Source of the DNA: Nanobdellati archaeon
GTDB lineage: Archaea; Nanobdellota; Nanobdellia; UBA10117
Length of the DNA: 64,000 bases
Direction of reading: 5' to 3'
NCBI GenBank assembly: GCA_016182015.1
Contig: JACOYC010000012.1
Span: 29,623 to 93,622 of the forward strand
Shown: positions 1 through 64,000 of the stretch, in pieces
Position numbering within the stretch: the stretch's first letter is position 1
Layout of the letters: the number at the start of each line of letters is the position of its first letter
The notes under the pieces: generated by a model
The model's input: the letters and a program-made list of their open reading frames with translations, nothing else
Databases searched by the model: none
Told to the model about the DNA's origin: nothing
Position numbers and translations under genes: made by a program

Positions 1-692
1 ATATAACAAATGACATAGCAGATATTAAAAAAGATCGTGAAAATCATGAAAAAGTGGCAAGGCCGCTTGCCTCCGGAAAAATAAAAGTCTGGCAAGCAAC
101 TGCCATGGCAATTTTTTTGCTTGGCGCGTCTTTCGCTATTGGTGCAAAATTATCTTATAAATTTCTTTCTATCCAGCTTGCCTTGTTCGCAGTTGGCCAG
201 ATTTACAACATATTTTTAAGGAAAGAGGAGTTCGCTGACATACTTACAATTGCTTCTAGCTTTGTGCTACGCGCAGTTTCTGGCACATTTATAATTGGTT
301 CAGACATTTCGCCGTGGCTGGTCATATGCACGTTTTTGCTTTCGCTTTTTTTGTCAATCGGCAAGCGCCACGGAGAGCTGATAATGCTACGTGAAAATGC
401 AGACGCCCACAGGCCGGCGCTGAAATTTTATACAAAGGAAGTTACTGGCGCGCTGATGATTGTAGCAACGACGACATTGATAATGTCATATAGTTTTTAC
501 AGCTTTTTGAGCAATAGGAATTTGCTTTTTACATTGCCAATATCTCTGTATGCGGTTTTTAGATATTTTCATTTGGCGTATTCTGGCAGTGAAATAGCTA
601 GAAAACCAGAAAATATGCACAAAGACTGGAAATTATTTGCCAGCGTGTTTATATGGGTGTTGACTATTTTTGCGATTCTTTATTTGCGATAG
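1..692 (+). CDS. UbiA-family prenyltransferase (5' truncated at window edge); membrane protein
   Basis: Frame continues to nt 1 with the motif NDIADIKKDRENHEKVARPLASGKI, which fits the UbiA NDxxDxxxD...RPLxSG signature; multiple TM segments. Confidence 0.7.
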   Translation, partial: ITNDIADIKKDRENHEKVARPLASGKIKVWQATAMAIFLLGASFAIGAKLSYKFLSIQLALFAVGQIYNIFLRKEEFADILTIASSFVLRAVSGTFIIGSDISPWLVICTFLLSLFLSIGKRHGELIMLRENADAHRPALKFYTKEVTGALMIVATTTLIMSYSFYSFLSNRNLLFTLPISLYAVFRYFHLAYSGSEIARKPENMHKDWKLFASVFIWVLTIFAILYLR

Positions 693-1872
693 CTTGTTTG
701 TAAAGAAATTCAATGTCGCCCGCAATATTATCCCAGTCATATTTTTTAGCATGGTTTTTGTTCGCTTTAGAAATTCTATTTCTCAACTTTCTGTCAGAAA
801 GCAGTTTTATAATTTTTTCTTTTAGCGCAGCAACATCACTGTAATTGACAAAAAAACCATTCTCAGGCTCCGACATAGCATACGGTACGTTGTTGACTGG
901 CGTTGCAATTACAGGACAGCCGGCCGCCATAGCCTCAAACAACGTCAGTGGCATGCCCTCGCGCTTGGAAGGCAGGACATAAATGTCCGCAGCGTTATAT
1001 GCCGCAATAACATCCTCGCGCGGAAGCCGGCCAAGAATTTTTAAGTTTGAATCGCCACCAGATAAGATCTCTAATTCTTTTTGATATCCGTCATCACCGC
1101 CCGCGAATACGAACGTAACGTCATTTCTTTCAGCAAGAATTTTCTTTGCCGCAGCCATCAAAATATCCGGCCCTTTAATTTTATTAATTCGCGCAAGAAA
1201 CAAAACCATTTTTCCGTTTATTTTGTATTTTTTCTTAAAGCCAATACTGGGCGAAGTTCGGCGCGGCGCAGCGGAGTTTATTTTACTCATATTATTTTTT
1301 CCAGTAGAATTAAAGAATTCTGCAGAAACCCCATTTGGTATAGGTATAATTTCGTTTTTTTTCTTGGATAGCTTTTTTATAAACTGTAGTTCGTATGGGC
1401 TAAGAATAATTATTTTGTTTGCCCACTTCAATGCCAGCCGGCCAAAAACGTTCTGCATCGGCCACACAAAAATATTTCCAAGAAAGTTCCTCTTGTCAGC
1501 AATCCATGGACTATGCGTGGTGTGCACGACAGGAACTTTTTTTATTCTTGCGGCCAGCCCGGCAAGGAAAGTGTGCGGCTGGTTTAGCGAGTGTGTGTGT
1601 ATTACACTGAAATCGCTGCCAAGAATTTTAAAGAAAATTTCCGGCCAGACGTAAGTCAGAGCGGTGACCCTGAACCAGTAAGGAATCCTGTGCACAAATA
1701 TCCCATCAACCAGTAAGTTTTTTTTCTTTAATCTTCGTTTTTTATCTGTATCTGCACAAAAAACGTGGACCTCATGGCCTGCCCGTACCTGTCTTTTTGC
1801 AAGCTCGTAAACGACCTGGCCAACGCCACAGATTGTAGGCTTGAAAAACGGACAGATATGCGCTATTTTCAT
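664..1872 (-). CDS. Glycosyltransferase family 4 (GT4)
   Basis: N-terminus MKIAHICPFFKPTICGVGQVVYELAKRQVRAGHEVHVF is typical GT4/GT-B; C-terminal sugar-nucleotide-binding region. Confidence 0.8.
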   Translation of the reverse strand: MKIAHICPFFKPTICGVGQVVYELAKRQVRAGHEVHVFCADTDKKRRLKKKNLLVDGIFVHRIPYWFRVTALTYVWPEIFFKILGSDFSVIHTHSLNQPHTFLAGLAARIKKVPVVHTTHSPWIADKRNFLGNIFVWPMQNVFGRLALKWANKIIILSPYELQFIKKLSKKKNEIIPIPNGVSAEFFNSTGKNNMSKINSAAPRRTSPSIGFKKKYKINGKMVLFLARINKIKGPDILMAAAKKILAERNDVTFVFAGGDDGYQKELEILSGGDSNLKILGRLPREDVIAAYNAADIYVLPSKREGMPLTLFEAMAAGCPVIATPVNNVPYAMSEPENGFFVNYSDVAALKEKIIKLLSDRKLRNRISKANKNHAKKYDWDNIAGDIEFLYKQAIANKESQK

Positions 1873-1873
1873 A

Positions 1874-2998
1874 TTAATGTGCTACTGCCATGCTGATGCC
1901 CGGCAGGCCAGCGGGATTTTTCATTTGTAAGTATGGCTTTGCCCATCTACAGCCTTCGCATAGTTTGAACATCTGTACGTTTTTGTTCAGCAAGCCGTCG
2001 CGTAGTGCTCGATAATACGCACCATTCCAGATTTCCCCCAAAGATTGCTCAGTAAGATTCATATCACCGAATTTGTGCGGTTCAAGAATTACGCAGCATG
2101 GTGTTACGCGGCCCTGCCAGTTCAGATAAATAGAACGCCAAGGCCATATACACTTTGAGTCGTGTTCGTCGTCATATGCAACAGCCACTCCAAGATTTTT
2201 TCCTTCTGCCCGCGCTTCAGAGATTAGTTTTTTTATTTGTTCTTTATATGATACGACAACTTCATCTTTTGAAAACCCGGTTTTTTCATATTTTTCTAAG
2301 TAATCATCTTTTTCCTGCAGGTCTTGGAATTCTATTTGTTCTATGCCAAGCTCGCGCGCAAATTGTACGAATTTTGGGATTTCACGCATGTTTTTTTTCA
2401 TTACAACTGCTGCGAGGGCCAGCCTGAACTTCGCACTGGTTTCTTTTCGTTTGGCGGTTAGCCGTTTTATGCCGGCCACGACGACATCAAACTTGGCAAG
2501 CTTTCTAATAGACTCATAAGTTTCCCTTTCTGTTGAGTCGACAGAGAGAATCATTTTATTTACCTGTGATTGGCAGATTTTTTCCACGATTTTTTCTGTG
2601 AAGAGCGTGGCGTTTGATGTTAAATTTACCACGATACCCTTTGAAGCTGCGTAGTTTATCATTTGAAATAAATCGCGGGCAAGGAAAGGCTCGCCTTGCC
2701 CCTGCAGATGTATTTTGACTACCGTGTCGAGTTTGTCGATTACTGTCTTGAATGTTTCAAATGACATCTCGCCCAACGGCACGCCGAGTTCAGTACGCAC
2801 GCACATTCTGCAGGCCAGATTGCACCGCAAGGTCGGCTCGATTTGCGCAGTTATTGGCTTGTGTTGAGATATATCTCCCCACGGCCTGATATGATATGCG
2901 AGCAGATTTACAGCTACTTTTGCATTTTGAGCGAGCGATCTGTTTCCTGTAAGGGCTAAGAATCTGTTGAAAAACTCCATGAAGCGATAAAATTTCAT
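1874..2998 (-). CDS. Radical SAM protein with C-terminal SPASM/twitch-like Cys cluster
   Basis: CNLACRMC matches the CxxxCxxC radical SAM motif; C-terminal CCVILEP...CEGCRWAKP cysteine cluster. Confidence 0.8.
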   Translation of the reverse strand: MKFYRFMEFFNRFLALTGNRSLAQNAKVAVNLLAYHIRPWGDISQHKPITAQIEPTLRCNLACRMCVRTELGVPLGEMSFETFKTVIDKLDTVVKIHLQGQGEPFLARDLFQMINYAASKGIVVNLTSNATLFTEKIVEKICQSQVNKMILSVDSTERETYESIRKLAKFDVVVAGIKRLTAKRKETSAKFRLALAAVVMKKNMREIPKFVQFARELGIEQIEFQDLQEKDDYLEKYEKTGFSKDEVVVSYKEQIKKLISEARAEGKNLGVAVAYDDEHDSKCIWPWRSIYLNWQGRVTPCCVILEPHKFGDMNLTEQSLGEIWNGAYYRALRDGLLNKNVQMFKLCEGCRWAKPYLQMKNPAGLPGISMAVAH

Positions 2999-3056
2999 AC
3001 CACATCAAAAATAAGTGCAGCAAAACAATTTTAAAACTTTCCTTCTTTACTTGTAA

Positions 3057-4226
3057 ATGCGCATAGGTTATGTGATTCCGTATTTTCACCCTTTTAAGGA
3101 CGGGTTGGAGAACAACTGCCTCTATTTGGCAGCCGAATTGGCGAAGCGCGGGCACGAGATTCACGTTTTTACCTCGGACCGGCGCGGCGCAGAGGTTTTG
3201 AAGAACACATATGAAGCTTATAATGGCGTTCATATTCATCGCTACCGGACTTTAGTTAGATATAAATATTATTTTTTTTACAATGCTGGAATGGTATCCG
3301 ACATACTGCGCCGCAATTTCGATGTTCTGCATTTCCATAATATTGGCCATCCGCAGTGGGATGCTATACTACTCGCCACCCGCCTGTTGAAAAAAACAAA
3401 ATGCGTAAACACTCCGCACGGGAATTTTTTTGCTGGCATAGAAAAATCATTTTTTGGAAAAATTTTTAAGACAGTTTACCGATTGTGGGAGTTTCCATTT
3501 AATAGGCTTTACCACGCCTGTGTCAAAGTGAATCAACTACAGCACAAGTGGCTGCCTGAATACGGTTTTAAGAAAAAATTAGTTTATATCCCTGACGGCA
3601 TTCCAGCGGAGCGTTTTAAGAAAATCGACAATTCAGAATTTTTGGAGAGGCACGGATTAAGCGGCAAGTTTGTAATTTGCAATCTTGGCCGGCTTCTGCC
3701 TTACAAAGGTCTGGATCAGATGGTAAAAATCCTGCCGAAAATTTTGAAAAAATATCCAGAGGTTGTATTTTTATCAATGGGGCCGGACCGTGGCGATCTG
3801 CTGCGGCTGAAAAATTTAGCTAAGGAGCTTAACGTTGAGAAGAATGTTGTATTTGTTGGCGAGGTTTCCGAAGACGATAAATTAAGAGGCTTGGATGCGT
3901 CTAGAATTTTTGTTTTCCCAAGCCAGCCGGGTACAGAGTTTTTTGGCATTGGAATGCTGGAAGGTATGGCGCGCGGCGTGGTGCCAATCGCGACAAGGCA
4001 GGAGGGGCCAAACTTCCTTTTGCGCGACGGCGAGAACGGAATGCTTTTTAATTATGGGAATTTAACTGAGCTGAAGGAAAAAATTTTATTCATGATAGAA
4101 CATTCAGAATTTTTAGAAGCTGCAAAAAAGCAGAACTTCGGGCTGGCAAAGTCATTTGTGAACGAGGAAATTGCAAAAAGCCTTGAGGCAGTATATTTTA
4201 AACTTTGTAAAGGCACAAGCCTTTAA
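3057..4226 (+). CDS. Glycosyltransferase family 4 (GT4)
   Basis: MRIGYVIPYFHPFKDGLENNCLYLAAELAKRGHEIHVFTSD; GT-B fold signature. Confidence 0.8.
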   Translation: MRIGYVIPYFHPFKDGLENNCLYLAAELAKRGHEIHVFTSDRRGAEVLKNTYEAYNGVHIHRYRTLVRYKYYFFYNAGMVSDILRRNFDVLHFHNIGHPQWDAILLATRLLKKTKCVNTPHGNFFAGIEKSFFGKIFKTVYRLWEFPFNRLYHACVKVNQLQHKWLPEYGFKKKLVYIPDGIPAERFKKIDNSEFLERHGLSGKFVICNLGRLLPYKGLDQMVKILPKILKKYPEVVFLSMGPDRGDLLRLKNLAKELNVEKNVVFVGEVSEDDKLRGLDASRIFVFPSQPGTEFFGIGMLEGMARGVVPIATRQEGPNFLLRDGENGMLFNYGNLTELKEKILFMIEHSEFLEAAKKQNFGLAKSFVNEEIAKSLEAVYFKLCKGTSL

Positions 4227-4246
4227 TATCTTTTGTTATATGTTTT

Positions 4247-5785
4247 TTGATGGATTTAAAGTTGTTGGAGACAAAAGTTAATTTATGGCTGTCTAACAAA
4301 TATAATTTATATTTTTTAATAATATTTATTTTTGCTTTTGCAGTAAGATTATATTATTTATTTTTGACCAAGAACCAGGCCCTTTGGTGGGATGAAGCAG
4401 AATATCTTAACATGGCTAAACACTGGGCGTTTAGTATGCCATATGATTTAAATCCGCAAAGGCCGCCATTATTTCCGCTTCTCGCTGCAGCTATATTTTC
4501 ACTCAGCGGCGGCGTTTTCGCGGCAAAGCTTTTACTGTCGCTGGTGCCGTCAGTTTTGATAGTTTTTTTAACATATATAATTGCGGGCGAGTTTTACGGC
4601 AAAAAAGCAGGCCTTGTTGCATCTGCATTTATGGCGCTTTTTTGGTTTGCTTTGTTTAATACTGTCAGGTCACATACTGATTTGCTGGCAATGCTGTTTA
4701 GCTCGCTGGCGATTTACTTTGTTTGGAAGCATGCCGAACAGCAAAAAAACTGGATGATGGTTTTGGCCGGCCTGCTTATTGGGCTTTCAGTACTTACGAG
4801 GCTGCTTGCAGGTATAACCGTTATAATTCTGGCAATTTTTCTGCTGATTGCAAAACGCAGGGCGTTGTTTTTTGACAAATATATTTGGTTTTCCGGGCTG
4901 GCCGCAGCCGTTTTTGTTTTGCCGTATTTAATATGGGCAAAGCTGCATTTTGGCAATATACTTGCACCATTTTCAGGCTATGAATCCGCATTTACGGGCA
5001 TTTCTAATACATTTGCGTGGCACGTTTTCGGATTTTTCAAATGGTTCGGCGAGTGGCCAATTTTTATTTTGTTCTTGGCCGGCTGCGCCATGGTTTTAAC
5101 AGATATTGTGCTGGGTCGCGAGTTGGTATTTAAGCAGGAAGGACGGATGCTGCGCGCAAACGCCCTGCTTCTCGTCTGGGTTTTCACATACGTATTTTAT
5201 TTTGTTTTTATCGTAAAAGCATATACAACAGAAGACCGCTGGCTTTTGCCGATTACGATTCCAATGTTTATACTTGCTGCGAGGCCAGTGATTGCCGTTT
5301 TTGATTTTCTTAAGAAATATAACCGCAGCGTTGCGCTTGCAAGTATAGCAGTACTTCTTGTGATTTGTTTGTATCCGCAGTATGCGCATGCCGCAGCAAT
5401 AATACCCGCCAAGGCAAATACATACGCGCAAGAGCCATGGGCCGGCCAGTGGCTCAAAGAAAATACGCAGCCAAGCGACGTTATAATGTCAGTCAACGAA
5501 CAGGCACCGCTTGCATTTTATTCAGAACGCAGAATCTATGGGCTCGACACGCCGGACGGAACAGTTGAGCGAATTAAAAAATTCAAGCCAAAATATTTTG
5601 TCGTAACCGGATACGCGAAGGCAGATTCGTGGCAGGTTAATTTTCCTGAAAAATATAAATACTCAATTGTCCCTGCGCATGCCTTTTTTGAAGACCCGGA
5701 GCACAAACAGCTGGCCATAATAATATATAAATTCAGTAATTATGATTTAAACCCAAGCACAGCTAACAGTCCAACAGATGCGTAA
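4247..5785 (+). CDS. GT39/ArnT(PMT)-like integral membrane glycosyltransferase (dolichyl-phosphate-sugar dependent)
   Basis: About 11 TM helices; WWDEAEY (DE motif) in the first loop is typical of GT-C PMT/ArnT-like enzymes; C-terminal soluble domain. Confidence 0.65.
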   Translation: MMDLKLLETKVNLWLSNKYNLYFLIIFIFAFAVRLYYLFLTKNQALWWDEAEYLNMAKHWAFSMPYDLNPQRPPLFPLLAAAIFSLSGGVFAAKLLLSLVPSVLIVFLTYIIAGEFYGKKAGLVASAFMALFWFALFNTVRSHTDLLAMLFSSLAIYFVWKHAEQQKNWMMVLAGLLIGLSVLTRLLAGITVIILAIFLLIAKRRALFFDKYIWFSGLAAAVFVLPYLIWAKLHFGNILAPFSGYESAFTGISNTFAWHVFGFFKWFGEWPIFILFLAGCAMVLTDIVLGRELVFKQEGRMLRANALLLVWVFTYVFYFVFIVKAYTTEDRWLLPITIPMFILAARPVIAVFDFLKKYNRSVALASIAVLLVICLYPQYAHAAAIIPAKANTYAQEPWAGQWLKENTQPSDVIMSVNEQAPLAFYSERRIYGLDTPDGTVERIKKFKPKYFVVTGYAKADSWQVNFPEKYKYSIVPAHAFFEDPEHKQLAIIIYKFSNYDLNPSTANSPTDA

Positions 5786-6759
5786 ATTGCTGTCGTTGCA
5801 AACATAGCAACAGGGTGAAGAAGCCACGCAGAGTCTTTTGTTTCGATTGCTTTTTGTAAACCAATAATAGTGTTTGGTAAAATTAAAAAATTTTTTATAA
5901 GCTTTAAGCCAATTTGCAGAAACTCTTTTCTGTTTTTTGGCGTCCAGGAAAAGTCTCCACGCATTTCGTTTTTAGTTACATGAACCTTGGCCCAAAGTGT
6001 TTTCTTTTTTATGAAATTCCAGAAAGAATATACTGCATAGTGATGCGTTGCGGCGTTTTTTGGTATTGCCAGCCTTGCCAGCCCGAGTTTTGCAAGTCTG
6101 AATATTACGTCAACATCTTTTGTGTATCCGCCAACGGCGTCGAGCGCCGATTTGCGGTAGATAAAACAATTTCCACCCGCAATAAAAAACTTTTCTGGCG
6201 TGATTTCAGTGGTATGATAATCGCCGCAGTCTTCCAGCTTAACTTTTTTCAGGCCAAGCAGGCCATGCAGCGAAATTTCTGCAGCAAATGGATCTGTGCC
6301 AACATAACTCAGATACCTGTTTGTTATTTTGTCTTCCTTTCGCGCAAGTAAGCGGCAATCACAGCCGAATATTGTCTGGTCGGCCAGCATCGGTTTAAGC
6401 ATTTCATAGAGCCAGTTTTCTCCAATAAGCATGTTGTCATGGTCAACAAATGCGATAAAATCGCCGCGCGCTAACGCGAGGCCCTGGCTTTTTCCCATCC
6501 CGCGGCCTTCTGGAAATCTTTTTTTATTTTGTATCAGCGTTACAGGAAAGCTGGCGATCATTTTTATTGTTTCTGCGGAGCTGCCGCCGTCAACACATAT
6601 TACTTCAAATTTGTCCTTCGGGTAACTTATTGCGAAGACACTCTTCAGACAGCGTTTAATTAAGTTATGCATTTCATGCTGCTTCGTACTGTAGGTGCAA
6701 ATGATAAAGCTAACAAACGGTGTTTTGTCCATTTTTTTCCTCTGACCCGCCAAAAACAT
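5740..6759 (-). CDS. Glycosyltransferase family 2 (GT2)
   Basis: FVSFIICTYSTKQHE N-terminal GT-A motif, DxD-like VDGGS, C-terminal TM. Confidence 0.75.
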   Translation of the reverse strand: MFLAGQRKKMDKTPFVSFIICTYSTKQHEMHNLIKRCLKSVFAISYPKDKFEVICVDGGSSAETIKMIASFPVTLIQNKKRFPEGRGMGKSQGLALARGDFIAFVDHDNMLIGENWLYEMLKPMLADQTIFGCDCRLLARKEDKITNRYLSYVGTDPFAAEISLHGLLGLKKVKLEDCGDYHTTEITPEKFFIAGGNCFIYRKSALDAVGGYTKDVDVIFRLAKLGLARLAIPKNAATHHYAVYSFWNFIKKKTLWAKVHVTKNEMRGDFSWTPKNRKEFLQIGLKLIKNFLILPNTIIGLQKAIETKDSAWLLHPVAMFATTAIYASVGLLAVLGFKS

Positions 6760-7999
6760 AGGCCACTGTCAACGAGGCAAGCAGCCCAATGGCGACGAAC
6801 GCCATTATTTTTACGATTACCCATAGCGACGAGTGAAATGTCAGAATACTAATGATTTCTGCAGCCGGGAAAAGCAGCAACATAGGCAAAAATTTTGTTT
6901 TGCCGGATGATAGAAAGTAATTTACAAATAAATATGCAATAGAAAATAGTGCCATTGTTAGGCCGAATAGCCCCATAATCGGAATAATATCAAAATATTC
7001 TGGGCCGAAAAGCATGCCAACAACAAGCTTCGGCGCTAGCGCATATACTGTTGCTGCCGCGCCAGTCAGGCCGGCCACTATGAGCAGCGATTTTCTAAAC
7101 GTTGGTTCATAGTCCAGGTTTTTAGCCTTAAGCTCTGATATTTTTGGGAACATCACTTGGCTTATAGATACAGAAGCAAAGAATATTATTTTGGCAAGAA
7201 GGGCTGCTGCAGCGTAATGGCCAGCGCTGGCAGGCGAGAAAAAATGTTTAACAAGTATAACATCAACAGTATAAATTGCGGTGATAGCACTCATCGCCAA
7301 GACTACCGGTATTGAATATGCATAGATTGCTTTTCCGTCGATTTTGTACTGCTCGATGTTATTTTTGTATTTTTTTAGCACGAGGCTGGCAAGAAGCCAC
7401 GCCCCAGCAAAAGAAAATACTATGGCCGCAAGTGCCCCATTCACGCCAAAACCCAATAAGACCAGCGCAATTCCAGAAGCTATTTTTATTATCGCCTCAA
7501 AGATGACATTTGCCCCGAGCGCGATAAATTTTTGCAGGCCTTGCAGAATGCCGCGCAGGTTTGAAACAACAAAAACAACAAGGAAAACAAAATTAAATAT
7601 GATTATGTTTGCAGCAGGTGCGTGTAGGAAAGTGCTAAGTGGTTTTGCCCCAGCCATAAATATTACAAAAAAAACCATGCCAAGTATAAGTATTTTTTCA
7701 TGTGATTTTTTAAGCAGGTAGCCGATCTCACCAAATTTTTTTTCAGCTTTCAGGGCAGACACAAATTTTGCAGTTACTGTTTGTATCGTGTTCAGGACGG
7801 CAATAAGAAAATAAAGTATTGCGAACAGCGCGCCCACAACCCCATAGCCAGCAGGCCCGAGCAGCCGGCCCATCGAAAAATGATAGAAATAATTAATCAG
7901 GCTGGCAAACAGCGTAGTTGAAAAAAGTATGCTGCCTTGCTTTAACAGCTTTTTATCTTCGGTCAGGAAAGCCAGTAATTTTTTTAACATATTAAGCAT
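6710..7999 (-). CDS. Oligosaccharide flippase (Wzx/MOP superfamily, AglR-like)
   Basis: 429 aa, about 12 TM helices; N-terminus KLLKQGSILFSTTLFASLINYFYHFSMGRLLGPAGYG is typical of polysaccharide biosynthesis protein. Confidence 0.75.
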   Translation of the reverse strand: MLNMLKKLLAFLTEDKKLLKQGSILFSTTLFASLINYFYHFSMGRLLGPAGYGVVGALFAILYFLIAVLNTIQTVTAKFVSALKAEKKFGEIGYLLKKSHEKILILGMVFFVIFMAGAKPLSTFLHAPAANIIIFNFVFLVVFVVSNLRGILQGLQKFIALGANVIFEAIIKIASGIALVLLGFGVNGALAAIVFSFAGAWLLASLVLKKYKNNIEQYKIDGKAIYAYSIPVVLAMSAITAIYTVDVILVKHFFSPASAGHYAAAALLAKIIFFASVSISQVMFPKISELKAKNLDYEPTFRKSLLIVAGLTGAAATVYALAPKLVVGMLFGPEYFDIIPIMGLFGLTMALFSIAYLFVNYFLSSGKTKFLPMLLLFPAAEIISILTFHSSLWVIVKIMAFVAIGLLASLTVAYVFGGSEEKNGQNTVC

Positions 8000-9002
8000 A
8001 GGATAATATTACGAGTACAGCCAGGACGAACTCTGTGGCGAGTATGCCGCGCGCTGCAGTTTTTTCGTGGCCAAAAAGACGTACAAAAATGTGTACAAGC
8101 GATGCAGTTTTGTCCGGGGCCTTGAGTGTTCCGTCAGGTTGCGGCACATTTGAACAGCTTTCTACTTCAAATTTATAGCGCGCTTTTAGAACCAATTCTG
8201 CGAAGTAGGGCAGGAAGAGTATGACTGCTGCGCGTTCCATGTTGCCTAGGACTGCAAGTATTGCTATGAGTGCGCCAGTTCCGTGCGTTAGTGTATTGCC
8301 CGGAAATATTTTTGCAGGAAATCTGTTGAACAGCAAAAAAGCCAGCAGGGAGACTACTGCGCAGAAGGCGATAATAGCTAACCACGGTGTTCCAGTCAGC
8401 AATGCTATGTAACCTAAGGCAGCTAAAATTATCGCGCCCATTCCCGCCTCTAAACCATTAAGCCCCGCGAGCATATTAAAGCCATTAGTGGCGCCAACTA
8501 TGCTAACTGGAATTATCACCAGCGGGTATAATATTCCAAAATCAATGACACCCAAAAGCGGCAAGAGCATTGCAGAGTGGCCTGCATTTATTACTATCAG
8601 CGGCACTGCGGCAGGCAGCGTGAGAAGCGGTTTTTGCCATTTGGCAAGGCCTTGTTTCCACCCAAGCACGTCATCTATAAAACCCACGAAGCTAGCCAGC
8701 ATGAGTGCAATTATTGCTGCGAACAAAACTATAAGATGTGTTTCTGTTTTTATAATAAATGTTTTGAAAAATACATATGCCAGCAGTCCAGTCAAAGTTC
8801 CAAACAGGACTGGCAGGCCGCCAATTTCTGGAATCAGTATATTACCCAGCTTGTTCGCATCTTTCCCAACCAGATTGAAACGTTTAGCTATGCGTATCCA
8901 CGCCCGTATTAGAAAAAAAGTAGCAAGGAAGCTTAGTAATATGCTAAACAACGCCAAAATTTCAGATCCATCCACCATTTTAACCGTACTTGCTCGGTTC
9001 AA
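7992..9002 (-). CDS. UDP-GlcNAc:dolichyl-phosphate GlcNAc-1-phosphate transferase (MraY/WecA/AglH family)
   Basis: Polytopic membrane protein with GATNGFNMLAGLNGLEAG, characteristic of the polyprenyl-phosphate hexose-1-P transferase family. Confidence 0.8.
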   Translation of the reverse strand: MNRASTVKMVDGSEILALFSILLSFLATFFLIRAWIRIAKRFNLVGKDANKLGNILIPEIGGLPVLFGTLTGLLAYVFFKTFIIKTETHLIVLFAAIIALMLASFVGFIDDVLGWKQGLAKWQKPLLTLPAAVPLIVINAGHSAMLLPLLGVIDFGILYPLVIIPVSIVGATNGFNMLAGLNGLEAGMGAIILAALGYIALLTGTPWLAIIAFCAVVSLLAFLLFNRFPAKIFPGNTLTHGTGALIAILAVLGNMERAAVILFLPYFAELVLKARYKFEVESCSNVPQPDGTLKAPDKTASLVHIFVRLFGHEKTAARGILATEFVLAVLVILSYA

Positions 9003-11625
9003 GATATTTTTTATCAGTTTTTACGCCGGGCGGATACATAACATTCCATATTTTAATTGGGCCTATTATCTGTCCGTTGTAAAATCCGAGCGGCAGGTCG
9101 TCCGAGTAGACTTCGGCGAAGTTTGGATCTGATTCGCCGTAAACATAAAGCCTAGCAAGATTAGTATCCCAAACTTTTTCAGACAGCCACATCACTGCGC
9201 CGTTTTCATATAGTCTGTTGTCCTGAAAGCCAGGCAGCACTACCATGCATCCTTTAATATTGTTAGAGCCGGCTGGCAAATTGGTTCGCGAACCATAAAC
9301 CATGGACTGCTTGTCCGGATTGTACTTGTGAATATAAATACAGCTAACATCTGCCGCAATACTTCGGCCGTTTGAATCAATTATTGCTTTTGCGCCCGTC
9401 ACGCGGTTGTCTCCTGACACATCAATACTAAAGCCAGTTATGGCGCCGCCTCCGGCTGGCAGTACAGAATCGCCGAAAACGTAATCCTTATCCAAGCCCC
9501 ATGCGCCGCCGTATGATAACTGGTAACCATCGCGTGTCTCTTTCTTGTTTTGCAGGCCAAACATACCAATTGTGCTTAGCCTGTCAAGATTTTCATCAGA
9601 CCCTATCAGAGAGAACGCGTAGTATTTTGGTATTTCCTGACTGGAGATCAGTATATGCGTGACGTTATGTGACTTTAGATATTCAAGCGTGCTTGTTTTG
9701 TCCTTTCCAGTTAAAAAGTATCTGCCAGAATCGTGATTCCAGCCCATTGCGTTTCCGCCATCTGTTACAGCGGCCCGCTCGCCAATAGCGGTTGTCATAT
9801 GTCCGTAATCCCACCAGTGGGCAACTACGGAGTCTTTGGGCGTGTTTTCCCTGAGAAAGTTCATGGACGCTTCCCATTGCCCCGGAACCATTGAGCCTAT
9901 TCCGCGGTTGTCATTGTAAGTTTCCCTTGCTTCTGCGTAAAAAGCGAGCGCTGAGAAAAGTATTAATATAATTGCGGCCAGCCGCCATTTCTTTTGTGCG
10001 CCTGCCTTTTCTACTCCTTTTGTGACAAACCAGCCAGCCATGATCGCCGCAGCAGGGGCGAGCGTGAACAGGAGCCTGATAAGTATTCGTGAGCTTACTA
10101 GCGAAAACAGAAATAATACAAGCATGATTATAACCGTGGAGTTTTCTTTTGTAAATATATTTTCGAAATCCGCGCGTTTGTAGGCAAAAATATAAACTGC
10201 TATCAGCGCAACCATAAATAATATCAGCCAGATTACATAATTTCGCGAGAAAAAATCAAACAGCGCGGAAAATTTGCTGCTTCGGCCCCAGCGCCCGAAG
10301 ATAAAAGCTACAAAAAACAACAAATACGTTGCAGAGATAAAATACATCGGTTGCTGGCGCTTAAAGTCCAGCCAGCCGACCGATTTATTTTTGAAAATTG
10401 ATGCAAGAAGCGCGAGCGAGCCAGCCAGCACAAGGAAAAAAACAAAACCGAATGTGTTCCACCAGCCGCCGCTTCCCCAAAATGTTGGCTGGGCGTTTTC
10501 AGCTACTGTTGTTGCCCATCTGGACACGTTCGTCCTGAAAATTGCGCTGACGAGAAATTCCTTAAACGAAGCAAAGTCTACCACACCAATTTTGCCAAGA
10601 AATGGTACTGCCAGGCCGGCAACAAGAAATACCGCCAGCGATGAAACAATCTGTTTCGGGGCAAACTTTGAGGCTGCGTCCATTATTTTTGTATTTTTTG
10701 TAAATTCAAATGCGGCGTAAATTATCATCGGCAGAACAAGGAATGCCAGACTCTCAGTTGATTTTACCCAGTCCAATATGCGCGCGTCTTTTATTATTGA
10801 GTAAAAAATGCTTAACACGATGTAAAGAGACAGATAGCCGTAGAATTGCCGGCGGTCTATTTTTGAGAAAAATACCGATAGAAGAAGTGAGAAGCCCACT
10901 GTTGCGGCAAGGTAGCTGAATCCACCCCACGTGCCAGCCATCAGCGCCGCAAAAAAGCCAGATAGCGAGCCAGCCAGCAGGGTTTTTTTAATATTATTTG
11001 ATTGCCACATCTCCACGAACAGCCAGAGCGATATAAACATCCAGAGCATAGCCATGGCTTCATGGTCAGCGAATCCTGCTGATGTCCTTTGGATGTATGC
11101 TGGCAGGACTGCGAGGAAGGCAGTTGATACCAATGCAACCCGATCTCCGAAAAGTTTTCTCACGAAAAGGAAGAAGAACACAAAGCTGATGAGTGTGACA
11201 ACAACCGGATAATATATGTGCCAAGTTATCAGCTTGAGGTTTGGCATGAGCAAATGGAAAAATTTATACCAGTAAACCATTGTGAGTGGGAAAAACTTGA
11301 ATGGCGCCGTAGGAACGCCGACAGGGACGTAGCGCATTAAGTCAATTGCGGGCAGCGTTCCGGTTTCTAAAATCATTTTTGAATACCTGAAGAAAAAATA
11401 CGAATCAAGCTCTATCATATACCTGCCCTGCAGCAGGCCAAGGTTTCTTGTCCTAAGGTACGCAGCCAAAACCAAAACTGCGGCCAGCAGTATGAGATAT
11501 AGCCAGGCAGAGTTAAGCGGGTTGCGCAGGTGTATGCCTTTTATGTCCTTTCCTATTTCTTCAACGCCGAACCAGCCCTTTAGTTTGGAAAAGAATACTG
11601 TTTTTCTCTGCTCCAACTCATCCAT
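8980..11625 (-). CDS. aglB: Archaeal oligosaccharyltransferase AglB (STT3 homolog)
   Basis: 881 aa, about 13 N-terminal TMs, WWDYGH catalytic motif in the C-terminal periplasmic domain. Confidence 0.92.
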   Translation of the reverse strand: MDELEQRKTVFFSKLKGWFGVEEIGKDIKGIHLRNPLNSAWLYLILLAAVLVLAAYLRTRNLGLLQGRYMIELDSYFFFRYSKMILETGTLPAIDLMRYVPVGVPTAPFKFFPLTMVYWYKFFHLLMPNLKLITWHIYYPVVVTLISFVFFFLFVRKLFGDRVALVSTAFLAVLPAYIQRTSAGFADHEAMAMLWMFISLWLFVEMWQSNNIKKTLLAGSLSGFFAALMAGTWGGFSYLAATVGFSLLLSVFFSKIDRRQFYGYLSLYIVLSIFYSIIKDARILDWVKSTESLAFLVLPMIIYAAFEFTKNTKIMDAASKFAPKQIVSSLAVFLVAGLAVPFLGKIGVVDFASFKEFLVSAIFRTNVSRWATTVAENAQPTFWGSGGWWNTFGFVFFLVLAGSLALLASIFKNKSVGWLDFKRQQPMYFISATYLLFFVAFIFGRWGRSSKFSALFDFFSRNYVIWLILFMVALIAVYIFAYKRADFENIFTKENSTVIIMLVLFLFSLVSSRILIRLLFTLAPAAAIMAGWFVTKGVEKAGAQKKWRLAAIILILFSALAFYAEARETYNDNRGIGSMVPGQWEASMNFLRENTPKDSVVAHWWDYGHMTTAIGERAAVTDGGNAMGWNHDSGRYFLTGKDKTSTLEYLKSHNVTHILISSQEIPKYYAFSLIGSDENLDRLSTIGMFGLQNKKETRDGYQLSYGGAWGLDKDYVFGDSVLPAGGGAITGFSIDVSGDNRVTGAKAIIDSNGRSIAADVSCIYIHKYNPDKQSMVYGSRTNLPAGSNNIKGCMVVLPGFQDNRLYENGAVMWLSEKVWDTNLARLYVYGESDPNFAEVYSDDLPLGFYNGQIIGPIKIWNVMYPPGVKTDKKYLEPSKYG

Positions 11626-11688
11626 TCGGTTTTAGCCCGCAGTAAACTTTATAAGGTTTTGTAGGATGCAAATATATCTAAAAACATA

Positions 11689-13323
11689 TTAGCTAAATTC
11701 GCCTTCAAGCGTTTTTCTGTCCCAGCCGTATTGTTCCAGCAGATCAATTATTTCTTTGCGGCTGTAAAGTGTGCCGCAAGCCCTTCGGAATCTTTGGAAT
11801 TTTTCCCTGCTCCTCGGGCCAATATGCATTTCATGCGCGAGGGCAAGCTTTTCCAGCAGAATTGATTTCAGGACCTGCCTGACTTGCTCGGCAGGCCAGC
11901 CGTTCAGCTCCAGTTCTGATTTTACTTCTTCTATCGGCTTTGTTTCCAGCAGGGCTTCGGCGTGTTTTCTGAGATCGAATTTCTTTTTGGCAATGGGCGG
12001 TATGGCTGGCTTGAATTCAGTAAGAATTTTTTCCGCAAGTTCTGGCGAGTAGCCTTTGTCAGTAAGATGTTTCTTCAACTCATTCCGCGGCATGAAAATG
12101 TTTTTTATGATTTCCTGCCTGATTTCAGTTTCGAGGCTGACAATTTTTGGCATTGGGATAAGCTTGCTTAATTTGGCAGCCTTTCTTGGCCGCAGCAGAT
12201 AGTGCGGCGCGGCAAGCGCGATTATTACTATGAAAATTAATGCATAAAAGCCAGGCTTGAAAAATAACGGCTTGATGCAGTCCTGCGGGCATGATAACAG
12301 GCCTTCATCTTTTTCACAGACAGAATTGCTGCATGATGATATTATTTGGCAGCTCCCGAATCTGCAGCTCTGGCCCGATGGACAACCGGCATCCATGCAG
12401 CAGGTTTCAGAGTTTTCTCCGGCATCTACGATCTGATTGCCGCACTTTGACTCGCGACAGGTATTTTCAACACATGTGTTTCCGACTGAACAGCCGCAGT
12501 CGGTACAGCAGTTATATTTGTTTTCGGCAAGCCCGCAAACGCCGTCGCCGCAGTTTATTTCCGGCAGGCCGGCCACTACAAAAACAGCATTAAGCCCGAC
12601 GTTGACGGCCTTGAATTTGTAATAAAGCGCTTCATCAGCAGTTCTTATTGTGGTTTTATCCTGCCACGATTCCGGTGTCCAGCTGGCTTTGTCCATCAGC
12701 CGTTTAAGCACTATTGTTTTTGGATCAATGCCTTTTTCAGACACCCATGACTTTGGCACTTTGAAAGTTACGTTTGTAGTTGTTATATTTGTTTCGGTTA
12801 TATTTCTCAGAGTGACTTCGAAATATTGGTATGGAATTGCATTCAATGAACCCTGTTTTGTTACATTTACATTAACTAAAAAGCTGAAGCCACGCTGCTC
12901 TGATACTACGCCAAACTCCATACCATTAAACGCAAATTGCGGCTTGTCAAAAGTAAAGCTTGACGATGAGTGGTTTGATGCGTTTGGAAAATAAAAATTG
13001 TATAAGTAATTTGCAGAGTAAGACAGGTCGAGAACGCGCTTTGAGGCTGGCAAGCAGGTACATTTATCAGTGCATCTCCTCGGACAAGGGTAGTCATCTA
13101 GTCCGTCGCACTCTTCTTTATTTTTTTCTTCTATTTCGTTGTTTCCACAGGCCCCGGATGCGTTGATATGGGTCGCTCCAGTGATGAGTGCAAAGCTGCC
13201 GGTAATTTTATTTTGATTGGTTTTTGAAAACCCAATTTCAAATGCAGCGAATGAGAATATGCTTGTTACGAAAAATAAAACTATTAATACGTCGAAATAC
13301 TTGTGCAGCGGCCATCCCCCCAT
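11689..13323 (-). CDS. Cysteine-rich, N-glycosylation sequon-rich membrane surface protein (unknown function)
   Basis: Signal/TM N-terminus, many NxS/T sequons, repeated Cys-rich modules (CGDGVCGLAENKYNCCTDCGC...), one TM, then about 170-aa cytoplasmic tail. Confidence 0.5.
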   Translation of the reverse strand: MGGWPLHKYFDVLIVLFFVTSIFSFAAFEIGFSKTNQNKITGSFALITGATHINASGACGNNEIEEKNKEECDGLDDYPCPRRCTDKCTCLPASKRVLDLSYSANYLYNFYFPNASNHSSSSFTFDKPQFAFNGMEFGVVSEQRGFSFLVNVNVTKQGSLNAIPYQYFEVTLRNITETNITTTNVTFKVPKSWVSEKGIDPKTIVLKRLMDKASWTPESWQDKTTIRTADEALYYKFKAVNVGLNAVFVVAGLPEINCGDGVCGLAENKYNCCTDCGCSVGNTCVENTCRESKCGNQIVDAGENSETCCMDAGCPSGQSCRFGSCQIISSCSNSVCEKDEGLLSCPQDCIKPLFFKPGFYALIFIVIIALAAPHYLLRPRKAAKLSKLIPMPKIVSLETEIRQEIIKNIFMPRNELKKHLTDKGYSPELAEKILTEFKPAIPPIAKKKFDLRKHAEALLETKPIEEVKSELELNGWPAEQVRQVLKSILLEKLALAHEMHIGPRSREKFQRFRRACGTLYSRKEIIDLLEQYGWDRKTLEGEFS

Positions 13324-13376
13324 GATATAAATTGCTTGTATAGATTTATAAGGATTATTTAGTTATAAATTTACAC

Positions 13377-13564
13377 GGGCCGATGGTCCAGAACGTAAGT
13401 GGACAATGGTACGACGTCTCCTTCACACGGCAGCTTCTTTCTTTCCAAAAGAAAGACGCTCCCGGGCATCTAGAAAGAAAGGAGTGCGATCGTAGATCGC
13501 ACTAAACTTTTTGGATTCCCGAGGAAAAGGGAGAAGATCGCAGGTTCGATCCCTGCTCGGCCCA
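13377..13564 (+). tRNA. tRNA-Val (anticodon CAC) with about 101-nt intron at canonical 37/38 site; possible extra insertion in D-loop
   Basis: Acceptor GGGCCGA/TCGGCCC, T-arm GCAGG-TTCGATC-CCTGC; anticodon stem TCTCC/GGAGA split by intron; loop TTCACA gives anticodon CAC; D-region longer than normal. Confidence 0.6.
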
Positions 13565-13617
13565 TTTAGTTTAATCAATCGCGATAGCTTTATAAACAGT
13601 TACCTTATGGCAATAAT

Positions 13618-14517
13618 ATGTTAGCTGAAAACAGCGTTCGCAGGGTTGCAGACCATGTCGAGCAAGAGTTACCTACAAGATTAGCAAGAGACCTTGGTGA
13701 TAGTTTAGTGTCAGTTTCTTTGGTTGGCAGCATGGCCACAGAGCCGCCAACTATAGGTTTAGTAAATGATATGGACGTTGTAGTGGTTTCTGGCGGAGAT
13801 CCAGCAACTGATACAATGAGAATCGAGCAAACAGTTGCCGCACTTTGTCAAGAGTTAGCCGGTGATCCGTCTTTAGATCTAACACACACTCTTTTACGTG
13901 GGCCGATAAAACCGGCTGCAAGCGGCAGGCCAGTATTACAAATACACTGCATACCAACAACAAAAGACAGGCTGGCCAGGACAACTCCCGATGCACCCCG
14001 ATTGACATACAATAGCTGGCGCATATTTAATCGTCCGTTATATGGGGCGCTGCTGACACAGTTAATTAAAATCCCTCGGATTGGCTTGCGTGATGTATTA
14101 GAAGACGAACGAGGCCTGCCGCAACTTCGAATAGGTCTTACAGAAATGGCTGCGAAGGAGAGGCAAGCATTGGGCGATGGTAGTGTAGTAGATGTTGAGT
14201 TTAGTTGGAAATTAAATGCTAGGGAGCGCGCCGAGGCGGCCATGTACGGTACACTTACTGCAGCTTGGAATACCATAGAGGCATTGTACCCACACATAAT
14301 TACCGAACATTATGAGCGTCCAGCTGCTGCAAGGGAGTTTGGTCAAACATTTGGCGGGCTTCCGATGGCAGGCTGGCCAGTTGAAGTTCACAGGCTATGC
14401 GAACAACACCGGTGCGGGGAACTTTTACTTACGCCCGAATCTGTAGCAAGGTTAACCAGAAAAACAGACGCGTTTTTAGGCTCACTTGAAAAAGCCATAG
14501 CAGAAATTCGCGGCTAA
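13618..14517 (+). CDS. Pol-beta-superfamily nucleotidyltransferase domain protein (AadA/ANT-like), compositionally atypical
   Basis: LVSVSLVGSMATEPPTIGLVNDMDVVVVS fits hG[GS]x9-13DhD; Lys-poor/Arg-rich, unlike the neighbouring genes. Confidence 0.5.
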   Translation: MLAENSVRRVADHVEQELPTRLARDLGDSLVSVSLVGSMATEPPTIGLVNDMDVVVVSGGDPATDTMRIEQTVAALCQELAGDPSLDLTHTLLRGPIKPAASGRPVLQIHCIPTTKDRLARTTPDAPRLTYNSWRIFNRPLYGALLTQLIKIPRIGLRDVLEDERGLPQLRIGLTEMAAKERQALGDGSVVDVEFSWKLNARERAEAAMYGTLTAAWNTIEALYPHIITEHYERPAAAREFGQTFGGLPMAGWPVEVHRLCEQHRCGELLLTPESVARLTRKTDAFLGSLEKAIAEIRG

Positions 14518-14560
14518 TTGTACAGCATAAATTTAAAATGCCGAATGTTGTTATCTATTT

Positions 14561-15677
14561 ATGAAATCCATATTAGGCCAAGCCGCAGAGCTCTGCATGC
14601 CAATCAAAGAAGAACAGGCAAAAGTAGCACAAATAATAAAAGAGATTGAAAATAAAGTTAACTCCGCGCTGAAAAAATCTAAGATTACTGCAAGATGCTC
14701 GGTTGGTGGCTCTGTCGCGAAGGGGACTTGGCTGCCAGGCGTTTCAGATATTGACTTTTTTATTTTATTCGATTACGAAAAATATAAGGGCGAGCACCAG
14801 TTTTTATCTGATGTGGCGGAAAAAGTTTTGAGAAGTATTTTCAAAGGCGTGCAGCGCCTGCATGGCTCGCGCGACTATTTCAATGTAAATTACAAAAAAT
14901 ATATTTTAGAGTTTGTGCCGGTGCTGGAAATTTCTGAGCTGTCAGATGCGCTAAACCTGACGGACTACTCGCCGCTGCATGTTTACTGGGTTCGCGACAG
15001 AGTAAAAGCAAATAGGAAACTGCAATCTGAAGTGCGACTGGCAAAGCAGTTTTTCAAAGCAAACGGCGTTTACGGCGCGGAGTCATACATCTCAGGATTT
15101 TCAGGGCATGTAACTGAAATTCTGACAATTTATTACGGCGGATTTCTGCGGCTCTTAAGCAGCCGCAGCCTTGGGCGAGGAAAAATTTTATTTACTAAAA
15201 AAAGCCGCAAAGAAATTTTTAACAAATCAATCAATAGAATTTTTCAAAATAAAACAGTTTGATGTGAATTCGCTGAAACAAAAAAAAGGCCGGGCTTTGT
15301 TTGTGCTGCAGGCAAGCCGGACAAAGGGAAAAGATGATGTTGTTGGTTCGAAGTTTTTGAAGCAGTTTGAGCAGCTTAAGTCGGGCATAAGTAAATTGGA
15401 TTTTAAAATTATAAGCTCTGGCTGGCACTGGTCCTGCGAGGGAAATGCCACATTTTGGGTTTACTTGCCAGCAAAGCCGCTTTCAAGCAAAAAGATAATA
15501 GAAGGCCCGCCAATAAATATGCCCGATGTTTTCATAAAGCAGTTTAAGAAAAAGTGGAAAAAAGTTTTTATAAAAAACAAAAGATACATAGCAAAGACAA
15601 AAAGAAAAATAATTTTGCCACGAGAAGTTATCAAAATAGCGGCGTCTGCACTCAAACTAAAACTACTAACTAAATAA
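14561..15677 (+). pseudogene. cca: CCA-adding enzyme (archaeal class I tRNA nucleotidyltransferase) interrupted by frameshift near 15156-15175
   Basis: N-terminal part CSVGGSVAKGTWLPGVSDIDFFILF and FSGHVTEILTIYYGGF is class I CCA; the reading frame switches (ORFs 14561-15262 and 15171-15677 overlap); the downstream frame carries FYLLKKAAKKF, the CCA body motif. Confidence 0.7.
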
Positions 15678-15718
15678 TTAACACAATAGTTTAAAAACCC
15701 GCACAGACTTACTAAACT

Positions 15719-16246
15719 ATGTTAGCGCCACTGCCTATTGATAGAGAGCTGTTCCGATGGGTTGTAGTTGTAAGCAACCAGCCGGGCTTAGAGTGGCTGG
15801 CATTTTTGTTCTGGATACTAACAGTTTCTGTTACCGCAGTAGTTCTGGCTGCGCTTTATTATTACTGGCGCGTCAGGCGCGATCATAAATTTACGGCTTT
15901 AATTGTTATTTCAAGCATAGCAACATTTGCGGCCACAGAAGCGATAAAGTGGCTGGCCCAGCGCCCGAGGCCGCACATAACTGATCTTCTCTCATTTCCG
16001 TCTCGGCACACTGCGCTCGCTTTTATGCTTGCATTTTTGATTGGCGCGTATGTTTTGTCAAATAAGGAAAAGGGCAGTTATAAATGGCCTGTCGCTGTTT
16101 CTTTATTCACATGGGCGGCACTAGTTGGGCTTTCCAGATTGTGGCTTGAGGAACACTGGCTGACTGACGTTTTTGCCGGAGCGGTCATAGGCGCTTTGCT
16201 TGGGTGGATTTTTTGGAAAATGAGAAACAGAATATATAAAAAATAA
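15719..16246 (+). CDS. PAP2-family phosphatase (candidate polyprenyl/dolichyl pyrophosphate phosphatase)
   Basis: PAP2 motifs KWLAQRPRP, PSRHT, SRLWLEEHWLTD; 5-6 TM. Confidence 0.8.
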   Translation: MLAPLPIDRELFRWVVVVSNQPGLEWLAFLFWILTVSVTAVVLAALYYYWRVRRDHKFTALIVISSIATFAATEAIKWLAQRPRPHITDLLSFPSRHTALAFMLAFLIGAYVLSNKEKGSYKWPVAVSLFTWAALVGLSRLWLEEHWLTDVFAGAVIGALLGWIFWKMRNRIYKK

Positions 16247-16259
16247 ATAATTGTTAAAA

Positions 16260-17540
16260 TTAGATATCTGATGCAGTTAATATTTTGGTTTTTCTGCTTT
16301 TGGCCACAGAACTCGAAGCTACGATGTACTTAATATCTTTATCCTCTGCGACCTTCACAAGTCTTTGTTCTGCTGGCCCATCCATCACGACAGCGAAAAC
16401 GCCTTCAGATATGTTCTGCAGAGTGTCCTCAAGTTCTTTGACTGGCACGCGACCCATTATGTTTAAACCATTGTCAAGGACAAATGCCCCCCGAGTGCCA
16501 ACTAACTCATCAGCCATTGACTTAAGTTCAGTTAGGCTTCTGGCAGGCTGCACAGGTGCGACGCGCCTTACGACTGCTTCAGCTTCTCCGCCATTTTTTT
16601 CAGGCTCCGCGGATACAGATTTTGTAAGGTCTACAACTTTTGTTATCGGGGCTGAAAAGTTTGCTGTAGCTGATGAGCCGTTCACTTTATAATCGCTCTT
16701 GGCCTGCTCCCATGCTATTTTTGCACGCAGGGATTTGTTAATTTCCTTTAATGTCAGCTCTTCTACTTCCTTGCCGTCTGGCGCTCTCGCTACAAAGTCG
16801 AGTTCTGCGCCGTTGTCAACTAAGCCCCTTATAATCAGCTCGCCGCCACGGTCGCCGTCAACAAAAACAGTGATTGTTTTGGTTTTTGTCAGATCGACTA
16901 CTGTCTGCGATGGCTTAGTACCCTTCATTGCTACAACATTTCTGATGCCGTACCTAAGCAGGTTAACAACATCTGCGCGGCCCTCAACAAGAATAATTTC
17001 GTCTGAGTCCACAACATCCGGGCCGGCAGGCAACCTGTCAGTTCCGTATTCTGTGACTTCCATCGCCCGCACATCTTCTGTAATGGCCAGCGTAAGCGCC
17101 TGCGAGTCTGGCATCTCTGTTATCAGGGCTGCCAAAAGCTGTTTTGCCCTGTCTAATATCTGGTTGCGCTTTGATATTCGAACATCTTCGATTTTTGTGA
17201 CTTTGATTTTTGCATCACATGGGCCGACACGTTCAATTGTTTCGAGCGAGGCTGCTATGATTGCAGTTTCTGATTTGCCCATCGAGCTTGGCAGAAGAAT
17301 TTCGCCGGCGGTTTTTCCGCCCTTTGTTTCAGTTTTAACATCTATTCGCCCTATTCGGCCTGATTTTTGCAGCTCACGCAGTTCAAGGTCTGAACCGAGC
17401 AGGCCTTCTGTCTGGCCAAAAACTGCACCGATTATGTCGGGCCTGTCAGCCACGCCTGTAAGATCAAGGCTTGCACGTATTATATATTTTATTGATACCG
17501 GACTTATTTTTCCCATTTTAGTTCTCCGAGGAAAACGCAA
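16260..17540 (-). CDS. dnaG: Archaeal DnaG primase-like protein (Toprim; exosome-associated)
   Basis: 426 aa; Toprim region ILVEGRADVVNLLRYGIRNVVAMKGT, FVDGDRGGELI. Confidence 0.85.
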   Translation of the reverse strand: MRFPRRTKMGKISPVSIKYIIRASLDLTGVADRPDIIGAVFGQTEGLLGSDLELRELQKSGRIGRIDVKTETKGGKTAGEILLPSSMGKSETAIIAASLETIERVGPCDAKIKVTKIEDVRISKRNQILDRAKQLLAALITEMPDSQALTLAITEDVRAMEVTEYGTDRLPAGPDVVDSDEIILVEGRADVVNLLRYGIRNVVAMKGTKPSQTVVDLTKTKTITVFVDGDRGGELIIRGLVDNGAELDFVARAPDGKEVEELTLKEINKSLRAKIAWEQAKSDYKVNGSSATANFSAPITKVVDLTKSVSAEPEKNGGEAEAVVRRVAPVQPARSLTELKSMADELVGTRGAFVLDNGLNIMGRVPVKELEDTLQNISEGVFAVVMDGPAEQRLVKVAEDKDIKYIVASSSVAKSRKTKILTASDI

Positions 17541-17712
17541 GCCAAACTGCAGTCTGGCTGCGCACAGAAAAATCCTTCTGGATTTTTCTTGTGATTATCT
17601 GACCGCAGTCAGATTTACGCAAAAAAATGTTTTGACATTTTTCTGCGCCCAGCTGAATTTCATTCAACTCGGGTTTTTCCCATTTTATATCACCTTTAAT
17701 TTTTGGAGAAAT

Positions 17713-18120
17713 CTACTCAGCCAGCTTCAATTCTTCGACATGCCTAACCCTTGCGTTCTTTAGAATTAACTCGCCAATTTTAGTGTCTGTTTTGACACCA
17801 TTCATCTGCAAGTAACCCTTGAATGTCCTGCTTAATTGCCTGCCTTTTTTGTCGGCATCGAACATAAGCAGTGCGCTTTTGTGAGTCATAGCTATCATTT
17901 CAGCCGCCTCGTAGAGGCTTCTCCATTTGTTTTCCTTGTTAAGGATGAAGAGGTTCAGAACTCCAAGGCTTTGCAAGGCATGCGCATCCCGCTTGCCTTC
18001 CACGACGATGCGAGACGATTCTGCTTTGGTTTTAAGCCCTTCGAGCAGCCCTTGTAGGCGCTCCTGATTTGCATCGCGAAGCCTGCTAGTCTCGCGGAGC
18101 CAACTGTTGTTGGTGAGCAT
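17713..18120 (-). CDS. Small Toprim-domain protein (COG1658-like)
   Basis: IVVEGKRDAHALQSLGV ... LMFDADKKGRQL Toprim E and DxD motifs. Confidence 0.6.
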   Translation of the reverse strand: MLTNNSWLRETSRLRDANQERLQGLLEGLKTKAESSRIVVEGKRDAHALQSLGVLNLFILNKENKWRSLYEAAEMIAMTHKSALLMFDADKKGRQLSRTFKGYLQMNGVKTDTKIGELILKNARVRHVEELKLAE

Positions 18121-18264
18121 GATTAACCGGAGTCTTACTCTTCAATACATATTTTAGGCCGTTAGAGTATATAAAGCTTTCTATAATGCACTGTTAATAG
18201 TATCTGTTATATATTTATATATATTTTTATATAAATAAATATAAAAGCAAAAAGTCCACTGGTT

Positions 18265-19053
18265 TTAACCAACCTTTGGCAACTTTGTGATGTCCTCTGA
18301 ATGCATCCACACCCAGCCAGCCCCGCCAGCTATAAGTCCAAATATCAGCGCAACCCAGAACGGCAGGAATACCAAAGTCAGTGCGGTTACAGCCGCGAAT
18401 GCCAGAAATCCGACATACAAAATCGGGTTGCCGCCGAGGATGAATGCGCCGTCAAACGGCTGCACAGCTTTTTCGGTGCTCTTTTTAAGCAACGCGGCTA
18501 AAAACGGCAGTATATTAAATGGCACCAAATGGAAGAAAACCATCCACAGATTAAAAATAAACAAGTCCTGCAAGAAGCGCACATCTCCAAAAACGCCAAG
18601 AAGTATTTTGGCGGCAATTGCGAGCAAGAGTGAAGCAAGCGGGCCAAAGAGTGCAATTTTGGCTTGAGTGTGCGGGCCAACGAATGGATATTTGAATCCA
18701 ATTCGTTTGAGTTTAACCGCCATCGAAGCACCGACTGCGGCGAATATTACTGCACCGGATGTAAGTACGCCGACTATGCCTGCAATCGCCAACATTAGCC
18801 ATGATACACTGAATTTTGTGGCGCTGCCGTAACGTGCGGCGCTTATTTTGTGCGCAAATTCATGCACAAGCAAAGAGATTAGTATGGCTGGAATGGCAAT
18901 CGCAATATTTTTCAGGCCTTCTGCGGCGCTGAATCTTGCTGCGCCCCACTGGCCGGCTGTAAGGGCGATGGACAGCACGAGCGAAGAAATAGCAATCGCA
19001 ACTGCTTCATCTTTATCAAAGGTTAATCCCACTCGCACCATTTTAACCAACAT
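18265..19053 (-). CDS. M50-family (site-2 protease-like) membrane metalloprotease
   Basis: HEFAH zinc motif within a TM helix; polytopic. Confidence 0.7.
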   Translation of the reverse strand: MLVKMVRVGLTFDKDEAVAIAISSLVLSIALTAGQWGAARFSAAEGLKNIAIAIPAILISLLVHEFAHKISAARYGSATKFSVSWLMLAIAGIVGVLTSGAVIFAAVGASMAVKLKRIGFKYPFVGPHTQAKIALFGPLASLLLAIAAKILLGVFGDVRFLQDLFIFNLWMVFFHLVPFNILPFLAALLKKSTEKAVQPFDGAFILGGNPILYVGFLAFAAVTALTLVFLPFWVALIFGLIAGGAGWVWMHSEDITKLPKVG

Positions 19054-19555
19054 TAGATAACTCAGTCGCGTAAACGTTTATGAACTGCTTTGCCTCGTTG
19101 AAATACTCCCAGCCAAGCCTCCAGACATCTGCCTTTAGCTGGTCAACTGTGTTTTTGTAGAGATATTTTTCATAGAAGCCCTGCATAAAACGCAGCGTAG
19201 GATTCTTTCCCCAGACTTCATTTTTGTCAGTCTTGAATTTTGCTGTTACCATCATGATTAAATTTGCCTTGTTGAGTTTGTACGGCCTGCCGTCTTTTTT
19301 AGCTTCGACTTCTGTCAGCCCATAAACGTACCAGACAGTTTCTATGATTATTTTTGTGTACTCATCATAGTCTTTTTCGTCAGCCCACCGGATTTCTATA
19401 TCTTTTGCTTCGCCTTTCACTTTTTCCTTGTATTTTTTTTCCTCATGGCTGAATCCCCGCCAGGTCAGCCAGTCGTACAGGTGCTTGTAGAGTCGTTCTA
19501 AGTCGAACACTCCGACGAAGTCTATTTTTTCTTTATCCAGCTGAACTGATTCCAT
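19043..19555 (-). CDS. Hypothetical protein, paralog B of tandem pair
   Basis: 170 aa; about 35-40 percent identity to 19556-20062, abutting with no spacer. Confidence 0.5.
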   Translation of the reverse strand: MESVQLDKEKIDFVGVFDLERLYKHLYDWLTWRGFSHEEKKYKEKVKGEAKDIEIRWADEKDYDEYTKIIIETVWYVYGLTEVEAKKDGRPYKLNKANLIMMVTAKFKTDKNEVWGKNPTLRFMQGFYEKYLYKNTVDQLKADVWRLGWEYFNEAKQFINVYATELSNVG

Positions 19556-20062
19556 TTATTTATACGCGTAGAGGTGCAGCAGGGCCTTTATTTCATTTAT
19601 TAAATCCCAGCCCTCAGACCACACACGGTTTTCAAATTTTTCCCGCAGTCCTTTGTATATATATGTATCGTAAAACCTGCGCAGGAATTTGAGCGGGAGG
19701 TTATACTCCCACACGTCATCCTTGTCGAGCACGAGGTTTCCATTGACAGAGATTTTCATGTTGCCTGCGTTCATTTTCACGCGCTCGCCGGTTTTTGTTG
19801 TTTTTTCAACGTCCACAAAGTCTTCAATTTTAACCTCAACTTCAAGCTGCAGCTGCGTGTACTCATCCACATCGCGGACCGCAGACCATTTTACCTCTAT
19901 TTCGCGGCCGAGCGCCTTTACTTTGTCTTTGTACTTTTTTTCTTTTACATCGTACTTGCGCCACTTCAGCCAGTCATAGATATGCCTGTAAAGCTCATCG
20001 AAATTGAATTCGCCGTTGTAGTCTACTCGCTCGGGGCCAAGGACTGGCAGGTTGTTGGACAT
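19556..20062 (-). CDS. Hypothetical protein, paralog A of tandem pair
   Basis: 168 aa; shares a (F/Y)DELY(R/K)H(I/L)YDWL(K/T)WR motif with the downstream paralog. Confidence 0.5.
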   Translation of the reverse strand: MSNNLPVLGPERVDYNGEFNFDELYRHIYDWLKWRKYDVKEKKYKDKVKALGREIEVKWSAVRDVDEYTQLQLEVEVKIEDFVDVEKTTKTGERVKMNAGNMKISVNGNLVLDKDDVWEYNLPLKFLRRFYDTYIYKGLREKFENRVWSEGWDLINEIKALLHLYAYK

Positions 20063-20165
20063 ACAAATAAACCTTCGAAGGCAAATAAAAAGGTTGCTGT
20101 TAAAGAATTACTACTGCAGATTAGCGTTTAGTAAGGTTTATAAAAGTTCTACCTGTTTATCGTAC

Positions 20166-20342
20166 ATGGTAAAAGTATTAGAAGCGGCATTAAAAGTTAC
20201 TGGTGTAGTTCTTGCAGCTTTGGGAATTGTTCTGTTAATTGAACCCCAAAATGTTGGTTCTATACCATCGGTTTCTACGGCAATATATGGAATTATAATT
20301 ATGGCTATGGGTGGTTTTTTATTTGTGATATCTGAAAAATGA
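20166..20342 (+). CDS. Small membrane protein (2 TM)
   Basis: MVKVLEAALKVTGVVLAALGIVLL...; start is uncertain (ORF track begins at 20052, overlapping the upstream gene). Confidence 0.35.
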   Translation: MVKVLEAALKVTGVVLAALGIVLLIEPQNVGSIPSVSTAIYGIIIMAMGGFLFVISEK

Positions 20343-20596
20343 AGTTTCAAGATTTGCTATTAGAAAATTTGCGTTTAGAACACCAACAAACACTCCAGGA
20401 ATATTGGGGGATACTGTTAAGTGTGATTACTGTGCCAATCGCACTTTTTAGTTTATTTTTTAATATTACACATAACTTACTCGAATCTCTACCGCCCGCA
20501 GCCATACTTTTTGTTGTTTTATTTATTAGTTGGAAAAACGTTAAAAGTAAATTAATTGCTATTCGATCTAACATATTAGAGATGGATATTAAGTAG
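20339..20596 (+). CDS. Small membrane protein (2 TM)
   Basis: 85 aa, two hydrophobic helices, 4-nt overlap with the preceding ORF. Confidence 0.35.
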   Translation: MKFQDLLLENLRLEHQQTLQEYWGILLSVITVPIALFSLFFNITHNLLESLPPAAILFVVLFISWKNVKSKLIAIRSNILEMDIK

Positions 20597-20730
20597 TCTT
20601 GGTTATTTAAAATAAGCGCAACTCTTAAAAAACTTTCTGAAGCATAATAAGCCGATTGATAGGTGATTAGCATGTTAATGCAGAAATGCTCTGCATTTTG
20701 CAAATCATTTTATTCATAAAGGGGTGAAAA

Positions 20731-22359
20731 ATGACAAACCAGAATGTACAGCCGATATTTATCCTGCCGGAAGGCACACTGAGAAGCCAGGGAAGAAACG
20801 CACAGAAAGCTAACATAAGCGCAGCTAAAGCGGTGGCCGATACAGTCCGGACTACGCTCGGGCCGAAGGGCATGGACAAGATGCTCGTGGATTCCATTGG
20901 CGATGTTGTAATCACAAACGACGGCGTCACGATTCTTAATGAGATGGAGATTGAGCACCCTGCCGCAAAGATGATGGTCGAAATCGCGAAGGTTCAGGAG
21001 GATGAGGTTGGCGATGGGACAACGACCGCGGTAGTGCTGGGCGGCGAGTTGCTGAAAAATGCGGAATCGCTTTTGGAAAAAAATATACACCCGACTGTTA
21101 TCGCGAACGGCTACAAGCAGGCCTCTGAAAAGGCACAGGCCATCCTTAACGAACTGTCAAAGCCAGTCTCCATAAAAGACACTGATGTTTTGAAAAAAAT
21201 CGCGATGACAGCGATGACAGGCAAAAATGTAGAGATTGCACGCGAAAAGCTGGCGCAGATCGCATTAGATGCAGTCCTGAAAGTCGCAGAAAACTCAGAT
21301 ATAGACCGAGACGATGTAAAACTTGAGAAAAAAGAGGGCGGCGGGATTGATGACTCGCAGCTGATCGACGGCGTTGTTATTGACAAAGAAAAAGTTCATG
21401 CAGACATGCCAAAGTCCGTGAAAAACGCGACGATTGCGCTGCTGGACTGCGCCCTCGAAATAAAAGAGACAGAGACGGAGGCAAAAATTCAGGTGGCTGA
21501 CCCCAAGCAACTTCAGGCGTTCCTTGACCAGGAGGAAAAAATGCTGAAGAACATGGTTGAAACGATTGTAAAATCCGGCGCAACTGTTGTTTTCTGCCAG
21601 AAGGGCATTGACGATATTGTACAGCACTACCTTGCGAAGAAAGAAATTTATGCCGCACGCCGAGTGAAAGAGTCAGACATGAAAGCGCTGGCAAAGGCGA
21701 CTGGCGCAAGAATAATTGCAAGCCTTAATGATTTGAAGGCAGGGGATTTGGGCAAGGCCGGCCTTGTTGAAGAGAGAAAATTACACAAAGAGTCAATGAC
21801 TTTTGTTGAGCGGTGCAAGAATCCTAAGTCGGTTACTATTTTGCTGCGCGGCGGCACAGAACATGTTGTTGCAGAAGTTGAGCGCGCGATGACAGATGCG
21901 ATTGGCGACTTGATTGCTGCAATTATTGTTGGAAAATTTGTTGTTGGCGGCGGCGCTGTTGAAATTGAGCTGGCAAAACGGATGCGAAGCTTTGCTGAAA
22001 CACTGTCGGGAAGGGAGCAGCTTGCGGTGCAGGCGTTTGCGGATTCTCTCGAAGTAATACCAAGAACGTTAGCAGAGAATGCGGGCCTTGACCCGATTGA
22101 TTCCTTAACCGAACTGAAAGCAAAGCACGATAAGGGCGAGGCAACAGCCGGTCTGAATGTTACGACGGGCAGGGCGGAAGACATGTTGGCGAAGGGCGTG
22201 ATTGAGCCGCTAAAAATAAAAACGCAGGCAATTCAGTCGGCATCAGAAGCTGCGATAATGCTGCTGAGAATTGACGATGTAATATCGGCAAGCAAATTGA
22301 GCCGGGGCGGGCCGCCCGGAATGCACGAACCTGGACAGATGGGCGGGGAAGATTTTTAG
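20731..22359 (+). CDS. ths: Thermosome subunit (group II chaperonin)
   Basis: [28 protein letters not shown] motifs; 542 aa; C-terminal GGM-like tail. Confidence 0.95.
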
Positions 22360-22428
22360 ATTTTTTTGATTACAATTGTTGCATTGGCAAAGCCAATGCG
22401 ACTCGGGGATTGGAAGTGACTAAGAACG

Positions 22429-22445
22429 AAGGGGCAGAGCCCCTT
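22429..22445. terminator. Stem-loop AAGGGGC-AGA-GCCCCTT between convergent thermosome and ATPase genes
   Basis: Perfect 7-bp inverted repeat with 3-nt loop in the convergent intergenic region. Confidence 0.4.
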
Positions 22446-22492
22446 GGGTCTTAGGGACAGATGGGCGGGGAAGATTACTAAAAATCTGCTAA

Positions 22493-24247
22493 TTATGCCA
22501 TTAGATTTGCCAGCTTTGCAGGATTGACTGCATAGAGATTCAGAAACTGCGTGACTTCCTTGAAACCCTTTATTCCTTTTTTCTGCATGCGCGCAAGCAG
22601 GCTTGCTCTCCTCTTGAGCTCCTGCTGAATATCGTTTTCTGTCCATCCGTGCCTCGAGGCTATTCTTTGCATCAAATGAGAATCAGATGTTGTAAAAACG
22701 TCCTGGCTTGGAATCCAGTGGGCAACCTCATTTGTCTTTAGCTGATTCCTCTCGCGGTCAAAGCCCTCGACCTCAACAATCTGGCTGACCTTTCTCACCA
22801 AACGCCCTTCAATTTTTGTCTTCTGCAAAAATACGATTACGTCAAGGTTTTCAAGCAGCGACATCGGCAGGCTTATCGGCCTCGTGGTAAATCTGTCTAT
22901 CACGCTGTTAATGTCATCTGCGTGCAAGGTTGACAGCGATGCGTGGCCCGTGGCCATCGCCTGAAACATTACAAATGCTTCTGCACCACGAACTTCGCCG
23001 ACGATAATATAATCCGGCCTCTGCCTAAGCGCGGCTTTCAGCAGGTCGAACATTGTTACCTCGCCGTATTTCTTCGGGCCGAAGCCGGTGCGCGCAACCT
23101 GCGGCATCCAGTTTGTGTGCATCAGTGTAAGCTCGGCGGTATCTTCTATCGAAACAACCTTTGCGGACGGGTTGATAAATTCCGCGATTGCATTCAAAAA
23201 AGTTGTTTTTCCGACGGCGGTCGTGCCTGCCACAAGAACAGATTCTCCTTCTTCGATGGCCAGCCACAGATAAGCGAGAATCATTGGATCAGCGGTTTGA
23301 AAATCCATTAAATCTATTACTGTCAGCGGTGTTTTGAAGAATTTTCGGATGCTGAAGTTAGAGCCTTTTCGCGCAATATCAGTGCCGTAAGTAATCTGCA
23401 GTCGCGAGCCGTCCGGCAGCGCAGCATCAAGCAGCGGCGCGGCTACAGAAACAGTCCTGCCGGATTTCTGGGCCAGCTTCATGGCAAATGCGTCCAGTTC
23501 ATCCTTTGATTCAAACCAGACGTTTGTCGGCATCTGCCCGTAAATCGGATTTCTGTGGAAAATAAAAATCGGCACGCCAGTCCCATCACAGGAGATATCT
23601 TCTATTTTCTGGTCGCGCATTATCGGCTCTATCCTGCCAAGGCCGATTGTATCGCGGTAAATGTAATATTTAACATTCAGTGCATCGTCGTCTTTTGGTT
23701 TTGCGCTGAGAAATTCCCATGCCTCGTTTATTTTTTCGTCAATGTAGCCGTAAATTTCCTCTTTCTCATGCAGCCTGCCGAAGTCAACTTCCAGCCTGTC
23801 GTGCAGTATTTCTATAGTTTTAGCAACCAAATCCTTGAGGTCCGGCGTAAGCTCCGGCTCGACAATGTGATAGATAAGCTGGTTGGCAATTTGGTTAAAA
23901 TGAATATCTGCATGAGCCAGCACGCGTTCCTTGCCGTGCCATTTTGTCTTGATTAGCGGATATGTTTCGTGAACTGTTTTGATTTTCCCGAGAAAGTCCT
24001 GTTTTTTTCCAAGCACTTCGTCAAATGTTTTTGGCAGCACAACTCGTTTGCCGCCGCCTTCAAGTTCCAGATGCGCCTCAGCTAATGTTTGTTTTGGCCT
24101 GCTATCTTCCGCAATCGGCATAGCAACTTCCTGCGCAGGAATTTCTGTAATAGATTGAGCTGGCTCTGTTGCCCGGCTTGCTGTTTCTGCCTGCTGCCGC
24201 TTGCTTCGCAGGCCTGCAAGCAATCCAAATAAAGCAAGGGTGGCCAT
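22493..24247 (-). CDS. Type IV pilus/archaellum-type secretion ATPase (FlaI/PilB/VirB11 family)
   Basis: Walker A AGTTAVGKTTFLNAIA, Asp box, His box; 584 aa. Confidence 0.85.
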   Translation of the reverse strand: MATLALFGLLAGLRSKRQQAETASRATEPAQSITEIPAQEVAMPIAEDSRPKQTLAEAHLELEGGGKRVVLPKTFDEVLGKKQDFLGKIKTVHETYPLIKTKWHGKERVLAHADIHFNQIANQLIYHIVEPELTPDLKDLVAKTIEILHDRLEVDFGRLHEKEEIYGYIDEKINEAWEFLSAKPKDDDALNVKYYIYRDTIGLGRIEPIMRDQKIEDISCDGTGVPIFIFHRNPIYGQMPTNVWFESKDELDAFAMKLAQKSGRTVSVAAPLLDAALPDGSRLQITYGTDIARKGSNFSIRKFFKTPLTVIDLMDFQTADPMILAYLWLAIEEGESVLVAGTTAVGKTTFLNAIAEFINPSAKVVSIEDTAELTLMHTNWMPQVARTGFGPKKYGEVTMFDLLKAALRQRPDYIIVGEVRGAEAFVMFQAMATGHASLSTLHADDINSVIDRFTTRPISLPMSLLENLDVIVFLQKTKIEGRLVRKVSQIVEVEGFDRERNQLKTNEVAHWIPSQDVFTTSDSHLMQRIASRHGWTENDIQQELKRRASLLARMQKKGIKGFKEVTQFLNLYAVNPAKLANLMA

Positions 24248-24277
24248 TAAATTAAAACACTTAGCATATTTATAAAG

Positions 24278-24727
24278 TTAGCTCAGCCTTAACCTTCCAG
24301 GCCCGATAAAGCTTATCTTAACCTTGCCAGCCGAGGAGCCAGAAGCGCCGTCAATTGTCGCGTTTTCCCAGATTAATGTTATGTTTGTGTTTTTTACTAT
24401 TTGCGGTTTGCCCAGCGTCCTGAACTCCAGGATTGTGTTCCTGCCGGCCAGCAGGTATCTCTGGTCGCCAACCGTCTCCGGAATCTCAAAAATCCTTGTA
24501 AAGTTCCTGACATCGTCAGTATATCTTGTCGTGGAGTTAACTGTAACCTTCATCTCAGCGATTGTTGCCAGCGCCTTGTTCAGGACTGCTTCGCCAAATT
24601 CACCTGCCGCGTTTTGAGTTGCAGATTTTTTGTATAGCTCAGATGCCGCGAAAACTCCGACTAGCATAAGGAATGATATGCCTAAAATAAGAAGCGCGTA
24701 TGTCGTGTTAAGCTGTGCCTTTTTCAT
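24278..24727 (-). CDS. Pilin-like protein with class III signal peptide
   Basis: MKKAQLNTTYALLILGISFLMLVGVFAA: charged leader plus hydrophobic helix. Confidence 0.6.
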   Translation of the reverse strand: MKKAQLNTTYALLILGISFLMLVGVFAASELYKKSATQNAAGEFGEAVLNKALATIAEMKVTVNSTTRYTDDVRNFTRIFEIPETVGDQRYLLAGRNTILEFRTLGKPQIVKNTNITLIWENATIDGASGSSAGKVKISFIGPGRLRLS

Positions 24728-24728
24728 T

Positions 24729-25313
24729 TTAAATCATGTTAACATCAACTATTTCTGTTGTGTTTCTTATGCAGCCAGGAATGCCCTCATTCGACTCAAA
24801 TGCCCAAGTTATGAAAATTAAATGGCTGCCGGCCCCGACAGCAGACTGCTGGCCAGGCCTTAGTCTTATGCGATAACAGTTCGAGCTTGTGTCGTTTAGT
24901 GTTATGTAATGCAAAGTCATTTCTATCGCGCCAAGTTCTGTCATGTAGGCCGGCTCGTCGATGCCAAGCCGCCCAAGCTCTGTCTTGTTTCCGATAAAAG
25001 TCCGGGAGTATGGCTGCGGCAACCTGATGTTAGCAACATATACTATGGAATTATTGTTTGTTCCATTGGTGTCAAGGAAAACCCTGCCTTTCTTAATCTG
25101 AAACGGAACAGACGCGCGAGCCTGCTCGCTCGCAGATTTTTTTATCGCCGCGTGAAGCTGAAGGAATTGGTTCTCCATCGCGGAAACATCGTCGCTGTTC
25201 TGCGCCTTTTGTATGTTTGGGACTGCCCACAAAAAAACACCAGTCATTACTGTAACAGCTATTGCAGTCAGTATCAAAAAACCAATCAGGCTGGAAACGC
25301 CGCGCTTGTCCAT
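24729..25313 (-). CDS. Pilin-like protein with class III signal peptide
   Basis: MDKRGVSSLIGFLILTAIAVTVMTGVF: KRG followed by hydrophobic helix. Confidence 0.6.
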   Translation of the reverse strand: MDKRGVSSLIGFLILTAIAVTVMTGVFLWAVPNIQKAQNSDDVSAMENQFLQLHAAIKKSASEQARASVPFQIKKGRVFLDTNGTNNNSIVYVANIRLPQPYSRTFIGNKTELGRLGIDEPAYMTELGAIEMTLHYITLNDTSSNCYRIRLRPGQQSAVGAGSHLIFITWAFESNEGIPGCIRNTTEIVDVNMI

Positions 25314-25433
25314 GCACAGAAATCTTGCCAGTGGTTAAATAATTGTATTATAAACTAAAGAGTGAAAACCAAAACCTAAATACGCCTAAAGCTTTATATT
25401 GGTTGTTATAATTATGAATGTGAGGTAAATAAA

Positions 25434-25772
25434 ATGGCCATTGCAGAATACCGAATACAAGTGCCAGCGACACACGGCCTGAAAAGGCAGTTGCGCCAGA
25501 ATCTGAAGTCCGGCACAGACACCCAGCTCTCTTCCCTAAAGGGCAGCGTGGACGAACTCCTTGGCATTATCAAGCAGGCCTCTGAATCCGAAGATGCAAA
25601 GCAGGTTTCTGAGATTGCAAAAAAACTTGACAAAATTTCCGAACAAAATGCTGCAATAATAGCGGTACTTACAGACCTTGCAAGCCTGATAAAAAATCTT
25701 AAGCCGCCATTCGATCCATCGCAGCCAAGGCTTCGCAGCACAGCAGGAATTGCATACCAGAGGACCAGATGA
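25434..25772 (+). CDS. Hypothetical coiled-coil protein at head of pilus locus
   Basis: 112 aa, no recognised domain. Confidence 0.4.
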   Translation: MAIAEYRIQVPATHGLKRQLRQNLKSGTDTQLSSLKGSVDELLGIIKQASESEDAKQVSEIAKKLDKISEQNAAIIAVLTDLASLIKNLKPPFDPSQPRLRSTAGIAYQRTR

Positions 25773-26314
25773 TATTCAAAATTAAAAAAACAGGTAGAAA
25801 AGCCCTGACACCAATAATCGCAGTCATACTTTTGCTCATGATGACTGTCGCGGCGGCAGGCGCGGCATTCTTCTGGATTTCCAGAATACAAGGGCAGATG
25901 CAGGGCGGCGTGGAATCTTTCGAAGGCAGGATTTTCGAGGGCATTGCATCGCAGATAAATGTTATTGATGCGGACTACTCCACAAGCTCCGAGAACTTGA
26001 CTATTTTCTTTCACAACACCGGCAACAAAAAAATCCCGCTGAAAAACACGGATGTGAACCCTACAACAACCTGGATTCTGAGAAACCCCGACCAGGAAGT
26101 TGTATGCTCAACGGACTGGAGCGGCAAAAGCACTAGTGTAGCATGCAGCGGGTGCGGCTCAACAGTCGAAGTTGACATAGGCCAGCTGAAGAGCATCTCT
26201 CTGAACACTGCAAACACTGCCTGTGATATAACAAAATATGGCGGCGGGAAGGCATTTACGTTTACAATAGATTTTTCAGGGCAGACAACAACATCAGGCA
26301 GCTTTATTTCTTAA
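25769..26314 (+). CDS. Archaeal type IV pilin-like protein (DUF1628-type N-terminus), paralog 1
   Basis: RKALTPIIAVILLLMMTVAAAGAAFFWISRIQGQ; Cys-containing C-terminal module with DWSG. Confidence 0.65.
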   Translation: MIFKIKKTGRKALTPIIAVILLLMMTVAAAGAAFFWISRIQGQMQGGVESFEGRIFEGIASQINVIDADYSTSSENLTIFFHNTGNKKIPLKNTDVNPTTTWILRNPDQEVVCSTDWSGKSTSVACSGCGSTVEVDIGQLKSISLNTANTACDITKYGGGKAFTFTIDFSGQTTTSGSFIS

Positions 26315-26354
26315 TAGGAAAGCTTATATTAGAATAAATTAAAGACAATATAAA

Positions 26355-26987
26355 ATGGCCACTACGAAACGTGCAATAGCGCGCAGCCTGCTGGCTCCGC
26401 GAATTGCTTTTTCAAATAGAAAAGCAATAATGCAGAACAGAGTTCCGCAAATTGCATTTCGTCCGCGAAACGCGATTACACCAATAATCGCAGTCATAAT
26501 GCTGTTGATGATGGCGGTAGCCACTGCGTCAGCAATGTATTACTGGTTAAACAGGATACAAACGCAGCAGCAGGGCGCGATAGAAAGCTTTCAATCAGGC
26601 GTGTTTGAAAACCTTGCGTCTAACGTAGATATAATCGGAACAAAATACATAGACGGCAACCAAACCCTGGAGCTGGTAGTAGAAAATACTGGCAATACAA
26701 AAATTACTATCTCGAACTCTGGCACAAAACCGACAACTGAGTGGACTGTGCTTGACTCTGACCAAAAGCCCGTGTGCGCGGTAGACTGGAGCGGGACTGG
26801 CAGCAACACGCGCTGTCTCTCCGGCTGCGGAACTTCGACTATTCTTAATACTGGCCAGATAAGGCGCATCCTGCTTAATTTGACCGCCAGTGACTGCGCA
26901 ATACAATACCTTGCGAATGGCTCTACATTCACATTCGAAATAAGCTGGAGCGGCAAAACAAAATCCGCAGGGAGCTTTGTAAAATAA
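26355..26987 (+). CDS. Archaeal type IV pilin-like protein, paralog 2 (probable true start 26430)
   Basis: MQNRVPQIAFRPRNAITPIIAVIMLLMMAVATASAMYYWLNRIQTQQQG; C-terminal VDWSG...CLSGCG. Confidence 0.65.
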   Translation: MATTKRAIARSLLAPRIAFSNRKAIMQNRVPQIAFRPRNAITPIIAVIMLLMMAVATASAMYYWLNRIQTQQQGAIESFQSGVFENLASNVDIIGTKYIDGNQTLELVVENTGNTKITISNSGTKPTTEWTVLDSDQKPVCAVDWSGTGSNTRCLSGCGTSTILNTGQIRRILLNLTASDCAIQYLANGSTFTFEISWSGKTKSAGSFVK

Positions 26988-26988
26988 A

Positions 26989-27918
26989 ATGCAATATAAG
27001 GCTGTAACGCAGGACAGAGTTCCGCGAATTTTTTGTTCCAGGAAAACAATTACTCCGATTATAGCAGTCATACTGACTATGATGATTGCAGTTGCAGCTG
27101 GCGGCGCAATGTTTTATTGGATAAGCAGGCTTCAGACGCAGGACCAAGGCGCAGTTACGCAGTCTCAGCAAAGGCTTTTTGAAACACTGTCGGCCTGCCT
27201 ATCACTATCATCTTTTGACATGAACTTAATTAGCAACAGATCAAACTTCGTACTGCAGAACTGCGGCAGCACAAAAATAAATTTTGGAGATGCAAATGCT
27301 GAGGACTTTGGCATAATCAGCTCGCAGGGAATAGATCCGTGCACTTTTAGTGTAAACACAACAAGCTGTATCGGCTGTCCGGTTTTTCTTAAACCCGGGG
27401 AGGCCGCAACACTGTCGCTGAATTGGACAAACGAAAAACGTTGTGTCGGCCAGATCGTGGCTGGCAAGCAATATCAAGTATTATTCAACGTCGACAGGAC
27501 GGTCAGTGCATCGCGCGATTTTGTGCCTGAATCAGCAGCAAGATGCGGCTTAAATTTTGAGAACGCCACAAGGCTGGCCGCACAGGCACACCACGCAGGC
27601 AACCCACCAAGCTACTGCTACAAGTTCCAGCTGACAAACACCGGCAACGCGGCCGACACATACAACTTTACAAATTCTACCGGTACAAACTGCGGCTCTG
27701 CTCGCATACTTACAATCGGCTGTGGGGCAACGGGAATTGCGAACCACACAATATCGCTGGCTGCAAGCGAAAACTACACAATTTATTTTAACCAGACTGT
27801 AATAACCGCGGATTTAACTTGCACAAGTACCATTACTGCAGCCTCGCTCAACTGCAGCGCAAGCATATCTAAGGACACCAGCACTTCATATATATCTCCA
27901 GGGGATGCCGCACAGTAA
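26989..27918 (+). CDS. Archaeal type IV pilin-like protein, paralog 3
   Basis: DRVPRIFCSRKTITPIIAVILTMMIAVAAGGAMFYWISRLQTQDQG; extended Cys-rich C-terminus. Confidence 0.65.
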   Translation: MQYKAVTQDRVPRIFCSRKTITPIIAVILTMMIAVAAGGAMFYWISRLQTQDQGAVTQSQQRLFETLSACLSLSSFDMNLISNRSNFVLQNCGSTKINFGDANAEDFGIISSQGIDPCTFSVNTTSCIGCPVFLKPGEAATLSLNWTNEKRCVGQIVAGKQYQVLFNVDRTVSASRDFVPESAARCGLNFENATRLAAQAHHAGNPPSYCYKFQLTNTGNAADTYNFTNSTGTNCGSARILTIGCGATGIANHTISLAASENYTIYFNQTVITADLTCTSTITAASLNCSASISKDTSTSYISPGDAAQ

Positions 27919-29281
27919 CATGAAAGCCATAAATTGTTTTGGAAAACGCTCAGCTACAGAAGTACTGACAGTAATATTGTTAGTCATGATTCTTGTAGCA
28001 GTGGCATCCGTGGCTGGCTACTGGCTGACAGGCATACAGCAAAGCCAGCAGGGGCGAACAGAGCAGTCACAGTCTTCGCTCATAACAACGCTGTCAAGCT
28101 GCCTGAACTTCGAAAGCTTTCACTATGATACAAGAAGCAAAAAATCAGATGTTGTGTTCGAGAATTGCGGCACAACAAAACTTGATGTCGGTGATGTAAG
28201 AATAGGAGATTTAGTTCAACTGTCCGGCCCGAACGTTGATCCGTGCTCATTCACGCTAAACACTACAAACTGCCCTGCCTGCCCATTCACGCTTCAGCCC
28301 AAATCAAAGCAAAAATTTTCTATCGCCTGGAATGCCGAGCCGGCCTGCTCAAGCCGTATAGTCAAGGGCATAAAATACCAGGTCTCTTTTTTTGTTGACC
28401 GGCTTGGCACAGGCTCAAAAACATTTTTGGCGCAGGACGAGCCGCTTACAAAAACTCTGGGACTTTCAACAAGCTGCGGAATAGATGTTATTAACGCAAC
28501 AACTGGAGTTAACACGCCCTGGGAGGCCAAAGACTCAAGCTACTGCTTTGCGTTTGCTGTTAATAAAACCGGCACCCTCGGCGGCCTTATAACAATACAA
28601 AACACATCTACCTCTGGCAGCTGCAAGCGGGCGGAGATTACAACCCTATCAGGTGCGCCGGCAGGCTTTGACCCTAACAGGGCTGCCTGCACAGAAACAT
28701 TTCGCACGGCGGGCACCTTCGGCTCGCCCCAATCTTTGGCATCATTCGGTGTTTACCTGACAAACAGCAGTGCCGGCGGATGCAACCAGACAATACAATT
28801 TGGTCTGAACGACTGCGGCGACTTTGTTTCCAAAACAGTAAACTTTAGAGTTGGCACTGGCGTAGTTGGTGACACAAACACATTATGTAATATAACTTTT
28901 GATCCGACAAGCTCAACAGGGCCAACAAACCTGACAAATGTAACAAATTATATATTCAGCGCAAATTTCGTAAATAACGGCTCCACAGTTGATAATGTAA
29001 CAGTCAAAAATCTGAGCGTAACAACAACTAACTGCGCAAGCATGCGGTTTACAAAAGGTACAGGCGCGCAGTGTTCCCAAAATACTGCTGGCGAGTTTAG
29101 CGCAGCTGCCGGCGCGGAGGTCGGCTTTGACACTGGTATGGGCAGTGCGCAAAGGCTCTGCTTGCAGTTAAACCTTACACAAGGTACCGGGGCAGGACAG
29201 TGCACGCTAAGACTGTTTGTAAACTCGAGCGCGTGCACGAACGCATCTGTAACAAAAGAGTACGCCGTAGGAACTTTTTAA
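27905..29281 (+). CDS. Archaeal type IV pilin-like protein, paralog 4 (largest, 458 aa)
   Basis: KRSATEVLTVILLVMILVAVASVAGYWLTGIQQSQQG; long Cys/Thr/Asn-rich C-terminal region. Confidence 0.6.
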   Translation: MPHSNMKAINCFGKRSATEVLTVILLVMILVAVASVAGYWLTGIQQSQQGRTEQSQSSLITTLSSCLNFESFHYDTRSKKSDVVFENCGTTKLDVGDVRIGDLVQLSGPNVDPCSFTLNTTNCPACPFTLQPKSKQKFSIAWNAEPACSSRIVKGIKYQVSFFVDRLGTGSKTFLAQDEPLTKTLGLSTSCGIDVINATTGVNTPWEAKDSSYCFAFAVNKTGTLGGLITIQNTSTSGSCKRAEITTLSGAPAGFDPNRAACTETFRTAGTFGSPQSLASFGVYLTNSSAGGCNQTIQFGLNDCGDFVSKTVNFRVGTGVVGDTNTLCNITFDPTSSTGPTNLTNVTNYIFSANFVNNGSTVDNVTVKNLSVTTTNCASMRFTKGTGAQCSQNTAGEFSAAAGAEVGFDTGMGSAQRLCLQLNLTQGTGAGQCTLRLFVNSSACTNASVTKEYAVGTF

Positions 29282-29331
29282 GTTAGATATACGCATATTT
29301 AACAAATTACTGCGGCGAAAGTTTTATAAGT

Positions 29332-29366
29332 GTGTAAAAAGGTGTATTTTAGTGTAAGAAGGTGTA
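29332..29366. promoter_or_regulatory. Four GTGTA motifs at exact 10-bp phasing immediately upstream of RHH gene
   Basis: GTGTA at 29332, 29342, 29352 and 29362; the RHH ORF starts at 29370. Confidence 0.45.
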
Positions 29367-29369
29367 ATA

Positions 29370-29552
29370 GTGGCAGGCAAGCTCATAACAATTAAGATTG
29401 ACAGGGAGCTGTACGAAAGAGTCAAGAAAATTCTGGGCAAAAATGAGCTTAAGTACAAATATTCTTCTGTTGCAGCATTTACAAATGAGGCGTTATTTGA
29501 AAAATTAGAATCTTTGAAAGGAAAAATAAAGTTTCCGAAGATAAAGTGGTGA
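29370..29552 (+). CDS. Ribbon-helix-helix (CopG-like) small DNA-binding protein
   Basis: KLITIKIDRELYERVKKI beta-strand/helix pattern; 60 aa; GTG start. Confidence 0.5.
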   Translation: MAGKLITIKIDRELYERVKKILGKNELKYKYSSVAAFTNEALFEKLESLKGKIKFPKIKW

Positions 29553-29590
29553 AATGTCACAAAATTTCATAAGATTGAAGAAGCAAAATT

Positions 29591-30400
29591 TTGCGGACAT
29601 CATTCGCAGGAGCTCATGTGCACAAGGCCAGAATATCTATCCCAACAGAAAATTGGATTGCAATGATGTTTTTTGCGGCCCTGCTAGCCGGCGTAGCTAC
29701 ACTATTTTCCGCGCTGCTCATTACAATTATATCCGGTGCGCTTAGCGTTGTAGCAATTTTATTTTCCTTTGTTGCCGCAGCCCTGATCAGCGTTCTGACC
29801 GGACTATTAGTTTTGTATTATCCGGCAATGGCCGCTTCAGAGCGAAAGAAAAAAATCGAGAATGCACTTCCGTTCGCTACAATTTATCTTAACACGATTT
29901 CGCGGGCCGGCTTTCCGCCGCAGGATCTGTTCAAGATGATTGCAAAGTTCAAGGAATACGGGGAAGTTTCCGAAGAAGCCAAAAAAATTTCTAACGAAGT
30001 GCACGCGCTCGGGCTTGACCTGCCGTCCGCCCTTAATAACGCAGTAGCCCGTTCGCCAAGCAACTCGTGGACAGAGCTGCTGGCCGGCATGAAAACGACA
30101 ATAACTATCGGCGGTGACCTTGGCCAGTTCCTCTCGGAAAAGGCAAAGGGATTTGTTGCAGATTACCAAAGAAGACTGCAGGAGTTCAGCAATTTTCTTA
30201 CACTCATGATTGAGATTTACATAACATTAGTTATAGTGGGCGCGGTGTTTTTTATAATCACGACTTCGATAATGGTCTCGATAGGCGGCGTGCCTGTTGC
30301 GCTTGTGAAGGCGCTTAATTATGCAATTGTGCTTGTTGGCCTGCCGGTCATGACGGCTGCATTTTTGCTCATGATAAAAGGGGCGTCGCCGATGGAGTAG
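29591..30400 (+). CDS. TadB/TadC/FlaJ-like pilus platform membrane protein (T2SS-F domain)
   Basis: TM hairpins flanking a cytoplasmic domain with LPFATIYLNTISRAGFPPQDLF... Confidence 0.65.
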   Translation: MRTSFAGAHVHKARISIPTENWIAMMFFAALLAGVATLFSALLITIISGALSVVAILFSFVAAALISVLTGLLVLYYPAMAASERKKKIENALPFATIYLNTISRAGFPPQDLFKMIAKFKEYGEVSEEAKKISNEVHALGLDLPSALNNAVARSPSNSWTELLAGMKTTITIGGDLGQFLSEKAKGFVADYQRRLQEFSNFLTLMIEIYITLVIVGAVFFIITTSIMVSIGGVPVALVKALNYAIVLVGLPVMTAAFLLMIKGASPME

Positions 30401-30402
30401 AT

Positions 30403-31569
30403 ATGAAATTCAGCATACTTGGCAATTTGGGGTTCAGGGATCTGCTTGGAGTCAGGCGGGAGAAGCTTCAGTTTACTATCATGCTCCTGCCCGTTCCGCT
30501 CATAATCGCCCTGCTTCTTTTTTTATTAGGGGCCGCAAGTACGCTTGTAATAGCCGCGATAACACTCGGAATAATCGCGGTCCTGACACCATATCTCGCT
30601 CTTACATTTATAGAGTTTCAGGAGCTGTCGGCCGCAGAGGATGCGTATCCTAATTTCCTGCGCGACATGGCGGAAGCGGTTAACTCCGGCATGACAATAC
30701 CGTATGCCATACACACCGCGGCGCAGGCAAAGTATGGAGTCCTGTCAAAATATGTGAATAAGCTGAATTCATGGGTGTCATGGAGCCTGCCATTCCCGCA
30801 GGCATGGCAGAAATTTACAGAGTCGCTGAAAAAGTCAGAGCTGATTTCACGGGTTAACGGAATTATTCTTGAGGCGTTTGTTTCGGGCGGAGATGTAGGG
30901 ACTGTCCTTTCTTCTCTCGCAGACGATGTTAATCTGCTTAAGCGCATAGAATCAGAAAAAAAATCAATGGCGCGGCAGAATATAATAATAATGTATGTTA
31001 TATATTTTATTTTTCTCGGCATAATAATCGGGCTGTTTAAAATACTTGTGCCGATATTATATATACAGCGGCTTGGTGTTTTCGGCGGCCTCGCACTTAG
31101 GCCTTCTGACATAATCACAACAGATTATTTCAAGAATCTTTTTTTCCTAATGACAGTGATACAGTCAGCCTGCATTGGCCTGATTGCCGGCCAGATATCA
31201 GAGGAGCGCTTGATTGCAGGATTTAAGCATGTGATATTAATGGTCGGCCTTGGGACTGCGGTATTCTTTTTGGCGATTTTCCCTGCCGGCCTGACAGCAA
31301 CAGTTGAGGTATTTCCGCAGAATCCGTCAATCGGTCAGGACGTTATAGTCTCGGGGAGTTCTTTCTTTGAGGCAACGCCAGCCGCAGGTGCTACAGTAGA
31401 AATAATCACGCCGTCAAAAGAGGTTCTTGTTGTGTTTACCGATGGGCTTGGCGAATTTTTAACGAGCATGAAGTCACCGACGCAGGAGGGCACATATCCA
31501 ATCATTACAACAGTTACTTACAAAGGAGAAACAGCGACAGTGATAAGAACAATAACTGTGGGTGGTTAA
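30403..31569 (+). CDS. TadC/FlaJ-like pilus platform membrane protein (second T2SS-F domain) with C-terminal extracellular extension
   Basis: YPNFLRDMAEAVNSGMTIPYAIHTAA ... T2SS-F-like; adjacent to the previous gene in a different frame. Confidence 0.65.
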   Translation: MKFSILGNLGFRDLLGVRREKLQFTIMLLPVPLIIALLLFLLGAASTLVIAAITLGIIAVLTPYLALTFIEFQELSAAEDAYPNFLRDMAEAVNSGMTIPYAIHTAAQAKYGVLSKYVNKLNSWVSWSLPFPQAWQKFTESLKKSELISRVNGIILEAFVSGGDVGTVLSSLADDVNLLKRIESEKKSMARQNIIIMYVIYFIFLGIIIGLFKILVPILYIQRLGVFGGLALRPSDIITTDYFKNLFFLMTVIQSACIGLIAGQISEERLIAGFKHVILMVGLGTAVFFLAIFPAGLTATVEVFPQNPSIGQDVIVSGSSFFEATPAAGATVEIITPSKEVLVVFTDGLGEFLTSMKSPTQEGTYPIITTVTYKGETATVIRTITVGG

Positions 31570-32460
31570 ATGAGATATGATATTTTCAGAGTGAAAACCG
31601 CCCAGTCGTTTACTGAATTTTTAATAGCTGCGTTTTTATTTCTAATAATTGTATCTGCAGTTTTTATAACAGTCATTCGTAAGTCTGGCACGGAGACGGA
31701 ACGCGCTGCAGACTTAACATCATTCCAGAAGGCATCGATACTTTCGACTATTGCATTAAGAGATACGGGCCCCATCAGCTGGCAGAATTCTCCCGGCTTG
31801 CCTGCAATCTGCGGGCTTGGCGACGGAAATGGGCATGTCCTGCTTTCGAAGTGGCTGAGATTCAGCAATTATACATTTGATTTTTATGGCGGCTGCCTCG
31901 GCATCAACACAACTTGGCAGGCCAGCTATGCAATACGCGGCTTTCCGGACAGCCTTGATACAAACGCCGCGTGCACACCGACACGAGACAGGGCGGTTAT
32001 CTGCAGGTTTGCAAACGGGCTTGGTGTTTATGTTAACACAAGCAACAACGCGATATTAGATGCTGAGCTGTTTTTTCCAAATGCCACTTCGGCCACCGTC
32101 ACACAAAGCGTGGCCAGCCCGCTCGAGGCAAATGACGTTGCAACAACAGATGCAACTCCGGACGGCATAAAAGTTGTTCTGCAGCTGCGCACAAGCGCCG
32201 GAGACAGGGATAACATAACAATACTTGCCGTGCCATGGAATACTACTGCAGTAAAAAGTATATATTTCAAATCATTCGACAACCTGACAGACATTAATGT
32301 TACGATTGGAGATGTTAAGATACTTGATTCAATTGGCGTGCAGACAAGCGCGAGATTTTTCAAGCCGAATTTCGCAGAGATAAGACGCGGTGCCGCGATA
32401 AATAATACAAACACGGGAGATTTGTTTCCGGCCGTGTTCAAATTTGTGGTGTGGAGATGA
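31570..32460 (+). CDS. Pilin-like protein (class III signal peptide)
   Basis: KTAQSFTEFLIAAFLFLIIVSAVFI: Q-x-x-x-E-F-L-I motif. Confidence 0.55.
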   Translation: MRYDIFRVKTAQSFTEFLIAAFLFLIIVSAVFITVIRKSGTETERAADLTSFQKASILSTIALRDTGPISWQNSPGLPAICGLGDGNGHVLLSKWLRFSNYTFDFYGGCLGINTTWQASYAIRGFPDSLDTNAACTPTRDRAVICRFANGLGVYVNTSNNAILDAELFFPNATSATVTQSVASPLEANDVATTDATPDGIKVVLQLRTSAGDRDNITILAVPWNTTAVKSIYFKSFDNLTDINVTIGDVKILDSIGVQTSARFFKPNFAEIRRGAAINNTNTGDLFPAVFKFVVWR

Positions 32461-32921
32461 TGAACAAAAAGGGATACTATTATTTTATTGAGCTGGCCGT
32501 AATAGTTATAATAGTTGTGCTGATATTTTCACAGCTTCCAATCTCAAAGCCAGTGCATGCCGGCCAGATTGAAACGGAAAACCTCAGGCAGGTCGGGTTT
32601 GGAACACTTAAGGCGCTGGACGATTCCGGGTTTATATCTAAATATATGAACACCACGCATTTTCAGAATTCTTCGTTCCAGATGCTTCAGCAGGGAATTA
32701 AAGCCCCGCTCCCCAAAACAGTGATCGCAAGGCTTGAATATGTTTATAACTCGACCACATGCTACAACGAATCCGGCGCGTTTGGCGGCTGCGGCGTTAA
32801 TTTTACCGGCGGTTTATCCACAACTATTTATTATACTTTTACAAACAGGACAGAACCAATCACAATTAAGCTTTACCTTGCAAACATATTTGAGACTGCA
32901 GTAAAGGAGGCCAGCGGATGA
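32451..32921 (+). CDS. Pilin-like protein (class III signal peptide)
   Basis: MNKKGYYYFIELAVIVIIVVLIF. Confidence 0.55.
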   Translation: MEMMNKKGYYYFIELAVIVIIVVLIFSQLPISKPVHAGQIETENLRQVGFGTLKALDDSGFISKYMNTTHFQNSSFQMLQQGIKAPLPKTVIARLEYVYNSTTCYNESGAFGGCGVNFTGGLSTTIYYTFTNRTEPITIKLYLANIFETAVKEASG

Positions 32922-33622
32922 GGCGCGCGCAGTTTTGGGCGATTTCAATAATCTTGCTGTTTATTGTTACAGCAGTAATATTTACATACGTGCGCAGCTC
33001 TGAGTCCGCATCTGTAAGGCTGTTTGCTGAGACATCTGATTTGGAACTTCAGAACGCGGTTAATGCGATAAAAGCACGCAACGGCTGGCTGGCAAGCACG
33101 GCAAATGACTGGTTTAATCTTAACTGGAATTACAGGAAGCTTGTCGAACTTAATATTGGGGCGGACAGCACAGTTGAATTTAATGCATTTGTGAATGATG
33201 CAGGCAAGGTCGGCAGTTGCGTGGATGATGTTCGCGTTACGTGGATAAACGGTTCCGAGCGGCAGTCAAATGTTTCCGCGACTTCGCCGCCGTGCAACAT
33301 CACGATTGTGGCAGGAGCAGGCCCGCAAGTTTATTATGTTTATTACAGCAATCCGTCTGCAGCCACGCCAAGCTACAGGCTGGCAAACACAGTTGTTCAG
33401 GGAACAGAAACAGATGCAGTTGCTTATGCAGAAGTCGAGGTGCCAACAAAAAATCTGTGCACACATTTGAATGAGCTCTACCCGAAGTTAGGTATTGCAA
33501 CGAACTGCAGTTTGAGAAATACCGCCTGCGCAGCACCGGCAACGCAGGCAAATATTACTTTAGTGATGCAGAGCACTGATATGTTTTTTAATGGCACAAT
33601 ACAGCCGCCGCCCTGCCCATAA
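32918..33622 (+). CDS. Pilin-like protein (class III signal peptide)
   Basis: MRRAQFWAISIILLFIVTAVIF. Confidence 0.55.
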   Translation: MRRAQFWAISIILLFIVTAVIFTYVRSSESASVRLFAETSDLELQNAVNAIKARNGWLASTANDWFNLNWNYRKLVELNIGADSTVEFNAFVNDAGKVGSCVDDVRVTWINGSERQSNVSATSPPCNITIVAGAGPQVYYVYYSNPSAATPSYRLANTVVQGTETDAVAYAEVEVPTKNLCTHLNELYPKLGIATNCSLRNTACAAPATQANITLVMQSTDMFFNGTIQPPPCP

Positions 33623-33634
33623 TGTTTTAAATTT

Positions 33635-35890
33635 TTGTTTTGCTATTTGGTAATGCAACTGTCAGAATTAGGAAAAAAATTGCCGGCTAAGCTTTTAGAG
33701 AGCTTAAGCAAAACACAAGAACTCAGGCCATGCCAGCAGAAAGCGATTGATACTGGTTTATTGGAAGGGAAAAGCCTGCTGGTGTGCTCGCCAACCGGCT
33801 CGGGCAAAACACTCGTGGCAGAAATTGCCGCAGTAAAAAATATTCTCGAAGGAAAAGGAAAATGTGTTTACATCGTCCCGCTAAAATCGCTTGCCTCAGA
33901 AAAATTCGAGGAGTTTAAAAATAAATATGAAAAGCTTGGAGTAAAGGTTGCAATTTCGATCGGCGATTTGGATTCGGCAGACCCGTGGCTGGCCGAGAAA
34001 GATTTTATCATCACGGTTTCAGAAAAGCTGGATTCTTTGATTCGCCATGGTGCGCCTTGGATTTCTCAAGTTGCCACTGTTGTGATTGACGAAATTCATC
34101 TGCTGAACGACCCTGGGCGCGGGCCGACACTAGAAATATTGGCGACAATGCTGAAGAAAATTCTAAAGAACTCTCAGTTTATCGCCCTCTCCGCAACGAT
34201 TGGCAACCCAAAAGAACTCGCCTCCTGGCTCTGTGCAGAATTAGTTGAAGATGCCTGGCGACCCGTAAAATTATATGAAGGAACGTTTTTTCCAAATGAA
34301 GTTGATTTCTTTGGCGGAAAGGAAAAGATAACCATTCCGGAAAAGTTTTCTGAGCCGGCAGTCCAGCTGGCAATAAACACGATCGCGATTGGCAAGCAGG
34401 CCCTGGTGTTCTGCGCGACAAAACAATCGGCCGAGGCTATGGCAGAAAAAATTTCAAAAGCAAATGCAAATGTTCGGCAGGTTGATTTAGCAAAGAAAAT
34501 TTTGCACGCGCTCCCAAAACCAACTGTGCAGTGCAGAAGGCTGGCAAAATCTGTTCTGCGCGGCGTCGCGTTCCATCACGCAGGCCTTGTTCAAAAGCAA
34601 AAAAGCCTGATTGAAAATTCATTCAGGAGTGGCGCGGTAAAGATTATCTGCTGCACCCCGACTTTAGCGGCGGGCGTTAATCTCCCCGCATTCCGCGCGA
34701 TAATGAAATCCCTGAAAAGATATTCGGAGAAGTGGGGATACTCTTACATCCCTGTTCTCGAATATAAGCAGATGACTGGCCGCGCTGGCCGGCCCGGCAT
34801 GGAAGCATTTGGCGAAGCCATATCCATCGCCGGCTCTGAGGATGAGGCGCGCGAGATTTACGACAAATATATCTGTGGCACGCCGGAGGAGATCGATTCA
34901 AAGCTTGCAGTTGAGCCAGTTCTGAGGATGGCAATTCTTGGCCTGATAGCATCCGGCTTCTGCAGGACTGCTGAATCAGTGATAGAATTTTTTGGAGACA
35001 CGTTTTACGGATTTTCATACGCAAACGATTACGAAATTAAATCTAACGCAAGCCGAACAAGTTCGGCTGCGCCCAGTCGAATAGAATTCGACTTGGGAAT
35101 TATGAAAATTCTGCAGAAATTAAAAGATTACAAATTTATTGAACAAAACGCGGAAAAGATTTATGCGACTTACTTGGGAAAACGGGTTGCTGAGCTATAT
35201 TTGGATCCGGAGTCCGCATTTACTCTAATTAACGGATTGAAAATTGCGGATGTTGCTGAAACGCAGACAATTTCTTACTTGCATTTGATTTCTTCTGTAA
35301 TTGAAATTCCAAATCTAAAATTCAGGAAATCAGATTCTGAGTTCTTGCAGGAGAAGCTGATCGAGCTCGAGCAATACCTGCTGGCCAAGCCGCCTTCAGA
35401 ATTCTCTTGGGAGTATGAGGAATTTCAGGATTCTTTCAAGACCGCTTTGTTGTTTGAGGATTGGATTTCGGAGATGTCCGATGATGAGCTGATGGAAAAA
35501 TATAAAATCCGGCCTGGTGAGCTTCGCACTAAGTTAGCAAACGCAGACTGGCTTCTGTATTCGTGCCAGGAGATTTCACGCATTTTAAACTTCAAGGATT
35601 TAATTTCCGAGCTTATCAAATTGCGCGTCAGGATGAAGCACGGGCTTAAAGAGGAGCTGCTGTCGCTGAAAAAGCTGAAGGGCATCGGCAGGTACAAAGC
35701 CCGCAAGATGTTTCGTGCTGGCCTGACAAGCATACAGAAAGTAAAGGAAGCAAAGTATGAGCTGCTTGCCGGTCTGATCGGCCCGAGGACTGCTGTCAAG
35801 GTGAAGGGCCAGCTTGGGGAAAAAGTCGAGCCACAGCAAATAATTAAAAAGGGACAATCTGGACTTTCTGATTATGGGGCTGTAGTCTAA
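33635..35890 (+). CDS. hel308: Hel308/Ski2-like ATP-dependent DNA helicase
   Basis: Walker A SPTGSGKT, DEIH box, 751 aa, C-terminal HhH/WH domain. Confidence 0.85.
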   Translation: MFCYLVMQLSELGKKLPAKLLESLSKTQELRPCQQKAIDTGLLEGKSLLVCSPTGSGKTLVAEIAAVKNILEGKGKCVYIVPLKSLASEKFEEFKNKYEKLGVKVAISIGDLDSADPWLAEKDFIITVSEKLDSLIRHGAPWISQVATVVIDEIHLLNDPGRGPTLEILATMLKKILKNSQFIALSATIGNPKELASWLCAELVEDAWRPVKLYEGTFFPNEVDFFGGKEKITIPEKFSEPAVQLAINTIAIGKQALVFCATKQSAEAMAEKISKANANVRQVDLAKKILHALPKPTVQCRRLAKSVLRGVAFHHAGLVQKQKSLIENSFRSGAVKIICCTPTLAAGVNLPAFRAIMKSLKRYSEKWGYSYIPVLEYKQMTGRAGRPGMEAFGEAISIAGSEDEAREIYDKYICGTPEEIDSKLAVEPVLRMAILGLIASGFCRTAESVIEFFGDTFYGFSYANDYEIKSNASRTSSAAPSRIEFDLGIMKILQKLKDYKFIEQNAEKIYATYLGKRVAELYLDPESAFTLINGLKIADVAETQTISYLHLISSVIEIPNLKFRKSDSEFLQEKLIELEQYLLAKPPSEFSWEYEEFQDSFKTALLFEDWISEMSDDELMEKYKIRPGELRTKLANADWLLYSCQEISRILNFKDLISELIKLRVRMKHGLKEELLSLKKLKGIGRYKARKMFRAGLTSIQKVKEAKYELLAGLIGPRTAVKVKGQLGEKVEPQQIIKKGQSGLSDYGAVV

Positions 35891-35995
35891 CTTGGTCACA
35901 TGCCAAAAACTGCGTTTTTGTCGGGTGTTTGGCGTAGCCAAACAGGACTCGCGGTTCGGGACTGCGCGGTCGAGGTTCAAATCCTCGCAGCCTCA
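35876..35995 (+). tRNA. tRNA-Pro (anticodon CGG) with about 47-nt intron at non-canonical D-loop position
   Basis: Acceptor GGGGCTG/CAGCCTC, anticodon stem CGCGG/CTGCG with loop TTCGGGA, T-arm CGAGG-TTCAAAT-CCTCG; D-stem GTC...GAC split by inserted CATGCC...AAACAG. Confidence 0.6.
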
Positions 35996-35999
35996 TTTC

Positions 36000-36812
36000 C
36001 TAACATTTTCTAATAACCACTAAAAAAGCAGTATGCCCGAGCATCTGATGCTCTGGCCTTGCCAGCTGTCTCTCACCTTGCTTTTCTATCTTCCACTCCC
36101 TCTGGATTGTTTCCACAACCTTTTCTAATTGCCAGCCTGCCCCGAGTTTTCCAACTAGCTCAATTGCCTGTGTTACCTGCGGGCAGTATGCAACAAAGTA
36201 TCCGCCCGCCCGTAAAGCCTTACCTGCAGAAGGCAGGGCAAGCCACGGCTCAGAGAAATCAGCAACAACTAAATTCACATCTTTTTCATCAATCTTATCA
36301 ACTGCATTTTTATTTTTCAAAGCAACATTCTTCAAGCCAAGAAACTTAAAATTTTTCTCTGACATCTGGTAAAAATCCTTCCTAATCTCATACGTTACAA
36401 CTCTCTTGCAAACATTTGCAAGCTGTGCGGCAAGCCAGCCGCTCCCCGCGCCAATCTCAACGCAGACCGAGTCCTTTCCAACGCCAGTCAGAGAAATAAT
36501 TGTCGCGAAGTCTTTTGGCAGAATCACGGCAGGCCCGCGCCTGCAATTCGCGAGTAGGTCATAGAACTGCGGCTTCGCCAGCAAAACTTTTCGGCCAGCA
36601 GATGTTTCGATAACAAAATTGTAACTTTTCCCAACAAGCTTTTTCAAATCTAATATGCCTAAGTCACTTTGGTGTTTTTTGTTTTCTGCGCGCACCAATA
36701 TTTTTCTGCCAGCATGCAATAACAAAACCAAATCATTGTTTTTGATTTTCATTTGTGAGCCCGCGAACAAATGATTAGCGAACACCTGGTTCGCTTTATC
36801 ACATAAAAACAA
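36000..36812 (-). CDS. trmI: tRNA (adenine57/58-N1)-methyltransferase TrmI (Gcd14 family)
   Basis: SAM-binding VEIGAGSGWLAAQLA; N-terminal beta-barrel; 270 aa. Confidence 0.8.
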   Translation of the reverse strand: MFLCDKANQVFANHLFAGSQMKIKNNDLVLLLHAGRKILVRAENKKHQSDLGILDLKKLVGKSYNFVIETSAGRKVLLAKPQFYDLLANCRRGPAVILPKDFATIISLTGVGKDSVCVEIGAGSGWLAAQLANVCKRVVTYEIRKDFYQMSEKNFKFLGLKNVALKNKNAVDKIDEKDVNLVVADFSEPWLALPSAGKALRAGGYFVAYCPQVTQAIELVGKLGAGWQLEKVVETIQREWKIEKQGERQLARPEHQMLGHTAFLVVIRKC

Positions 36813-36883
36813 GAAAGCATTTATTTAAAAAACTATCAATTGTTACCAGAAAGTTATTTAAACCCTTTGCCGCAGTTATTTGT

Positions 36884-37270
36884 ATGGGTAGTAGTGATGG
36901 TGGTTACGATGACCGCAACTTGTTAGACATCGTGGGCGAGGAAATAGCGCGGGCCCATACCGACAAACATTTTGTCTGGGAATTCCACTCGGATCGCCCT
37001 TCGCAGATCGCACCAAATGGCGAAGCACACACACTAGGATCAAGAATCCTAATTAAGCTTGGTTGGTTAGGCTCTTACTCTTCGTGGCTCGGAGCAAGGC
37101 GCGTGTTAGAAATTGAGTTAGACGTTACCAAAGGGGAAACAAAATCGGACTGGACAACGTTTACAGTAGGCGATGATAGATATATTACACCATTCGTACT
37201 TGCTCAATTACGTGCTGCTGGAGTTAAGCCAACACAAGCGCAGTATGGCAGTGGATTTGGCAATACTTAA
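36884..37270 (+). CDS. Hypothetical protein, atypical composition
   Basis: 128 aa, no recognisable domain, Lys-poor. Confidence 0.35.
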   Translation: MGSSDGGYDDRNLLDIVGEEIARAHTDKHFVWEFHSDRPSQIAPNGEAHTLGSRILIKLGWLGSYSSWLGARRVLEIELDVTKGETKSDWTTFTVGDDRYITPFVLAQLRAAGVKPTQAQYGSGFGNT

Positions 37271-37292
37271 ACTTTAAAAACCAATCTTTTCA

Positions 37293-38198
37293 GTGTTTTG
37301 CATGGACGAACCGCCCAAAAGCAGCTTTCTGGAGCCGCTAAAGCAGGTTTATGAACAGAAGTACAAGCTGCTGATGTTCATCACAATCGGTTTGCTGATA
37401 TTCTCATTAGGTGTTCTGGCCCATCAGAAGGCGACAACCGGCGAGTTCATACAAAAAGATGTCAGCCTGAAGGGCGGCTTGATTATTACAGTTCAGACCG
37501 ACAAGGAATTAGATATTGATGGGCTGGAATTGAATTTGTCAAAAGTGCTGGGTGTTTCGGTTGATGTTAAGTCGCTTTCCGCGCTGGCTGGCCAGCGGCT
37601 TGGTTATACAATAGAAATTGAGAAGCTGAGCCAAGATAAGGTTAAAGCAGAGGTCGAGAAACTCACTGGCGTGCCGTCCGCTACGTATACGATTGAGGAA
37701 TCATCAAGCGCGTTGTCTGATGCATTTTTTAAATCAATTGTCAAGGCTTTGTTTGCCGCATTTGTATTTATGTCAATTGTTGTCTTTGTTTATTTCAGGG
37801 TGCCTGCGCCAAGCCTGGCAGTCATACTGGCAGCCGCGTCCGACTTGATTGGAACGGTTGCGTTCATGCAATTACTTAACATCAAGCTGTCCGGGGCCGG
37901 CGTGGCCGCGCTGCTCATGCTCATAGGCTACTCTGTTGACACGGATATTCTGCTTTCAACCCGCGTGCTCAGGGGTTCAAAGCCGCTGATGGAGGAGGTC
38001 TACAGCTCGCTCAAGACCGGCATAACAATGCAGGCCACTGCGATAGCTGCCCTTGCTGTTCTGTATTTTGTAGCGCCGGCTGCGACCCTAAGGCAGATTT
38101 CAGTCATATTAATAATTGGCCTGATACTGGATGTTTTCAACACATGGATTCAGAATGTTGGCCTGCTGAGAATGTATCTGGAGTGGAAGAAAAAATAA
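37293..38198 (+). CDS. secF: Protein-export membrane protein SecF
   Basis: 301 aa, N-terminal TM, periplasmic domain, C-terminal 5-TM bundle; followed directly by secD. Confidence 0.8.
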   Translation: MFCMDEPPKSSFLEPLKQVYEQKYKLLMFITIGLLIFSLGVLAHQKATTGEFIQKDVSLKGGLIITVQTDKELDIDGLELNLSKVLGVSVDVKSLSALAGQRLGYTIEIEKLSQDKVKAEVEKLTGVPSATYTIEESSSALSDAFFKSIVKALFAAFVFMSIVVFVYFRVPAPSLAVILAAASDLIGTVAFMQLLNIKLSGAGVAALLMLIGYSVDTDILLSTRVLRGSKPLMEEVYSSLKTGITMQATAIAALAVLYFVAPAATLRQISVILIIGLILDVFNTWIQNVGLLRMYLEWKKK

Positions 38199-38199
38199 A

Positions 38200-39741
38200 A
38201 TGATAAAGATTAAAGAACTATTTACATCGTGGCGGGTATGGGTGCTTTTATTCCTGATAATTGCGTCTTACGCGGCGATAAATCCCAGATTTAAAGCCAG
38301 CGGCCTGACAATTTCGCAGGTAGATTTTAACAGCTCTGCTTATCTGAATGGCGTGCCAGATAATGTTCGGATAACGGAATTAAACGGAAAAACCGTTAAT
38401 AATATCCAGGATTTTAATGCTATTGCTGCAGGTATAAAGCCCGGCGACCTTGTTAAAATAACCGCGCTGCAAAAGCCGTTTGCCTTTCGCGCGATTGAAA
38501 AGGACAATCAGACCTATCTTGGCGTAACAGTTGAGCCGCTCCCGACATCGAATCTGAAAAAGGGCCTTGATCTGGTCGGCGGGGTGCGTGTTTTGCTGAA
38601 ACCAAAGGAAGCTGTCTCGCAGGAACAGTTTGCAGATTTGGTTGACATAACGCAGAAGCGCCTTAATGTTTTCGGGCTGAAGGACATAAGCGTGAAGCAG
38701 GTTTCTGATTTGGAGGGGAATAAGTTTCTTTTGGTCGAGATGGCCGGCACGACACAGCAGGAGGCCATTAAGCTGATTTCACAGCAGGGCAAGTTCGAGG
38801 CAAAAATCGGCAATGAGTCTGCATTTGTTGGCTCAGAGATAAAGCAGGTTTCCAGGTCTGCCCAGCAGGGCGCGGGCGTACAGCGATGCGCGCAGGGCGA
38901 GGACTGGACGTGCAGGTTTATGTTCCCGGTTACGATAACGCCTGAAGCAGCAAGGAGGCACGCAGACATAACAAGCAGGCTTGCAGTGACAACAAATGTC
39001 GGCGAGGAAAGCTATCTTGAAAAAAAGCTTGATTTGTATGTTGACGATGAACTGGTTGATTCGCTTTACATATCTTCATCATTGAAGGGGCAGGAGGCAA
39101 CGGAATTTACTATTCAGGGCTCAGGCGGCGGCAGCACAAGAGATGCCGCATTTAACTCCGCGCTTGACAACATGAAGCGCCTGCAGACAATTTTAATTAC
39201 CGGCTCGCTGCCCGTCAAGCTGCAGATAGAGAAGACTGATGTTATTTCACCGGCGCTTGGCTCGGAATTTTTAAGAACTGCGATAATTGCACTTTTCGCC
39301 GCGATCGTGGCTGTTGGCGTGATAATCGCTATCCGCTACAGGAAGCCGCACATTGCAATTCCCATTATGCTGACCAGCCTGTCAGAGGTTTTTATCGTGT
39401 TTGGCGTGGCCGCGCTGATTAAGCAAAATATAGATCTGGCAGCGATTGCCGGCGTGCTTGCCACTGTGGGAACTGGCGTAGACGCGCAGCTAGTTATAAC
39501 TGACGAGGTTCTGGAGCGCGGCTCGCAATTTGCGTACGACTGGAAGGAAAAACTAAAGCGGGCGCTGTTTATTATTATGGGTTCGTATGCAACTGTTGTT
39601 GCGGCGATGATTCCGCTGCTGGCAGTTGGTGCTGGCCTGCTCAAGGGCTTTGCAATCGTCACGATAATCGGCGCCACGATCGGCGTGTTCGTGACAAGGC
39701 CGGCATATGCGAGGATTATTGAGGTCCTTTTAAACAAGTAA
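38200..39741 (+). CDS. secD: Protein-export membrane protein SecD
   Basis: 513 aa, large periplasmic domain, C-terminal TM bundle with GVDAQLVITDE. Confidence 0.8.
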   Translation: MIKIKELFTSWRVWVLLFLIIASYAAINPRFKASGLTISQVDFNSSAYLNGVPDNVRITELNGKTVNNIQDFNAIAAGIKPGDLVKITALQKPFAFRAIEKDNQTYLGVTVEPLPTSNLKKGLDLVGGVRVLLKPKEAVSQEQFADLVDITQKRLNVFGLKDISVKQVSDLEGNKFLLVEMAGTTQQEAIKLISQQGKFEAKIGNESAFVGSEIKQVSRSAQQGAGVQRCAQGEDWTCRFMFPVTITPEAARRHADITSRLAVTTNVGEESYLEKKLDLYVDDELVDSLYISSSLKGQEATEFTIQGSGGGSTRDAAFNSALDNMKRLQTILITGSLPVKLQIEKTDVISPALGSEFLRTAIIALFAAIVAVGVIIAIRYRKPHIAIPIMLTSLSEVFIVFGVAALIKQNIDLAAIAGVLATVGTGVDAQLVITDEVLERGSQFAYDWKEKLKRALFIIMGSYATVVAAMIPLLAVGAGLLKGFAIVTIIGATIGVFVTRPAYARIIEVLLNK

Positions 39742-39818
39742 ACCCAAGTACATCCTAGTTAACCCCAATATACTTAAGTAAGCTTTAAATATGTGGCTTG
39801 CAGTCTTAACTGGGGTAA

Positions 39819-40013
39819 ATGGTGGCCACACTAATCAAGGTTAAAGAGCACACTAAAGCCAGGCTTAAAAAGCTGGCAATAGGGAAATTTGGCAGGGAGA
39901 TAGGCACCGACATGACTTATGATACTATAATATCGCTGCTACTAAAGGAAGCCGAGAAGCGCGGTTTTGATTTTACAAAACTTATAAAAAGTCTGGAGAG
40001 GGGTGCTGATTAA
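39819..40013 (+). CDS. Small hypothetical protein (possible RHH/antitoxin-like)
   Basis: 64 aa, TLIKVKEHTKARLKKLA pattern. Confidence 0.35.
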   Translation: MVATLIKVKEHTKARLKKLAIGKFGREIGTDMTYDTIISLLLKEAEKRGFDFTKLIKSLERGAD

Positions 40014-40909
40014 TGGTTCTAGAAGATTTAATACCAGTCCGGACAGCAGAGCGCAAGCCATATGAGATGCTGCCAATCGCGTTTATTTACGCGACAGTCT
40101 CTATTTTTGTGGCGCAGTGGATTTTTCCGACGCAGGCCGCAATAGTTGCAGTTTTCATGACTACAATTGCCTGCCTGCCACTTATGATTAATATAATCGG
40201 CTTTGAGAAAGAAAAGCTTGAGCATCACAAGGATTATCTGCGCGATGTTATCTATTCGCTGTTTGGCCGTGCCCACCCGGAGCGCTCGGAGCCGGAAGAG
40301 CGGGTTTTGCCGTTCTTTATATTTTTGTTTCTCGGCCTGACAATTGCAGTCATTGTCTGGTTTGTCGTGCTTCCAAAGGAATCCGCGCAGAATATTTTTT
40401 ATGTGCAGCTTAATACGATACGCGAGATTAACCTTGGCATACAAGGCGGAACGACAGCATCGTTATTTTTTGCGAAGATTCTGTTAAACAACGTGAAGGT
40501 TCTTTCATTCAGCGTTTTATTTTCGCTTATCTATGGAGCCGGTGCGATTTTTATTTTAGTTTGGAATGCATCTGTAATCGGGGTTGCAATTGGTGACACT
40601 ATGAGAAACGCGCTAGCCAAAGCCGCAGGCGCTGCCGGAAGCGCTACGGTTGGAGTCGCAGGCTACTCTACGGCAGTTTCTGCATCTGTGTTTCGCTACA
40701 TGATTCATGGCGTGCCAGAAATACTTGCGTATTTTATAGGCGCACTGGCCGGCGGTTTGATATCCATCGCGGTAACGCGGCATGAATGGAATTCTGAAAA
40801 ATTCGAGGAGACAACCTACGACGCACTTGGGCTTGTTGTGATAGCAATACTTGTGCTCATACTTGCAGCAATACTTGAAGTGGCTGTTTCTCCGCTCGTA
40901 ACCGTGTGA
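40013..40909 (+). CDS. Polytopic membrane protein, SpoIIM/DUF95-like
   Basis: 298 aa, 6-7 TM segments. Confidence 0.45.
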   Translation: MVLEDLIPVRTAERKPYEMLPIAFIYATVSIFVAQWIFPTQAAIVAVFMTTIACLPLMINIIGFEKEKLEHHKDYLRDVIYSLFGRAHPERSEPEERVLPFFIFLFLGLTIAVIVWFVVLPKESAQNIFYVQLNTIREINLGIQGGTTASLFFAKILLNNVKVLSFSVLFSLIYGAGAIFILVWNASVIGVAIGDTMRNALAKAAGAAGSATVGVAGYSTAVSASVFRYMIHGVPEILAYFIGALAGGLISIAVTRHEWNSEKFEETTYDALGLVVIAILVLILAAILEVAVSPLVTV

Positions 40910-41012
40910 AAAGTGTTAAAAAGTGCTTTTTCATATCTTAGTCAGATATAATGATGGCAGAGACGAGCGGCATCTGTTAAATGATATTTCTAGGGTTATT
41001 GAAGAAAGACTG

Positions 41013-41609
41013 CTAGCTAAATAGCGCTTTCAGGCCGGCTGCGATTATTTCATCGGCGTTGGCTTCGTTCGACCCAGGCACTTCCAGCTTTTGTCCGTGC
41101 TGCAACTTGAAATATTCATAGAACTTTTTTGTTGGCTCGAGCCACTTGGAGAGGCCTGCCTTTGAGCTTTCAATAAATCCCTTTTCAATTAGCAGTTTGA
41201 TGTGGGAGTATGCCTTGTTGCTTCTTACTCTTACTACATCGCACTGCCTTGAGCCGCTGCGCCACGCAATGTAGGCCAGCGTTTCCAGAACAGATTTGTC
41301 AAACTCAGGCTCAGCAATGTTTTTAACAACGGGAATAAATTCATCAGGCACTTTAAATTTCCATAGATTACTGTCATTTACGAGCTGGATGCCGCGCTTG
41401 CCTGCATACTCCTGCTGAACTTGAATAAGCACAGCCTTTATCTTCCCGCGCTGGATGACGCCAAGCTTTTCTCCGAGCTTGTCTATTGTAACGCCATCAG
41501 GAATGCAGTATAGAATTGCTTCTATTCTTGCTTTTAATTCTTCATTGCTGAGCTCATCGCCAGTTGCCTGTATCTCTGCGACTTGCTGCGGAACCTTTTG
41601 TCTGGCCAT
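41013..41609 (-). CDS. scpB: Segregation and condensation protein B (ScpB)
   Basis: Tandem winged-helix pattern EAILYCIPDGVTIDKL ... LLIEKGFIESSKAG. Confidence 0.75.
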   Translation of the reverse strand: MARQKVPQQVAEIQATGDELSNEELKARIEAILYCIPDGVTIDKLGEKLGVIQRGKIKAVLIQVQQEYAGKRGIQLVNDSNLWKFKVPDEFIPVVKNIAEPEFDKSVLETLAYIAWRSGSRQCDVVRVRSNKAYSHIKLLIEKGFIESSKAGLSKWLEPTKKFYEYFKLQHGQKLEVPGSNEANADEIIAAGLKALFS

Positions 41610-41641
41610 GTTTTAGAGGCAATTAACACATTTATTAAACT

Positions 41642-41689
41642 ATCGTTAAAGCATGTAGCTAAAAAATTAGTAAAATATGCTTTAACGAT
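41642..41689. promoter_or_regulatory. 13-bp perfect inverted repeat ATCGTTAAAGCAT(N22)ATGCTTTAACGAT
   Basis: Located between scpA 3' end and scpB start. Confidence 0.4.
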
Positions 41690-41814
41690 TCCTTCGAACT
41701 GCCGTATATTTAAGGTTGGTTCGAAGTTATGAAAAAATGCCGAAACCTAGCAAAATCCCATTGGATTTTGCAGAGCAGCTAAAAATACTAGGTATTTTTA
41801 TCTGACCCCGCGCT

Positions 41815-42699
41815 TCAGCGCGCGGGATGTGACAAAATTGTTCCTGAACTGGCCGATTTTTTTCTTTGTAATCGCCTTCCATTTTGTTTTCTTGCTGGCT
41901 TGGCATGCTCTTTTTCTGGCTCAATTATTTCCTCTGGCTCGGCAAACTCCTCTTTCTTAATTGCTGCATCGCCAAGACCGTCGTGCAGGTCTATAAAAAT
42001 TTCCTTAAATGCCTCTTCCTGCCGCAGCTCGACTTTCTGGTGTTGCGCGAGATGAAGCAGCGGCAGCAGCGTCCAGATAATATCTTTCTTTTCCTTGCTG
42101 GGCAGGATTTCTGAAAATGTTACAGAATTCTTTTTGAACCGGTGCACAAATGATTTTATTTTTGCCCAGAGCAGCTCTATTTTAGCGAAAATATCTACTT
42201 TCTTAATTGTTATTTCCCTTGGTTTTCGGAGCTCAGCCATATCAATTTGTTTTTGCTCTCTTCTTTGATCAACTTCGAGGGCTTTTTTCAGCGCGTCCAT
42301 AAGTTCGAATACAGTGACTTTTCTTTTTCTTACGCCGGGGATTCGCGCGGCCAGCGAAGCTTTTTTGAAGTGCTTTTCCTCTTCTAAGTCAACCAAATCA
42401 GTTTCATTCTCATGTAAATCATCGCCGCACTCATCCGGATTTGTTAGGGCAAGCAACTGTTCAACGCCTAGCCGCTCAGTTTTCATTTTTAGAAGAATAG
42501 CCGCAGCAAGAACAACCTTGCCGGACAGCCGAAAATTATGCTGTTTTAACTCTCGCAGCACGCGCAGGTATTCCCGGGCCAGCACAGAAACGTCCAAATC
42601 CCACGGGTCAATCTTGCCTGCACGAACAAGGTCATAGATAATGGCCTGCCATTTGACATCGTCTCCCTGCAGTATCATATCATAGATTTCCTTAGACAT
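41815..42699 (-). CDS. scpA: Segregation and condensation protein A (ScpA, kleisin)
   Basis: N-terminal WQAIIYDLVRAGKIDPWDLDVSVLAREYL kleisin motif. Confidence 0.8.
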   Translation of the reverse strand: MSKEIYDMILQGDDVKWQAIIYDLVRAGKIDPWDLDVSVLAREYLRVLRELKQHNFRLSGKVVLAAAILLKMKTERLGVEQLLALTNPDECGDDLHENETDLVDLEEEKHFKKASLAARIPGVRKRKVTVFELMDALKKALEVDQRREQKQIDMAELRKPREITIKKVDIFAKIELLWAKIKSFVHRFKKNSVTFSEILPSKEKKDIIWTLLPLLHLAQHQKVELRQEEAFKEIFIDLHDGLGDAAIKKEEFAEPEEIIEPEKEHAKPARKQNGRRLQRKKSASSGTILSHPAR

Positions 42700-42700
42700 T

Positions 42701-43342
42701 TCACACCAGACTTAAAAAGAGCAAGCTACCGCTTATTAACATTTCCGCAAGCCAGACGCCTTTGCTCCAGCTCCATATTTTTTGACCGTCGAGGACAGCA
42801 AAGGGCAGAAGGTTAAAGATTGCCAGCCCCGCATTGACAAAAGCGCCCGTTTTGAAAACCTCTAACCCAAAAGCCAAAGAAAGAGCTACGAAAAAAAGCG
42901 TAAGGATGTTGTTAACTACCGGGCCGGCCAGCCCGATCTTTCCCATTTTTTCTTTGGTTATACTAACGTGTTTCATGACAAAGCCGTTTTTTGTTTCGCG
43001 AATCGGCGCAATCATTGTCGCGCCGGGCGCGGCAAAAACAAAGCTGCCCTTTGATATAAGCGACATGCCGATCGCGAGCATCAACCCAAATGGCCACATC
43101 CTGAACTCTGCCCAAAGGCCGTATTTTTCTGCTACAAATTTATGGCCTAGCTCGTGCAGCACAAAGGCAAAGCCGACAGCAATCAAGGTTTCTGTAAAAA
43201 ATCTGAAATTGTAATTGAAACCGCCGGAGAAAATCTCTTTGCGAAAAAGTACTAACGAGAATGCGAAGGCGAGGGCCAGCAGCGCTATTGTAATGTGCTG
43301 AATCTCGGTGCGCGATGTTTTGAATCTTGTTGATTTTATCAT
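42701..43342 (-). CDS. M50-family membrane metalloprotease
   Basis: HELGH zinc motif in TM helix; sits between smc and scpA. Confidence 0.7.
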   Translation of the reverse strand: MIKSTRFKTSRTEIQHITIALLALAFAFSLVLFRKEIFSGGFNYNFRFFTETLIAVGFAFVLHELGHKFVAEKYGLWAEFRMWPFGLMLAIGMSLISKGSFVFAAPGATMIAPIRETKNGFVMKHVSITKEKMGKIGLAGPVVNNILTLFFVALSLAFGLEVFKTGAFVNAGLAIFNLLPFAVLDGQKIWSWSKGVWLAEMLISGSLLFLSLV

Positions 43343-46300
43343 ATTTTAACGCTTACTACGTTCGACCAGCCGTCCTTTGTCATACTAACGCCATAAATGC
43401 TGTCAGATTCGGATATTACTGCGTCGTTGTGCGTCACAATTATCACCTGCGCTTTTTGCGAGTATTCTTTCAGCAGCCTCGCAACTCTCTCAGAATTTAC
43501 CTTGTCGAGTGCGGCGTCAATTTCATCCAGAAGGTAGAACGGTGCAGGCTCGTGCTCCTGGATTGCGAAGATAAACGCCAGCGCAGCAAGGGTTTTCTCA
43601 CCGCCGGACAGCGATGTCAGGCTTGTCCGCCTGCCTTTCGCATCAATTATTTTTACAAGCACGCCGCCCCCAAACGGATTTTCAGGATTTTCCAATTCAA
43701 GGGTTGCGTGGTTTTTGTCGGCAATTTTTGCGTGCAGTTCCATGAATTTTTCAGCAATTTTTTCATATGTGCCGATGAACGCATCTTTCTTTTTCTTTTC
43801 GATTTCATCTATAACGCCAAGCACATCATTTTTTTCCGCTTGCAGCTTATTTGTTCTGCTAGCAAGGTTCTCGTACTCCTGCTGAACAGCTTCAAACACT
43901 TCCAGCGCGCGCATATTTATAGAACCGAGCGACTGTAGTTTGTCATTTACTGATTTTATTTTCTTTTTTGCGTCTTCAATATTTTTCACTTCTGCAAGCG
44001 TAATATCTGTGAAGGGCTCAAATTCCTGTTTCAGGCCGGCAAGCTCAGCTTCGTACTGGGCCTTTTCTATTGCGAAGTTATTTTTTGCCTGCTCTGCCTG
44101 CGAAATTTTCAGCATATGCTCGTTGAGCTGGGATTCCGTTTCGCGTAAAAGCGTGCCTGCCTGATTTTTGTTTGCAAATAGTTCTTTTATTTTCGCGTGG
44201 AATTTTTCTTCATCAGTTTCTTTGCCGTTTATGTCTTTTTCCAGTTTTTTCAACTGCGACTCTTCATCAACAATTTGTTTTTCAAACTCCTTTTTTTCTT
44301 TTTCAAGGTGCTTTAGGTTTTTCTCGATGCGCTCAAGCTCTGGGCGCAGGCTGTTGTCAAGAGCAGCAGTTATCGTGGCAAGCTGTGATTCTACATCAGA
44401 TTTTTTGGCCAGAAGCTCCTCGATTGCTTTTTTATTACCGCCGAACTGCAGGTCGCGCGCCCGCAGGCTTAGTTCATTTCGCTCCTGCGCTGCGGTTTTT
44501 AGTTTTGATTCAATTGAAGTGCGCTCGCTTTCAGCCTCAGCAAGTTTTTTCTGCAAATCAGATTTTTGTTTTTCCAAATCGTCCTGTTTTTTCCGGAGCT
44601 TTTCCTTTTCTTTCTCGCCGTAAATTTCTTTTGCAAGGACTGCCTTGCCTTCCAGCTCAGCTTTTTCCCCGCGCAGGCCGGAAATTTTTTCCTGAAGCTT
44701 CTCTCGCTCAGCCTGCATTTGTTTAATATTTTTATTTATGACAGAGAGGTCAGCTTCAAGTTTTACGACGAGGCCCTGCATCTCTGTTTGCTCAAAACCT
44801 ATTCCCGCACCTTTTTCACGGAAGCCGCCGGTTATAGCACCGCTCTGTTCAAACAAATCGCCGTCTAAAGTTACCATTCGGTATTTTCCTACGCCGAGCG
44901 ATCTTGCAGTTTGTATGCTTTCAACAACAAGCGTGTTCCGGAAAATATATTTGAATAAATTTTTATATTTTGATTCACATGTTATGAGGTTGTGTGCAAG
45001 GCCGATCACGCCGGACTTTTTCAGCGTGCTGGCCTCGACCTGCTGGCCCGCAGATATCTTGTCAAGCGGCAGGAAAGTAGCAGTGCCTGCCCGCGCATCT
45101 TTCAGGACTTGTAGGCATTTTATCGCAACATCAACAGATTCAGTGACTATATTTTTCATCCGCGCCCCAGCCGCGATTTTCAGGGCTTCTGCGTATTCTT
45201 TGTCAACTTTTCCCAGTTCTGCTATAGTTCCAAGCACGCCAGGCATTTTTTTCTTTGCTATTTCCTTGACTGCCTGATCGCGCTGCAGCATTTCTGAGAT
45301 AGAGCTGGCATGGGCCCGCGCCTTTGCAAACTCTTCTTCTTTTTTGATAAGTTCTTTATGCAGCTCGCCGGTGTCAAGGGCGAGTTTTGAATCCCGGCTG
45401 GCCAGCGCGGATATCTCGTCAGATATTTTTTTGAACCTGTTTTTGGCATCCTTCACGTCAGAAAACTTTTCTTCATCCTTTTCTATTTTTTTCAGTTCTT
45501 CTTCAGCAGATTTAAGTTCATGCTCGAGAATTTTCATATTTGATTGTATCTGGTAGTAAGCAGTGTTGGCTTTTTCCCGCTCGTCGCTGAGATCTTTAAG
45601 TGCTTCATCGAGGCGTTTTGCGTCCTTTTCCAGTTCGGCAAGCTCCGAGTCTGACTCGCCCTTTTTTGATGGCTCTGCGCGTTTTTTTATTAATGTAAGC
45701 TCCTTTTCAAGTTCAGTTTTATTTTTTTCATTGTTTTTTATTTTTGTTTCCAGCTCAGCGAGTGCGCCGCTCCAGTCCGCCTTTCTTGCATCTGCCTTCT
45801 GCAGCTCCGCGCGCGAGTTTGAAATTAGCAGCCTGCTCTTTTCAGCGGAGACTTTTAGGCCTTCAATTTCTTTTTGCAGGGCCTGCGCTTCTTCGCCGCC
45901 TTTTTTTTGGATTTCTTTTTCGAGGCGCTCTATGTTGTTCCTGAACTGGCCGATTTTTTTCTTTGTAATCTCGACTTCGAGCCCAAGGTTGTTTACTGCC
46001 TGCTCCTGCTTTTCTATCTCGCTGAGGGTTTTGTTTTTTCTTGTGTTTGTCAAGTCAGTGCGGAGTTTTATCTCCGCGGCCCGCAGTCCTTTCAGCTCGG
46101 CCTGCATGCTTCTGTATCTCTCCGCGCCCTTCTTTTCCTCTTCGAGATTTTTCATGTAATTTTCTTTTTCGCGCAGGATTATGCCTGCTTCTTTCAGCTT
46201 ATCATCAACTTTTGCAAGTTCTGCCAGCGCTTTGTTTTTACGCTCTTCATATACGCCGATGCCAGCCACTTCTTCAACAAGCTGCCTTTTTTCCAGAGGC

Positions 46301-46758
46301 TTCATTTCTACAAAATGGGCGATGTCGCCCTGCAATATTATGTTGTGGCCTTCCGGATGAACCCTTACGAGGGAAAGAAGTTCCAGCACTTCGCCGCGGG
46401 TCGAATTCTTGCTGTTTATTTTATACTGTGTGCCGCCGTCTTTTTTTATTTTTCTTTTGATTTCAATCTGCTTTTCCTGCATCGGAAAAACGCCCGCGGA
46501 ATTATCTAAATATATCGCCGTATCCGCCTCGCTTGCTGTGTTCGATTTTTTCTTGAAAATTAAATCAGAAAAATTTTCAGCCCTGAGGTCTTTCGATGAC
46601 ATCCGGCCAAGAATGAAGCAAAAGCCGTCCAGCACGTTCGATTTTCCCGAGCCGTTTGGGCCGATTACTGCGTTAAGCCCGGGGCCGAACTGCAGCTGGG
46701 TTGTCTTGCCGAATGATTTGAAGCCGCGCAAATTCAGGCCGGATATAAATGTCTTCAT
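43339..46758 (-). CDS. smc: Chromosome segregation protein SMC
   Basis: N-terminal Walker A GPNGSGKSN, long coiled coils, hinge, C-terminal LSGGEKTLAALAF signature and Walker B; 1139 aa. Confidence 0.95.
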   Translation of the reverse strand: MKTFISGLNLRGFKSFGKTTQLQFGPGLNAVIGPNGSGKSNVLDGFCFILGRMSSKDLRAENFSDLIFKKKSNTASEADTAIYLDNSAGVFPMQEKQIEIKRKIKKDGGTQYKINSKNSTRGEVLELLSLVRVHPEGHNIILQGDIAHFVEMKPLEKRQLVEEVAGIGVYEERKNKALAELAKVDDKLKEAGIILREKENYMKNLEEEKKGAERYRSMQAELKGLRAAEIKLRTDLTNTRKNKTLSEIEKQEQAVNNLGLEVEITKKKIGQFRNNIERLEKEIQKKGGEEAQALQKEIEGLKVSAEKSRLLISNSRAELQKADARKADWSGALAELETKIKNNEKNKTELEKELTLIKKRAEPSKKGESDSELAELEKDAKRLDEALKDLSDEREKANTAYYQIQSNMKILEHELKSAEEELKKIEKDEEKFSDVKDAKNRFKKISDEISALASRDSKLALDTGELHKELIKKEEEFAKARAHASSISEMLQRDQAVKEIAKKKMPGVLGTIAELGKVDKEYAEALKIAAGARMKNIVTESVDVAIKCLQVLKDARAGTATFLPLDKISAGQQVEASTLKKSGVIGLAHNLITCESKYKNLFKYIFRNTLVVESIQTARSLGVGKYRMVTLDGDLFEQSGAITGGFREKGAGIGFEQTEMQGLVVKLEADLSVINKNIKQMQAEREKLQEKISGLRGEKAELEGKAVLAKEIYGEKEKEKLRKKQDDLEKQKSDLQKKLAEAESERTSIESKLKTAAQERNELSLRARDLQFGGNKKAIEELLAKKSDVESQLATITAALDNSLRPELERIEKNLKHLEKEKKEFEKQIVDEESQLKKLEKDINGKETDEEKFHAKIKELFANKNQAGTLLRETESQLNEHMLKISQAEQAKNNFAIEKAQYEAELAGLKQEFEPFTDITLAEVKNIEDAKKKIKSVNDKLQSLGSINMRALEVFEAVQQEYENLASRTNKLQAEKNDVLGVIDEIEKKKKDAFIGTYEKIAEKFMELHAKIADKNHATLELENPENPFGGGVLVKIIDAKGRRTSLTSLSGGEKTLAALAFIFAIQEHEPAPFYLLDEIDAALDKVNSERVARLLKEYSQKAQVIIVTHNDAVISESDSIYGVSMTKDGWSNVVSVKI

Positions 46759-46939
46759 TCCCAGCCAGCCCTAGCGAGAGAATGATTAGCAAATGGGCCA
46801 CGTGAAATTTGTTTCATTACGCTGTTCCTCCAACCGCCACACAATTAAATGGGTGCTTATAAATTTAACTATATTTTAGCTCGGATTAAGCGATGAATTT
46901 AAATAATAGGGTTTTTATCTGTATTTAGGAGGGCTGGCC

Positions 46940-49105
46940 TTGCTAAACCCAATTCATCCGAGAAACAGGAGGCAGAGGAATTTAGAGCGCTTGCAGGCAT
47001 ACGTATCAGGTGCGCTTGCCAGCGGAGTTTCAAAAGGCCGGCTGAAGAAAAGGCTGCTCCAGAGCGGGTGGGGAAGTGATGTTGTTTCAGGCGTTTTGCC
47101 GGATACAAAGCCGAGCTTGCCTGCGGTTATTGCCTTGATAGGGCTTGTCGTATTTTTTACAGGGTTAGCAGTATTTGCCGGCGGGCCAAAACTAACTGGG
47201 TTTTTTGCAGCCGGCGGGAGCGAGTGGGAAGCGCTAACAGAAATTAATGTAAATTCCAGTGTTCAGTCAGTACAGCATCTCGTAGTTTTTGGCAATTTCA
47301 AGCCGCAAAATTGCGCGGATGGCATACTTGTCCAAACTAGCGGCGCACCGATAAATTTCACAACGCAGTTTGAAACCGTGCAGAATAGCCAGTGCGTGAG
47401 CGCTGTAGCGAGTTTTAATAATATAATTTATGATCCAGATTCTAACGGAACGTTACAAGCAACATATAAAATTTATTACGGCAAAATTGTGCAGACTGTG
47501 ACATTTATTCCGCCTACGCCGGAAAATTATCAGATAGTAAATGGCAGCGCCTTTGCAGTCCGCGTGGCGCTAAGCCTGCCAGCAGTCGCGTGGCTCGAGC
47601 TTGATGGCGTAAATAAATCTATGACTGGCAATGGTACTGTGTGGTGGTCTGAGGAGAATCAGACCTTTGGCAACCATACGTTTATGGCACATACACAGCT
47701 TGCCAGCTCTGAGCAAAGGAGCATAACCACGCAGGCATCTGCTCCGGTTCCGGTTCAAGTGCAGTCACCCCCGCCAATTATTAATATAACTCTGGTTACG
47801 CCCACGCCGGCAAACCAATCTACACTGACAAAAAAAGAATTTACAGCTAATGTAACTTTCTCAGATATAGTTTACGGGCCAATGCTAGAACTAATATCTA
47901 ACAGGACCGGTGTGCCACAGTACCAGAATCTTTCGATGACTGGCGGCAATAAATCATGGATGCGCGATGTTACAAACCTGAACAACGGAGTTTATGAATT
48001 TGCAATTTATGCAAATAACACAAAAAGCGAGCCGCGTACAGTCACTGTAAATTATCAGGAGCCGCTGGCACAGCAGACCAAAAGTGCGACAATAACACAG
48101 TTCTCCGCAACAAGCCCAGAGTCGGCAGAGTCAGAAGTCCAGATAACTGCGGTCGTGAAAAATTCCGGGCAGGCAGAGATAAAAACAGTTTCAGGGACAG
48201 CAAGCATTTACAAGGGGACAGAACTTATGGCGGAGGTTTCCCTTGGCTCAGCAGGCAATATAACAATCGGAAATTCAGCGACACTGGCTGGAAAATGGAA
48301 GCCGCAGACCCTTGGAAAATACAAAGCAACTGTTGTTATAAAGTATGATAACGAGGAAGCCAAAGAAGCAGCTTCATTCAGCGTTGGCCTGGCCAATTTG
48401 GAAGCCGCACGGACATCAGTGTTCCAGACGCCCGACGGCAAGGCGGAATTTTTGGTAGAGTTAAACAATAAATGGGTTGAAGCGATACCCGTAGTCGCAG
48501 AATTCAAGATTAAATTTGGAGGCGCGGTAATCGAGACACTGAAATCAGAAGAAATTTCTGTGCCGCCTAACGGCGCCAAGGCAGCGTCTGTTGTCTGGGA
48601 CCCGGCTGGCAGGGATGTCAAGTCGCTTGGCGCAGAAATAACAGTAACATATTCTGGCAAGTCTATTACTGCAGTTATTGAGCCGGCAGCAAAGCCGCCT
48701 GCTGTCCAGCAAGAGGTCAAAGCTGAGGCAGAACAAGGACAGAAGCAGCAGGAGGAGTTAAAAGCAAACAGCGAACAGGAAAAAGCAACTTCCGGCCTGA
48801 CTGGCGCGTTCACCGCGATTAAAGCAGCAGACAAGAAGACTGCGGCGGTTGCGATTGCAGTGATTGCCGGCCTGTTTGGGGCGATTTTTTACGCAGTCAG
48901 GATGGATTTACTGCCTCAACTTGGAAAGCCAAAGAAACCAGCAGGGCCATGGCAGCAAGCTGCAAAGACTGGTGGCCAGCAGGCCGCTGCACAGCCGGGC
49001 AGCAAGGCTGCGTTATACAAGCAGTGGCACGATTATTACGAAGCCTATTACAAAAAATATTACCCGCAGTGGTACGAATATTTAAAGAGGAGCGGGAAGT
49101 TATAA
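46940..49105 (+). CDS. Large cell-surface protein with N- and C-terminal TM anchors and Tyr-rich cytoplasmic tail
   Basis: 721 aa; TM near aa 60 and near the C-terminus; beta-rich repeats (CARDB/Ig-like); tail KQWHDYYEAYYKKYYPQWYEY. Confidence 0.5.
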   Translation: MLNPIHPRNRRQRNLERLQAYVSGALASGVSKGRLKKRLLQSGWGSDVVSGVLPDTKPSLPAVIALIGLVVFFTGLAVFAGGPKLTGFFAAGGSEWEALTEINVNSSVQSVQHLVVFGNFKPQNCADGILVQTSGAPINFTTQFETVQNSQCVSAVASFNNIIYDPDSNGTLQATYKIYYGKIVQTVTFIPPTPENYQIVNGSAFAVRVALSLPAVAWLELDGVNKSMTGNGTVWWSEENQTFGNHTFMAHTQLASSEQRSITTQASAPVPVQVQSPPPIINITLVTPTPANQSTLTKKEFTANVTFSDIVYGPMLELISNRTGVPQYQNLSMTGGNKSWMRDVTNLNNGVYEFAIYANNTKSEPRTVTVNYQEPLAQQTKSATITQFSATSPESAESEVQITAVVKNSGQAEIKTVSGTASIYKGTELMAEVSLGSAGNITIGNSATLAGKWKPQTLGKYKATVVIKYDNEEAKEAASFSVGLANLEAARTSVFQTPDGKAEFLVELNNKWVEAIPVVAEFKIKFGGAVIETLKSEEISVPPNGAKAASVVWDPAGRDVKSLGAEITVTYSGKSITAVIEPAAKPPAVQQEVKAEAEQGQKQQEELKANSEQEKATSGLTGAFTAIKAADKKTAAVAIAVIAGLFGAIFYAVRMDLLPQLGKPKKPAGPWQQAAKTGGQQAAAQPGSKAALYKQWHDYYEAYYKKYYPQWYEYLKRSGKL

Positions 49106-49110
49106 TATTA

Positions 49111-50439
49111 CTAAATTAAACCGAGTTGTTTAAGTTCTCCGCGGATTGCCGTAGGATCTTCCCCGCCATGCCAGCTGTACTTTGGCCTGACTTGCATCGG
49201 GTAGATTTTTTCCAGCTTGTCGTCTATCAGGACTGCTGAGCCTTTGTCTGCAGGCAAGTCGTCTATGTAGCGCTGGATGTCAAAAGTAAGATAGGTGGCT
49301 GCAATTTCGTTTAACGCTGATAAGTCTATTTTTGAAGTGACTTTATGTGAGAGCACGATGTCGGCCTGCGTCATCACGTCAGTGTGAATTTTGCCAGGCT
49401 GCTGAGTTGCAAGCACGAGTGAGATTCCGGGTTGCCTGCCTTCGCGCAAAATCTGAATCAGCGCGTTAGACGCCAGGGTTTTTCCGGTTCGCGGTAGGAA
49501 TTCATGCGCTTCATCAATCATCATCCATACAAGCGGCGCTTCCTTTTCAGCGATTACAGATTTTTCTCCAAACAAAAAACCACCCTCGGAAATCAGTTTT
49601 ACTTCCTCTGCCTTTCGTGCGGCCATGCGCTGCGCGAGGATTTTCTTGCTGACTAAACCAATTACAAGCGCCTTCAGCCGCTCGCCATTTTCAACCTGCG
49701 CGTATGCCGAAAGGTCGAGAATTGTTGTTGTGCCGCTTTTTAACAAATCTAAAATTTCTGTGCCAGCCGCTTTGAATATACCCCAGCCGTCTGCGGCTAA
49801 AAACTTGTTTTTTAGAATCTGCTTCTCTTTTTTTTCTGCATCTTTGTCTGTTTCTAAAACGTTAATTAGTTCGCCAATTTCGAAAGTTCCCAGGTTTTCT
49901 TTAGCCTTTGTTACCGTGCGTTCAAGTAATACGCCAGCATCAGATAATAAATCAATTCCAAAAATTTCCGCCCAGTCGTCAGCAGATATTTCTGATGGCC
50001 TGATGGCAAAAGGCAGGTCGCACGGCACGCCTTTTTCTTGGTAAGAATCGAACAGGCCAAACGGAACAAAAATCACTGGGCTCAGGCCTTTGGGAGTCAA
50101 GCCCCATTCTTTTAGGATTTTGTCGTCTTTGTAATTTGGGTATTTCATCGTCCAGAAAATCCCCATCGTGTCAAAAATCAGGAATGATAAATTATTTTTT
50201 ATTTCGTCCGGCAAATCTGCAAGGCCTTCAGCAATTACGGAAATTGTGTAGCTTTTTCCTGTCCCGCGCTTGCCGCTTACTAATATAATATGCGGGCCAG
50301 CCACATCAAGATAAACGGGATTTGACAGCGCCTGAATCCGCTCCATCTGCACATAGTGCTTGCCAAGGAAGATTGTTCCTGCTAAACCTAAACGTTCTTT
50401 CTCCTTCGGGGACCTGCCCGCGATTATTTCGTATGCCAT
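49111..50439 (-). CDS. HerA/FtsK-like P-loop ATPase (DUF87/COG0433)
   Basis: Walker A GKRGTGKSYT, Walker B MMIDEAHEF; 442 aa. Confidence 0.7.
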   Translation of the reverse strand: MAYEIIAGRSPKEKERLGLAGTIFLGKHYVQMERIQALSNPVYLDVAGPHIILVSGKRGTGKSYTISVIAEGLADLPDEIKNNLSFLIFDTMGIFWTMKYPNYKDDKILKEWGLTPKGLSPVIFVPFGLFDSYQEKGVPCDLPFAIRPSEISADDWAEIFGIDLLSDAGVLLERTVTKAKENLGTFEIGELINVLETDKDAEKKEKQILKNKFLAADGWGIFKAAGTEILDLLKSGTTTILDLSAYAQVENGERLKALVIGLVSKKILAQRMAARKAEEVKLISEGGFLFGEKSVIAEKEAPLVWMMIDEAHEFLPRTGKTLASNALIQILREGRQPGISLVLATQQPGKIHTDVMTQADIVLSHKVTSKIDLSALNEIAATYLTFDIQRYIDDLPADKGSAVLIDDKLEKIYPMQVRPKYSWHGGEDPTAIRGELKQLGLI

Positions 50440-50535
50440 CGGTGACCGTGATTAGATTTAAAAGCTGAGAATAAAAGCTTTGTCTGTGCCGATAGCCCAA
50501 AAGCTGCGCTTTTGTGGAATCGTCACGCTCCGCGT

Positions 50536-50719
50536 GCCGACGTCGCTTAACCCGGTATAGCGCTGGTCTCGAAAACCAGTCCCGCAAGGGATTGCAGGTT
50601 CAAATCTAAGATCCAAGGGGGCGCTGCCCCCTTAGTTCTTAGTCACTTCTGATCCCCCGGTCGCATCGCTACGCGATGCAACTAAGGATTAGCAGTGAAG
50701 GAAAATCCTGCCGTCGGCG
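50536..50719 (+). tRNA. tRNA-Ser (anticodon CGA) with about 101-nt intron at non-canonical T-loop position 60/61
   Basis: Acceptor GCCGACG/CGTCGGC, discriminator G, D-arm GCT-TAACCCGGTAT-AGC, anticodon stem CTGGT/ACCAG with loop CTCGAAA, long variable arm TCCCGCAAGGGA, T-stem GCAGG and T-loop TTCAAAT, then an insert before CCTGC. Confidence 0.75.
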
Positions 50720-50814
50720 CTCAATTTTTTCATAATATAGAAATAAGGATTTTTTGATTTCAACCACAAACTATTTAAATGCCCGCAAGTATGTTTAACT
50801 TGAGGTAAATTAAA

Positions 50815-51285
50815 ATGGCCGCATGGTTAAGTGAAAAATCAGTAACAGTGTTAGCTGTATTAGTCGCCCTGGTAGCTGTAGGAGCACCTTTGCTTACAGG
50901 GAATACGGGAAGGTTGGCAATAGCTACGGGTACCAGTTCTCTGCCATTTGACTTTTCTGTAACAAATGTAAATGTGCCTGAGCCACAGTACTCGTATTAC
51001 CCTGTCAGGGGCATTACTGCTACTTTCAGGAATACCGGGCCAATAAGCTTTGGCTTTGTAAATTACAAGATGGAAATATCCAGTTCCAAGGGCCATTATT
51101 ACAGAGACGGTGTTGGAACTGTCACGCTGCCTGCCCGCGGTTCGGCGTCAGCAGAGATGCCAGCGGTGCATGACTTGCCAGCCGGCGAGTATAATGTCAA
51201 GGTCACAATAGATTACCTTGGCGAGCACAGCGAGACAGATGAATCAAATAACGCGTTCACAACAAAGCTCGTGATAAAAGGCTGA
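50815..51285 (+). CDS. Secreted single-domain CARDB-like beta-sandwich protein (paralog family)
   Basis: Signal peptide; C-terminal motif EHSETDESNNAF shared across the family. Confidence 0.6.
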   Translation: MAAWLSEKSVTVLAVLVALVAVGAPLLTGNTGRLAIATGTSSLPFDFSVTNVNVPEPQYSYYPVRGITATFRNTGPISFGFVNYKMEISSSKGHYYRDGVGTVTLPARGSASAEMPAVHDLPAGEYNVKVTIDYLGEHSETDESNNAFTTKLVIKG

Positions 51286-51354
51286 TTTTTTCCATTTTTT
51301 GTTTTTTTAAGTCCGATAGAAAGCCCCAGATAGTTTTATAAACAAGTATTTCAA

Positions 51355-51828
51355 GTGCTGAATGTAATGGCCACATACGAGAAATATATTGCAGCCTTAG
51401 CGGCAGTATTTTTGCTGGCCAACATCAGCCATAATTTTTTGGCCGCAGGCAGCGCAACAGTAAAAACGCCGGTTGATTTTTCTATTCAGGCGTTGTATTA
51501 CCCGAAAATAATGCTGCCGAACACGCATATCACTACGAGGGCAATTTTATCTAACAAGGGCACGCAGTCCGCTTCTTTTGTAACGTATGATTACCGTATT
51601 TTTGACGAGCGCGGCGCGGAAGTATACAGGAGTTCCGATGGGTCATACATACAGGTTTTGCCGGCGAGCACGGAGGTTTCAAGATATCTGAGCACGGTGA
51701 TGTTTCAGAAGGCTGGCAAGTACAGAGTTCGCGTGACTATTGATTCTGAAAAGCGGTTTGATGAGACAGATGAGACTAATAATATATATGAAACAACAAT
51801 AACAGTTACAGATTCTTTGCCGAAGTGA
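51355..51828 (+). CDS. Secreted CARDB-like protein (paralog)
   Basis: MATYEKYIAALAAVFLL...; FDETDETNNIYETTITV. Confidence 0.6.
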   Translation: MLNVMATYEKYIAALAAVFLLANISHNFLAAGSATVKTPVDFSIQALYYPKIMLPNTHITTRAILSNKGTQSASFVTYDYRIFDERGAEVYRSSDGSYIQVLPASTEVSRYLSTVMFQKAGKYRVRVTIDSEKRFDETDETNNIYETTITVTDSLPK

Positions 51829-54800
51829 TAGAAATGGAAAAACATAAAAAAACCAAAATAGCCGCTTTGTTTCTGATAGTTCCGATAATTTTCCTCTGGC
51901 CGCTGTCCATTGCAACGTTACAAGAGTCAGATCTATCTTTTTTTGCGAAGGGCAAGGATGATTCTGGTGTAGGTTCATCCTCGTCCGGGTCCTCTGGACC
52001 GTCAGCACCATCTTCCCCAGCCATAGCTTCTGAGCCATCAGCACCGGCCTCGCCGTTAGAATCAGCATCTTCTGATACCAGTGAGGCAGAAAGCAGTTCC
52101 GCATCCTCGGGGCAGGCAGAATCTTCAGGCGGGAAGGCAGGCAAGGAAAAATCAGAATCTGGCGGTGAAGCGCAGTTAACACCTTCCGAGGAAAAAACAG
52201 AAGCCAAGGAAGAAAAAGTTAAAGAGGAAAAAGTAAAAGAGACCAAGGAAGAATCAGCAGAAGCAAAGGAGGAGAAAAAATCCGAAGCGCGCGAGAGCGC
52301 AGTCATGGGGCCGGCCGCAAATGAAATTGCAACTGTCAACGAAGTTGCTGCCGAAGTTGTGGCGACAGACCCCGGTGTTACACCTGACTCTCCAGTTTAC
52401 AAATTAGAAATAGCTGCAGAACAGATACAGGACTCTGCAGTGAATAATCCTGAAAAGAAGGCGGAAGTAGCCGCCGAACGCGCAGAGGAGCGGCTGGCCG
52501 AAGCAAAAGCAGTTGAGGAAAAAGGAGACTACAAATCAACAGGGGTTGCGCTGGAAAAAGCGCAGGAGAGCGTAGAGGCAATCTCGCGGGCCGTGGATGC
52601 AGTTCCAAAGAGCGAGGAAAAAATTGAGGCTGCAAATAAAATAGAAAAACACGCGCTTCAGCTCGAGGACTATGCTGAGAGCGTAAAAGATAAGCTAGAG
52701 GAAAAAGTAAAATCCGGCGATGCGCCGCCCGAAGCGGTTGATGCTTTGGACAGTGTAAAAGAGCTTGAGGCCGCAGCAGTCGAGGCGCAATACAGAGCCG
52801 AAAAAACAAAAGATAAAATTGCAGACAAAATAAGGGAAGAGCAGGGCGTTACAAAACAGGAGGCAGAGCTGATCGTCGAGCAGAAATCCGATGAGTCCGG
52901 GCTTACAGAACTGCAAAAGGAAAAAGTTGCGGATGATTTTGAAAAAATCCGCGAGAAAATAGAAAAACTTGACGAGCGCGCGGGCGCAGTTGAGGAAGCC
53001 AAAAATGAGAAGCCTGCCGAAAAAACAAAGGAAGCGATTTCTGATAATTTTGATGATTTGAAAACTGTGCTGAAGGATACAAAAGACTCGCTGAAGGATG
53101 TTGCTGAGGAGCGCATCCCTGAAATCGAGCAGCAGTTTGCGGAAATAGATTCGAAAGTAAAGAGTGCTGAGGAAAAGAGCAGCAAGGATGCTGGCGAGAA
53201 GCCTGCTGAAGAGGTTAGCGCTCAGCTGGCCAGCGATTTCTCCGAGATGAAAAATAAAGTTGGCATAGCAGAGGAAGAAATAACAAAAGCTGCAGATGCA
53301 GAAATTTCAGTGCAGTTTGGCGAAGTTAACGATAAAATAGAAAAAGCAGAAAAGAAGGCGAAAGAGACTGCAGAGGAAGATGAGAAGGCGCAGATAGAGC
53401 AACAGTTTTCAAAATTAAAAGACGAAGTCGATAAAGCCGAGAAAAAAATCAAAGGTAAAGAAACGGCCCTGCAGGAAGAAGCAGCGATAGCTGTTGAAAC
53501 AAATTTTAATGAGATTAACAATAAAATTGAGACTGTAGAGGCCAACGTTGAAGAAATAAAATCTGCAGACGCTGAGGTTGCATCTGAATTTGCAGGCCTT
53601 AAAGACGCGGTTGAGCAGGCCGAAGGTGCAGTTGCTGAAGCGGCCAAGCCGGAAGACAGGGGCAAGGTTGCATCTGAATTTGAAAAAATAAAAAAAGAAG
53701 TTGAAGATGCCGAGAAAAAAACTGGCGAGGCAGCCGGAGAAAAAACATCTGAGGAAATAAAATCTGAAATCGCAAAAGAGTTCGATGATGTAAGCAAAAA
53801 GATAGATGAAGCAGAGCACAGCATAAAAGCGGCCAAGTCGGCATAAAAGCGGCCAAGCCGGCAACGGCTGAAATTGCAAAGGAATTTGACGAGCTGAAAG
53901 GCAAGGCTGATAAGGCTGAGGAAAAAGTAAAAACCGAGAAAGCGGCAGACGTAGAGCTTAAAAAAGAATTCGAAGAGCTGGTGATAAAGTCATCAGAAGC
54001 TGAAGAAAAAATAAATGAAAAAAAATTAGAAAAGGCGGAAATTAAAAATAATTTTGATAAAGCTAAGGATGAAATAATTAATATTGAACGCAGTGTCCAG
54101 GCTGAACTTGTACCGGAAACTGTGGCTGTGCCGGAGGTTCCGGATGTTGTTGCTGACCTAATCGAGGAAGCAAAAACGCAGCTGCAGGTATCAGAAAGTG
54201 CTTTTGAAACCAAGCAGGCAGGCAAGGCCTACAAAGAGCTCAAGGGCGCAGAATTTATGGCAAACAGCGCAGAAAAAGTTTTGGATTCGTTGTCCGGTGA
54301 TTTTGAAATAAAGGAAAAAGCAGAGAAGATAGAAAAGTCCGCGGAGAAAGCCGACAGGGATGCGGAAAAAGAGGTGAAGGAGCGCGTTGATGATATAAAA
54401 GAGAAACTTAGCAAGGCCGAGGAAAAGGCGGTAGAAGTGGCAGAGCCGAAAGACAAGGCAGACCTAGCCAAGGAATTTAAAGAAACAAGGGACAGGCTTG
54501 ACGGAGCCGAGAAAAAAATCAAAGATGATGTCCGCAACAAGCCGGCCGAAGAGGCTGGCCCAGAAGTCGCGGCCGAGCTTGCAGATGTAAAAGATAAAAT
54601 TGACAAAGTGGAAGAAAAAGCCAGAGAAAAAATCAAAGGCAAGGAAATTGATGACGTAGTGCAGGAGCTGGCCAGCGCAAAAGACAAGGCAGACAAGGCG
54701 GAAGACAAGATAATAGAAAAGGCGGCCAGAGCTGAAGAAAATAAGGACAAGGTTGACAAGGCGTTTAAAGAAATTGAGACGCCGCTGTCTGTGACTGACG

Positions 54801-56476
54801 TTTTGAACGAGCTTAGCAAGGTAAAAAGAGACGCTGACGAAGACAAGGCCAAGAGAATAAAAGACGCAGAGGATTTTTCAGTTGATTATGAAGCTGCAAA
54901 GGAAAAGCTGGACAAAGAACATCCGGGCAAAAAAGATGCCTTTGAGAAAGAGTACGCGCAGTCCAAGAAAGTCCTTGAGATAAATGAGAAGCTTGATGCG
55001 GATAATGCAAAAGAACTGAAGGAGCTGCGGGAAGACCTGAAGGCAGAGACAAAGGACGAAGCAAAAGCAGAGAAAGAGGCAGAAAAGCTGCTTAAGAAAA
55101 GCGCTGCAGATGAGTTCCGCAAGGCATACGGCGAAGAGTTTTTGCCGCCAGGCATCAGCCTGAAACACGAGGGCGACAAGGAAAATGGCAAGCTGGATGA
55201 AAAGTTCGAAGCAAAAGAGGCAGGCCATGTTAAAGGGTACAAATACAAGGATGATGCTGCTACCGGCTATGAATATGAGTTTACTTCTGACGGATATAAA
55301 TTCAAGACGCCGCGCGGCAATGAATATGAAGTGAAGTACGACTCGGATTTTGTGCCGCCAGATGGATATGAAACCGGAAATGAAATGCATAAGTTCAAAG
55401 CCAAAACCCTGAAGGGCAAGGCAGAATATATATTTGTGCCGACTGGATACAAGGTAAAAACAAAAAGCAAGGAAAAGGCAGGCGCCTACGATGTTGGTGA
55501 ATATGAAGTGAACGGCGGCGGCAAGATAAAAATAAGGCCGACTGGTTACTCACTTGAGAAAGACGGAAAAGTGAAAGCAGAAAAAGAGAAGGCAGTAAAG
55601 GAAAAGAAGGAGAAAGTAAAGAGCGAGAAGAAAGAGAAAGATGAGAAAGCGAAGGAGGAGCGCGTAGCAAAGGAGAAGAAAATTAAACTAGAGAAGGAAG
55701 CCAAAATTAAGGCGGTAAAAGAAAAATCAGAAACTGCAAAAGAAAAGAAAGAGCGCGAAGTGAAGGAGAAAAAAGTAAAAGGAGAAAATGAAAAGAGGGA
55801 TAAGAAGCTAAAAGAGGAAAAAATAAAGAAAGAGAAGGAAGATAAAGACAAGAAAGAAAAAGAAGTGAAAGAAAAGAAGGCCAAGAAAGAAAAAGAAGAA
55901 AAAAAGGTGAAGGAAGAAAAGATAGTCAAGTACAAATATAATCCAAAATCAAAGAAATATGTTTCGGCAGGCGGGCGCGTGTTTGTGCCGCCGCAGGGGG
56001 CAAGCCTGCATGAGCAAGCCAAGTACCTGCCAGATAAAAACGTATATGAACTTAAGGTAAACGGCGATGTTTGGACTTACGATCCTGTTACAGATGCATG
56101 GACATCGAAAAGCGGCGAGGCTGATCAGGACGTTACGCCGGCGATTTTAGTTGATTTCGGAGTTGACGATGTTAGCAGGCCGGGCGTGACTTCGCCGCAG
56201 GCCGCGACAGCTTCTGTTAAGAACATTGGCACTGCCACAGCTACAGCAGTACATTACAAGTACGAAATAGTCGCAGCTAACGGCGCAGTAAAGTATTCAA
56301 CAACCGGCGATATAACTGCGGTGCCATCTGACAGCTCAGTGCTTGTAAGGACTGCAACAGATTCTGGACTAAGCCCCGGGGCATACAAGCTTAAGTTCAC
56401 AGTGGACTCTGACGGCAAGTTTGACGAAGGCGACGAAAACGATAACGTCTTTGAGAAGGAGCTGATTGTGGCCTAA
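51825..56476 (+). pseudogene. Giant E/K-rich coiled-coil surface protein (about 1540 aa if repaired) with C-terminal CARDB-like domain; interrupted by 20-bp tandem duplication at 53822-53861
   Basis: ORFs 51825-53846 and 53981-56476 are in different frames. Removing one 20-nt repeat copy restores a continuous frame with matching repeat style (EIAKEFDELKGKADKAEEKV). N-terminal TM, S/P/A-rich linker, then EK repeats, and the tail ends FDEGDENDNVFEKELIVA. Confidence 0.7.
53822..53861. repeat. 20-bp tandem direct duplication cataaaagcggccaag(t/c)cgg x2
   Basis: Two adjacent copies with one mismatch; 20 nt is not a multiple of 3, so the duplication shifts the frame. Confidence 0.85.
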
Positions 56477-56512
56477 GAAAAGGTTAAATAGTGCGCAGCG
56501 GTAGTTGGTTAA

Positions 56513-56930
56513 TTGAAAATGGCCACATACGAAAAAATATCGGCAGTGCTGGCAATATTTTTAGTAATAGGAATTGCCGGCTACTCATTTTACGGCAACT
56601 CAACGCAGGGCGCGGCCGCAGCAGGCTATTACGAGTTTTCCATCAAAAGTCTTGACTTCCCGGAGAAGATAACTAAGGATAATCCGTTCAAGGCGAACGC
56701 GACCTTTGTGAATTCCGGCACGCTGACCGCCTCGTTTGTTGCATACGACTATGAAATTTTTGATTCCCGCGGGGCGTATGCATACCGCAGCAGAATTGCA
56801 GAAGCTGCAGCCAGCAGTCTACTTAACAAATGGCACTTACTTTGTCAGGCTGACATTAGATTCAGAAAATCATTTTAGCGAGGATAATAAATCAGATAAT
56901 AAAATTGTGACAAACATACGAGTATACTAG
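56513..56930 (+). pseudogene. CARDB-like paralog disrupted by frameshift/deletion
   Basis: N-terminus MKMATYEKISAVLAIFLVIGIAG matches the family; the C-terminal family motif (TYFVRLTLDSENHFSEDNKSDN) lies in another frame (ORF 56736-56930). Confidence 0.65.
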
Positions 56931-56950
56931 GAGTATACTGGCAGTATACT
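56921..56950. promoter_or_regulatory. Three copies of palindromic AGTATACT at 11-bp phasing
   Basis: Copies at 56921, 56932 and 56943. Confidence 0.4.
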
Positions 56951-57071
56951 TGAGATGATACGAATTGTTTAGCTGTGCGCTTTCTAAAGAGTAAAAAGCT
57001 TTTTAAATAACACAATTCATGTTAAACATAACGCGGAACAAGTTCCGCGGATTTGCTCACGGAGTTCGCAA

Positions 57072-57515
57072 ATGGCCACAAATGAAGGTTTAGTTACAAT
57101 TATAGCCGTGCTTGCAGTCCTTGTGTCTGTCGGGCTTGGTTCTGTTTCTGAAGGCGTGTCGGGGAGCGCGGTTGCAGATATTTCAGAGCTCTCTGTTAAA
57201 TCTATTTCTATTCAGCCGCAGGCATATGCCGGCCAGACGATACGCGGGACAGCAATTTTTTCCAACACCGGAGGTTTGAGCGCGAGCTTTGTCCAATACA
57301 AATACGAATGGATAAATGAATATGGGAATGCACTTTTTACAACAAGCGATAAACTCGCGTTGATTGCAGGCCGCGATACCGATGTTACTCTGAAGGATGT
57401 TGAAGGCCTGCCGGCAGGCAAGTATGCAGTCCGCATCACAGTTGACCATCTGAAGGAATTTTCTGAACTTGATGAAACTAATAATGTTTATGAAACAAGT
57501 GTGACGGTATTATGA
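57072..57515 (+). CDS. Secreted CARDB-like protein (paralog)
   Basis: Signal peptide; FSELDETNNVYETSVTVL. Confidence 0.6.
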   Translation: MATNEGLVTIIAVLAVLVSVGLGSVSEGVSGSAVADISELSVKSISIQPQAYAGQTIRGTAIFSNTGGLSASFVQYKYEWINEYGNALFTTSDKLALIAGRDTDVTLKDVEGLPAGKYAVRITVDHLKEFSELDETNNVYETSVTVL

Positions 57516-57949
57516 AACAGGCAACAATTGCATGGATCGCGATAGCTGTTTTCCTTGGCGCGTTTGGCGGGCCATTGCTGACCGGCCAGCACAGCGCCAG
57601 CACAGCAGTAAGCCCGCTTGACTTTTCGGTTAAATCCGTAACTTACTCAGACACAAAGGCAGGCCTGCCGTTTACAGCAACAATTGTTTTTTCAAACTCA
57701 GGTTCGATAAGCGCGAGCTATGCAAAATATAATTATGAAGTCTTTGGCGAATTTGGAAATTTGTTTTACTCAAATACTGATTATGTGCAAGTCCTGCCAG
57801 TCGGCGGGGACGCAACAGTAACAACGCCAGCTTATGTTACGATGCCAGCAGGCAAGTACACAGTTCGCGTAACGATAGACAGCGACAAAAATTTTGACGA
57901 ACTGGATGAGACAAATAATAAGTGGGAAGAAAGCTTGGTGATTAAATAG
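57512..57949 (+). CDS. Secreted CARDB-like protein (paralog)
   Basis: Signal peptide; FDELDETNNKWEESLVIK; 4-nt overlap with the upstream gene. Confidence 0.6.
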   Translation: MKQATIAWIAIAVFLGAFGGPLLTGQHSASTAVSPLDFSVKSVTYSDTKAGLPFTATIVFSNSGSISASYAKYNYEVFGEFGNLFYSNTDYVQVLPVGGDATVTTPAYVTMPAGKYTVRVTIDSDKNFDELDETNNKWEESLVIK

Positions 57950-58033
57950 GCCTTTAGTTTTTTATTTAGTTTTTTTGGCACGTTAGTATGTAACCGCAAG
58001 CTATATAAATAGTCTTTTACATATAAATATAAA

Positions 58034-58474
58034 ATGGCCACACATGTCGATAGTAAAGCTTTAGCAGGAATAGCCGTATTTATCGCGCTTGCAGCGTTTG
58101 CCAGCCCATATTTGACTGGTAATGTAGCAGCAACAGTTGACAATCTGGATTTGGTTGCTTCTGATGTGACTGTGCCAGCCAGAATACTGGCCAGCGTTGA
58201 GTTCCAGCCGACATTCAAAGTCAGTAATGTGGGCACTGCCGGCATAAGCTCGACAATTTACAAATACGAAATCCTGCGTGGCACGCAACTTTTTACGAGT
58301 TCGACAGAAACATTTACTATAATTGGCGGCCGAGAGCAAATAGTGGAACTGCCGAGGAATATATACCTGCCAGCAGGCACGTACACGCTCAGAGTAACCG
58401 TTGACCCGTACAACTATTATGCTGAAGTAAGCGAGGCTAATAATGTCGCACAGACTGAGTTTACAGTTGTTTAA
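58034..58474 (+). CDS. Secreted CARDB-like protein (paralog)
   Basis: Signal peptide; AEVSEANNVAQTEFTVV. Confidence 0.6.
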   Translation: MATHVDSKALAGIAVFIALAAFASPYLTGNVAATVDNLDLVASDVTVPARILASVEFQPTFKVSNVGTAGISSTIYKYEILRGTQLFTSSTETFTIIGGREQIVELPRNIYLPAGTYTLRVTVDPYNYYAEVSEANNVAQTEFTVV

Positions 58475-58475
58475 A

Positions 58476-59231
58476 ATGACAAATGTAAAAGCCCTAGCGA
58501 TAATAGTTTCGCTGCTGGTTTTTACAATTGCTGTTGCGCCGAATATAACTGGTTTTGTCACTGCAGTCGATTCTGGCGGATGCAGGGGCGTGCCAACTTT
58601 GACATTAGATCCCAACCCAGTGCAGGCCGGCAAGATAGCAACTGCCAGGGTGTCTGGCCTGATGGACTGCAATGGCAAGACTGTTGATTTGAAGCTGGAC
58701 AGCTGCTTTGGTGCAAAGCTTGGCTCGTTCAGATGCGTTGATAAATTTTGCACTTCCACTTTTCCGGTAAAACTTAGCGCGCCAAAGGACTATTTGATTG
58801 CAGCCTGCATTGACAAGAACGGCAACGGATATTTGTATGATGCAGGCGAACGCGCAGCATCGCTTTTCAAGGTGCGCTCGATGCCGGATGTTTATGTAAA
58901 CAAGATTTCATTCCTGCCAGCAGACCCGAGGAGGGGCCAGCAGGTTATTCCAGTAATCAGCGTCGGAAACCGCGGCTCAGCTTCCGCATATTTCTTTAAC
59001 CTGCGCGTGACCCTTTCCCAAAAGGACAGCAATAACAGGGATGCAACAATTACCTCGTGGGAAAACAATGTTCAGGTTGATGCGAACAGCGTGAAGGACT
59101 TCAGGGCGCCAGGCTACTCTTTGAGTCCGGGCGATTATAAGGTTACGGTAGAGCTGGACAGGCTGGACTACATAGTTGAGCTGAACGAGCGCGATAATAA
59201 TGCAAATGCCAAGCTGAAGGTTTATCCATAA
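58476..59231 (+). CDS. Secreted two-domain protein with C-terminal CARDB-like domain
   Basis: MTNVKALAIIVSLLVF signal peptide; Cys-containing N-domain; C-terminal VELNERDNNANAKLKVYP. Confidence 0.55.
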   Translation: MTNVKALAIIVSLLVFTIAVAPNITGFVTAVDSGGCRGVPTLTLDPNPVQAGKIATARVSGLMDCNGKTVDLKLDSCFGAKLGSFRCVDKFCTSTFPVKLSAPKDYLIAACIDKNGNGYLYDAGERAASLFKVRSMPDVYVNKISFLPADPRRGQQVIPVISVGNRGSASAYFFNLRVTLSQKDSNNRDATITSWENNVQVDANSVKDFRAPGYSLSPGDYKVTVELDRLDYIVELNERDNNANAKLKVYP

Positions 59232-59281
59232 TTGCGGCAGCGTTGCAAAAGCCTTAAAACTCTTCTCTTTCTGATTTTTAT

Positions 59282-59620
59282 ATGGCAAAATCAGTGTTAG
59301 CCGCCGCCCCGCAAAATAAATTTGAGTTATTAGACTGTCTTAGTAGACTGCCGTTAGGAATACCTGAAGAGATACCTTGGAACAAGAAAAAGACCAAGCT
59401 ATTGGAAGAAAAAGTTGATGAAGTAGTTGGGCATGCTATGCGAATCATGGGCAGATATCTGGACTTGCCGGCCGGCGACAATTCAAGGGAGTATTACGGG
59501 CCAGACGTTATTCGATTGAGACAGGCGCATGCAGAATACCAAAAAAATAAGAACAACACCACATTAGTAAAAGTTGCAGAAGCACTGAGCTGCATGGCAG
59601 CATCTATTCGATGGGATTGA
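59282..59620 (+). CDS. Hypothetical protein, atypical composition
   Basis: 112 aa, no recognised domain. Confidence 0.35.
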   Translation: MAKSVLAAAPQNKFELLDCLSRLPLGIPEEIPWNKKKTKLLEEKVDEVVGHAMRIMGRYLDLPAGDNSREYYGPDVIRLRQAHAEYQKNKNNTTLVKVAEALSCMAASIRWD

Positions 59621-59989
59621 TTATTCGGCCTCAATAAGCTTGATTTTCAGAAATTTCTCTAGCTTCCTTGCCAGCCCCAAATCCAAGCGCTTGCCTTGTT
59701 CTGCAGCTTGAATGACTGGCAGTTTTTCGCTTAATCTGTTCGCGAGTTCTTCCTGCTTTAAACCCATTTGCTGCCTTGCCGAGGAAATTATTTTTCCGAA
59801 ATTTTCGGTTACTGTTTCGCCGGATTCCGGCGCAATGTATTGCAGGACTGGCTGCCTTGCCGCAGGCCTTGGCTGTTCGATAATCTTGCCCGTGGAAGAA
59901 CAGGGAGCGCAGACATTTAGAGCTACGCTGTCAACACTTGCTTTCACGGTTGCGCGGGCAGAGCCGCAGATTTCGCAATCAATGGGCAT
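59621..59989 (-). CDS. MBF1-like transcription factor (N-terminal Zn-ribbon plus C-terminal XRE-type HTH)
   Basis: CEICG...CAPC zinc ribbon; HTH region ARQQMGLKQEELANRLSEK. Confidence 0.7.
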   Translation of the reverse strand: MPIDCEICGSARATVKASVDSVALNVCAPCSSTGKIIEQPRPAARQPVLQYIAPESGETVTENFGKIISSARQQMGLKQEELANRLSEKLPVIQAAEQGKRLDLGLARKLEKFLKIKLIEAE

Positions 59990-60033
59990 TACCTAATTAT
60001 TATAAACCCCAAAGATATAAAGTTTTCTATAAC

Positions 60034-60057
60034 AAAAACTAGCTACGGCTAGTTTTT
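60034..60057. promoter_or_regulatory. Perfect 10-bp inverted repeat AAAAACTAGC-tacg-GCTAGTTTTT in divergent MBF1/NMD3 promoter region
   Basis: Seen directly; 27 nt upstream of the NMD3 start. Confidence 0.4.
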
Positions 60058-60083
60058 GAATGCTCAATCACAGGTGATTTCAC

Positions 60084-60761
60084 ATGGGACTCAAATCCAA
60101 ATTCTGTGCAAGGTGCGGAAAAGAGACCGGCAAGCTAGCTGATGGTATCTGTGTCGAGTGCAGGCTTGGCGGGTCAGATATAATAGTGCCGAAGCGCGCG
60201 GTGCTTGTGGCCTGCAAGTCGTGCGGTTCTGTGGACTTTGAGGGCATCTGGATAAAAAGCGACGAGCCAGACGAAACACATTTTGAGAACAATCTGATTA
60301 AAAAAATACGTGTTCCGGAAAACACAGAACTCGAATCCGTGAAAATCTCTGAGCGCAATAACATATTTGGGAAAATTGCAGTCACATTTTCGTTTGCAGG
60401 CCGGCAGTTTACACAAATATTTCCAGTTCAGTTCGAGAAAAAACTGGTCGTGTGCCCGGAGTGCTCGATGCACAGGCGCAAGGAATATGTTGCGACAATC
60501 CAGCTGCGCGACAAGCCAGAGAATGTCAGAAAAATGATGGAAAATATGCGGGGATTTGAGACAAATATTCTGAAGACCGAGGGGCAGAAGCGCGGTATTG
60601 ATATTTATTTCACAAACAAGGAAGCGGCAAAGCATGCCGCGGCAGAGATGAGAAAAGAATTTAATCTGTTCATGAAGCAGTCCGGGCAGGCCTACTCATG
60701 GGATAAGCAGAAGAACAGGCCGAAGTATAAGCTCGTAATTCTGCTGAGGGCGAGGGAATAG
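60084..60761 (+). CDS. NMD3-family protein (ribosomal large-subunit export/biogenesis factor homolog)
   Basis: Two CxxC pairs at the N-terminus (CARCG...CVEC, CKSCG), a further CPEC, and the basic tail typical of archaeal Nmd3. Confidence 0.6.
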   Translation: MGLKSKFCARCGKETGKLADGICVECRLGGSDIIVPKRAVLVACKSCGSVDFEGIWIKSDEPDETHFENNLIKKIRVPENTELESVKISERNNIFGKIAVTFSFAGRQFTQIFPVQFEKKLVVCPECSMHRRKEYVATIQLRDKPENVRKMMENMRGFETNILKTEGQKRGIDIYFTNKEAAKHAAAEMRKEFNLFMKQSGQAYSWDKQKNRPKYKLVILLRARE

Positions 60762-60793
60762 TTTTTAAATCGTGTTTAACAGCTTAATATAAA

Positions 60794-61168
60794 ATGTTCA
60801 AACCACGCCCGCGTTTTCAGCAGAACAGAAGGCCTAATCGGGGCCAGCAAAACCAATCGGGCGAGCAGCAGGTATTCAGGGTAAGGCTGCCGCGAGGGAA
60901 AGAAGTTTTGGGAATTGTTGAAATGCGCCTCGGATTTGGCCACTCCCGAGTCAGATGTGTGGATGGCAAAACCAGAATCTGCCGCGTTCCCGGCGCATTG
61001 AAACGCCAGTTGTGGGTCAGGCCAGATTCTATTGTGCTGATCGAGCCTTGGGAGTATGAGGGCGACAAAAAGGGAGATATAATTTACAAATACACAGACA
61101 ACCAGGCCAGGTGGCTGAAAGAGCAGGGTCATTTGAAGGTGCTGTTTGAGCAGAAGGAATTTGCATAA
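60794..61168 (+). CDS. eif1a: Translation initiation factor aIF-1A
   Basis: S1/OB-fold VLGIVEMRLGFGHSRVRCVDGKTRICRVPGALKRQLWVRPDSIVLIEPWEY. Confidence 0.85.
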   Translation: MFKPRPRFQQNRRPNRGQQNQSGEQQVFRVRLPRGKEVLGIVEMRLGFGHSRVRCVDGKTRICRVPGALKRQLWVRPDSIVLIEPWEYEGDKKGDIIYKYTDNQARWLKEQGHLKVLFEQKEFA

Positions 61169-61210
61169 CAATATAGAAAGATTTAAAAATCCGTTTATAC
61201 TTATTTTTGT

Positions 61211-61990
61211 ATGACACATTCAGATTTAGAGCGTAGAATTAGGGCTGGCGAAACATTAGCGCCAGACGAAGTGTTAGATGTTTGGGATGATGTAAAATGC
61301 GGACTTAGAAAGCAGTTTCCACACGGGACTAGACCTAATAATTATAGTTTTTTAAGAGATAGGCAGCATCGGCGTTGGATACTTCAAAAGTTTATTTCAA
61401 ATTGTTTGCGCGATAAAGGCAGACACCCCGAACAAAATGACTACAAAGATGCAAGACTGAATGGTTTGTTAGGTCATTATTTAAACAGTTCATCGTATGA
61501 TGCGGCAGTGTTTGCAGGTTTTACAAATCCAGAAAATGTTGTGTATTATGATGTAGTTTTAGATAAGATGCCATGGCTTGCCATTCGTTTGCCTCAGAAG
61601 TTCTGGCTGGTTCGAGAAACAAGGACAAAAGGAACAAAATGGGCGGTAAGGGTTTTGCGAAAGCTTGGCAAAACGCCGGAAGAAATTGAATGGCGCGACA
61701 TAGAGCAGTTAATTGGCCATGTACGCGTAACGCAAAAAACACGCTTGACGTTACCTGAGTTATTAGATGAAGCAGGCTATAAAATAAGCCCTGCAAAAAT
61801 GCAAAAAGCGCCAAATAGTTACTGGCGCGAGCCGGAAAACAGGAGAGCGTATATTTTGCACAGAAAAGAGGAGCTAGGCAGACCACCACGCAGCAGGGAA
61901 GTTCCGTCAAGCCTGCTTAGGGCTGCTGGCAGTTATGAATGTTTGCTTGCAGAGGCAGGCTTATTAACATCAGAAGCGAAAAGTGAGTAA
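61211..61990 (+). CDS. Hypothetical protein in the position usually held by Rio kinase
   Basis: 259 aa; no Rio motifs (P-loop STGKEA, HxDLSEYN, IDxxQ absent); atypical composition. Confidence 0.4.
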   Translation: MTHSDLERRIRAGETLAPDEVLDVWDDVKCGLRKQFPHGTRPNNYSFLRDRQHRRWILQKFISNCLRDKGRHPEQNDYKDARLNGLLGHYLNSSSYDAAVFAGFTNPENVVYYDVVLDKMPWLAIRLPQKFWLVRETRTKGTKWAVRVLRKLGKTPEEIEWRDIEQLIGHVRVTQKTRLTLPELLDEAGYKISPAKMQKAPNSYWREPENRRAYILHRKEELGRPPRSREVPSSLLRAAGSYECLLAEAGLLTSEAKSE

Positions 61991-62543
61991 TATGCAATTC
62001 ATTGATGAGATTCTGGTTCCGAGGACAAGGGTTGCTGTAGTTATAGGCCCAAAAGGCGCGACAAAGGTTACCCTGGAACAGCTTGGCAACGTAAAAATTA
62101 CTGTGAAAAATAATTTGGTAGAAGTTGAAGGCACTGACGCTTTGGAAGTAATGATTGCTAAGAATGTGGTTGATGCGGTCGGCCGCGGATTTTCGCCAGA
62201 GTCTGCAAAACTTTTATTCAAAGAAGATTATGCCTACGAAAAACTCTCGCTGCCGGACTACGGACACAAAAAACAAAGCCACCAGCAGCGCGTCCGTGGC
62301 GTAGTGATTGGAGCAAACGGCAAAGCAAAAAATCTGATCGCGCGGGAGACCGGCGCTGAAATTGTGGTGCAGGGCAAGACTGTTGCGATCCTAGGAAAGT
62401 ACGATGCTGTCGAAAAGGCAAGGCAGGCCGTTGAGATGCTGCTTACGGGAAGACGGCATGCCACGGTTTATAGGTTCCTGAGCGGAGGCAAGGGTTCCGC
62501 GAGGCCCAGCCAAGAAGAGCTCGGCTTGGGTTTAGAGCGGTAA
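61983..62543 (+). CDS. KH-domain RNA-binding protein (Dim2/Krr1-like, COG1094)
   Basis: Two KH-like segments VVIGPKGATKVTLEQ and VVIGANGKAKNLIARETGAEI. Confidence 0.75.
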   Translation: MSNMQFIDEILVPRTRVAVVIGPKGATKVTLEQLGNVKITVKNNLVEVEGTDALEVMIAKNVVDAVGRGFSPESAKLLFKEDYAYEKLSLPDYGHKKQSHQQRVRGVVIGANGKAKNLIARETGAEIVVQGKTVAILGKYDAVEKARQAVEMLLTGRRHATVYRFLSGGKGSARPSQEELGLGLER

Positions 62544-62695
62544 TAAATACATAAATTTTATACATAATAATATATAAAAACATATATCTAATATATAAAT
62601 TTATATGTATGCGTCTCTATAAAAATTGATATTGGCGACGTATACCGATTTTCAAGCGAAAGCATTTTAAAGCCTGCTAACTAAACCAATTTCTT

Positions 62696-64000
62696 ATGGT
62701 TGATAAGCCAATCGTAAATAATAACAACGACCTTAGATCGATCTCTCCAGCCGAGTTTTTCGAGAAAAACCGCCATTTGTTAGGTTTCGATAATCCAATC
62801 AAGGCCCTTTTAACAAGCGTAAAAGAGGCAGTAGATAATTCTCTAGACGCCTGCGAAGGCCACAAGATACTGCCAGAGATTTTTATCCAAATCCAGAAGC
62901 TCGGTGAAACAAGATTCAAGATGATTGTGGAGGACAACGGCCCAGGCATTTTAAAAGAACACGTGGCTAAGGCGTTTGGAAAACTCTTGTACGGCTCAAA
63001 GTTCCAGACTTTCGGCGGCAAGCAAGGCCGCGGCCAGCAGGGCATCGGCATCTCGGCCTCTGTGATGTATGGCCAGCTCACGACCGGCAAGCCTGCAAGA
63101 ATAATAACAAGAACCAAGGGTCAGAAAAACGCATTAGTTCAAGAGCTGAAAATAGACATCAAGACAAACGAGCCACAAATCATAACAGAGGCATCAATTG
63201 AGTGGAAGCACGAACACGGAACTCGCGTGGAAATTGAACTAGAAGCAAAATACATGGAGAAGAAAGCCTCAGTTGTAGAATATGTCCGCCAGACCGCGGT
63301 CGTGAACCCGCACGCAAAAATCACATACATCGATCCGGAAGGCCAGAAAACTGTTTTCGACCGTGTGGTTGAAAAGCTGCCAAAAGAAGCTGAGTTCATC
63401 AAGCCGCACCCATACGGCGTTGAGCTCGGCGTTTTGCTAAGGATGCTAAAAGAAACTTCAACAAGGGCGCTAAATTCATTCCTGACAACGGAGTTTGACA
63501 AGGTCGGCTCGACAACAGCGGAGGAGATTCTAAAAACATCCGGCCTTGACCCGAAGATAATGCCCAAACTCTTGTCAGTCGAGCAAGCGGATAAATTAAT
63601 CAAGGCGATGCACGGGTGCAAAATAATGTCTCCGACTACGACGTGCTTATCGCCAATCGGCGACGAGAATTTGAAAAAGGCGTTGGAAGCAGAGTATGAC
63701 TTGGAATTTGCTTTTGCAGTTACAAGACCGCCATCGGTTTACCGCGGAAATCCATTTTTAATAGAAGTTGCAATCGGCTACGGCGGCGAACTGCCGGCAG
63801 ACCAGCCAGTAAAATTAATCCGATTTGCAAACCGCGTCCCACTTTTATACCAGCAGGGCGCGTGCGCGCTGACGAAGTCAATTACAAGCGTTGATTGGAA
63901 GAACTATGGTCTGCAGCAGAGCGGCCAGAACGTGCCGAACGGGCCGGCCATCATTCTCGTGCACATGGCGTCGGTCTGGGCGCCGTTCACTTCAGAATCA
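62696..64000 (+). CDS. top6B: DNA topoisomerase VI subunit B (3' truncated at window edge)
   Basis: GHKL ATPase motifs EAVDNSLDA, VEDNGPGI, GQQGIGISA; transducer domain follows. Confidence 0.9.
   Translation, partial: MVDKPIVNNNNDLRSISPAEFFEKNRHLLGFDNPIKALLTSVKEAVDNSLDACEGHKILPEIFIQIQKLGETRFKMIVEDNGPGILKEHVAKAFGKLLYGSKFQTFGGKQGRGQQGIGISASVMYGQLTTGKPARIITRTKGQKNALVQELKIDIKTNEPQIITEASIEWKHEHGTRVEIELEAKYMEKKASVVEYVRQTAVVNPHAKITYIDPEGQKTVFDRVVEKLPKEAEFIKPHPYGVELGVLLRMLKETSTRALNSFLTTEFDKVGSTTAEEILKTSGLDPKIMPKLLSVEQADKLIKAMHGCKIMSPTTTCLSPIGDENLKKALEAEYDLEFAFAVTRPPSVYRGNPFLIEVAIGYGGELPADQPVKLIRFANRVPLLYQQGACALTKSITSVDWKNYGLQQSGQNVPNGPAIILVHMASVWAPFTSES

Follow-up and report, generated by a model that had tools for sequence, protein, structure and literature searches.

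Organization of the locus

Seven paralogous genes, all on the + strand, lie at positions 50815–59231 of the window (the whole stretch of 64,000 nucleotides that was analysed), together with a long gene for a putative fibre protein (Table 1). An open reading frame (ORF) is present at each of the seven positions, and ORFs, Pfam scores and an HMM built from the family agree on the cluster of seven paralogs that a previous sequence-only reading had proposed. The size of about 145–157 aa given there for all of the proteins holds for six, one of which (par3) is broken in this assembly, but not for the gene at 58476 (par7), whose 251-aa product has two domains, the CARDB and an extra Cys-rich one. 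Each of the seven begins with a predicted N-terminal hydrophobic export segment, in keeping with the signal peptides assigned earlier, and carries one CARDB beta-sandwich, with D..E-x-(D/N)-E-x-N-N at its end.

Table 1 Features of the array, with positions in the window
Feature	Position	Strand	Description	Evidence
par1	50815..51285	+	156 aa; N-terminal hydrophobic segment (...APLLTG...), single CARDB	CARDB 24.9 bits; family HMM 1.8e-44
par2	51367..51828	+	153 aa; single CARDB; ORF reaches upstream to GTG 51355	CARDB 41.1 bits; family HMM match
Fibre gene, 5' part	51825..53846	+	Signal peptide, Ser-rich linker, DUF5667 region, beginning of E/K/A-rich heptad-periodic stalk	ORF
Tandem duplication	53821..53863	+	20-bp tandem duplication in the fibre gene	TRF
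Fibre gene, 3' part	53861..56476	+	Remaining helical stalk, Tyr/Gly/Thr-rich beta region, Lys/Glu-rich spacer, C-terminal CARDB (about 56147–56470)	ORF, CARDB
par3	56519..56930	+	Pseudogene in this assembly; ORFs in two frames	Both halves match family HMM
par4	57072..57515	+	147 aa; single CARDB; stop overlaps par5 start (ATGA)	CARDB 28.4 bits; family HMM match
par5	57512..57949	+	145 aa; single CARDB; copy modelled	CARDB 33.7 bits; AF2; Foldseek
par6	58034..58474	+	146 aa; single CARDB	CARDB 28.4 bits
par7	58476..59231	+	251 aa; export segment (...APNITG...), six-Cys all-beta N-domain, CARDB	CARDB 34.0 bits, residues 148–255 of 262-aa ORF

Two start codons were revised by comparison with orthologues: par2 starts at ATG 51367 and not at GTG 51355 (its orthologue P0002 begins MATYEK), and par3 at ATG 56519 and not at the upstream TTG 56513. 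The start of par7 lies 1 nt past the par6 stop codon. The transcription units predicted for the array are par1, par2 with the fibre gene, par3, par4 with par5, and par6 with par7. A start context said to be shared by several copies was recovered in part, as AAATGGCCRC occurs upstream of four of the seven genes (six matches in the window against 0.62 expected), whereas GAGGTAAAT precedes the first gene (par1) only. A promoter-like box, AACCACAAACTATTTAAA, is conserved upstream of par1 in both the window and L003, and the codon bias of the array genes is marginally stronger than that of other genes (Nc 47.8 vs 52.2), which does not point to very high expression. Genes for SecD/SecF are present in the same window.

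The copy at 56513, which had been taken for a pseudogene, is indeed one here: its ORFs lie in two frames, and a 41-bp deletion near 56802–56806 breaks the gene. An intact 150-aa version is encoded at L001:2668-3120, in a Logan contig that is 99.97–100% identical, and the orthologue P0003 is intact as well.

A family of single CARDB domains

The assignment to a CARDB/Ig-like family is borne out by profile scores and a structural model. All six intact copies (24.9–41.1 bits) and the C-terminus of the fibre protein (33.1 bits, residues 736–826 of an 831-aa ORF) exceed the gathering cut-off of Pfam CARDB (PF07705, E-set clan; 22.7 bits), so the same module does close the giant protein, as had been suggested. 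Multiple alignment showed that the conservation among the paralogs is real, with pairwise identities of 22–37% and invariant columns at N-x-G, G-x-Y, D, E, E, and N. The CARDB signature (N-x-G in an early strand and G-x-Y...D...E-x-(D/N)-E-x-N-N before the last strand) is invariant or nearly so in the family alignments and aligns with the same motif in the solved structures 3IDU and 2KL6. In a six-frame census of the window, matches to the family HMM were confined to ORFs of the cluster, with E-values of 1e-44 to 1e-52 for the small copies, about 2e-23 to 4.4e-23 for the fibre C-terminus and 1.5e-6 for the gene at 58476. The acidic motif described earlier near the domain end is equally specific, the pattern D-x(4-8)-E-x-[DNSE]-E-x-[ND]-N being found in 7 of the 375 ORF fragments of the window, all of them in the cluster.

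The fold evidence comes from one reliably modelled copy, par5 (57512), for which AF2 predicted a seven-strand beta-sandwich (mean pLDDT 80.7, > 87 over residues 41–145). Searched against the PDB with Foldseek, this model is nearest to solved CARDB structures (3idu, 2kl6, and 2l0d; E 5e-6 to 1e-4, TMt 0.70–0.79). The single-sequence AF2 model of par7 was poor (pLDDT 55), and the six Cys of its N-domain are invariant across four orthologues. The conserved acidic D..E-x-D-E-x-N-N loop is the CARDB signature and probably a structural or metal-binding loop; the PDB entry title of 3IDU reads ‘in complex with di-metal ions’, and literature searches on metal binding by CARDB and on DUF5667 gave nothing useful.

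The fibre gene and its link to par2

The fibre gene probably starts at ATG 51834 (MEKHKKTK...), and its product opens with a classical signal peptide and a Ser-rich linker, continues with DUF5667 and a long acidic heptad-periodic helical stalk, and closes with a CARDB of the same family. In this assembly it is split into two ORFs by the 20-bp tandem duplication (GCATAAAAGCGGCCAAG[T/C]CG, 2.2 copies), which shifts the frame and creates the TAA at which the 5' ORF ends. Once one copy of the duplication is taken out, an ORF of 1,543 aa results, 90% identical to the intact 1,529-aa orthologue of the sister genome (L002:10468-15057). Since the Logan contig L001 terminates exactly at the duplication, the latter could be a variant within the population or an artefact of assembly, and with both the fibre gene and par3 disrupted, either the full set is dispensable or both sites are assembly errors. 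DUF5667 (PF18915, gathering cut-off 27 bits) was matched by the intact orthologue in L002 (50.1 bits, E 3.9e-13) and by the fibre protein of L010 (63.3 bits); the Pfam scan did not list it for the truncated N-terminal fibre ORF of the window, in which the motif TPDSPVYKLEIAAEQ... is present.

The small proteins had been proposed as partner or cap subunits of the fibre, which is plausible for par2 only. Its stop codon borders on the fibre gene start or overlaps it, a par2-type gene is found directly upstream of a DUF5667 fibre gene in all three fibre-bearing lineages (including L002 and L010), and both genes are missing from the arrays of two other lineages, giving a joint presence/absence over five lineages. 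The remaining six paralogs, on the other hand, persist without a neighbouring fibre gene, and only par2 is tied to the fibre. Judging from gene arrangement, par2 is probably co-expressed with the fibre protein and works with it, and the distal CARDB tip of the fibre could dock to like domains.

Conservation of the array in related genomes

The seven copies fall into seven separate orthogroups, and each has a 1:1 counterpart in the sister genome JACQKZ01 (82–97% amino acid identity), while six of them (all except par2) also have 1:1 orthologues in the Woesearchaeota MAG JAHFKX01 (about 50–64% identity), with the same gene order in the window, JACQKZ01, and JAHFKX01 (orthologues of par1, for instance, lie at L002:9444-9905 and L003:387-863). 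Between the window and the sister genome, dN/dS is 0.07–0.20 for all copies and elevated in none, which indicates purifying selection and, taken together with the 1:1 orthologues in conserved order, an old set of paralogs. The subfamily, recognized by its M-A-T N-terminus and T-G-A-x-A stretch, was recovered only from a narrow group of DPANN/Woesearchaeota assemblies of groundwater origin, and a scan of genome contigs with the par7 alignment retrieved two species representatives only.

Deeper relatives have arrays in the same chromosomal neighbourhood, with 5 to at least 9 such genes, and there a HerA-like ATPase 81% identical to that of the window lies to the left; in closer genomes MBF1-like HTH/NMD3/eIF-1A genes lie to the right. 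The ATPase (HerA-like/Zot-like, 49111–50439 in the window) was considered as a functional partner and set aside: it is found left of the array in three lineages with different intervening genes each time, and its identity is far above that of the array, so we read it as conserved chromosomal backbone. A PHROGs scan of an ORFan block beside the array in L006 gave no informative matches.

These data bear on the earlier view of a locally expanding family that may be a variable adhesin repertoire, taken here as a fast-expanding and diversifying set of interchangeable variants, comparable to VARTIG, that would act, for example, in host range or immune evasion. The content of the array does shift at deep divergence, with lineage-specific tandem duplicates in L010 and L013 and with gain or loss of the Cys-rich domain (an added Cys-rich N-domain is carried by the par6 equivalents in L003 and L013) and of the fibre CARDB tip. 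Foreign genes are found in or beside the array (a TPR gene, a toxin-antitoxin pair, the ORFan block, and an integrase), the paralogs are about 35–60% identical between lineages against 81% for the flanking ATPase, and the present assembly contains two broken genes of the set. Such lineage-specific duplicates, losses, and domain changes were, however, seen only in the more distant genomes, while three genomes share the 1:1 orthologues in conserved order, no copy has a raised dN/dS, the dS of the inner copies (0.13–0.27) is below that of flanking housekeeping genes (0.47–1.4), and the window holds no recent duplicates (closest pair 37% identical). Diversifying selection and recent expansion were rejected on dN/dS and the orthogroup trees, neither part of the earlier view is supported, and we consider a diversifying adhesin repertoire distinctly unlikely.

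N-terminal segments and predicted export

The N-terminus of the paralogs is short, nearly uncharged and usually M-A-T..., and is followed by a hydrophobic segment of 19–22 residues, a (P)-x-[LI]-T-G / A-x-A-like stretch and, directly thereafter, the CARDB (E-set Ig-like) sandwich. The n-region often has no positive charge, which is atypical for Sec signals. In three copies the N-terminal segment is at least as conserved as the domain (0.90 vs 0.50 in par1, 0.70 vs 0.55 in par6, and 0.62 vs 0.52 in par4), as would fit a retained anchor. N-glycosylation sequons are few (0–1 in six copies, 4 in par3), unlike in many archaeal surface proteins.

A small protein with a hydrophobic N-terminal helix and a beta-sandwich could also be a type IV pilin-like subunit, the leader of which would be cut by a prepilin peptidase, with the helix forming the filament core, the CARDB decorating it and T2SSE/T2SSF driving assembly. 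Class III signal peptides have a short charged leader ending in [KR]-[GAS] that is cut immediately before the hydrophobic helix. The size of about 145 aa and the overall layout resemble archaeal pilins, K-[AS] stands right before the hydrophobic stretch in three copies and E-G in one, par1 and par6 show higher conservation in the N-terminus than in the domain, the window contains a T4P-type locus, and Foldseek gave a weak match to the type IV pilus of Pyrobaculum calidifontis (8fk7; E 4.4e-4, TMq 0.47, rmsd 10). Yet the canonical class III signature, present in the window's own pilin-like genes (RKALTPIIAVILLL, RNAITPIIAVIMLL, RKTITPIIAVILTM, and KRGVSSLIGFLIL), is found in no CARDB copy; three to four of the seven resemble it, and the feature is not conserved in the family, many members of which lack K/R and G/A/S at the required positions (MATNNTLVAGIAV, MATTEQISATVAV, and MAANNQSVVLIAV). 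No Pfam match to Pilin_N, Class_III-signal or Arch_flagellin was obtained for the paralogs at E ≤ 1, and none to pilin N-terminal or archaellin profiles of NCBIfam at E ≤ 0.1, whereas the real pilin-like genes of the window show weak matches to Arch_flagellin, DUF7266, and DUF7289. The T-G-A-x-A stretch conserved after the hydrophobic segment is as in signal peptidase I substrates. Finally, T2SSE (22493–24247) and T2SSF (29591–31569) lie with their own pilins about 20 kb from the array, which was never adjacent to such genes in the genomes examined (none flanks the arrays of L002, L003, L005, L010, L011, and L013). Identity with type IV pilins was rejected on the N-termini, set against the class III-signal pilins of the window, and on the Pfam and NCBIfam profiles, and a pilin-like role is very unlikely.

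Fibre subunits held together by donor-strand complementation, like the Sulfolobus threads (Saci_0406), archaeal bundling pili, and TasA/TapA, would be exported by Sec, processed by signal peptidase I and would insert an N-terminal strand into a neighbour, and although the Sec-type signals, the small beta-sandwiches, the Foldseek matches to TapA (8aif, 6hqc; E 2–6e-4) and the thread subunits, which are likewise signal peptidase I substrates and adjoin a paralogous putative cap (PMC9715654), agree with this, it is highly improbable here, as the first beta-strand (DFSV) follows the A-x-A-like site after only about 2–8 residues, leaving no donor-strand tail, all seven strands of the sandwich are in place in the AF2 monomer model, which shows no open groove, the structural matches are best to monomeric CARDB domains rather than to pilins, and seven conserved, distinct paralogs contrast with the usual one major subunit plus cap.

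A putative cell-envelope gene set

The locus as a whole is best explained as a conserved array of cell-envelope genes in a DPANN (Woesearchaeota-type) archaeon from groundwater, an explanation that we judge fairly probable. From their sequences, the proteins are most likely Sec-exported, membrane-tethered or released envelope/adhesion proteins. The Sec pathway would insert or export them for display on the outer membrane face, where they may stay tethered by an uncleaved N-terminal helix or be freed by signal peptidase I after the T-G-A-x-A stretch. As the seven copies are non-redundant and each is conserved, they are probably distinct parts of one assembly, and could act together as components of a surface coat or adhesion module; that they are interchangeable variants is unlikely. 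We found no experimental function for any CARDB domain in the literature searched, so ‘adhesion’ is an annotation only. The family is of an ordinary kind among archaeal surface proteins, already recognized (single-CARDB), to which the locus adds members and no new mechanism.

The lifestyle proposed for DPANN archaea is attachment to host cells, and to our knowledge few of their envelope components and contact molecules have been identified. A set of minimal Ig-domain proteins that is syntenic and maintained by selection, together with a long fibre, provides a small and concrete list of candidates, which lend themselves to expression, to modelling as complexes and to searches in proteomes. It is also conceivable, though unlikely, that the array encodes the parts of a Woesearchaeal surface structure not described before, in which helix-anchored single-CARDB proteins would form a heteromeric coat or docking platform, and the fibre of about 1,500 aa (DUF5667/coiled-coil), co-expressed with par2 and bearing a matching CARDB tip, would reach out from this platform or plug into it. 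Such a structure, if real, could be the host-attachment apparatus of these episymbionts.

Comparison with known systems

The solved CARDB domains of PF1109 of Pyrococcus furiosus (3IDU, 2KL6) and MA_4588 of Methanosarcina acetivorans (2L0D) belong to the same HMM family as the array proteins and share with them the beta-sandwich (TM normalised to target 0.70–0.79) and a C-terminal E-x-(N/D)-E-x-N-N. Identity to them is only 17–21%, however, and they were excised from other proteins, while here the domain is the whole mature protein, in seven clustered paralogs. Single-CARDB proteins (arCOG02532) are reported as the commonest CARDB architecture in archaea (Makarova et al. 2021, PMC8416519), and the array proteins fit the description of that architecture, one CARDB with an export signal; the account does not describe a conserved array of several paralogs with a DUF5667 fibre. 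CARDB is annotated as a surface/adhesion module in archaea, including the DPANN organism Mia14 (‘ARMAN’, PMC5498576), whose CARDB-fused surface-layer proteins resemble the present ones as DPANN cell-surface proteins with a presumed adhesion module, but are large, strain-specific fusions with PKD or beta-propeller domains, in contrast to the minimal single domains and conserved array seen here.

Archaeal type IV pilins and Sulfolobus thread subunits (PMC9715654) are also small and exported, with a hydrophobic N-terminal segment, an Ig-like sandwich and clustered paralogs; the array proteins differ from the former by the absence of a class III signal and from the latter by the absence of a donor-strand tail. 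The VARTIG system of Thermococcales (PMC8416519) is similar in having a large secreted Ig/CARDB protein flanked by smaller genes, some with Ig domains, and action at the cell surface has been proposed for both. VARTIG is hypervariable between close strains and its large protein is multi-Ig, whereas the orthologues described here are 82–97% identical, with dN/dS of 0.07–0.20 and the same gene order, and the array's large protein, a coiled-coil fibre, carries one terminal CARDB.

Family, fold and distribution

An ORF was present at every position named in the sequence-only reading (plus strand, 50.8–59.2 kb), where seven small exported paralogs (par1 to par7) surround a giant gene, the fibre. 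All intact small proteins matched Pfam CARDB (PF07705) with 24.9–41.1 bits (curated cut-off 22.7 bits), and the large fibre ORF also scored above the cut-off over its final ~90 residues, so the same module does close the giant protein, as that reading had claimed. The copies share 22–37% identity, with N-x-G, G-x-Y, D, E, E, and N as invariant columns, and the acidic motif noticed earlier was recovered as D..E-x-(D/N)-E-x-N-N ahead of the final short strand. A family-built HMM, run against ORFs from all six frames of the window, detected those of the array only, and a regular expression for the acidic motif matched 7 of 375 ORF fragments, all within the array. Since both are specific to this stretch, the reported cluster is real and far above what chance would give.

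An AlphaFold2 model of par5, made from ten family sequences, gave a seven-strand beta-sandwich (domain pLDDT 87–95) preceded by 31 residues without confident modelling. The top Foldseek matches in the PDB were the P. furiosus PF1109 CARDB structures 3idu and 2kl6 (E 5e−6 to 2e−5, TM to target 0.76–0.79), M. acetivorans MA_4588 (2l0d) ranked eighth, and later matches were generic Ig-like folds (RhoGDI, the Wzt carbohydrate-binding domain, TapA, and one archaeal pilus). The identical three CARDB entries were returned by a profile search of PDB sequences, and all three defining features tested (cut-off score, fold, signature motifs) were found. For the acidic loop we infer a putative metal-binding role, solely from the title of PDB entry 3IDU.

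Two further proteins of the window carry related signals. In a 721-aa membrane protein, which was not picked up by the paralog-family HMM, a TM segment is followed by G-P-K-L-T-G (the P-x-L-T-G of the paralogs); the protein also has a region scoring as Ig-like/CARDB (25.4 bits), together with a TM segment at the C-terminus and a tail rich in Tyr. In the extracytoplasmic region of SecD, CARDB-like (E 0.0035) and PDZ-like (E 0.0058) matches stayed below threshold.

The array lies among archaeal housekeeping genes (SMC/ScpA/ScpB, SecD/F, Hel308-type helicase, NMD3, eIF-1A, and a KH protein), and database matches to the family were named as 'DPANN group archaeon' MAGs. Among GTDB genomes, the family was found in two species representatives only, JACQKZ01 ('Nanobdellati archaeon', Californian groundwater) and JAHFKX01 ('Candidatus Woesearchaeota archaeon', New Zealand groundwater). 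Searched exhaustively with a profile, 1.84 billion representative proteins yielded 6,063 CARDB relatives, the majority of them giant multi-repeat proteins, while the small M-A-T...T-G-A-x-A type (136–156 aa) accounted for 18 clusters within the best 150 of these; by these counts the domain is common but the small subfamily appears narrow.

Gene models

Coordinates of the array genes and other features discussed
Feature	Position	Strand	Description
Type IV pilus/archaellum-like locus	22493-33622		T2SSE ATPase with PilB3_C, two T2SSF genes, at least five pilin-like genes
SecD	38200-39741	+	
Membrane protein	46940-49105	+	721 aa
HerA/DUF87/Zot-like P-loop ATPase	49111-50439	-	442 aa
tRNA-Ser(CGA)	50536-50720	+	intron at about 50607-50707
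par1	50815-51285	+	156 aa
par2	51367-51828	+	153 aa; ORF opens at GTG 51355
fibre, 5' part	51825-53846	+	large ORF
fibre, 3' part	53981-56476	+	large ORF
par3	56519-56930	+	two-frame remnant, pseudogene here
par4	57072-57515	+	147 aa
par5	57512-57949	+	145 aa
par6	58034-58474	+	146 aa
par7	58476-59231	+	251 aa
NMD3	60084-60761		

The description of all copies as single-domain proteins of ~150 aa holds for par1 to par6; par7 is longer and has at its N-terminus an additional all-beta domain, with six cysteines kept invariant across four orthologues. Comparison with orthologues places the start codon of par2 and par3 at the M-A-T-Y-E-K ATG, which moves the start of the reported pseudogene from 56513 to 56519. 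It is indeed broken here, by a 41-bp deletion with AGCT microhomology at its flanks, and an intact 150-aa par3 exists in a Logan contig 99.97–100% identical to the window. A tandem duplication of 20 bp (53821–53863) splits the fibre gene; removal of one unit in silico restored a 1,543-aa ORF, 90% identical to an intact 1,529-aa orthologue. Because the Logan contig terminates precisely at this duplication, either a variant within the population or a fault of the assembly may be behind it.

The shared start context was partly recovered: AAATGGCCRC stands upstream of four of the seven array genes (6 matches in the window, 0.62 expected), and GAGGTAAAT was found before par1 only. By inspection, TATA-like boxes precede par1, par2, par3, par4, and par6, and none was seen before the fibre gene, par5 or par7, a distribution that suggests the putative transcription units par1, par2-fibre, par3, par4-par5, and par6-par7.

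Export and topology

The fibre has a classical signal peptide (K-rich n-region, h-region of ~15 residues, then S-I-A). The small proteins open with a near-uncharged M-A-T-x(3-6) start, continue with a hydrophobic stretch of 19–22 residues, often followed by P-x-[LI]-T-G, and have an A-x-A-like site just 2–8 residues ahead of the first strand. When the window is compared with the Woesearchaeota MAG, the first 30 residues are conserved at least as well as the domain in par1 (0.90 vs. 0.50), par6 (0.70 vs. 0.55), and par4 (0.62 vs. 0.52), and less well in par3 (0.38 vs. 0.57). Layout and conservation together would fit a signal anchor that is retained, and equally a substrate of signal peptidase I. 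The M-A-T N-terminus (codons ATG GCC AC; par1 to par4, par6 and family members P0048–P0155) is kept among paralogs otherwise about 30% identical and also in distant lineages, and the n-region often lacks charge, an unusual feature in Sec signals; possible reasons are the context of translation start, processing of the N-terminus, or topology.

The layout also resembles that of archaeal pilins, and the small proteins could on this ground be type IV pilins. The window, however, has a genuine T4P/archaellum-type locus elsewhere (22.5–33.6 kb), with its own pilin-like genes, which show canonical class III signals (RKALTPIIAVILLL and similar) and in some cases weak Arch_flagellin, DUF7266 or DUF7289 matches. 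The CARDB family is without this signature, several members having neither a basic residue nor G/A/S where cleavage would take place, and it matched no pilin profile in Pfam or NCBIfam. Donor-strand fibre subunits, such as threads or TasA, depend on a tail at the N-terminus and on a groove that is left open (PMC9715654), of which neither is apparent in the sequences or the predicted par5 structure.

Evolution of the array

For every paralog of the window there is one JACQKZ01 orthologue with which it groups (82–97% identical), and all but par2 also group with one from JAHFKX01 (about 50–64%). Gene order agrees in all three; the duplications are therefore older than the splits of these lineages. 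Pairwise Nei-Gojobori dN/dS against JACQKZ01 (0.07–0.20 for each par copy, 0.14 for the fibre) indicates purifying selection. Thus, a 'locally expanding' family or a 'variable repertoire' of adhesins, as had been proposed, is unsupported at strain or species level, and the same conservation contradicts a hypervariable VARTIG-like module (PMC8416519).

Content varies at deeper divergence. In more distant assemblies the arrays hold from 5 to at least 9 of these genes and occupy the same chromosomal neighbourhood, with a HerA-like ATPase on the left; MBF1-like HTH, NMD3, and eIF-1A form the right flank in the window and closer genomes (L003, L005, L006), this flank lying outside the visible sequence in the relatives' contigs L010 and L013. 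Tandem par duplicates are specific to L010 and to L013, the Cys-rich domain of the par6 orthologue and the CARDB tip of the fibre are variably present, and relatives carry insertions (TPR gene, toxin-antitoxin pair, ORFan blocks). Expansion and variability thus hold at this depth only, as slow birth-and-death evolution. Individual cases are a TPR gene between par3 and par4 (L002:15605-16453, minus strand), a ~7-kb block of about 15 small ORFans without PHROGs matches directly upstream of the par6 orthologue (L006:1-7113), a MazE/PIN pair in or beside the array (L010:7117-7760), and a tyrosine integrase adjoining a two-gene array (L011:286-1095).

The genes at the par6 position, directly upstream of a par7-type gene, carry par7's Cys-rich N-terminal domain in L003 (2382-3125, grouping with par6 in trees) and L013 (11559-12308, without clear par6 grouping). 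Such a distribution makes par6 and par7 look like a tandem pair of old origin, in which par6 lost the domain along the lineage leading to the window. Against the sister genome (L005; 57072-58474 and 59621-62543 compared), dS was 0.13–0.27 for par3 to par6 vs. 0.47–1.4 in flanking housekeeping genes, and NMD3 shares only 57% protein identity vs. 95–97% for the adjacent eIF-1A and KH protein; this uneven divergence suggests mosaic recombination between lineages.

Left of the array, the tRNA-Ser(CGA) gene is interrupted in its T-loop/T-stem by a 101-nt non-canonical intron, with a boundary ambiguous in repeated AATC. ARAGORN and Rfam called no tRNA on the whole 64 kb; with the 101 nt removed in silico, ARAGORN called a canonical 84-nt tRNA-Ser(cga). 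Homology to the sister genome begins just past the tRNA 3' end (window 50724, L002:9354), upstream of which the window has the tRNA and the HerA-like ATPase, and L002 has eight minus-strand genes, mostly without Pfam matches (two weak HTH domains). This break in synteny at a tRNA gene is possibly an integration site. The ATPase is found left of the array in three lineages (window, L010, L013/L014; 81% identity between window and L013), and we read it as probable conserved chromosomal backbone, not an array partner.

The fibre and a putative envelope assembly

The intact fibre orthologue matches DUF5667 (E 3.9e−13) and ends in CARDB; that of L010 matches DUF5667 (E 3e−17), with CARDB absent. 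The E/K/A-rich composition and lag-7 periodicity of the ~740 central residues point to a coiled-coil-like stalk. The par2 stop codon abuts or overlaps the fibre start, a par2-type gene lies directly upstream of the fibre gene in the window, L002, and L010, and both are missing from the L003 and L013 arrays. This small but consistent pattern links the fibre to par2, and to par2 only, so that the proposed role as fibre partner is plausible for this copy alone.

The seven par proteins are CARDB proteins of a DPANN archaeon, maintained as non-redundant components beside a long DUF5667/coiled-coil fibre with CARDB at its tip; they would be Sec-dependent and surface-displayed, cleaved or anchored, and presumably associate heteromerically. 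Most likely, they are parts of one envelope or adhesion assembly.

Comparison with known systems

A conserved CARDB array with a DUF5667 fibre was not found in the literature searched. CARDB modules have already been noted on DPANN surface proteins (PMC5498576), and single-CARDB proteins (arCOG02532), the architecture of par1 to par6, are the most common archaeal CARDB type (PMC8416519). Without implying a new mechanism, the array contributes new members and a gene arrangement to this known class.

Follow-up and report, generated by a model that had tools for sequence, protein, structure and literature searches.

A 20-nt tandem duplication splitting a giant candidate surface-protein gene of a Mamarchaeota archaeon is probably an assembly artefact

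Two adjacent open reading frames (ORFs) in a DPANN (Mamarchaeota) genome, ORF1 (673 aa, 51825..53846, + strand) and ORF2 (831 aa from a GTG start, 53981..56476, + strand), form the N-terminal 44% and the carboxyl-terminal 56% of one ~1540-aa gene, a conclusion firmly supported by sequence comparison. In the deposited sequence, this gene is broken by a 20-nt tandem duplication, which we consider to be probably an artefact of scaffold joining and likely absent from the organism. All positions given here refer to the window, i.e., the whole 64,000-nt stretch of DNA that was analysed.

Two open reading frames are halves of one gene

A search with ORF2 using phmmer retrieved single-chain homologues of 750–1150 aa, in which residues ~43-255 align to ORF1 residues 184-397 (residues 43-255 in the case of P0013, E = 8e-22), while residues ~310-640 align to ORF2 residues 270-525 and 653-714. 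The DUF5667 domain is shared by ORF1 and the N-terminus of these homologues. As single polypeptides match ORF1 N-terminally and ORF2 C-terminally, the two are best regarded as one gene, as the initial annotation had proposed. In addition, an uninterrupted orthologue of 1532 aa is present in a sister MAG of that study (contig JACQKZ010000006.1) and is 89.7% identical over its full length. Its gene contains the 20-nt unit, with the C allele, only once, as CATAAAAGCTGACAAGCCGG; two other positions are substituted, and a repeat tract is absent.

Comparison with this orthologue gave a dN/dS of 0.144 in the region of ORF1 and of 0.117 in that of ORF2. No further stops or frameshifts were found across the 4.6 kb of the gene. 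The deposited sequence thus has the frame-disrupting lesion of a recent pseudogene when set against intact orthologues, but neither relaxed constraint nor additional disabling mutations. An old pseudogene is excluded by the dN/dS of 0.12–0.14 on both halves.

Architecture and genomic context of the joined protein

ORF1 comprises a signal peptide or transmembrane segment, a linker rich in Ser, Pro, Ala, and Glu, a DUF5667 domain, and the first of a series of helical repeats of ~30 aa. In the N-terminal segment (51825..51917, + strand), which the initial annotation had also pointed out, a Lys-rich start is followed by the hydrophobic stretch MEKHKKTKIAALFLIVPIIFLWPLSIA, and a Sec-type signal peptide or N-terminal anchor is predicted. 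It was called by eye from the sequence, and the homologues begin with comparable signal peptides. DUF5667 (PF18915; 52374..52685, + strand), with the motif GVTPDSPVY, is supported by both a Pfam match and the homologue alignment. It scored 31.6 bits against a gathering cut-off of 27 over ORF1 residues 184-287 once the low-complexity N-terminus was trimmed, whereas a Pfam search with the untrimmed 673-aa ORF1 gave no DUF5667 match. Degenerate helical repeats of ~28–34 aa, following the pattern h-x3-F-x2-h-K-x2-h-x2-A-E, extend from 53124 to 54724 (+ strand), with a spacing that is unbroken over the break.

The remainder of the protein is encoded by ORF2, which was deposited as MBI2040955.1 (HYT16_02525). 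A family-defining domain rich in beta-hairpins (AYGEEFLPPG ... TGYEYEF ... PTGYKV; 55076..55570, + strand), which has no solved relative, is followed by a segment consisting only of Lys and Glu (55571..55936, + strand). This inserted segment is absent from the distant homologues, and probably forms a single alpha-helix that acts as a spacer. A second conserved module (YKYNPKSKKYVSAGG ... WTYDP ... WTSKSG; 55937..56122, + strand), corresponding to ORF2 residues 653-714, matches all homologues. A CARDB domain (PF07705; 56186..56458, + strand), recognized earlier as CARDB-like, was identified at the carboxyl-terminus by Pfam above the gathering score (33.1 bits versus 22.7, E = 6.7e-08, ORF2 residues 736-826).

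The order of domains would then be a signal peptide, a low-complexity linker, DUF5667, and a long alpha-helical stalk of degenerate ~30-aa repeats rich in Glu and Lys, after which the beta-hairpin domain, the Lys/Glu spacer, the second conserved module, and the carboxyl-terminal CARDB domain would follow. The proposal of about 1300 aa of Glu/Lys heptads needs correction: the heptads are not uniform over that length, and the protein also contains DUF5667, the beta-rich domain, and the pure Lys/Glu segment. These features suggest that the ~1540-aa product is a secreted or surface protein, in which a fibrous extracellular part may keep an adhesion-type CARDB domain at a distance from the cell surface. 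Apart from the question of the break, the gene encodes a mildly interesting, uncharacterised putative surface protein of DPANN archaea, in which DUF5667 is combined with a very long helical stalk, a beta domain, and CARDB. In the literature collection that was searched, no paper mentions DUF5667.

The gene lies in a same-strand cluster of CARDB proteins. Upstream (50815..51828, + strand) are the genes for two small CARDB proteins that both have a hydrophobic N-terminus, and four CARDB proteins are encoded downstream (57072..59231, + strand). Between these lies a small CARDB paralogue, HYT16_02530 (56513..56930, + strand), which is broken in the window by a 41-nt deletion at 56802/56803 (junction word TTGCAGAAGCTGCAGCC).

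A 20-nt tandem duplication breaks the reading frame

The break coincides with two adjacent copies of a 20-nt unit at 53822-53861 (+ strand), which differ at one T/C position. Copy 1, CATAAAAGCGGCCAAGTCGG (53822-53841), carries the T allele (codon TCG, Ser), and copy 2, CATAAAAGCGGCCAAGCCGG (53842-53861), carries the C allele (CCG, Pro) and contains a premature TAA. The two copies meet in the junction word AAGTCGGCATAAAAGCGG, whereas the single-copy form of the site reads GCACAGCATAAAAGCGGCCAAG[C/T]CGGCAACGG, with the single-copy word CACAGCATAAAAGCGGCCAAGCCGGCAACGG or its counterpart that has T at the variable site. The length of the unit is not a multiple of 3, and the stop of ORF1 (TAA, 53844-53846) falls 5 nt into copy 2. 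The frame of ORF2 is open from 53810, i.e., 37 nt before the ORF1 stop.

Removal of either copy yields a single ORF of 1543 aa, confirming the earlier observation that deletion of one copy joins the frames. The two repaired versions differ at residue 672 only (Pro or Ser). The motif spacing of ~30 aa is kept over the repaired junction, with IAKEFDDVSKKIDEAE at residue 649 and IAKEFDELKGKADKAE at residue 677, in agreement with the claim that the joined protein continues in the same repeat style.

The 20-nt unit, with up to 3 mismatches allowed, matches the window only at its two copies, against a chance expectation of 0.04, and at least 2 matches were seen in 0 of 100 shuffles. Tandem Repeats Finder (TRF) ranked the duplication as the top short-period repeat of the window (score 79, 2.2 copies, 95% identity). 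The window is otherwise poor in repeats, and pervasive tandem repeats like those of Borgs were rejected. The unit is flanked by a 3-nt microhomology (GCA...GCA), which was already present in the ancestral single-copy sequence.

Independent contigs end at the duplication

Logan contigs (k = 31), which represent an independent assembly of the same strain, match the window with 100% identity over about 14 kb. None of these contigs crosses the junction between copy 1 and copy 2. Rather, contig L001 ends at 53842 with the T allele (...GCCAAGTCGGC), and contig L003 begins at 53852, within copy 2, with the C allele (GCCAAGCCGGC...). No 21-, 30-, or 31-mer of the break region is repeated, so that a clonal duplication would leave the assembly graph unbroken.

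A second anomaly of the same style was found in an intergenic region, where a tandem duplication of 12 nt, with copies that differ at one base (CTTTAGTTTTTT / ATTTAGTTTTTT; 57952..57975, no strand assigned), has the junction word TTAGTTTTTTATTTAGTTTT at 57963/4. Contig L003 terminates at 57963, the exact boundary between these copies. The tandem repeats at 52212, 56917, and 57584 are spanned by Logan contigs and are thereby confirmed in reads. Over the ~14 kb, the MAG and the Logan contigs are separated by zero substitutions but two or three indel-type events. One of these is the 41-nt deletion: L003 contains the 41 nt that are absent from the window, which restores an intact paralogue of 150 aa, and the corresponding proteins of the sister MAG are 149–151 aa long.

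A scaffold join is the preferred explanation

In the source study, reads were assembled with MEGAHIT and the contigs were then joined with the IDBA-UD scaffolder. Besides the sister genome, that study has only one Mamarchaeota MAG, whose name, _45_10, denotes a GC content of 45% and a coverage of ~10x; the window most likely belongs to this MAG, and SRR12113430, from project PRJNA640378, appears to be its read set. With this assignment, the sequence would come from low-coverage contigs that had undergone paired-end scaffolding. The window contains no N. Background to a join of this kind is the handling of negative gaps by the IDBA-UD scaffolder.

We propose that two contigs with ends overlapping by about 20 nt would have been joined, with the overlap kept twice. 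The contig ends would carry different alleles (T and C) of one polymorphic site, and the paired-end scaffolder would have connected them in an assembly with ~10x coverage. The single mismatch between the copies had been taken as an argument against an assembly artefact. This argument does not stand, as a mismatch fits the join of a left end carrying T and a right end carrying C. For a real, young duplication, on the other hand, the mismatch is improbable, because a mismatch within 40 nt together with a lack of nonsense mutations over 4.6 kb has a joint probability of no more than about 0.055, even in the best case. On this reading, the paralogue HYT16_02530 would probably have been truncated by a similar error.

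Several observations count against an artefact. The duplicated sequence, too, is matched at 100% by both Logan contigs. A blind join of contigs would give a 3-nt microhomology by chance in about 1 in 64 cases, whereas duplications arising by slippage typically have one. Furthermore, the 41-nt deletion falls inside a Logan contig and not at its end; it may thus represent real variation in the population, which would make genuine indels in the cluster more plausible. Finally, none of the simple de Bruijn graph models with two or three alleles reproduced both contig ends exactly.

If the duplication is an artefact, MBI2040955.1 and its upstream neighbour are truncated GenBank entries that should properly be one protein of ~1540 aa. 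Where a gene in a low-coverage, scaffolded MAG is broken by a short, near-perfect tandem duplication, the reads should be consulted before the break is given a biological reading.

Alternative explanations

The main alternative to a scaffold join is a very recent, real tandem duplication by replication slippage at GCA...GCA, which frameshifts the gene and is either fixed or coexists with an intact allele. We regard this as possible but clearly less likely, and only in this form does the earlier suggestion of a recent inactivating mutation survive. The duplication is present in the deposited sequence, the ends of both Logan contigs match it perfectly, and the borders of the unit show the microhomology. 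The paralogue, moreover, differs between the MAG and the same-strain Logan contig by a frame-breaking indel of 41 nt, so that indel polymorphism in the cluster is possible, and the assembly graph would likewise break at the site if broken and intact alleles were mixed. However, no contig crosses the junction, and the break is a contig end, as is the second duplication of the same style. Young copies should be identical, while an old broken gene should hold stops, given that 5.15% of substitutions are nonsense. The lack of substitutions alongside two or three indel events would be an odd spectrum for real evolution, and simulated mixtures of duplicated and single-copy alleles missed the observed contig ends.

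A genuine frameshift would leave a secreted N-terminal fragment of 673 aa, with the loss of the beta domain and the CARDB end, and would represent ordinary pseudogenisation or loss-of-function variation in a surface protein of a symbiont with a small genome. Coexistence of a real duplication with an intact allele in the groundwater population, taken by itself, seems rather improbable. If true, it would imply, together with the 41-nt deletion in the paralogue, that an episymbiotic DPANN archaeon has standing on/off variation in a surface-protein cluster, for example under pressure from viruses or host recognition.

The idea of a slipped-strand on/off switch, in which the 20-nt copy number changes at high frequency to toggle the full-length surface protein, found no support, and we consider it very unlikely. 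A change in copy number does shift the frame, surface proteins are the usual targets of phase variation, and the assembly graph breaks at the site. Known contingency loci, however, consist of many copies of units of 1–9 nt, while only two imperfect copies are present here instead of many perfect copies of a short unit. No tract is maintained in the sister lineage, which has one copy with two substitutions; both halves are under strong purifying selection; and other copy numbers were absent from all contigs seen. Exact look-ups gave no match for ORF1, with either start, or for the four variants of the repaired protein, and a scan of JGI metagenomes gave 0 matches to the junction, whether with one copy or with two. 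ORF2 and the protein of the HerA-like neighbour, looked up exactly in the contig index, had no match either.

The least credible option is that the two ORFs are separate functional genes, or that one protein is produced by programmed -1 frameshifting in the overlap 53810-53846: ORF2 is annotated by NCBI as its own protein and its frame is open ahead of the ORF1 stop, but the homologues and the sister orthologue are all single chains, ORF2 lacks a signal peptide, and the split is due solely to the duplicated 20 nt. Programmed frameshifting was rejected, as the orthologue is fused and a slippery heptamer of the form X XXY YYZ is absent from the overlap, read by eye.

Comparison with known systems

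The giant protein resembles secreted DPANN proteins with DUF5667 in its signal peptide, its DUF5667 with a TPDSxxY motif, its helical region, its beta domain, and its YxYNPxF module, and the shared parts occur in the same order as in the 750–1150-aa homologues. It differs in having a stalk that is ~370 aa longer, owing to the ~30-aa repeats, and an extra Lys/Glu insertion of 128 aa. It ends in CARDB, whereas the homologues end in a tail rich in Ser, Thr, and Gly with a terminal YRxF motif.

Phase variation by simple sequence repeats, as exemplified by the CTCTT repeats of Neisseria opa genes and the tetranucleotide tracts of Haemophilus, likewise involves a repeat within the coding sequence for a surface protein, with the number of copies determining the frame. 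In contrast to those tracts, the unit here is 20 nt long, occurs as two imperfect copies, is not conserved as a tract in the sister lineage, and showed no variation in copy number. Slippage duplications that give rise to pseudogenes share the direct tandem copy (here of 20 nt), the GCA microhomology, the shifted frame, and the early stop; here, however, the copies differ at one base while the gene shows no other decay.

A scaffold join, our preferred explanation, has its counterpart in the local assembly errors with duplicated sequence at IDBA-UD joins that were described by the same laboratory (Chen et al. 2020, Genome Res 30:315; PMC7111523). Whereas those cases have Ns between the duplicated flanks and the 20-nt duplication does not, they have in common a short duplicated stretch where contigs meet, a broken gene, an IDBA-UD pipeline, and independent contigs that end at the same place.

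One gene divided by a 20-nt tandem duplication

Two large ORFs, ORF1 (51825-53846, plus strand, 673 aa) and ORF2 (53981-56476, plus strand, 831 aa; deposited in GenBank as MBI2040955.1, HYT16_02525), had been proposed in the initial annotation to be one gene whose frames are split by a 20-nt tandem duplication, and the duplication was confirmed. The unit, CATAAAAGCGGCCAAG(T/C)CGG, occurs as copy 1 at 53822-53841 (T allele) and copy 2 at 53842-53861 (C allele). These are its only 2 matches in the window at up to 3 mismatches (chance expectation, 0.04), and together they form the top-scoring short-period tandem repeat of the window. The premature TAA ending ORF1 sits within copy 2, and the reading frame of ORF2 is open as early as 53810. 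Removing one copy joins the frames, as had been claimed. Deletion of either gives a single ORF of 1543 aa, the two versions differing only at residue 672 (Pro or Ser), and a degenerate helical repeat of ~30 aa keeps its spacing where the junction is repaired.

When 1.84 billion representative proteins were scanned in full with ORF2 by HMMER, 55 relatives emerged. The best are single proteins of 750-1150 aa that combine a signal peptide and DUF5667 (motif TPDSxxY) at the N-terminus with a helical region and a conserved beta domain rich in Tyr and Gly. By BLASTP, the same single-chain homologues match both ORFs colinearly: ORF1 residues 184-397 align with homologue residues ~43-255 (P0013, E = 8e-22), and ORF2 residues 270-525 and 653-714 with homologue residues ~310-640. 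DUF5667 was detected in ORF1 after its low-complexity N-terminus was trimmed (31.6 bits versus a cut-off of 27). In addition, contig JACQKZ010000006.1 of the sister MAG S_p1_S3_coassembly_Mamarchaeota_44_133 encodes an uninterrupted ORF of 1532 aa that shares 89.7% identity with the repaired protein along its entire length; this genome has the site once, as CATAAAAGCTGACAAGCCGG, the C (Pro) allele. Together, the colinear homologues, DUF5667 in ORF1, and the sister ORF bear out the one-gene proposal. That the halves are instead a true split gene, or are joined by programmed frameshifting, is highly improbable.

Origin of the duplication

The site was compared with 14 Logan contigs (independent k=31 assemblies) from five sequencing runs, chosen as carrying exact copies of window genes. 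All 14 were 100% identical to the window over ~14 kb, one indel excepted, and none spanned the junction between the copies. One contig, L001, covers 50618-53842 and ends in ...GCCAAGTCGGC (T allele) at the copy boundary, a position ambiguous by 3 nt owing to a shared GCA, while another, L003, begins at 53852 with GCCAAGCCGGCAACGG (C allele). The window has no repeated 21-, 30-, or 31-mer around the site, and such a graph would therefore run unbroken through a clonal duplication. At a true graph branch, neighbouring Logan contigs overlap by 30 nt (k-1), as L015 and L007 do exactly at 59810-59839; L001 and L003 have no 30-nt overlap under either model, indicating that k-mers are missing at the break. 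Logan contigs of four different runs all begin at 59810, and 59810-59839 is a true graph branch in the population (a strain variant or repeat). Different runs also share contig ends at 50618 and 62105.

A second, intergenic duplication of 12 nt lies at 57952-57975 (CTTTAGTTTTTT followed by ATTTAGTTTTTT), and L003 ends at 57963, its exact copy boundary; a join between contigs may have created this duplication too. Each of the two duplications coinciding with contig ends carries exactly one mismatch, the pattern that would result from contigs stopping at polymorphic sites and having their allele-specific ends abutted. The tandem repeats at 52212, 56917, and 57584 are each spanned by Logan contigs and are thus real.

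The study containing the sister MAG has exactly two Mamarchaeota MAGs, sisters in its tree, the other being GD2017-2_S1_QB3_180125_Mamarchaeota_45_10, named for a GC content of 45% and ~10x coverage (He et al. 2021, PMC7906910). Contigs assembled per filter with MEGAHIT were then joined by the IDBA-UD scaffolder (PMC7906910). The same laboratory describes local assembly errors as prominent with IDBA-UD, and duplicated sequence at scaffold joins with overlapping flanks (PMC7111523). The window has a GC content of ~45%, and we infer that it derives from this second MAG. It contains no N anywhere.

In comparison with the sister orthologue, the part of the gene upstream of the break has a dN/dS of 0.144 and the downstream part one of 0.117. 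The repaired gene contains no further stop or frameshift, even though 5.15% of all single-base changes in it would make a stop; the break, if real, is therefore very young. Copies of a young duplication should be identical. One mismatch in 40 nt and no nonsense mutation in 4.6 kb have a joint probability of ~0.055 at best.

We consider a scaffold-join error the probable cause of the 20-nt duplication. Contigs would stop at polymorphic sites and the scaffolder would abut their allele-specific ends, producing a near-perfect tandem copy. Several observations point this way: two duplications coincide with independent contig ends, one end at the 20-nt unit carries T and the other C, coverage is low and a scaffolding pipeline was used, and two or three indel-type differences stand beside zero substitutions. 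The age argument adds to these. A genuine recent frameshift, fixed or polymorphic, is a weaker candidate. In its favour, GCA...GCA microhomology borders the unit and was already present in the single-copy ancestor, which a blind join would be expected to show only ~1 time in 64, and the duplicated sequence also fits both Logan contigs. Moreover, 41 nt at 56802/56803 are present in L003 and absent from the window; as this deletion is internal to a Logan contig, real indel polymorphism in the cluster is possible. The deletion borders show no microhomology. The deletion frameshifts the small CARDB paralogue HYT16_02530 (56513-56930) in the window; with the 41 nt the paralogue is intact in L003 (150 aa), and it is intact in the sister MAG (149-151 aa). 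The earlier reading of the break as biology, above all as a slipped-strand switch, is not supported, the switch being very unlikely; a scaffold-join error is the most likely cause.

Gene neighbourhood

The gene belongs to a cluster that encodes, on the same strand, small CARDB proteins whose N-termini are hydrophobic. Just upstream of the cluster (46940-50439) lie a CARDB-containing ORF of 721 aa and, in divergent orientation, an ATPase of the HerA/DUF87 type. Synteny with the sister MAG does not extend to the left flank of the cluster, as homology begins only at 50724. No such neighbours accompany the homologue from Woesearchaeota, a single ORF of 956 aa, and the cluster is accordingly lineage-specific. 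Between the orthologues of the genes at 56513 and 57072, the sister MAG encodes a 282-aa TPR-repeat protein (L005 11928-12776, minus strand). At this position (~56950-57070) the window has only ~140 nt, in which an 11-nt unit is repeated 2.8 times in tandem (56917-56950) and a GC-rich hairpin occupies 57032-57049.

Protein architecture and comparison with distant homologues

The N-terminus (KHKKTK, then a hydrophobic stretch ending in SIA) resembles a Sec-type signal peptide or an anchor. A linker of Ser, Pro, Ala, and Glu separates it from DUF5667; next come a helical stalk rich in Glu and Lys and a Lys/Glu spacer, and the chain closes with a second conserved module and CARDB. An in-frame 15-nt tandem duplication in ORF1 (52212-52241; EEKVK EEKVK) is spanned by Logan contigs, and the sister orthologue lacks 15 residues immediately before it; small in-frame indels are how this low-complexity linker evolves. 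The protein would be extracellular and fibrous, holding an adhesion-type domain away from the cell, a plausible arrangement for an episymbiont.

Compared with its distant homologues, the gene encodes ~370 extra residues of ~30-aa repeats and a 128-residue insertion of Lys and Glu only. The C-termini of P0004, P0005, P0006, and P0017 comprise a Gly/Ser-rich tail and, at the very end, a conserved motif (..YRxF or RRF) that may serve in sorting or anchoring and is absent from the window protein. Where the distant homologues end in a Ser/Thr/Gly-rich tail, it carries a C-terminal CARDB domain instead.
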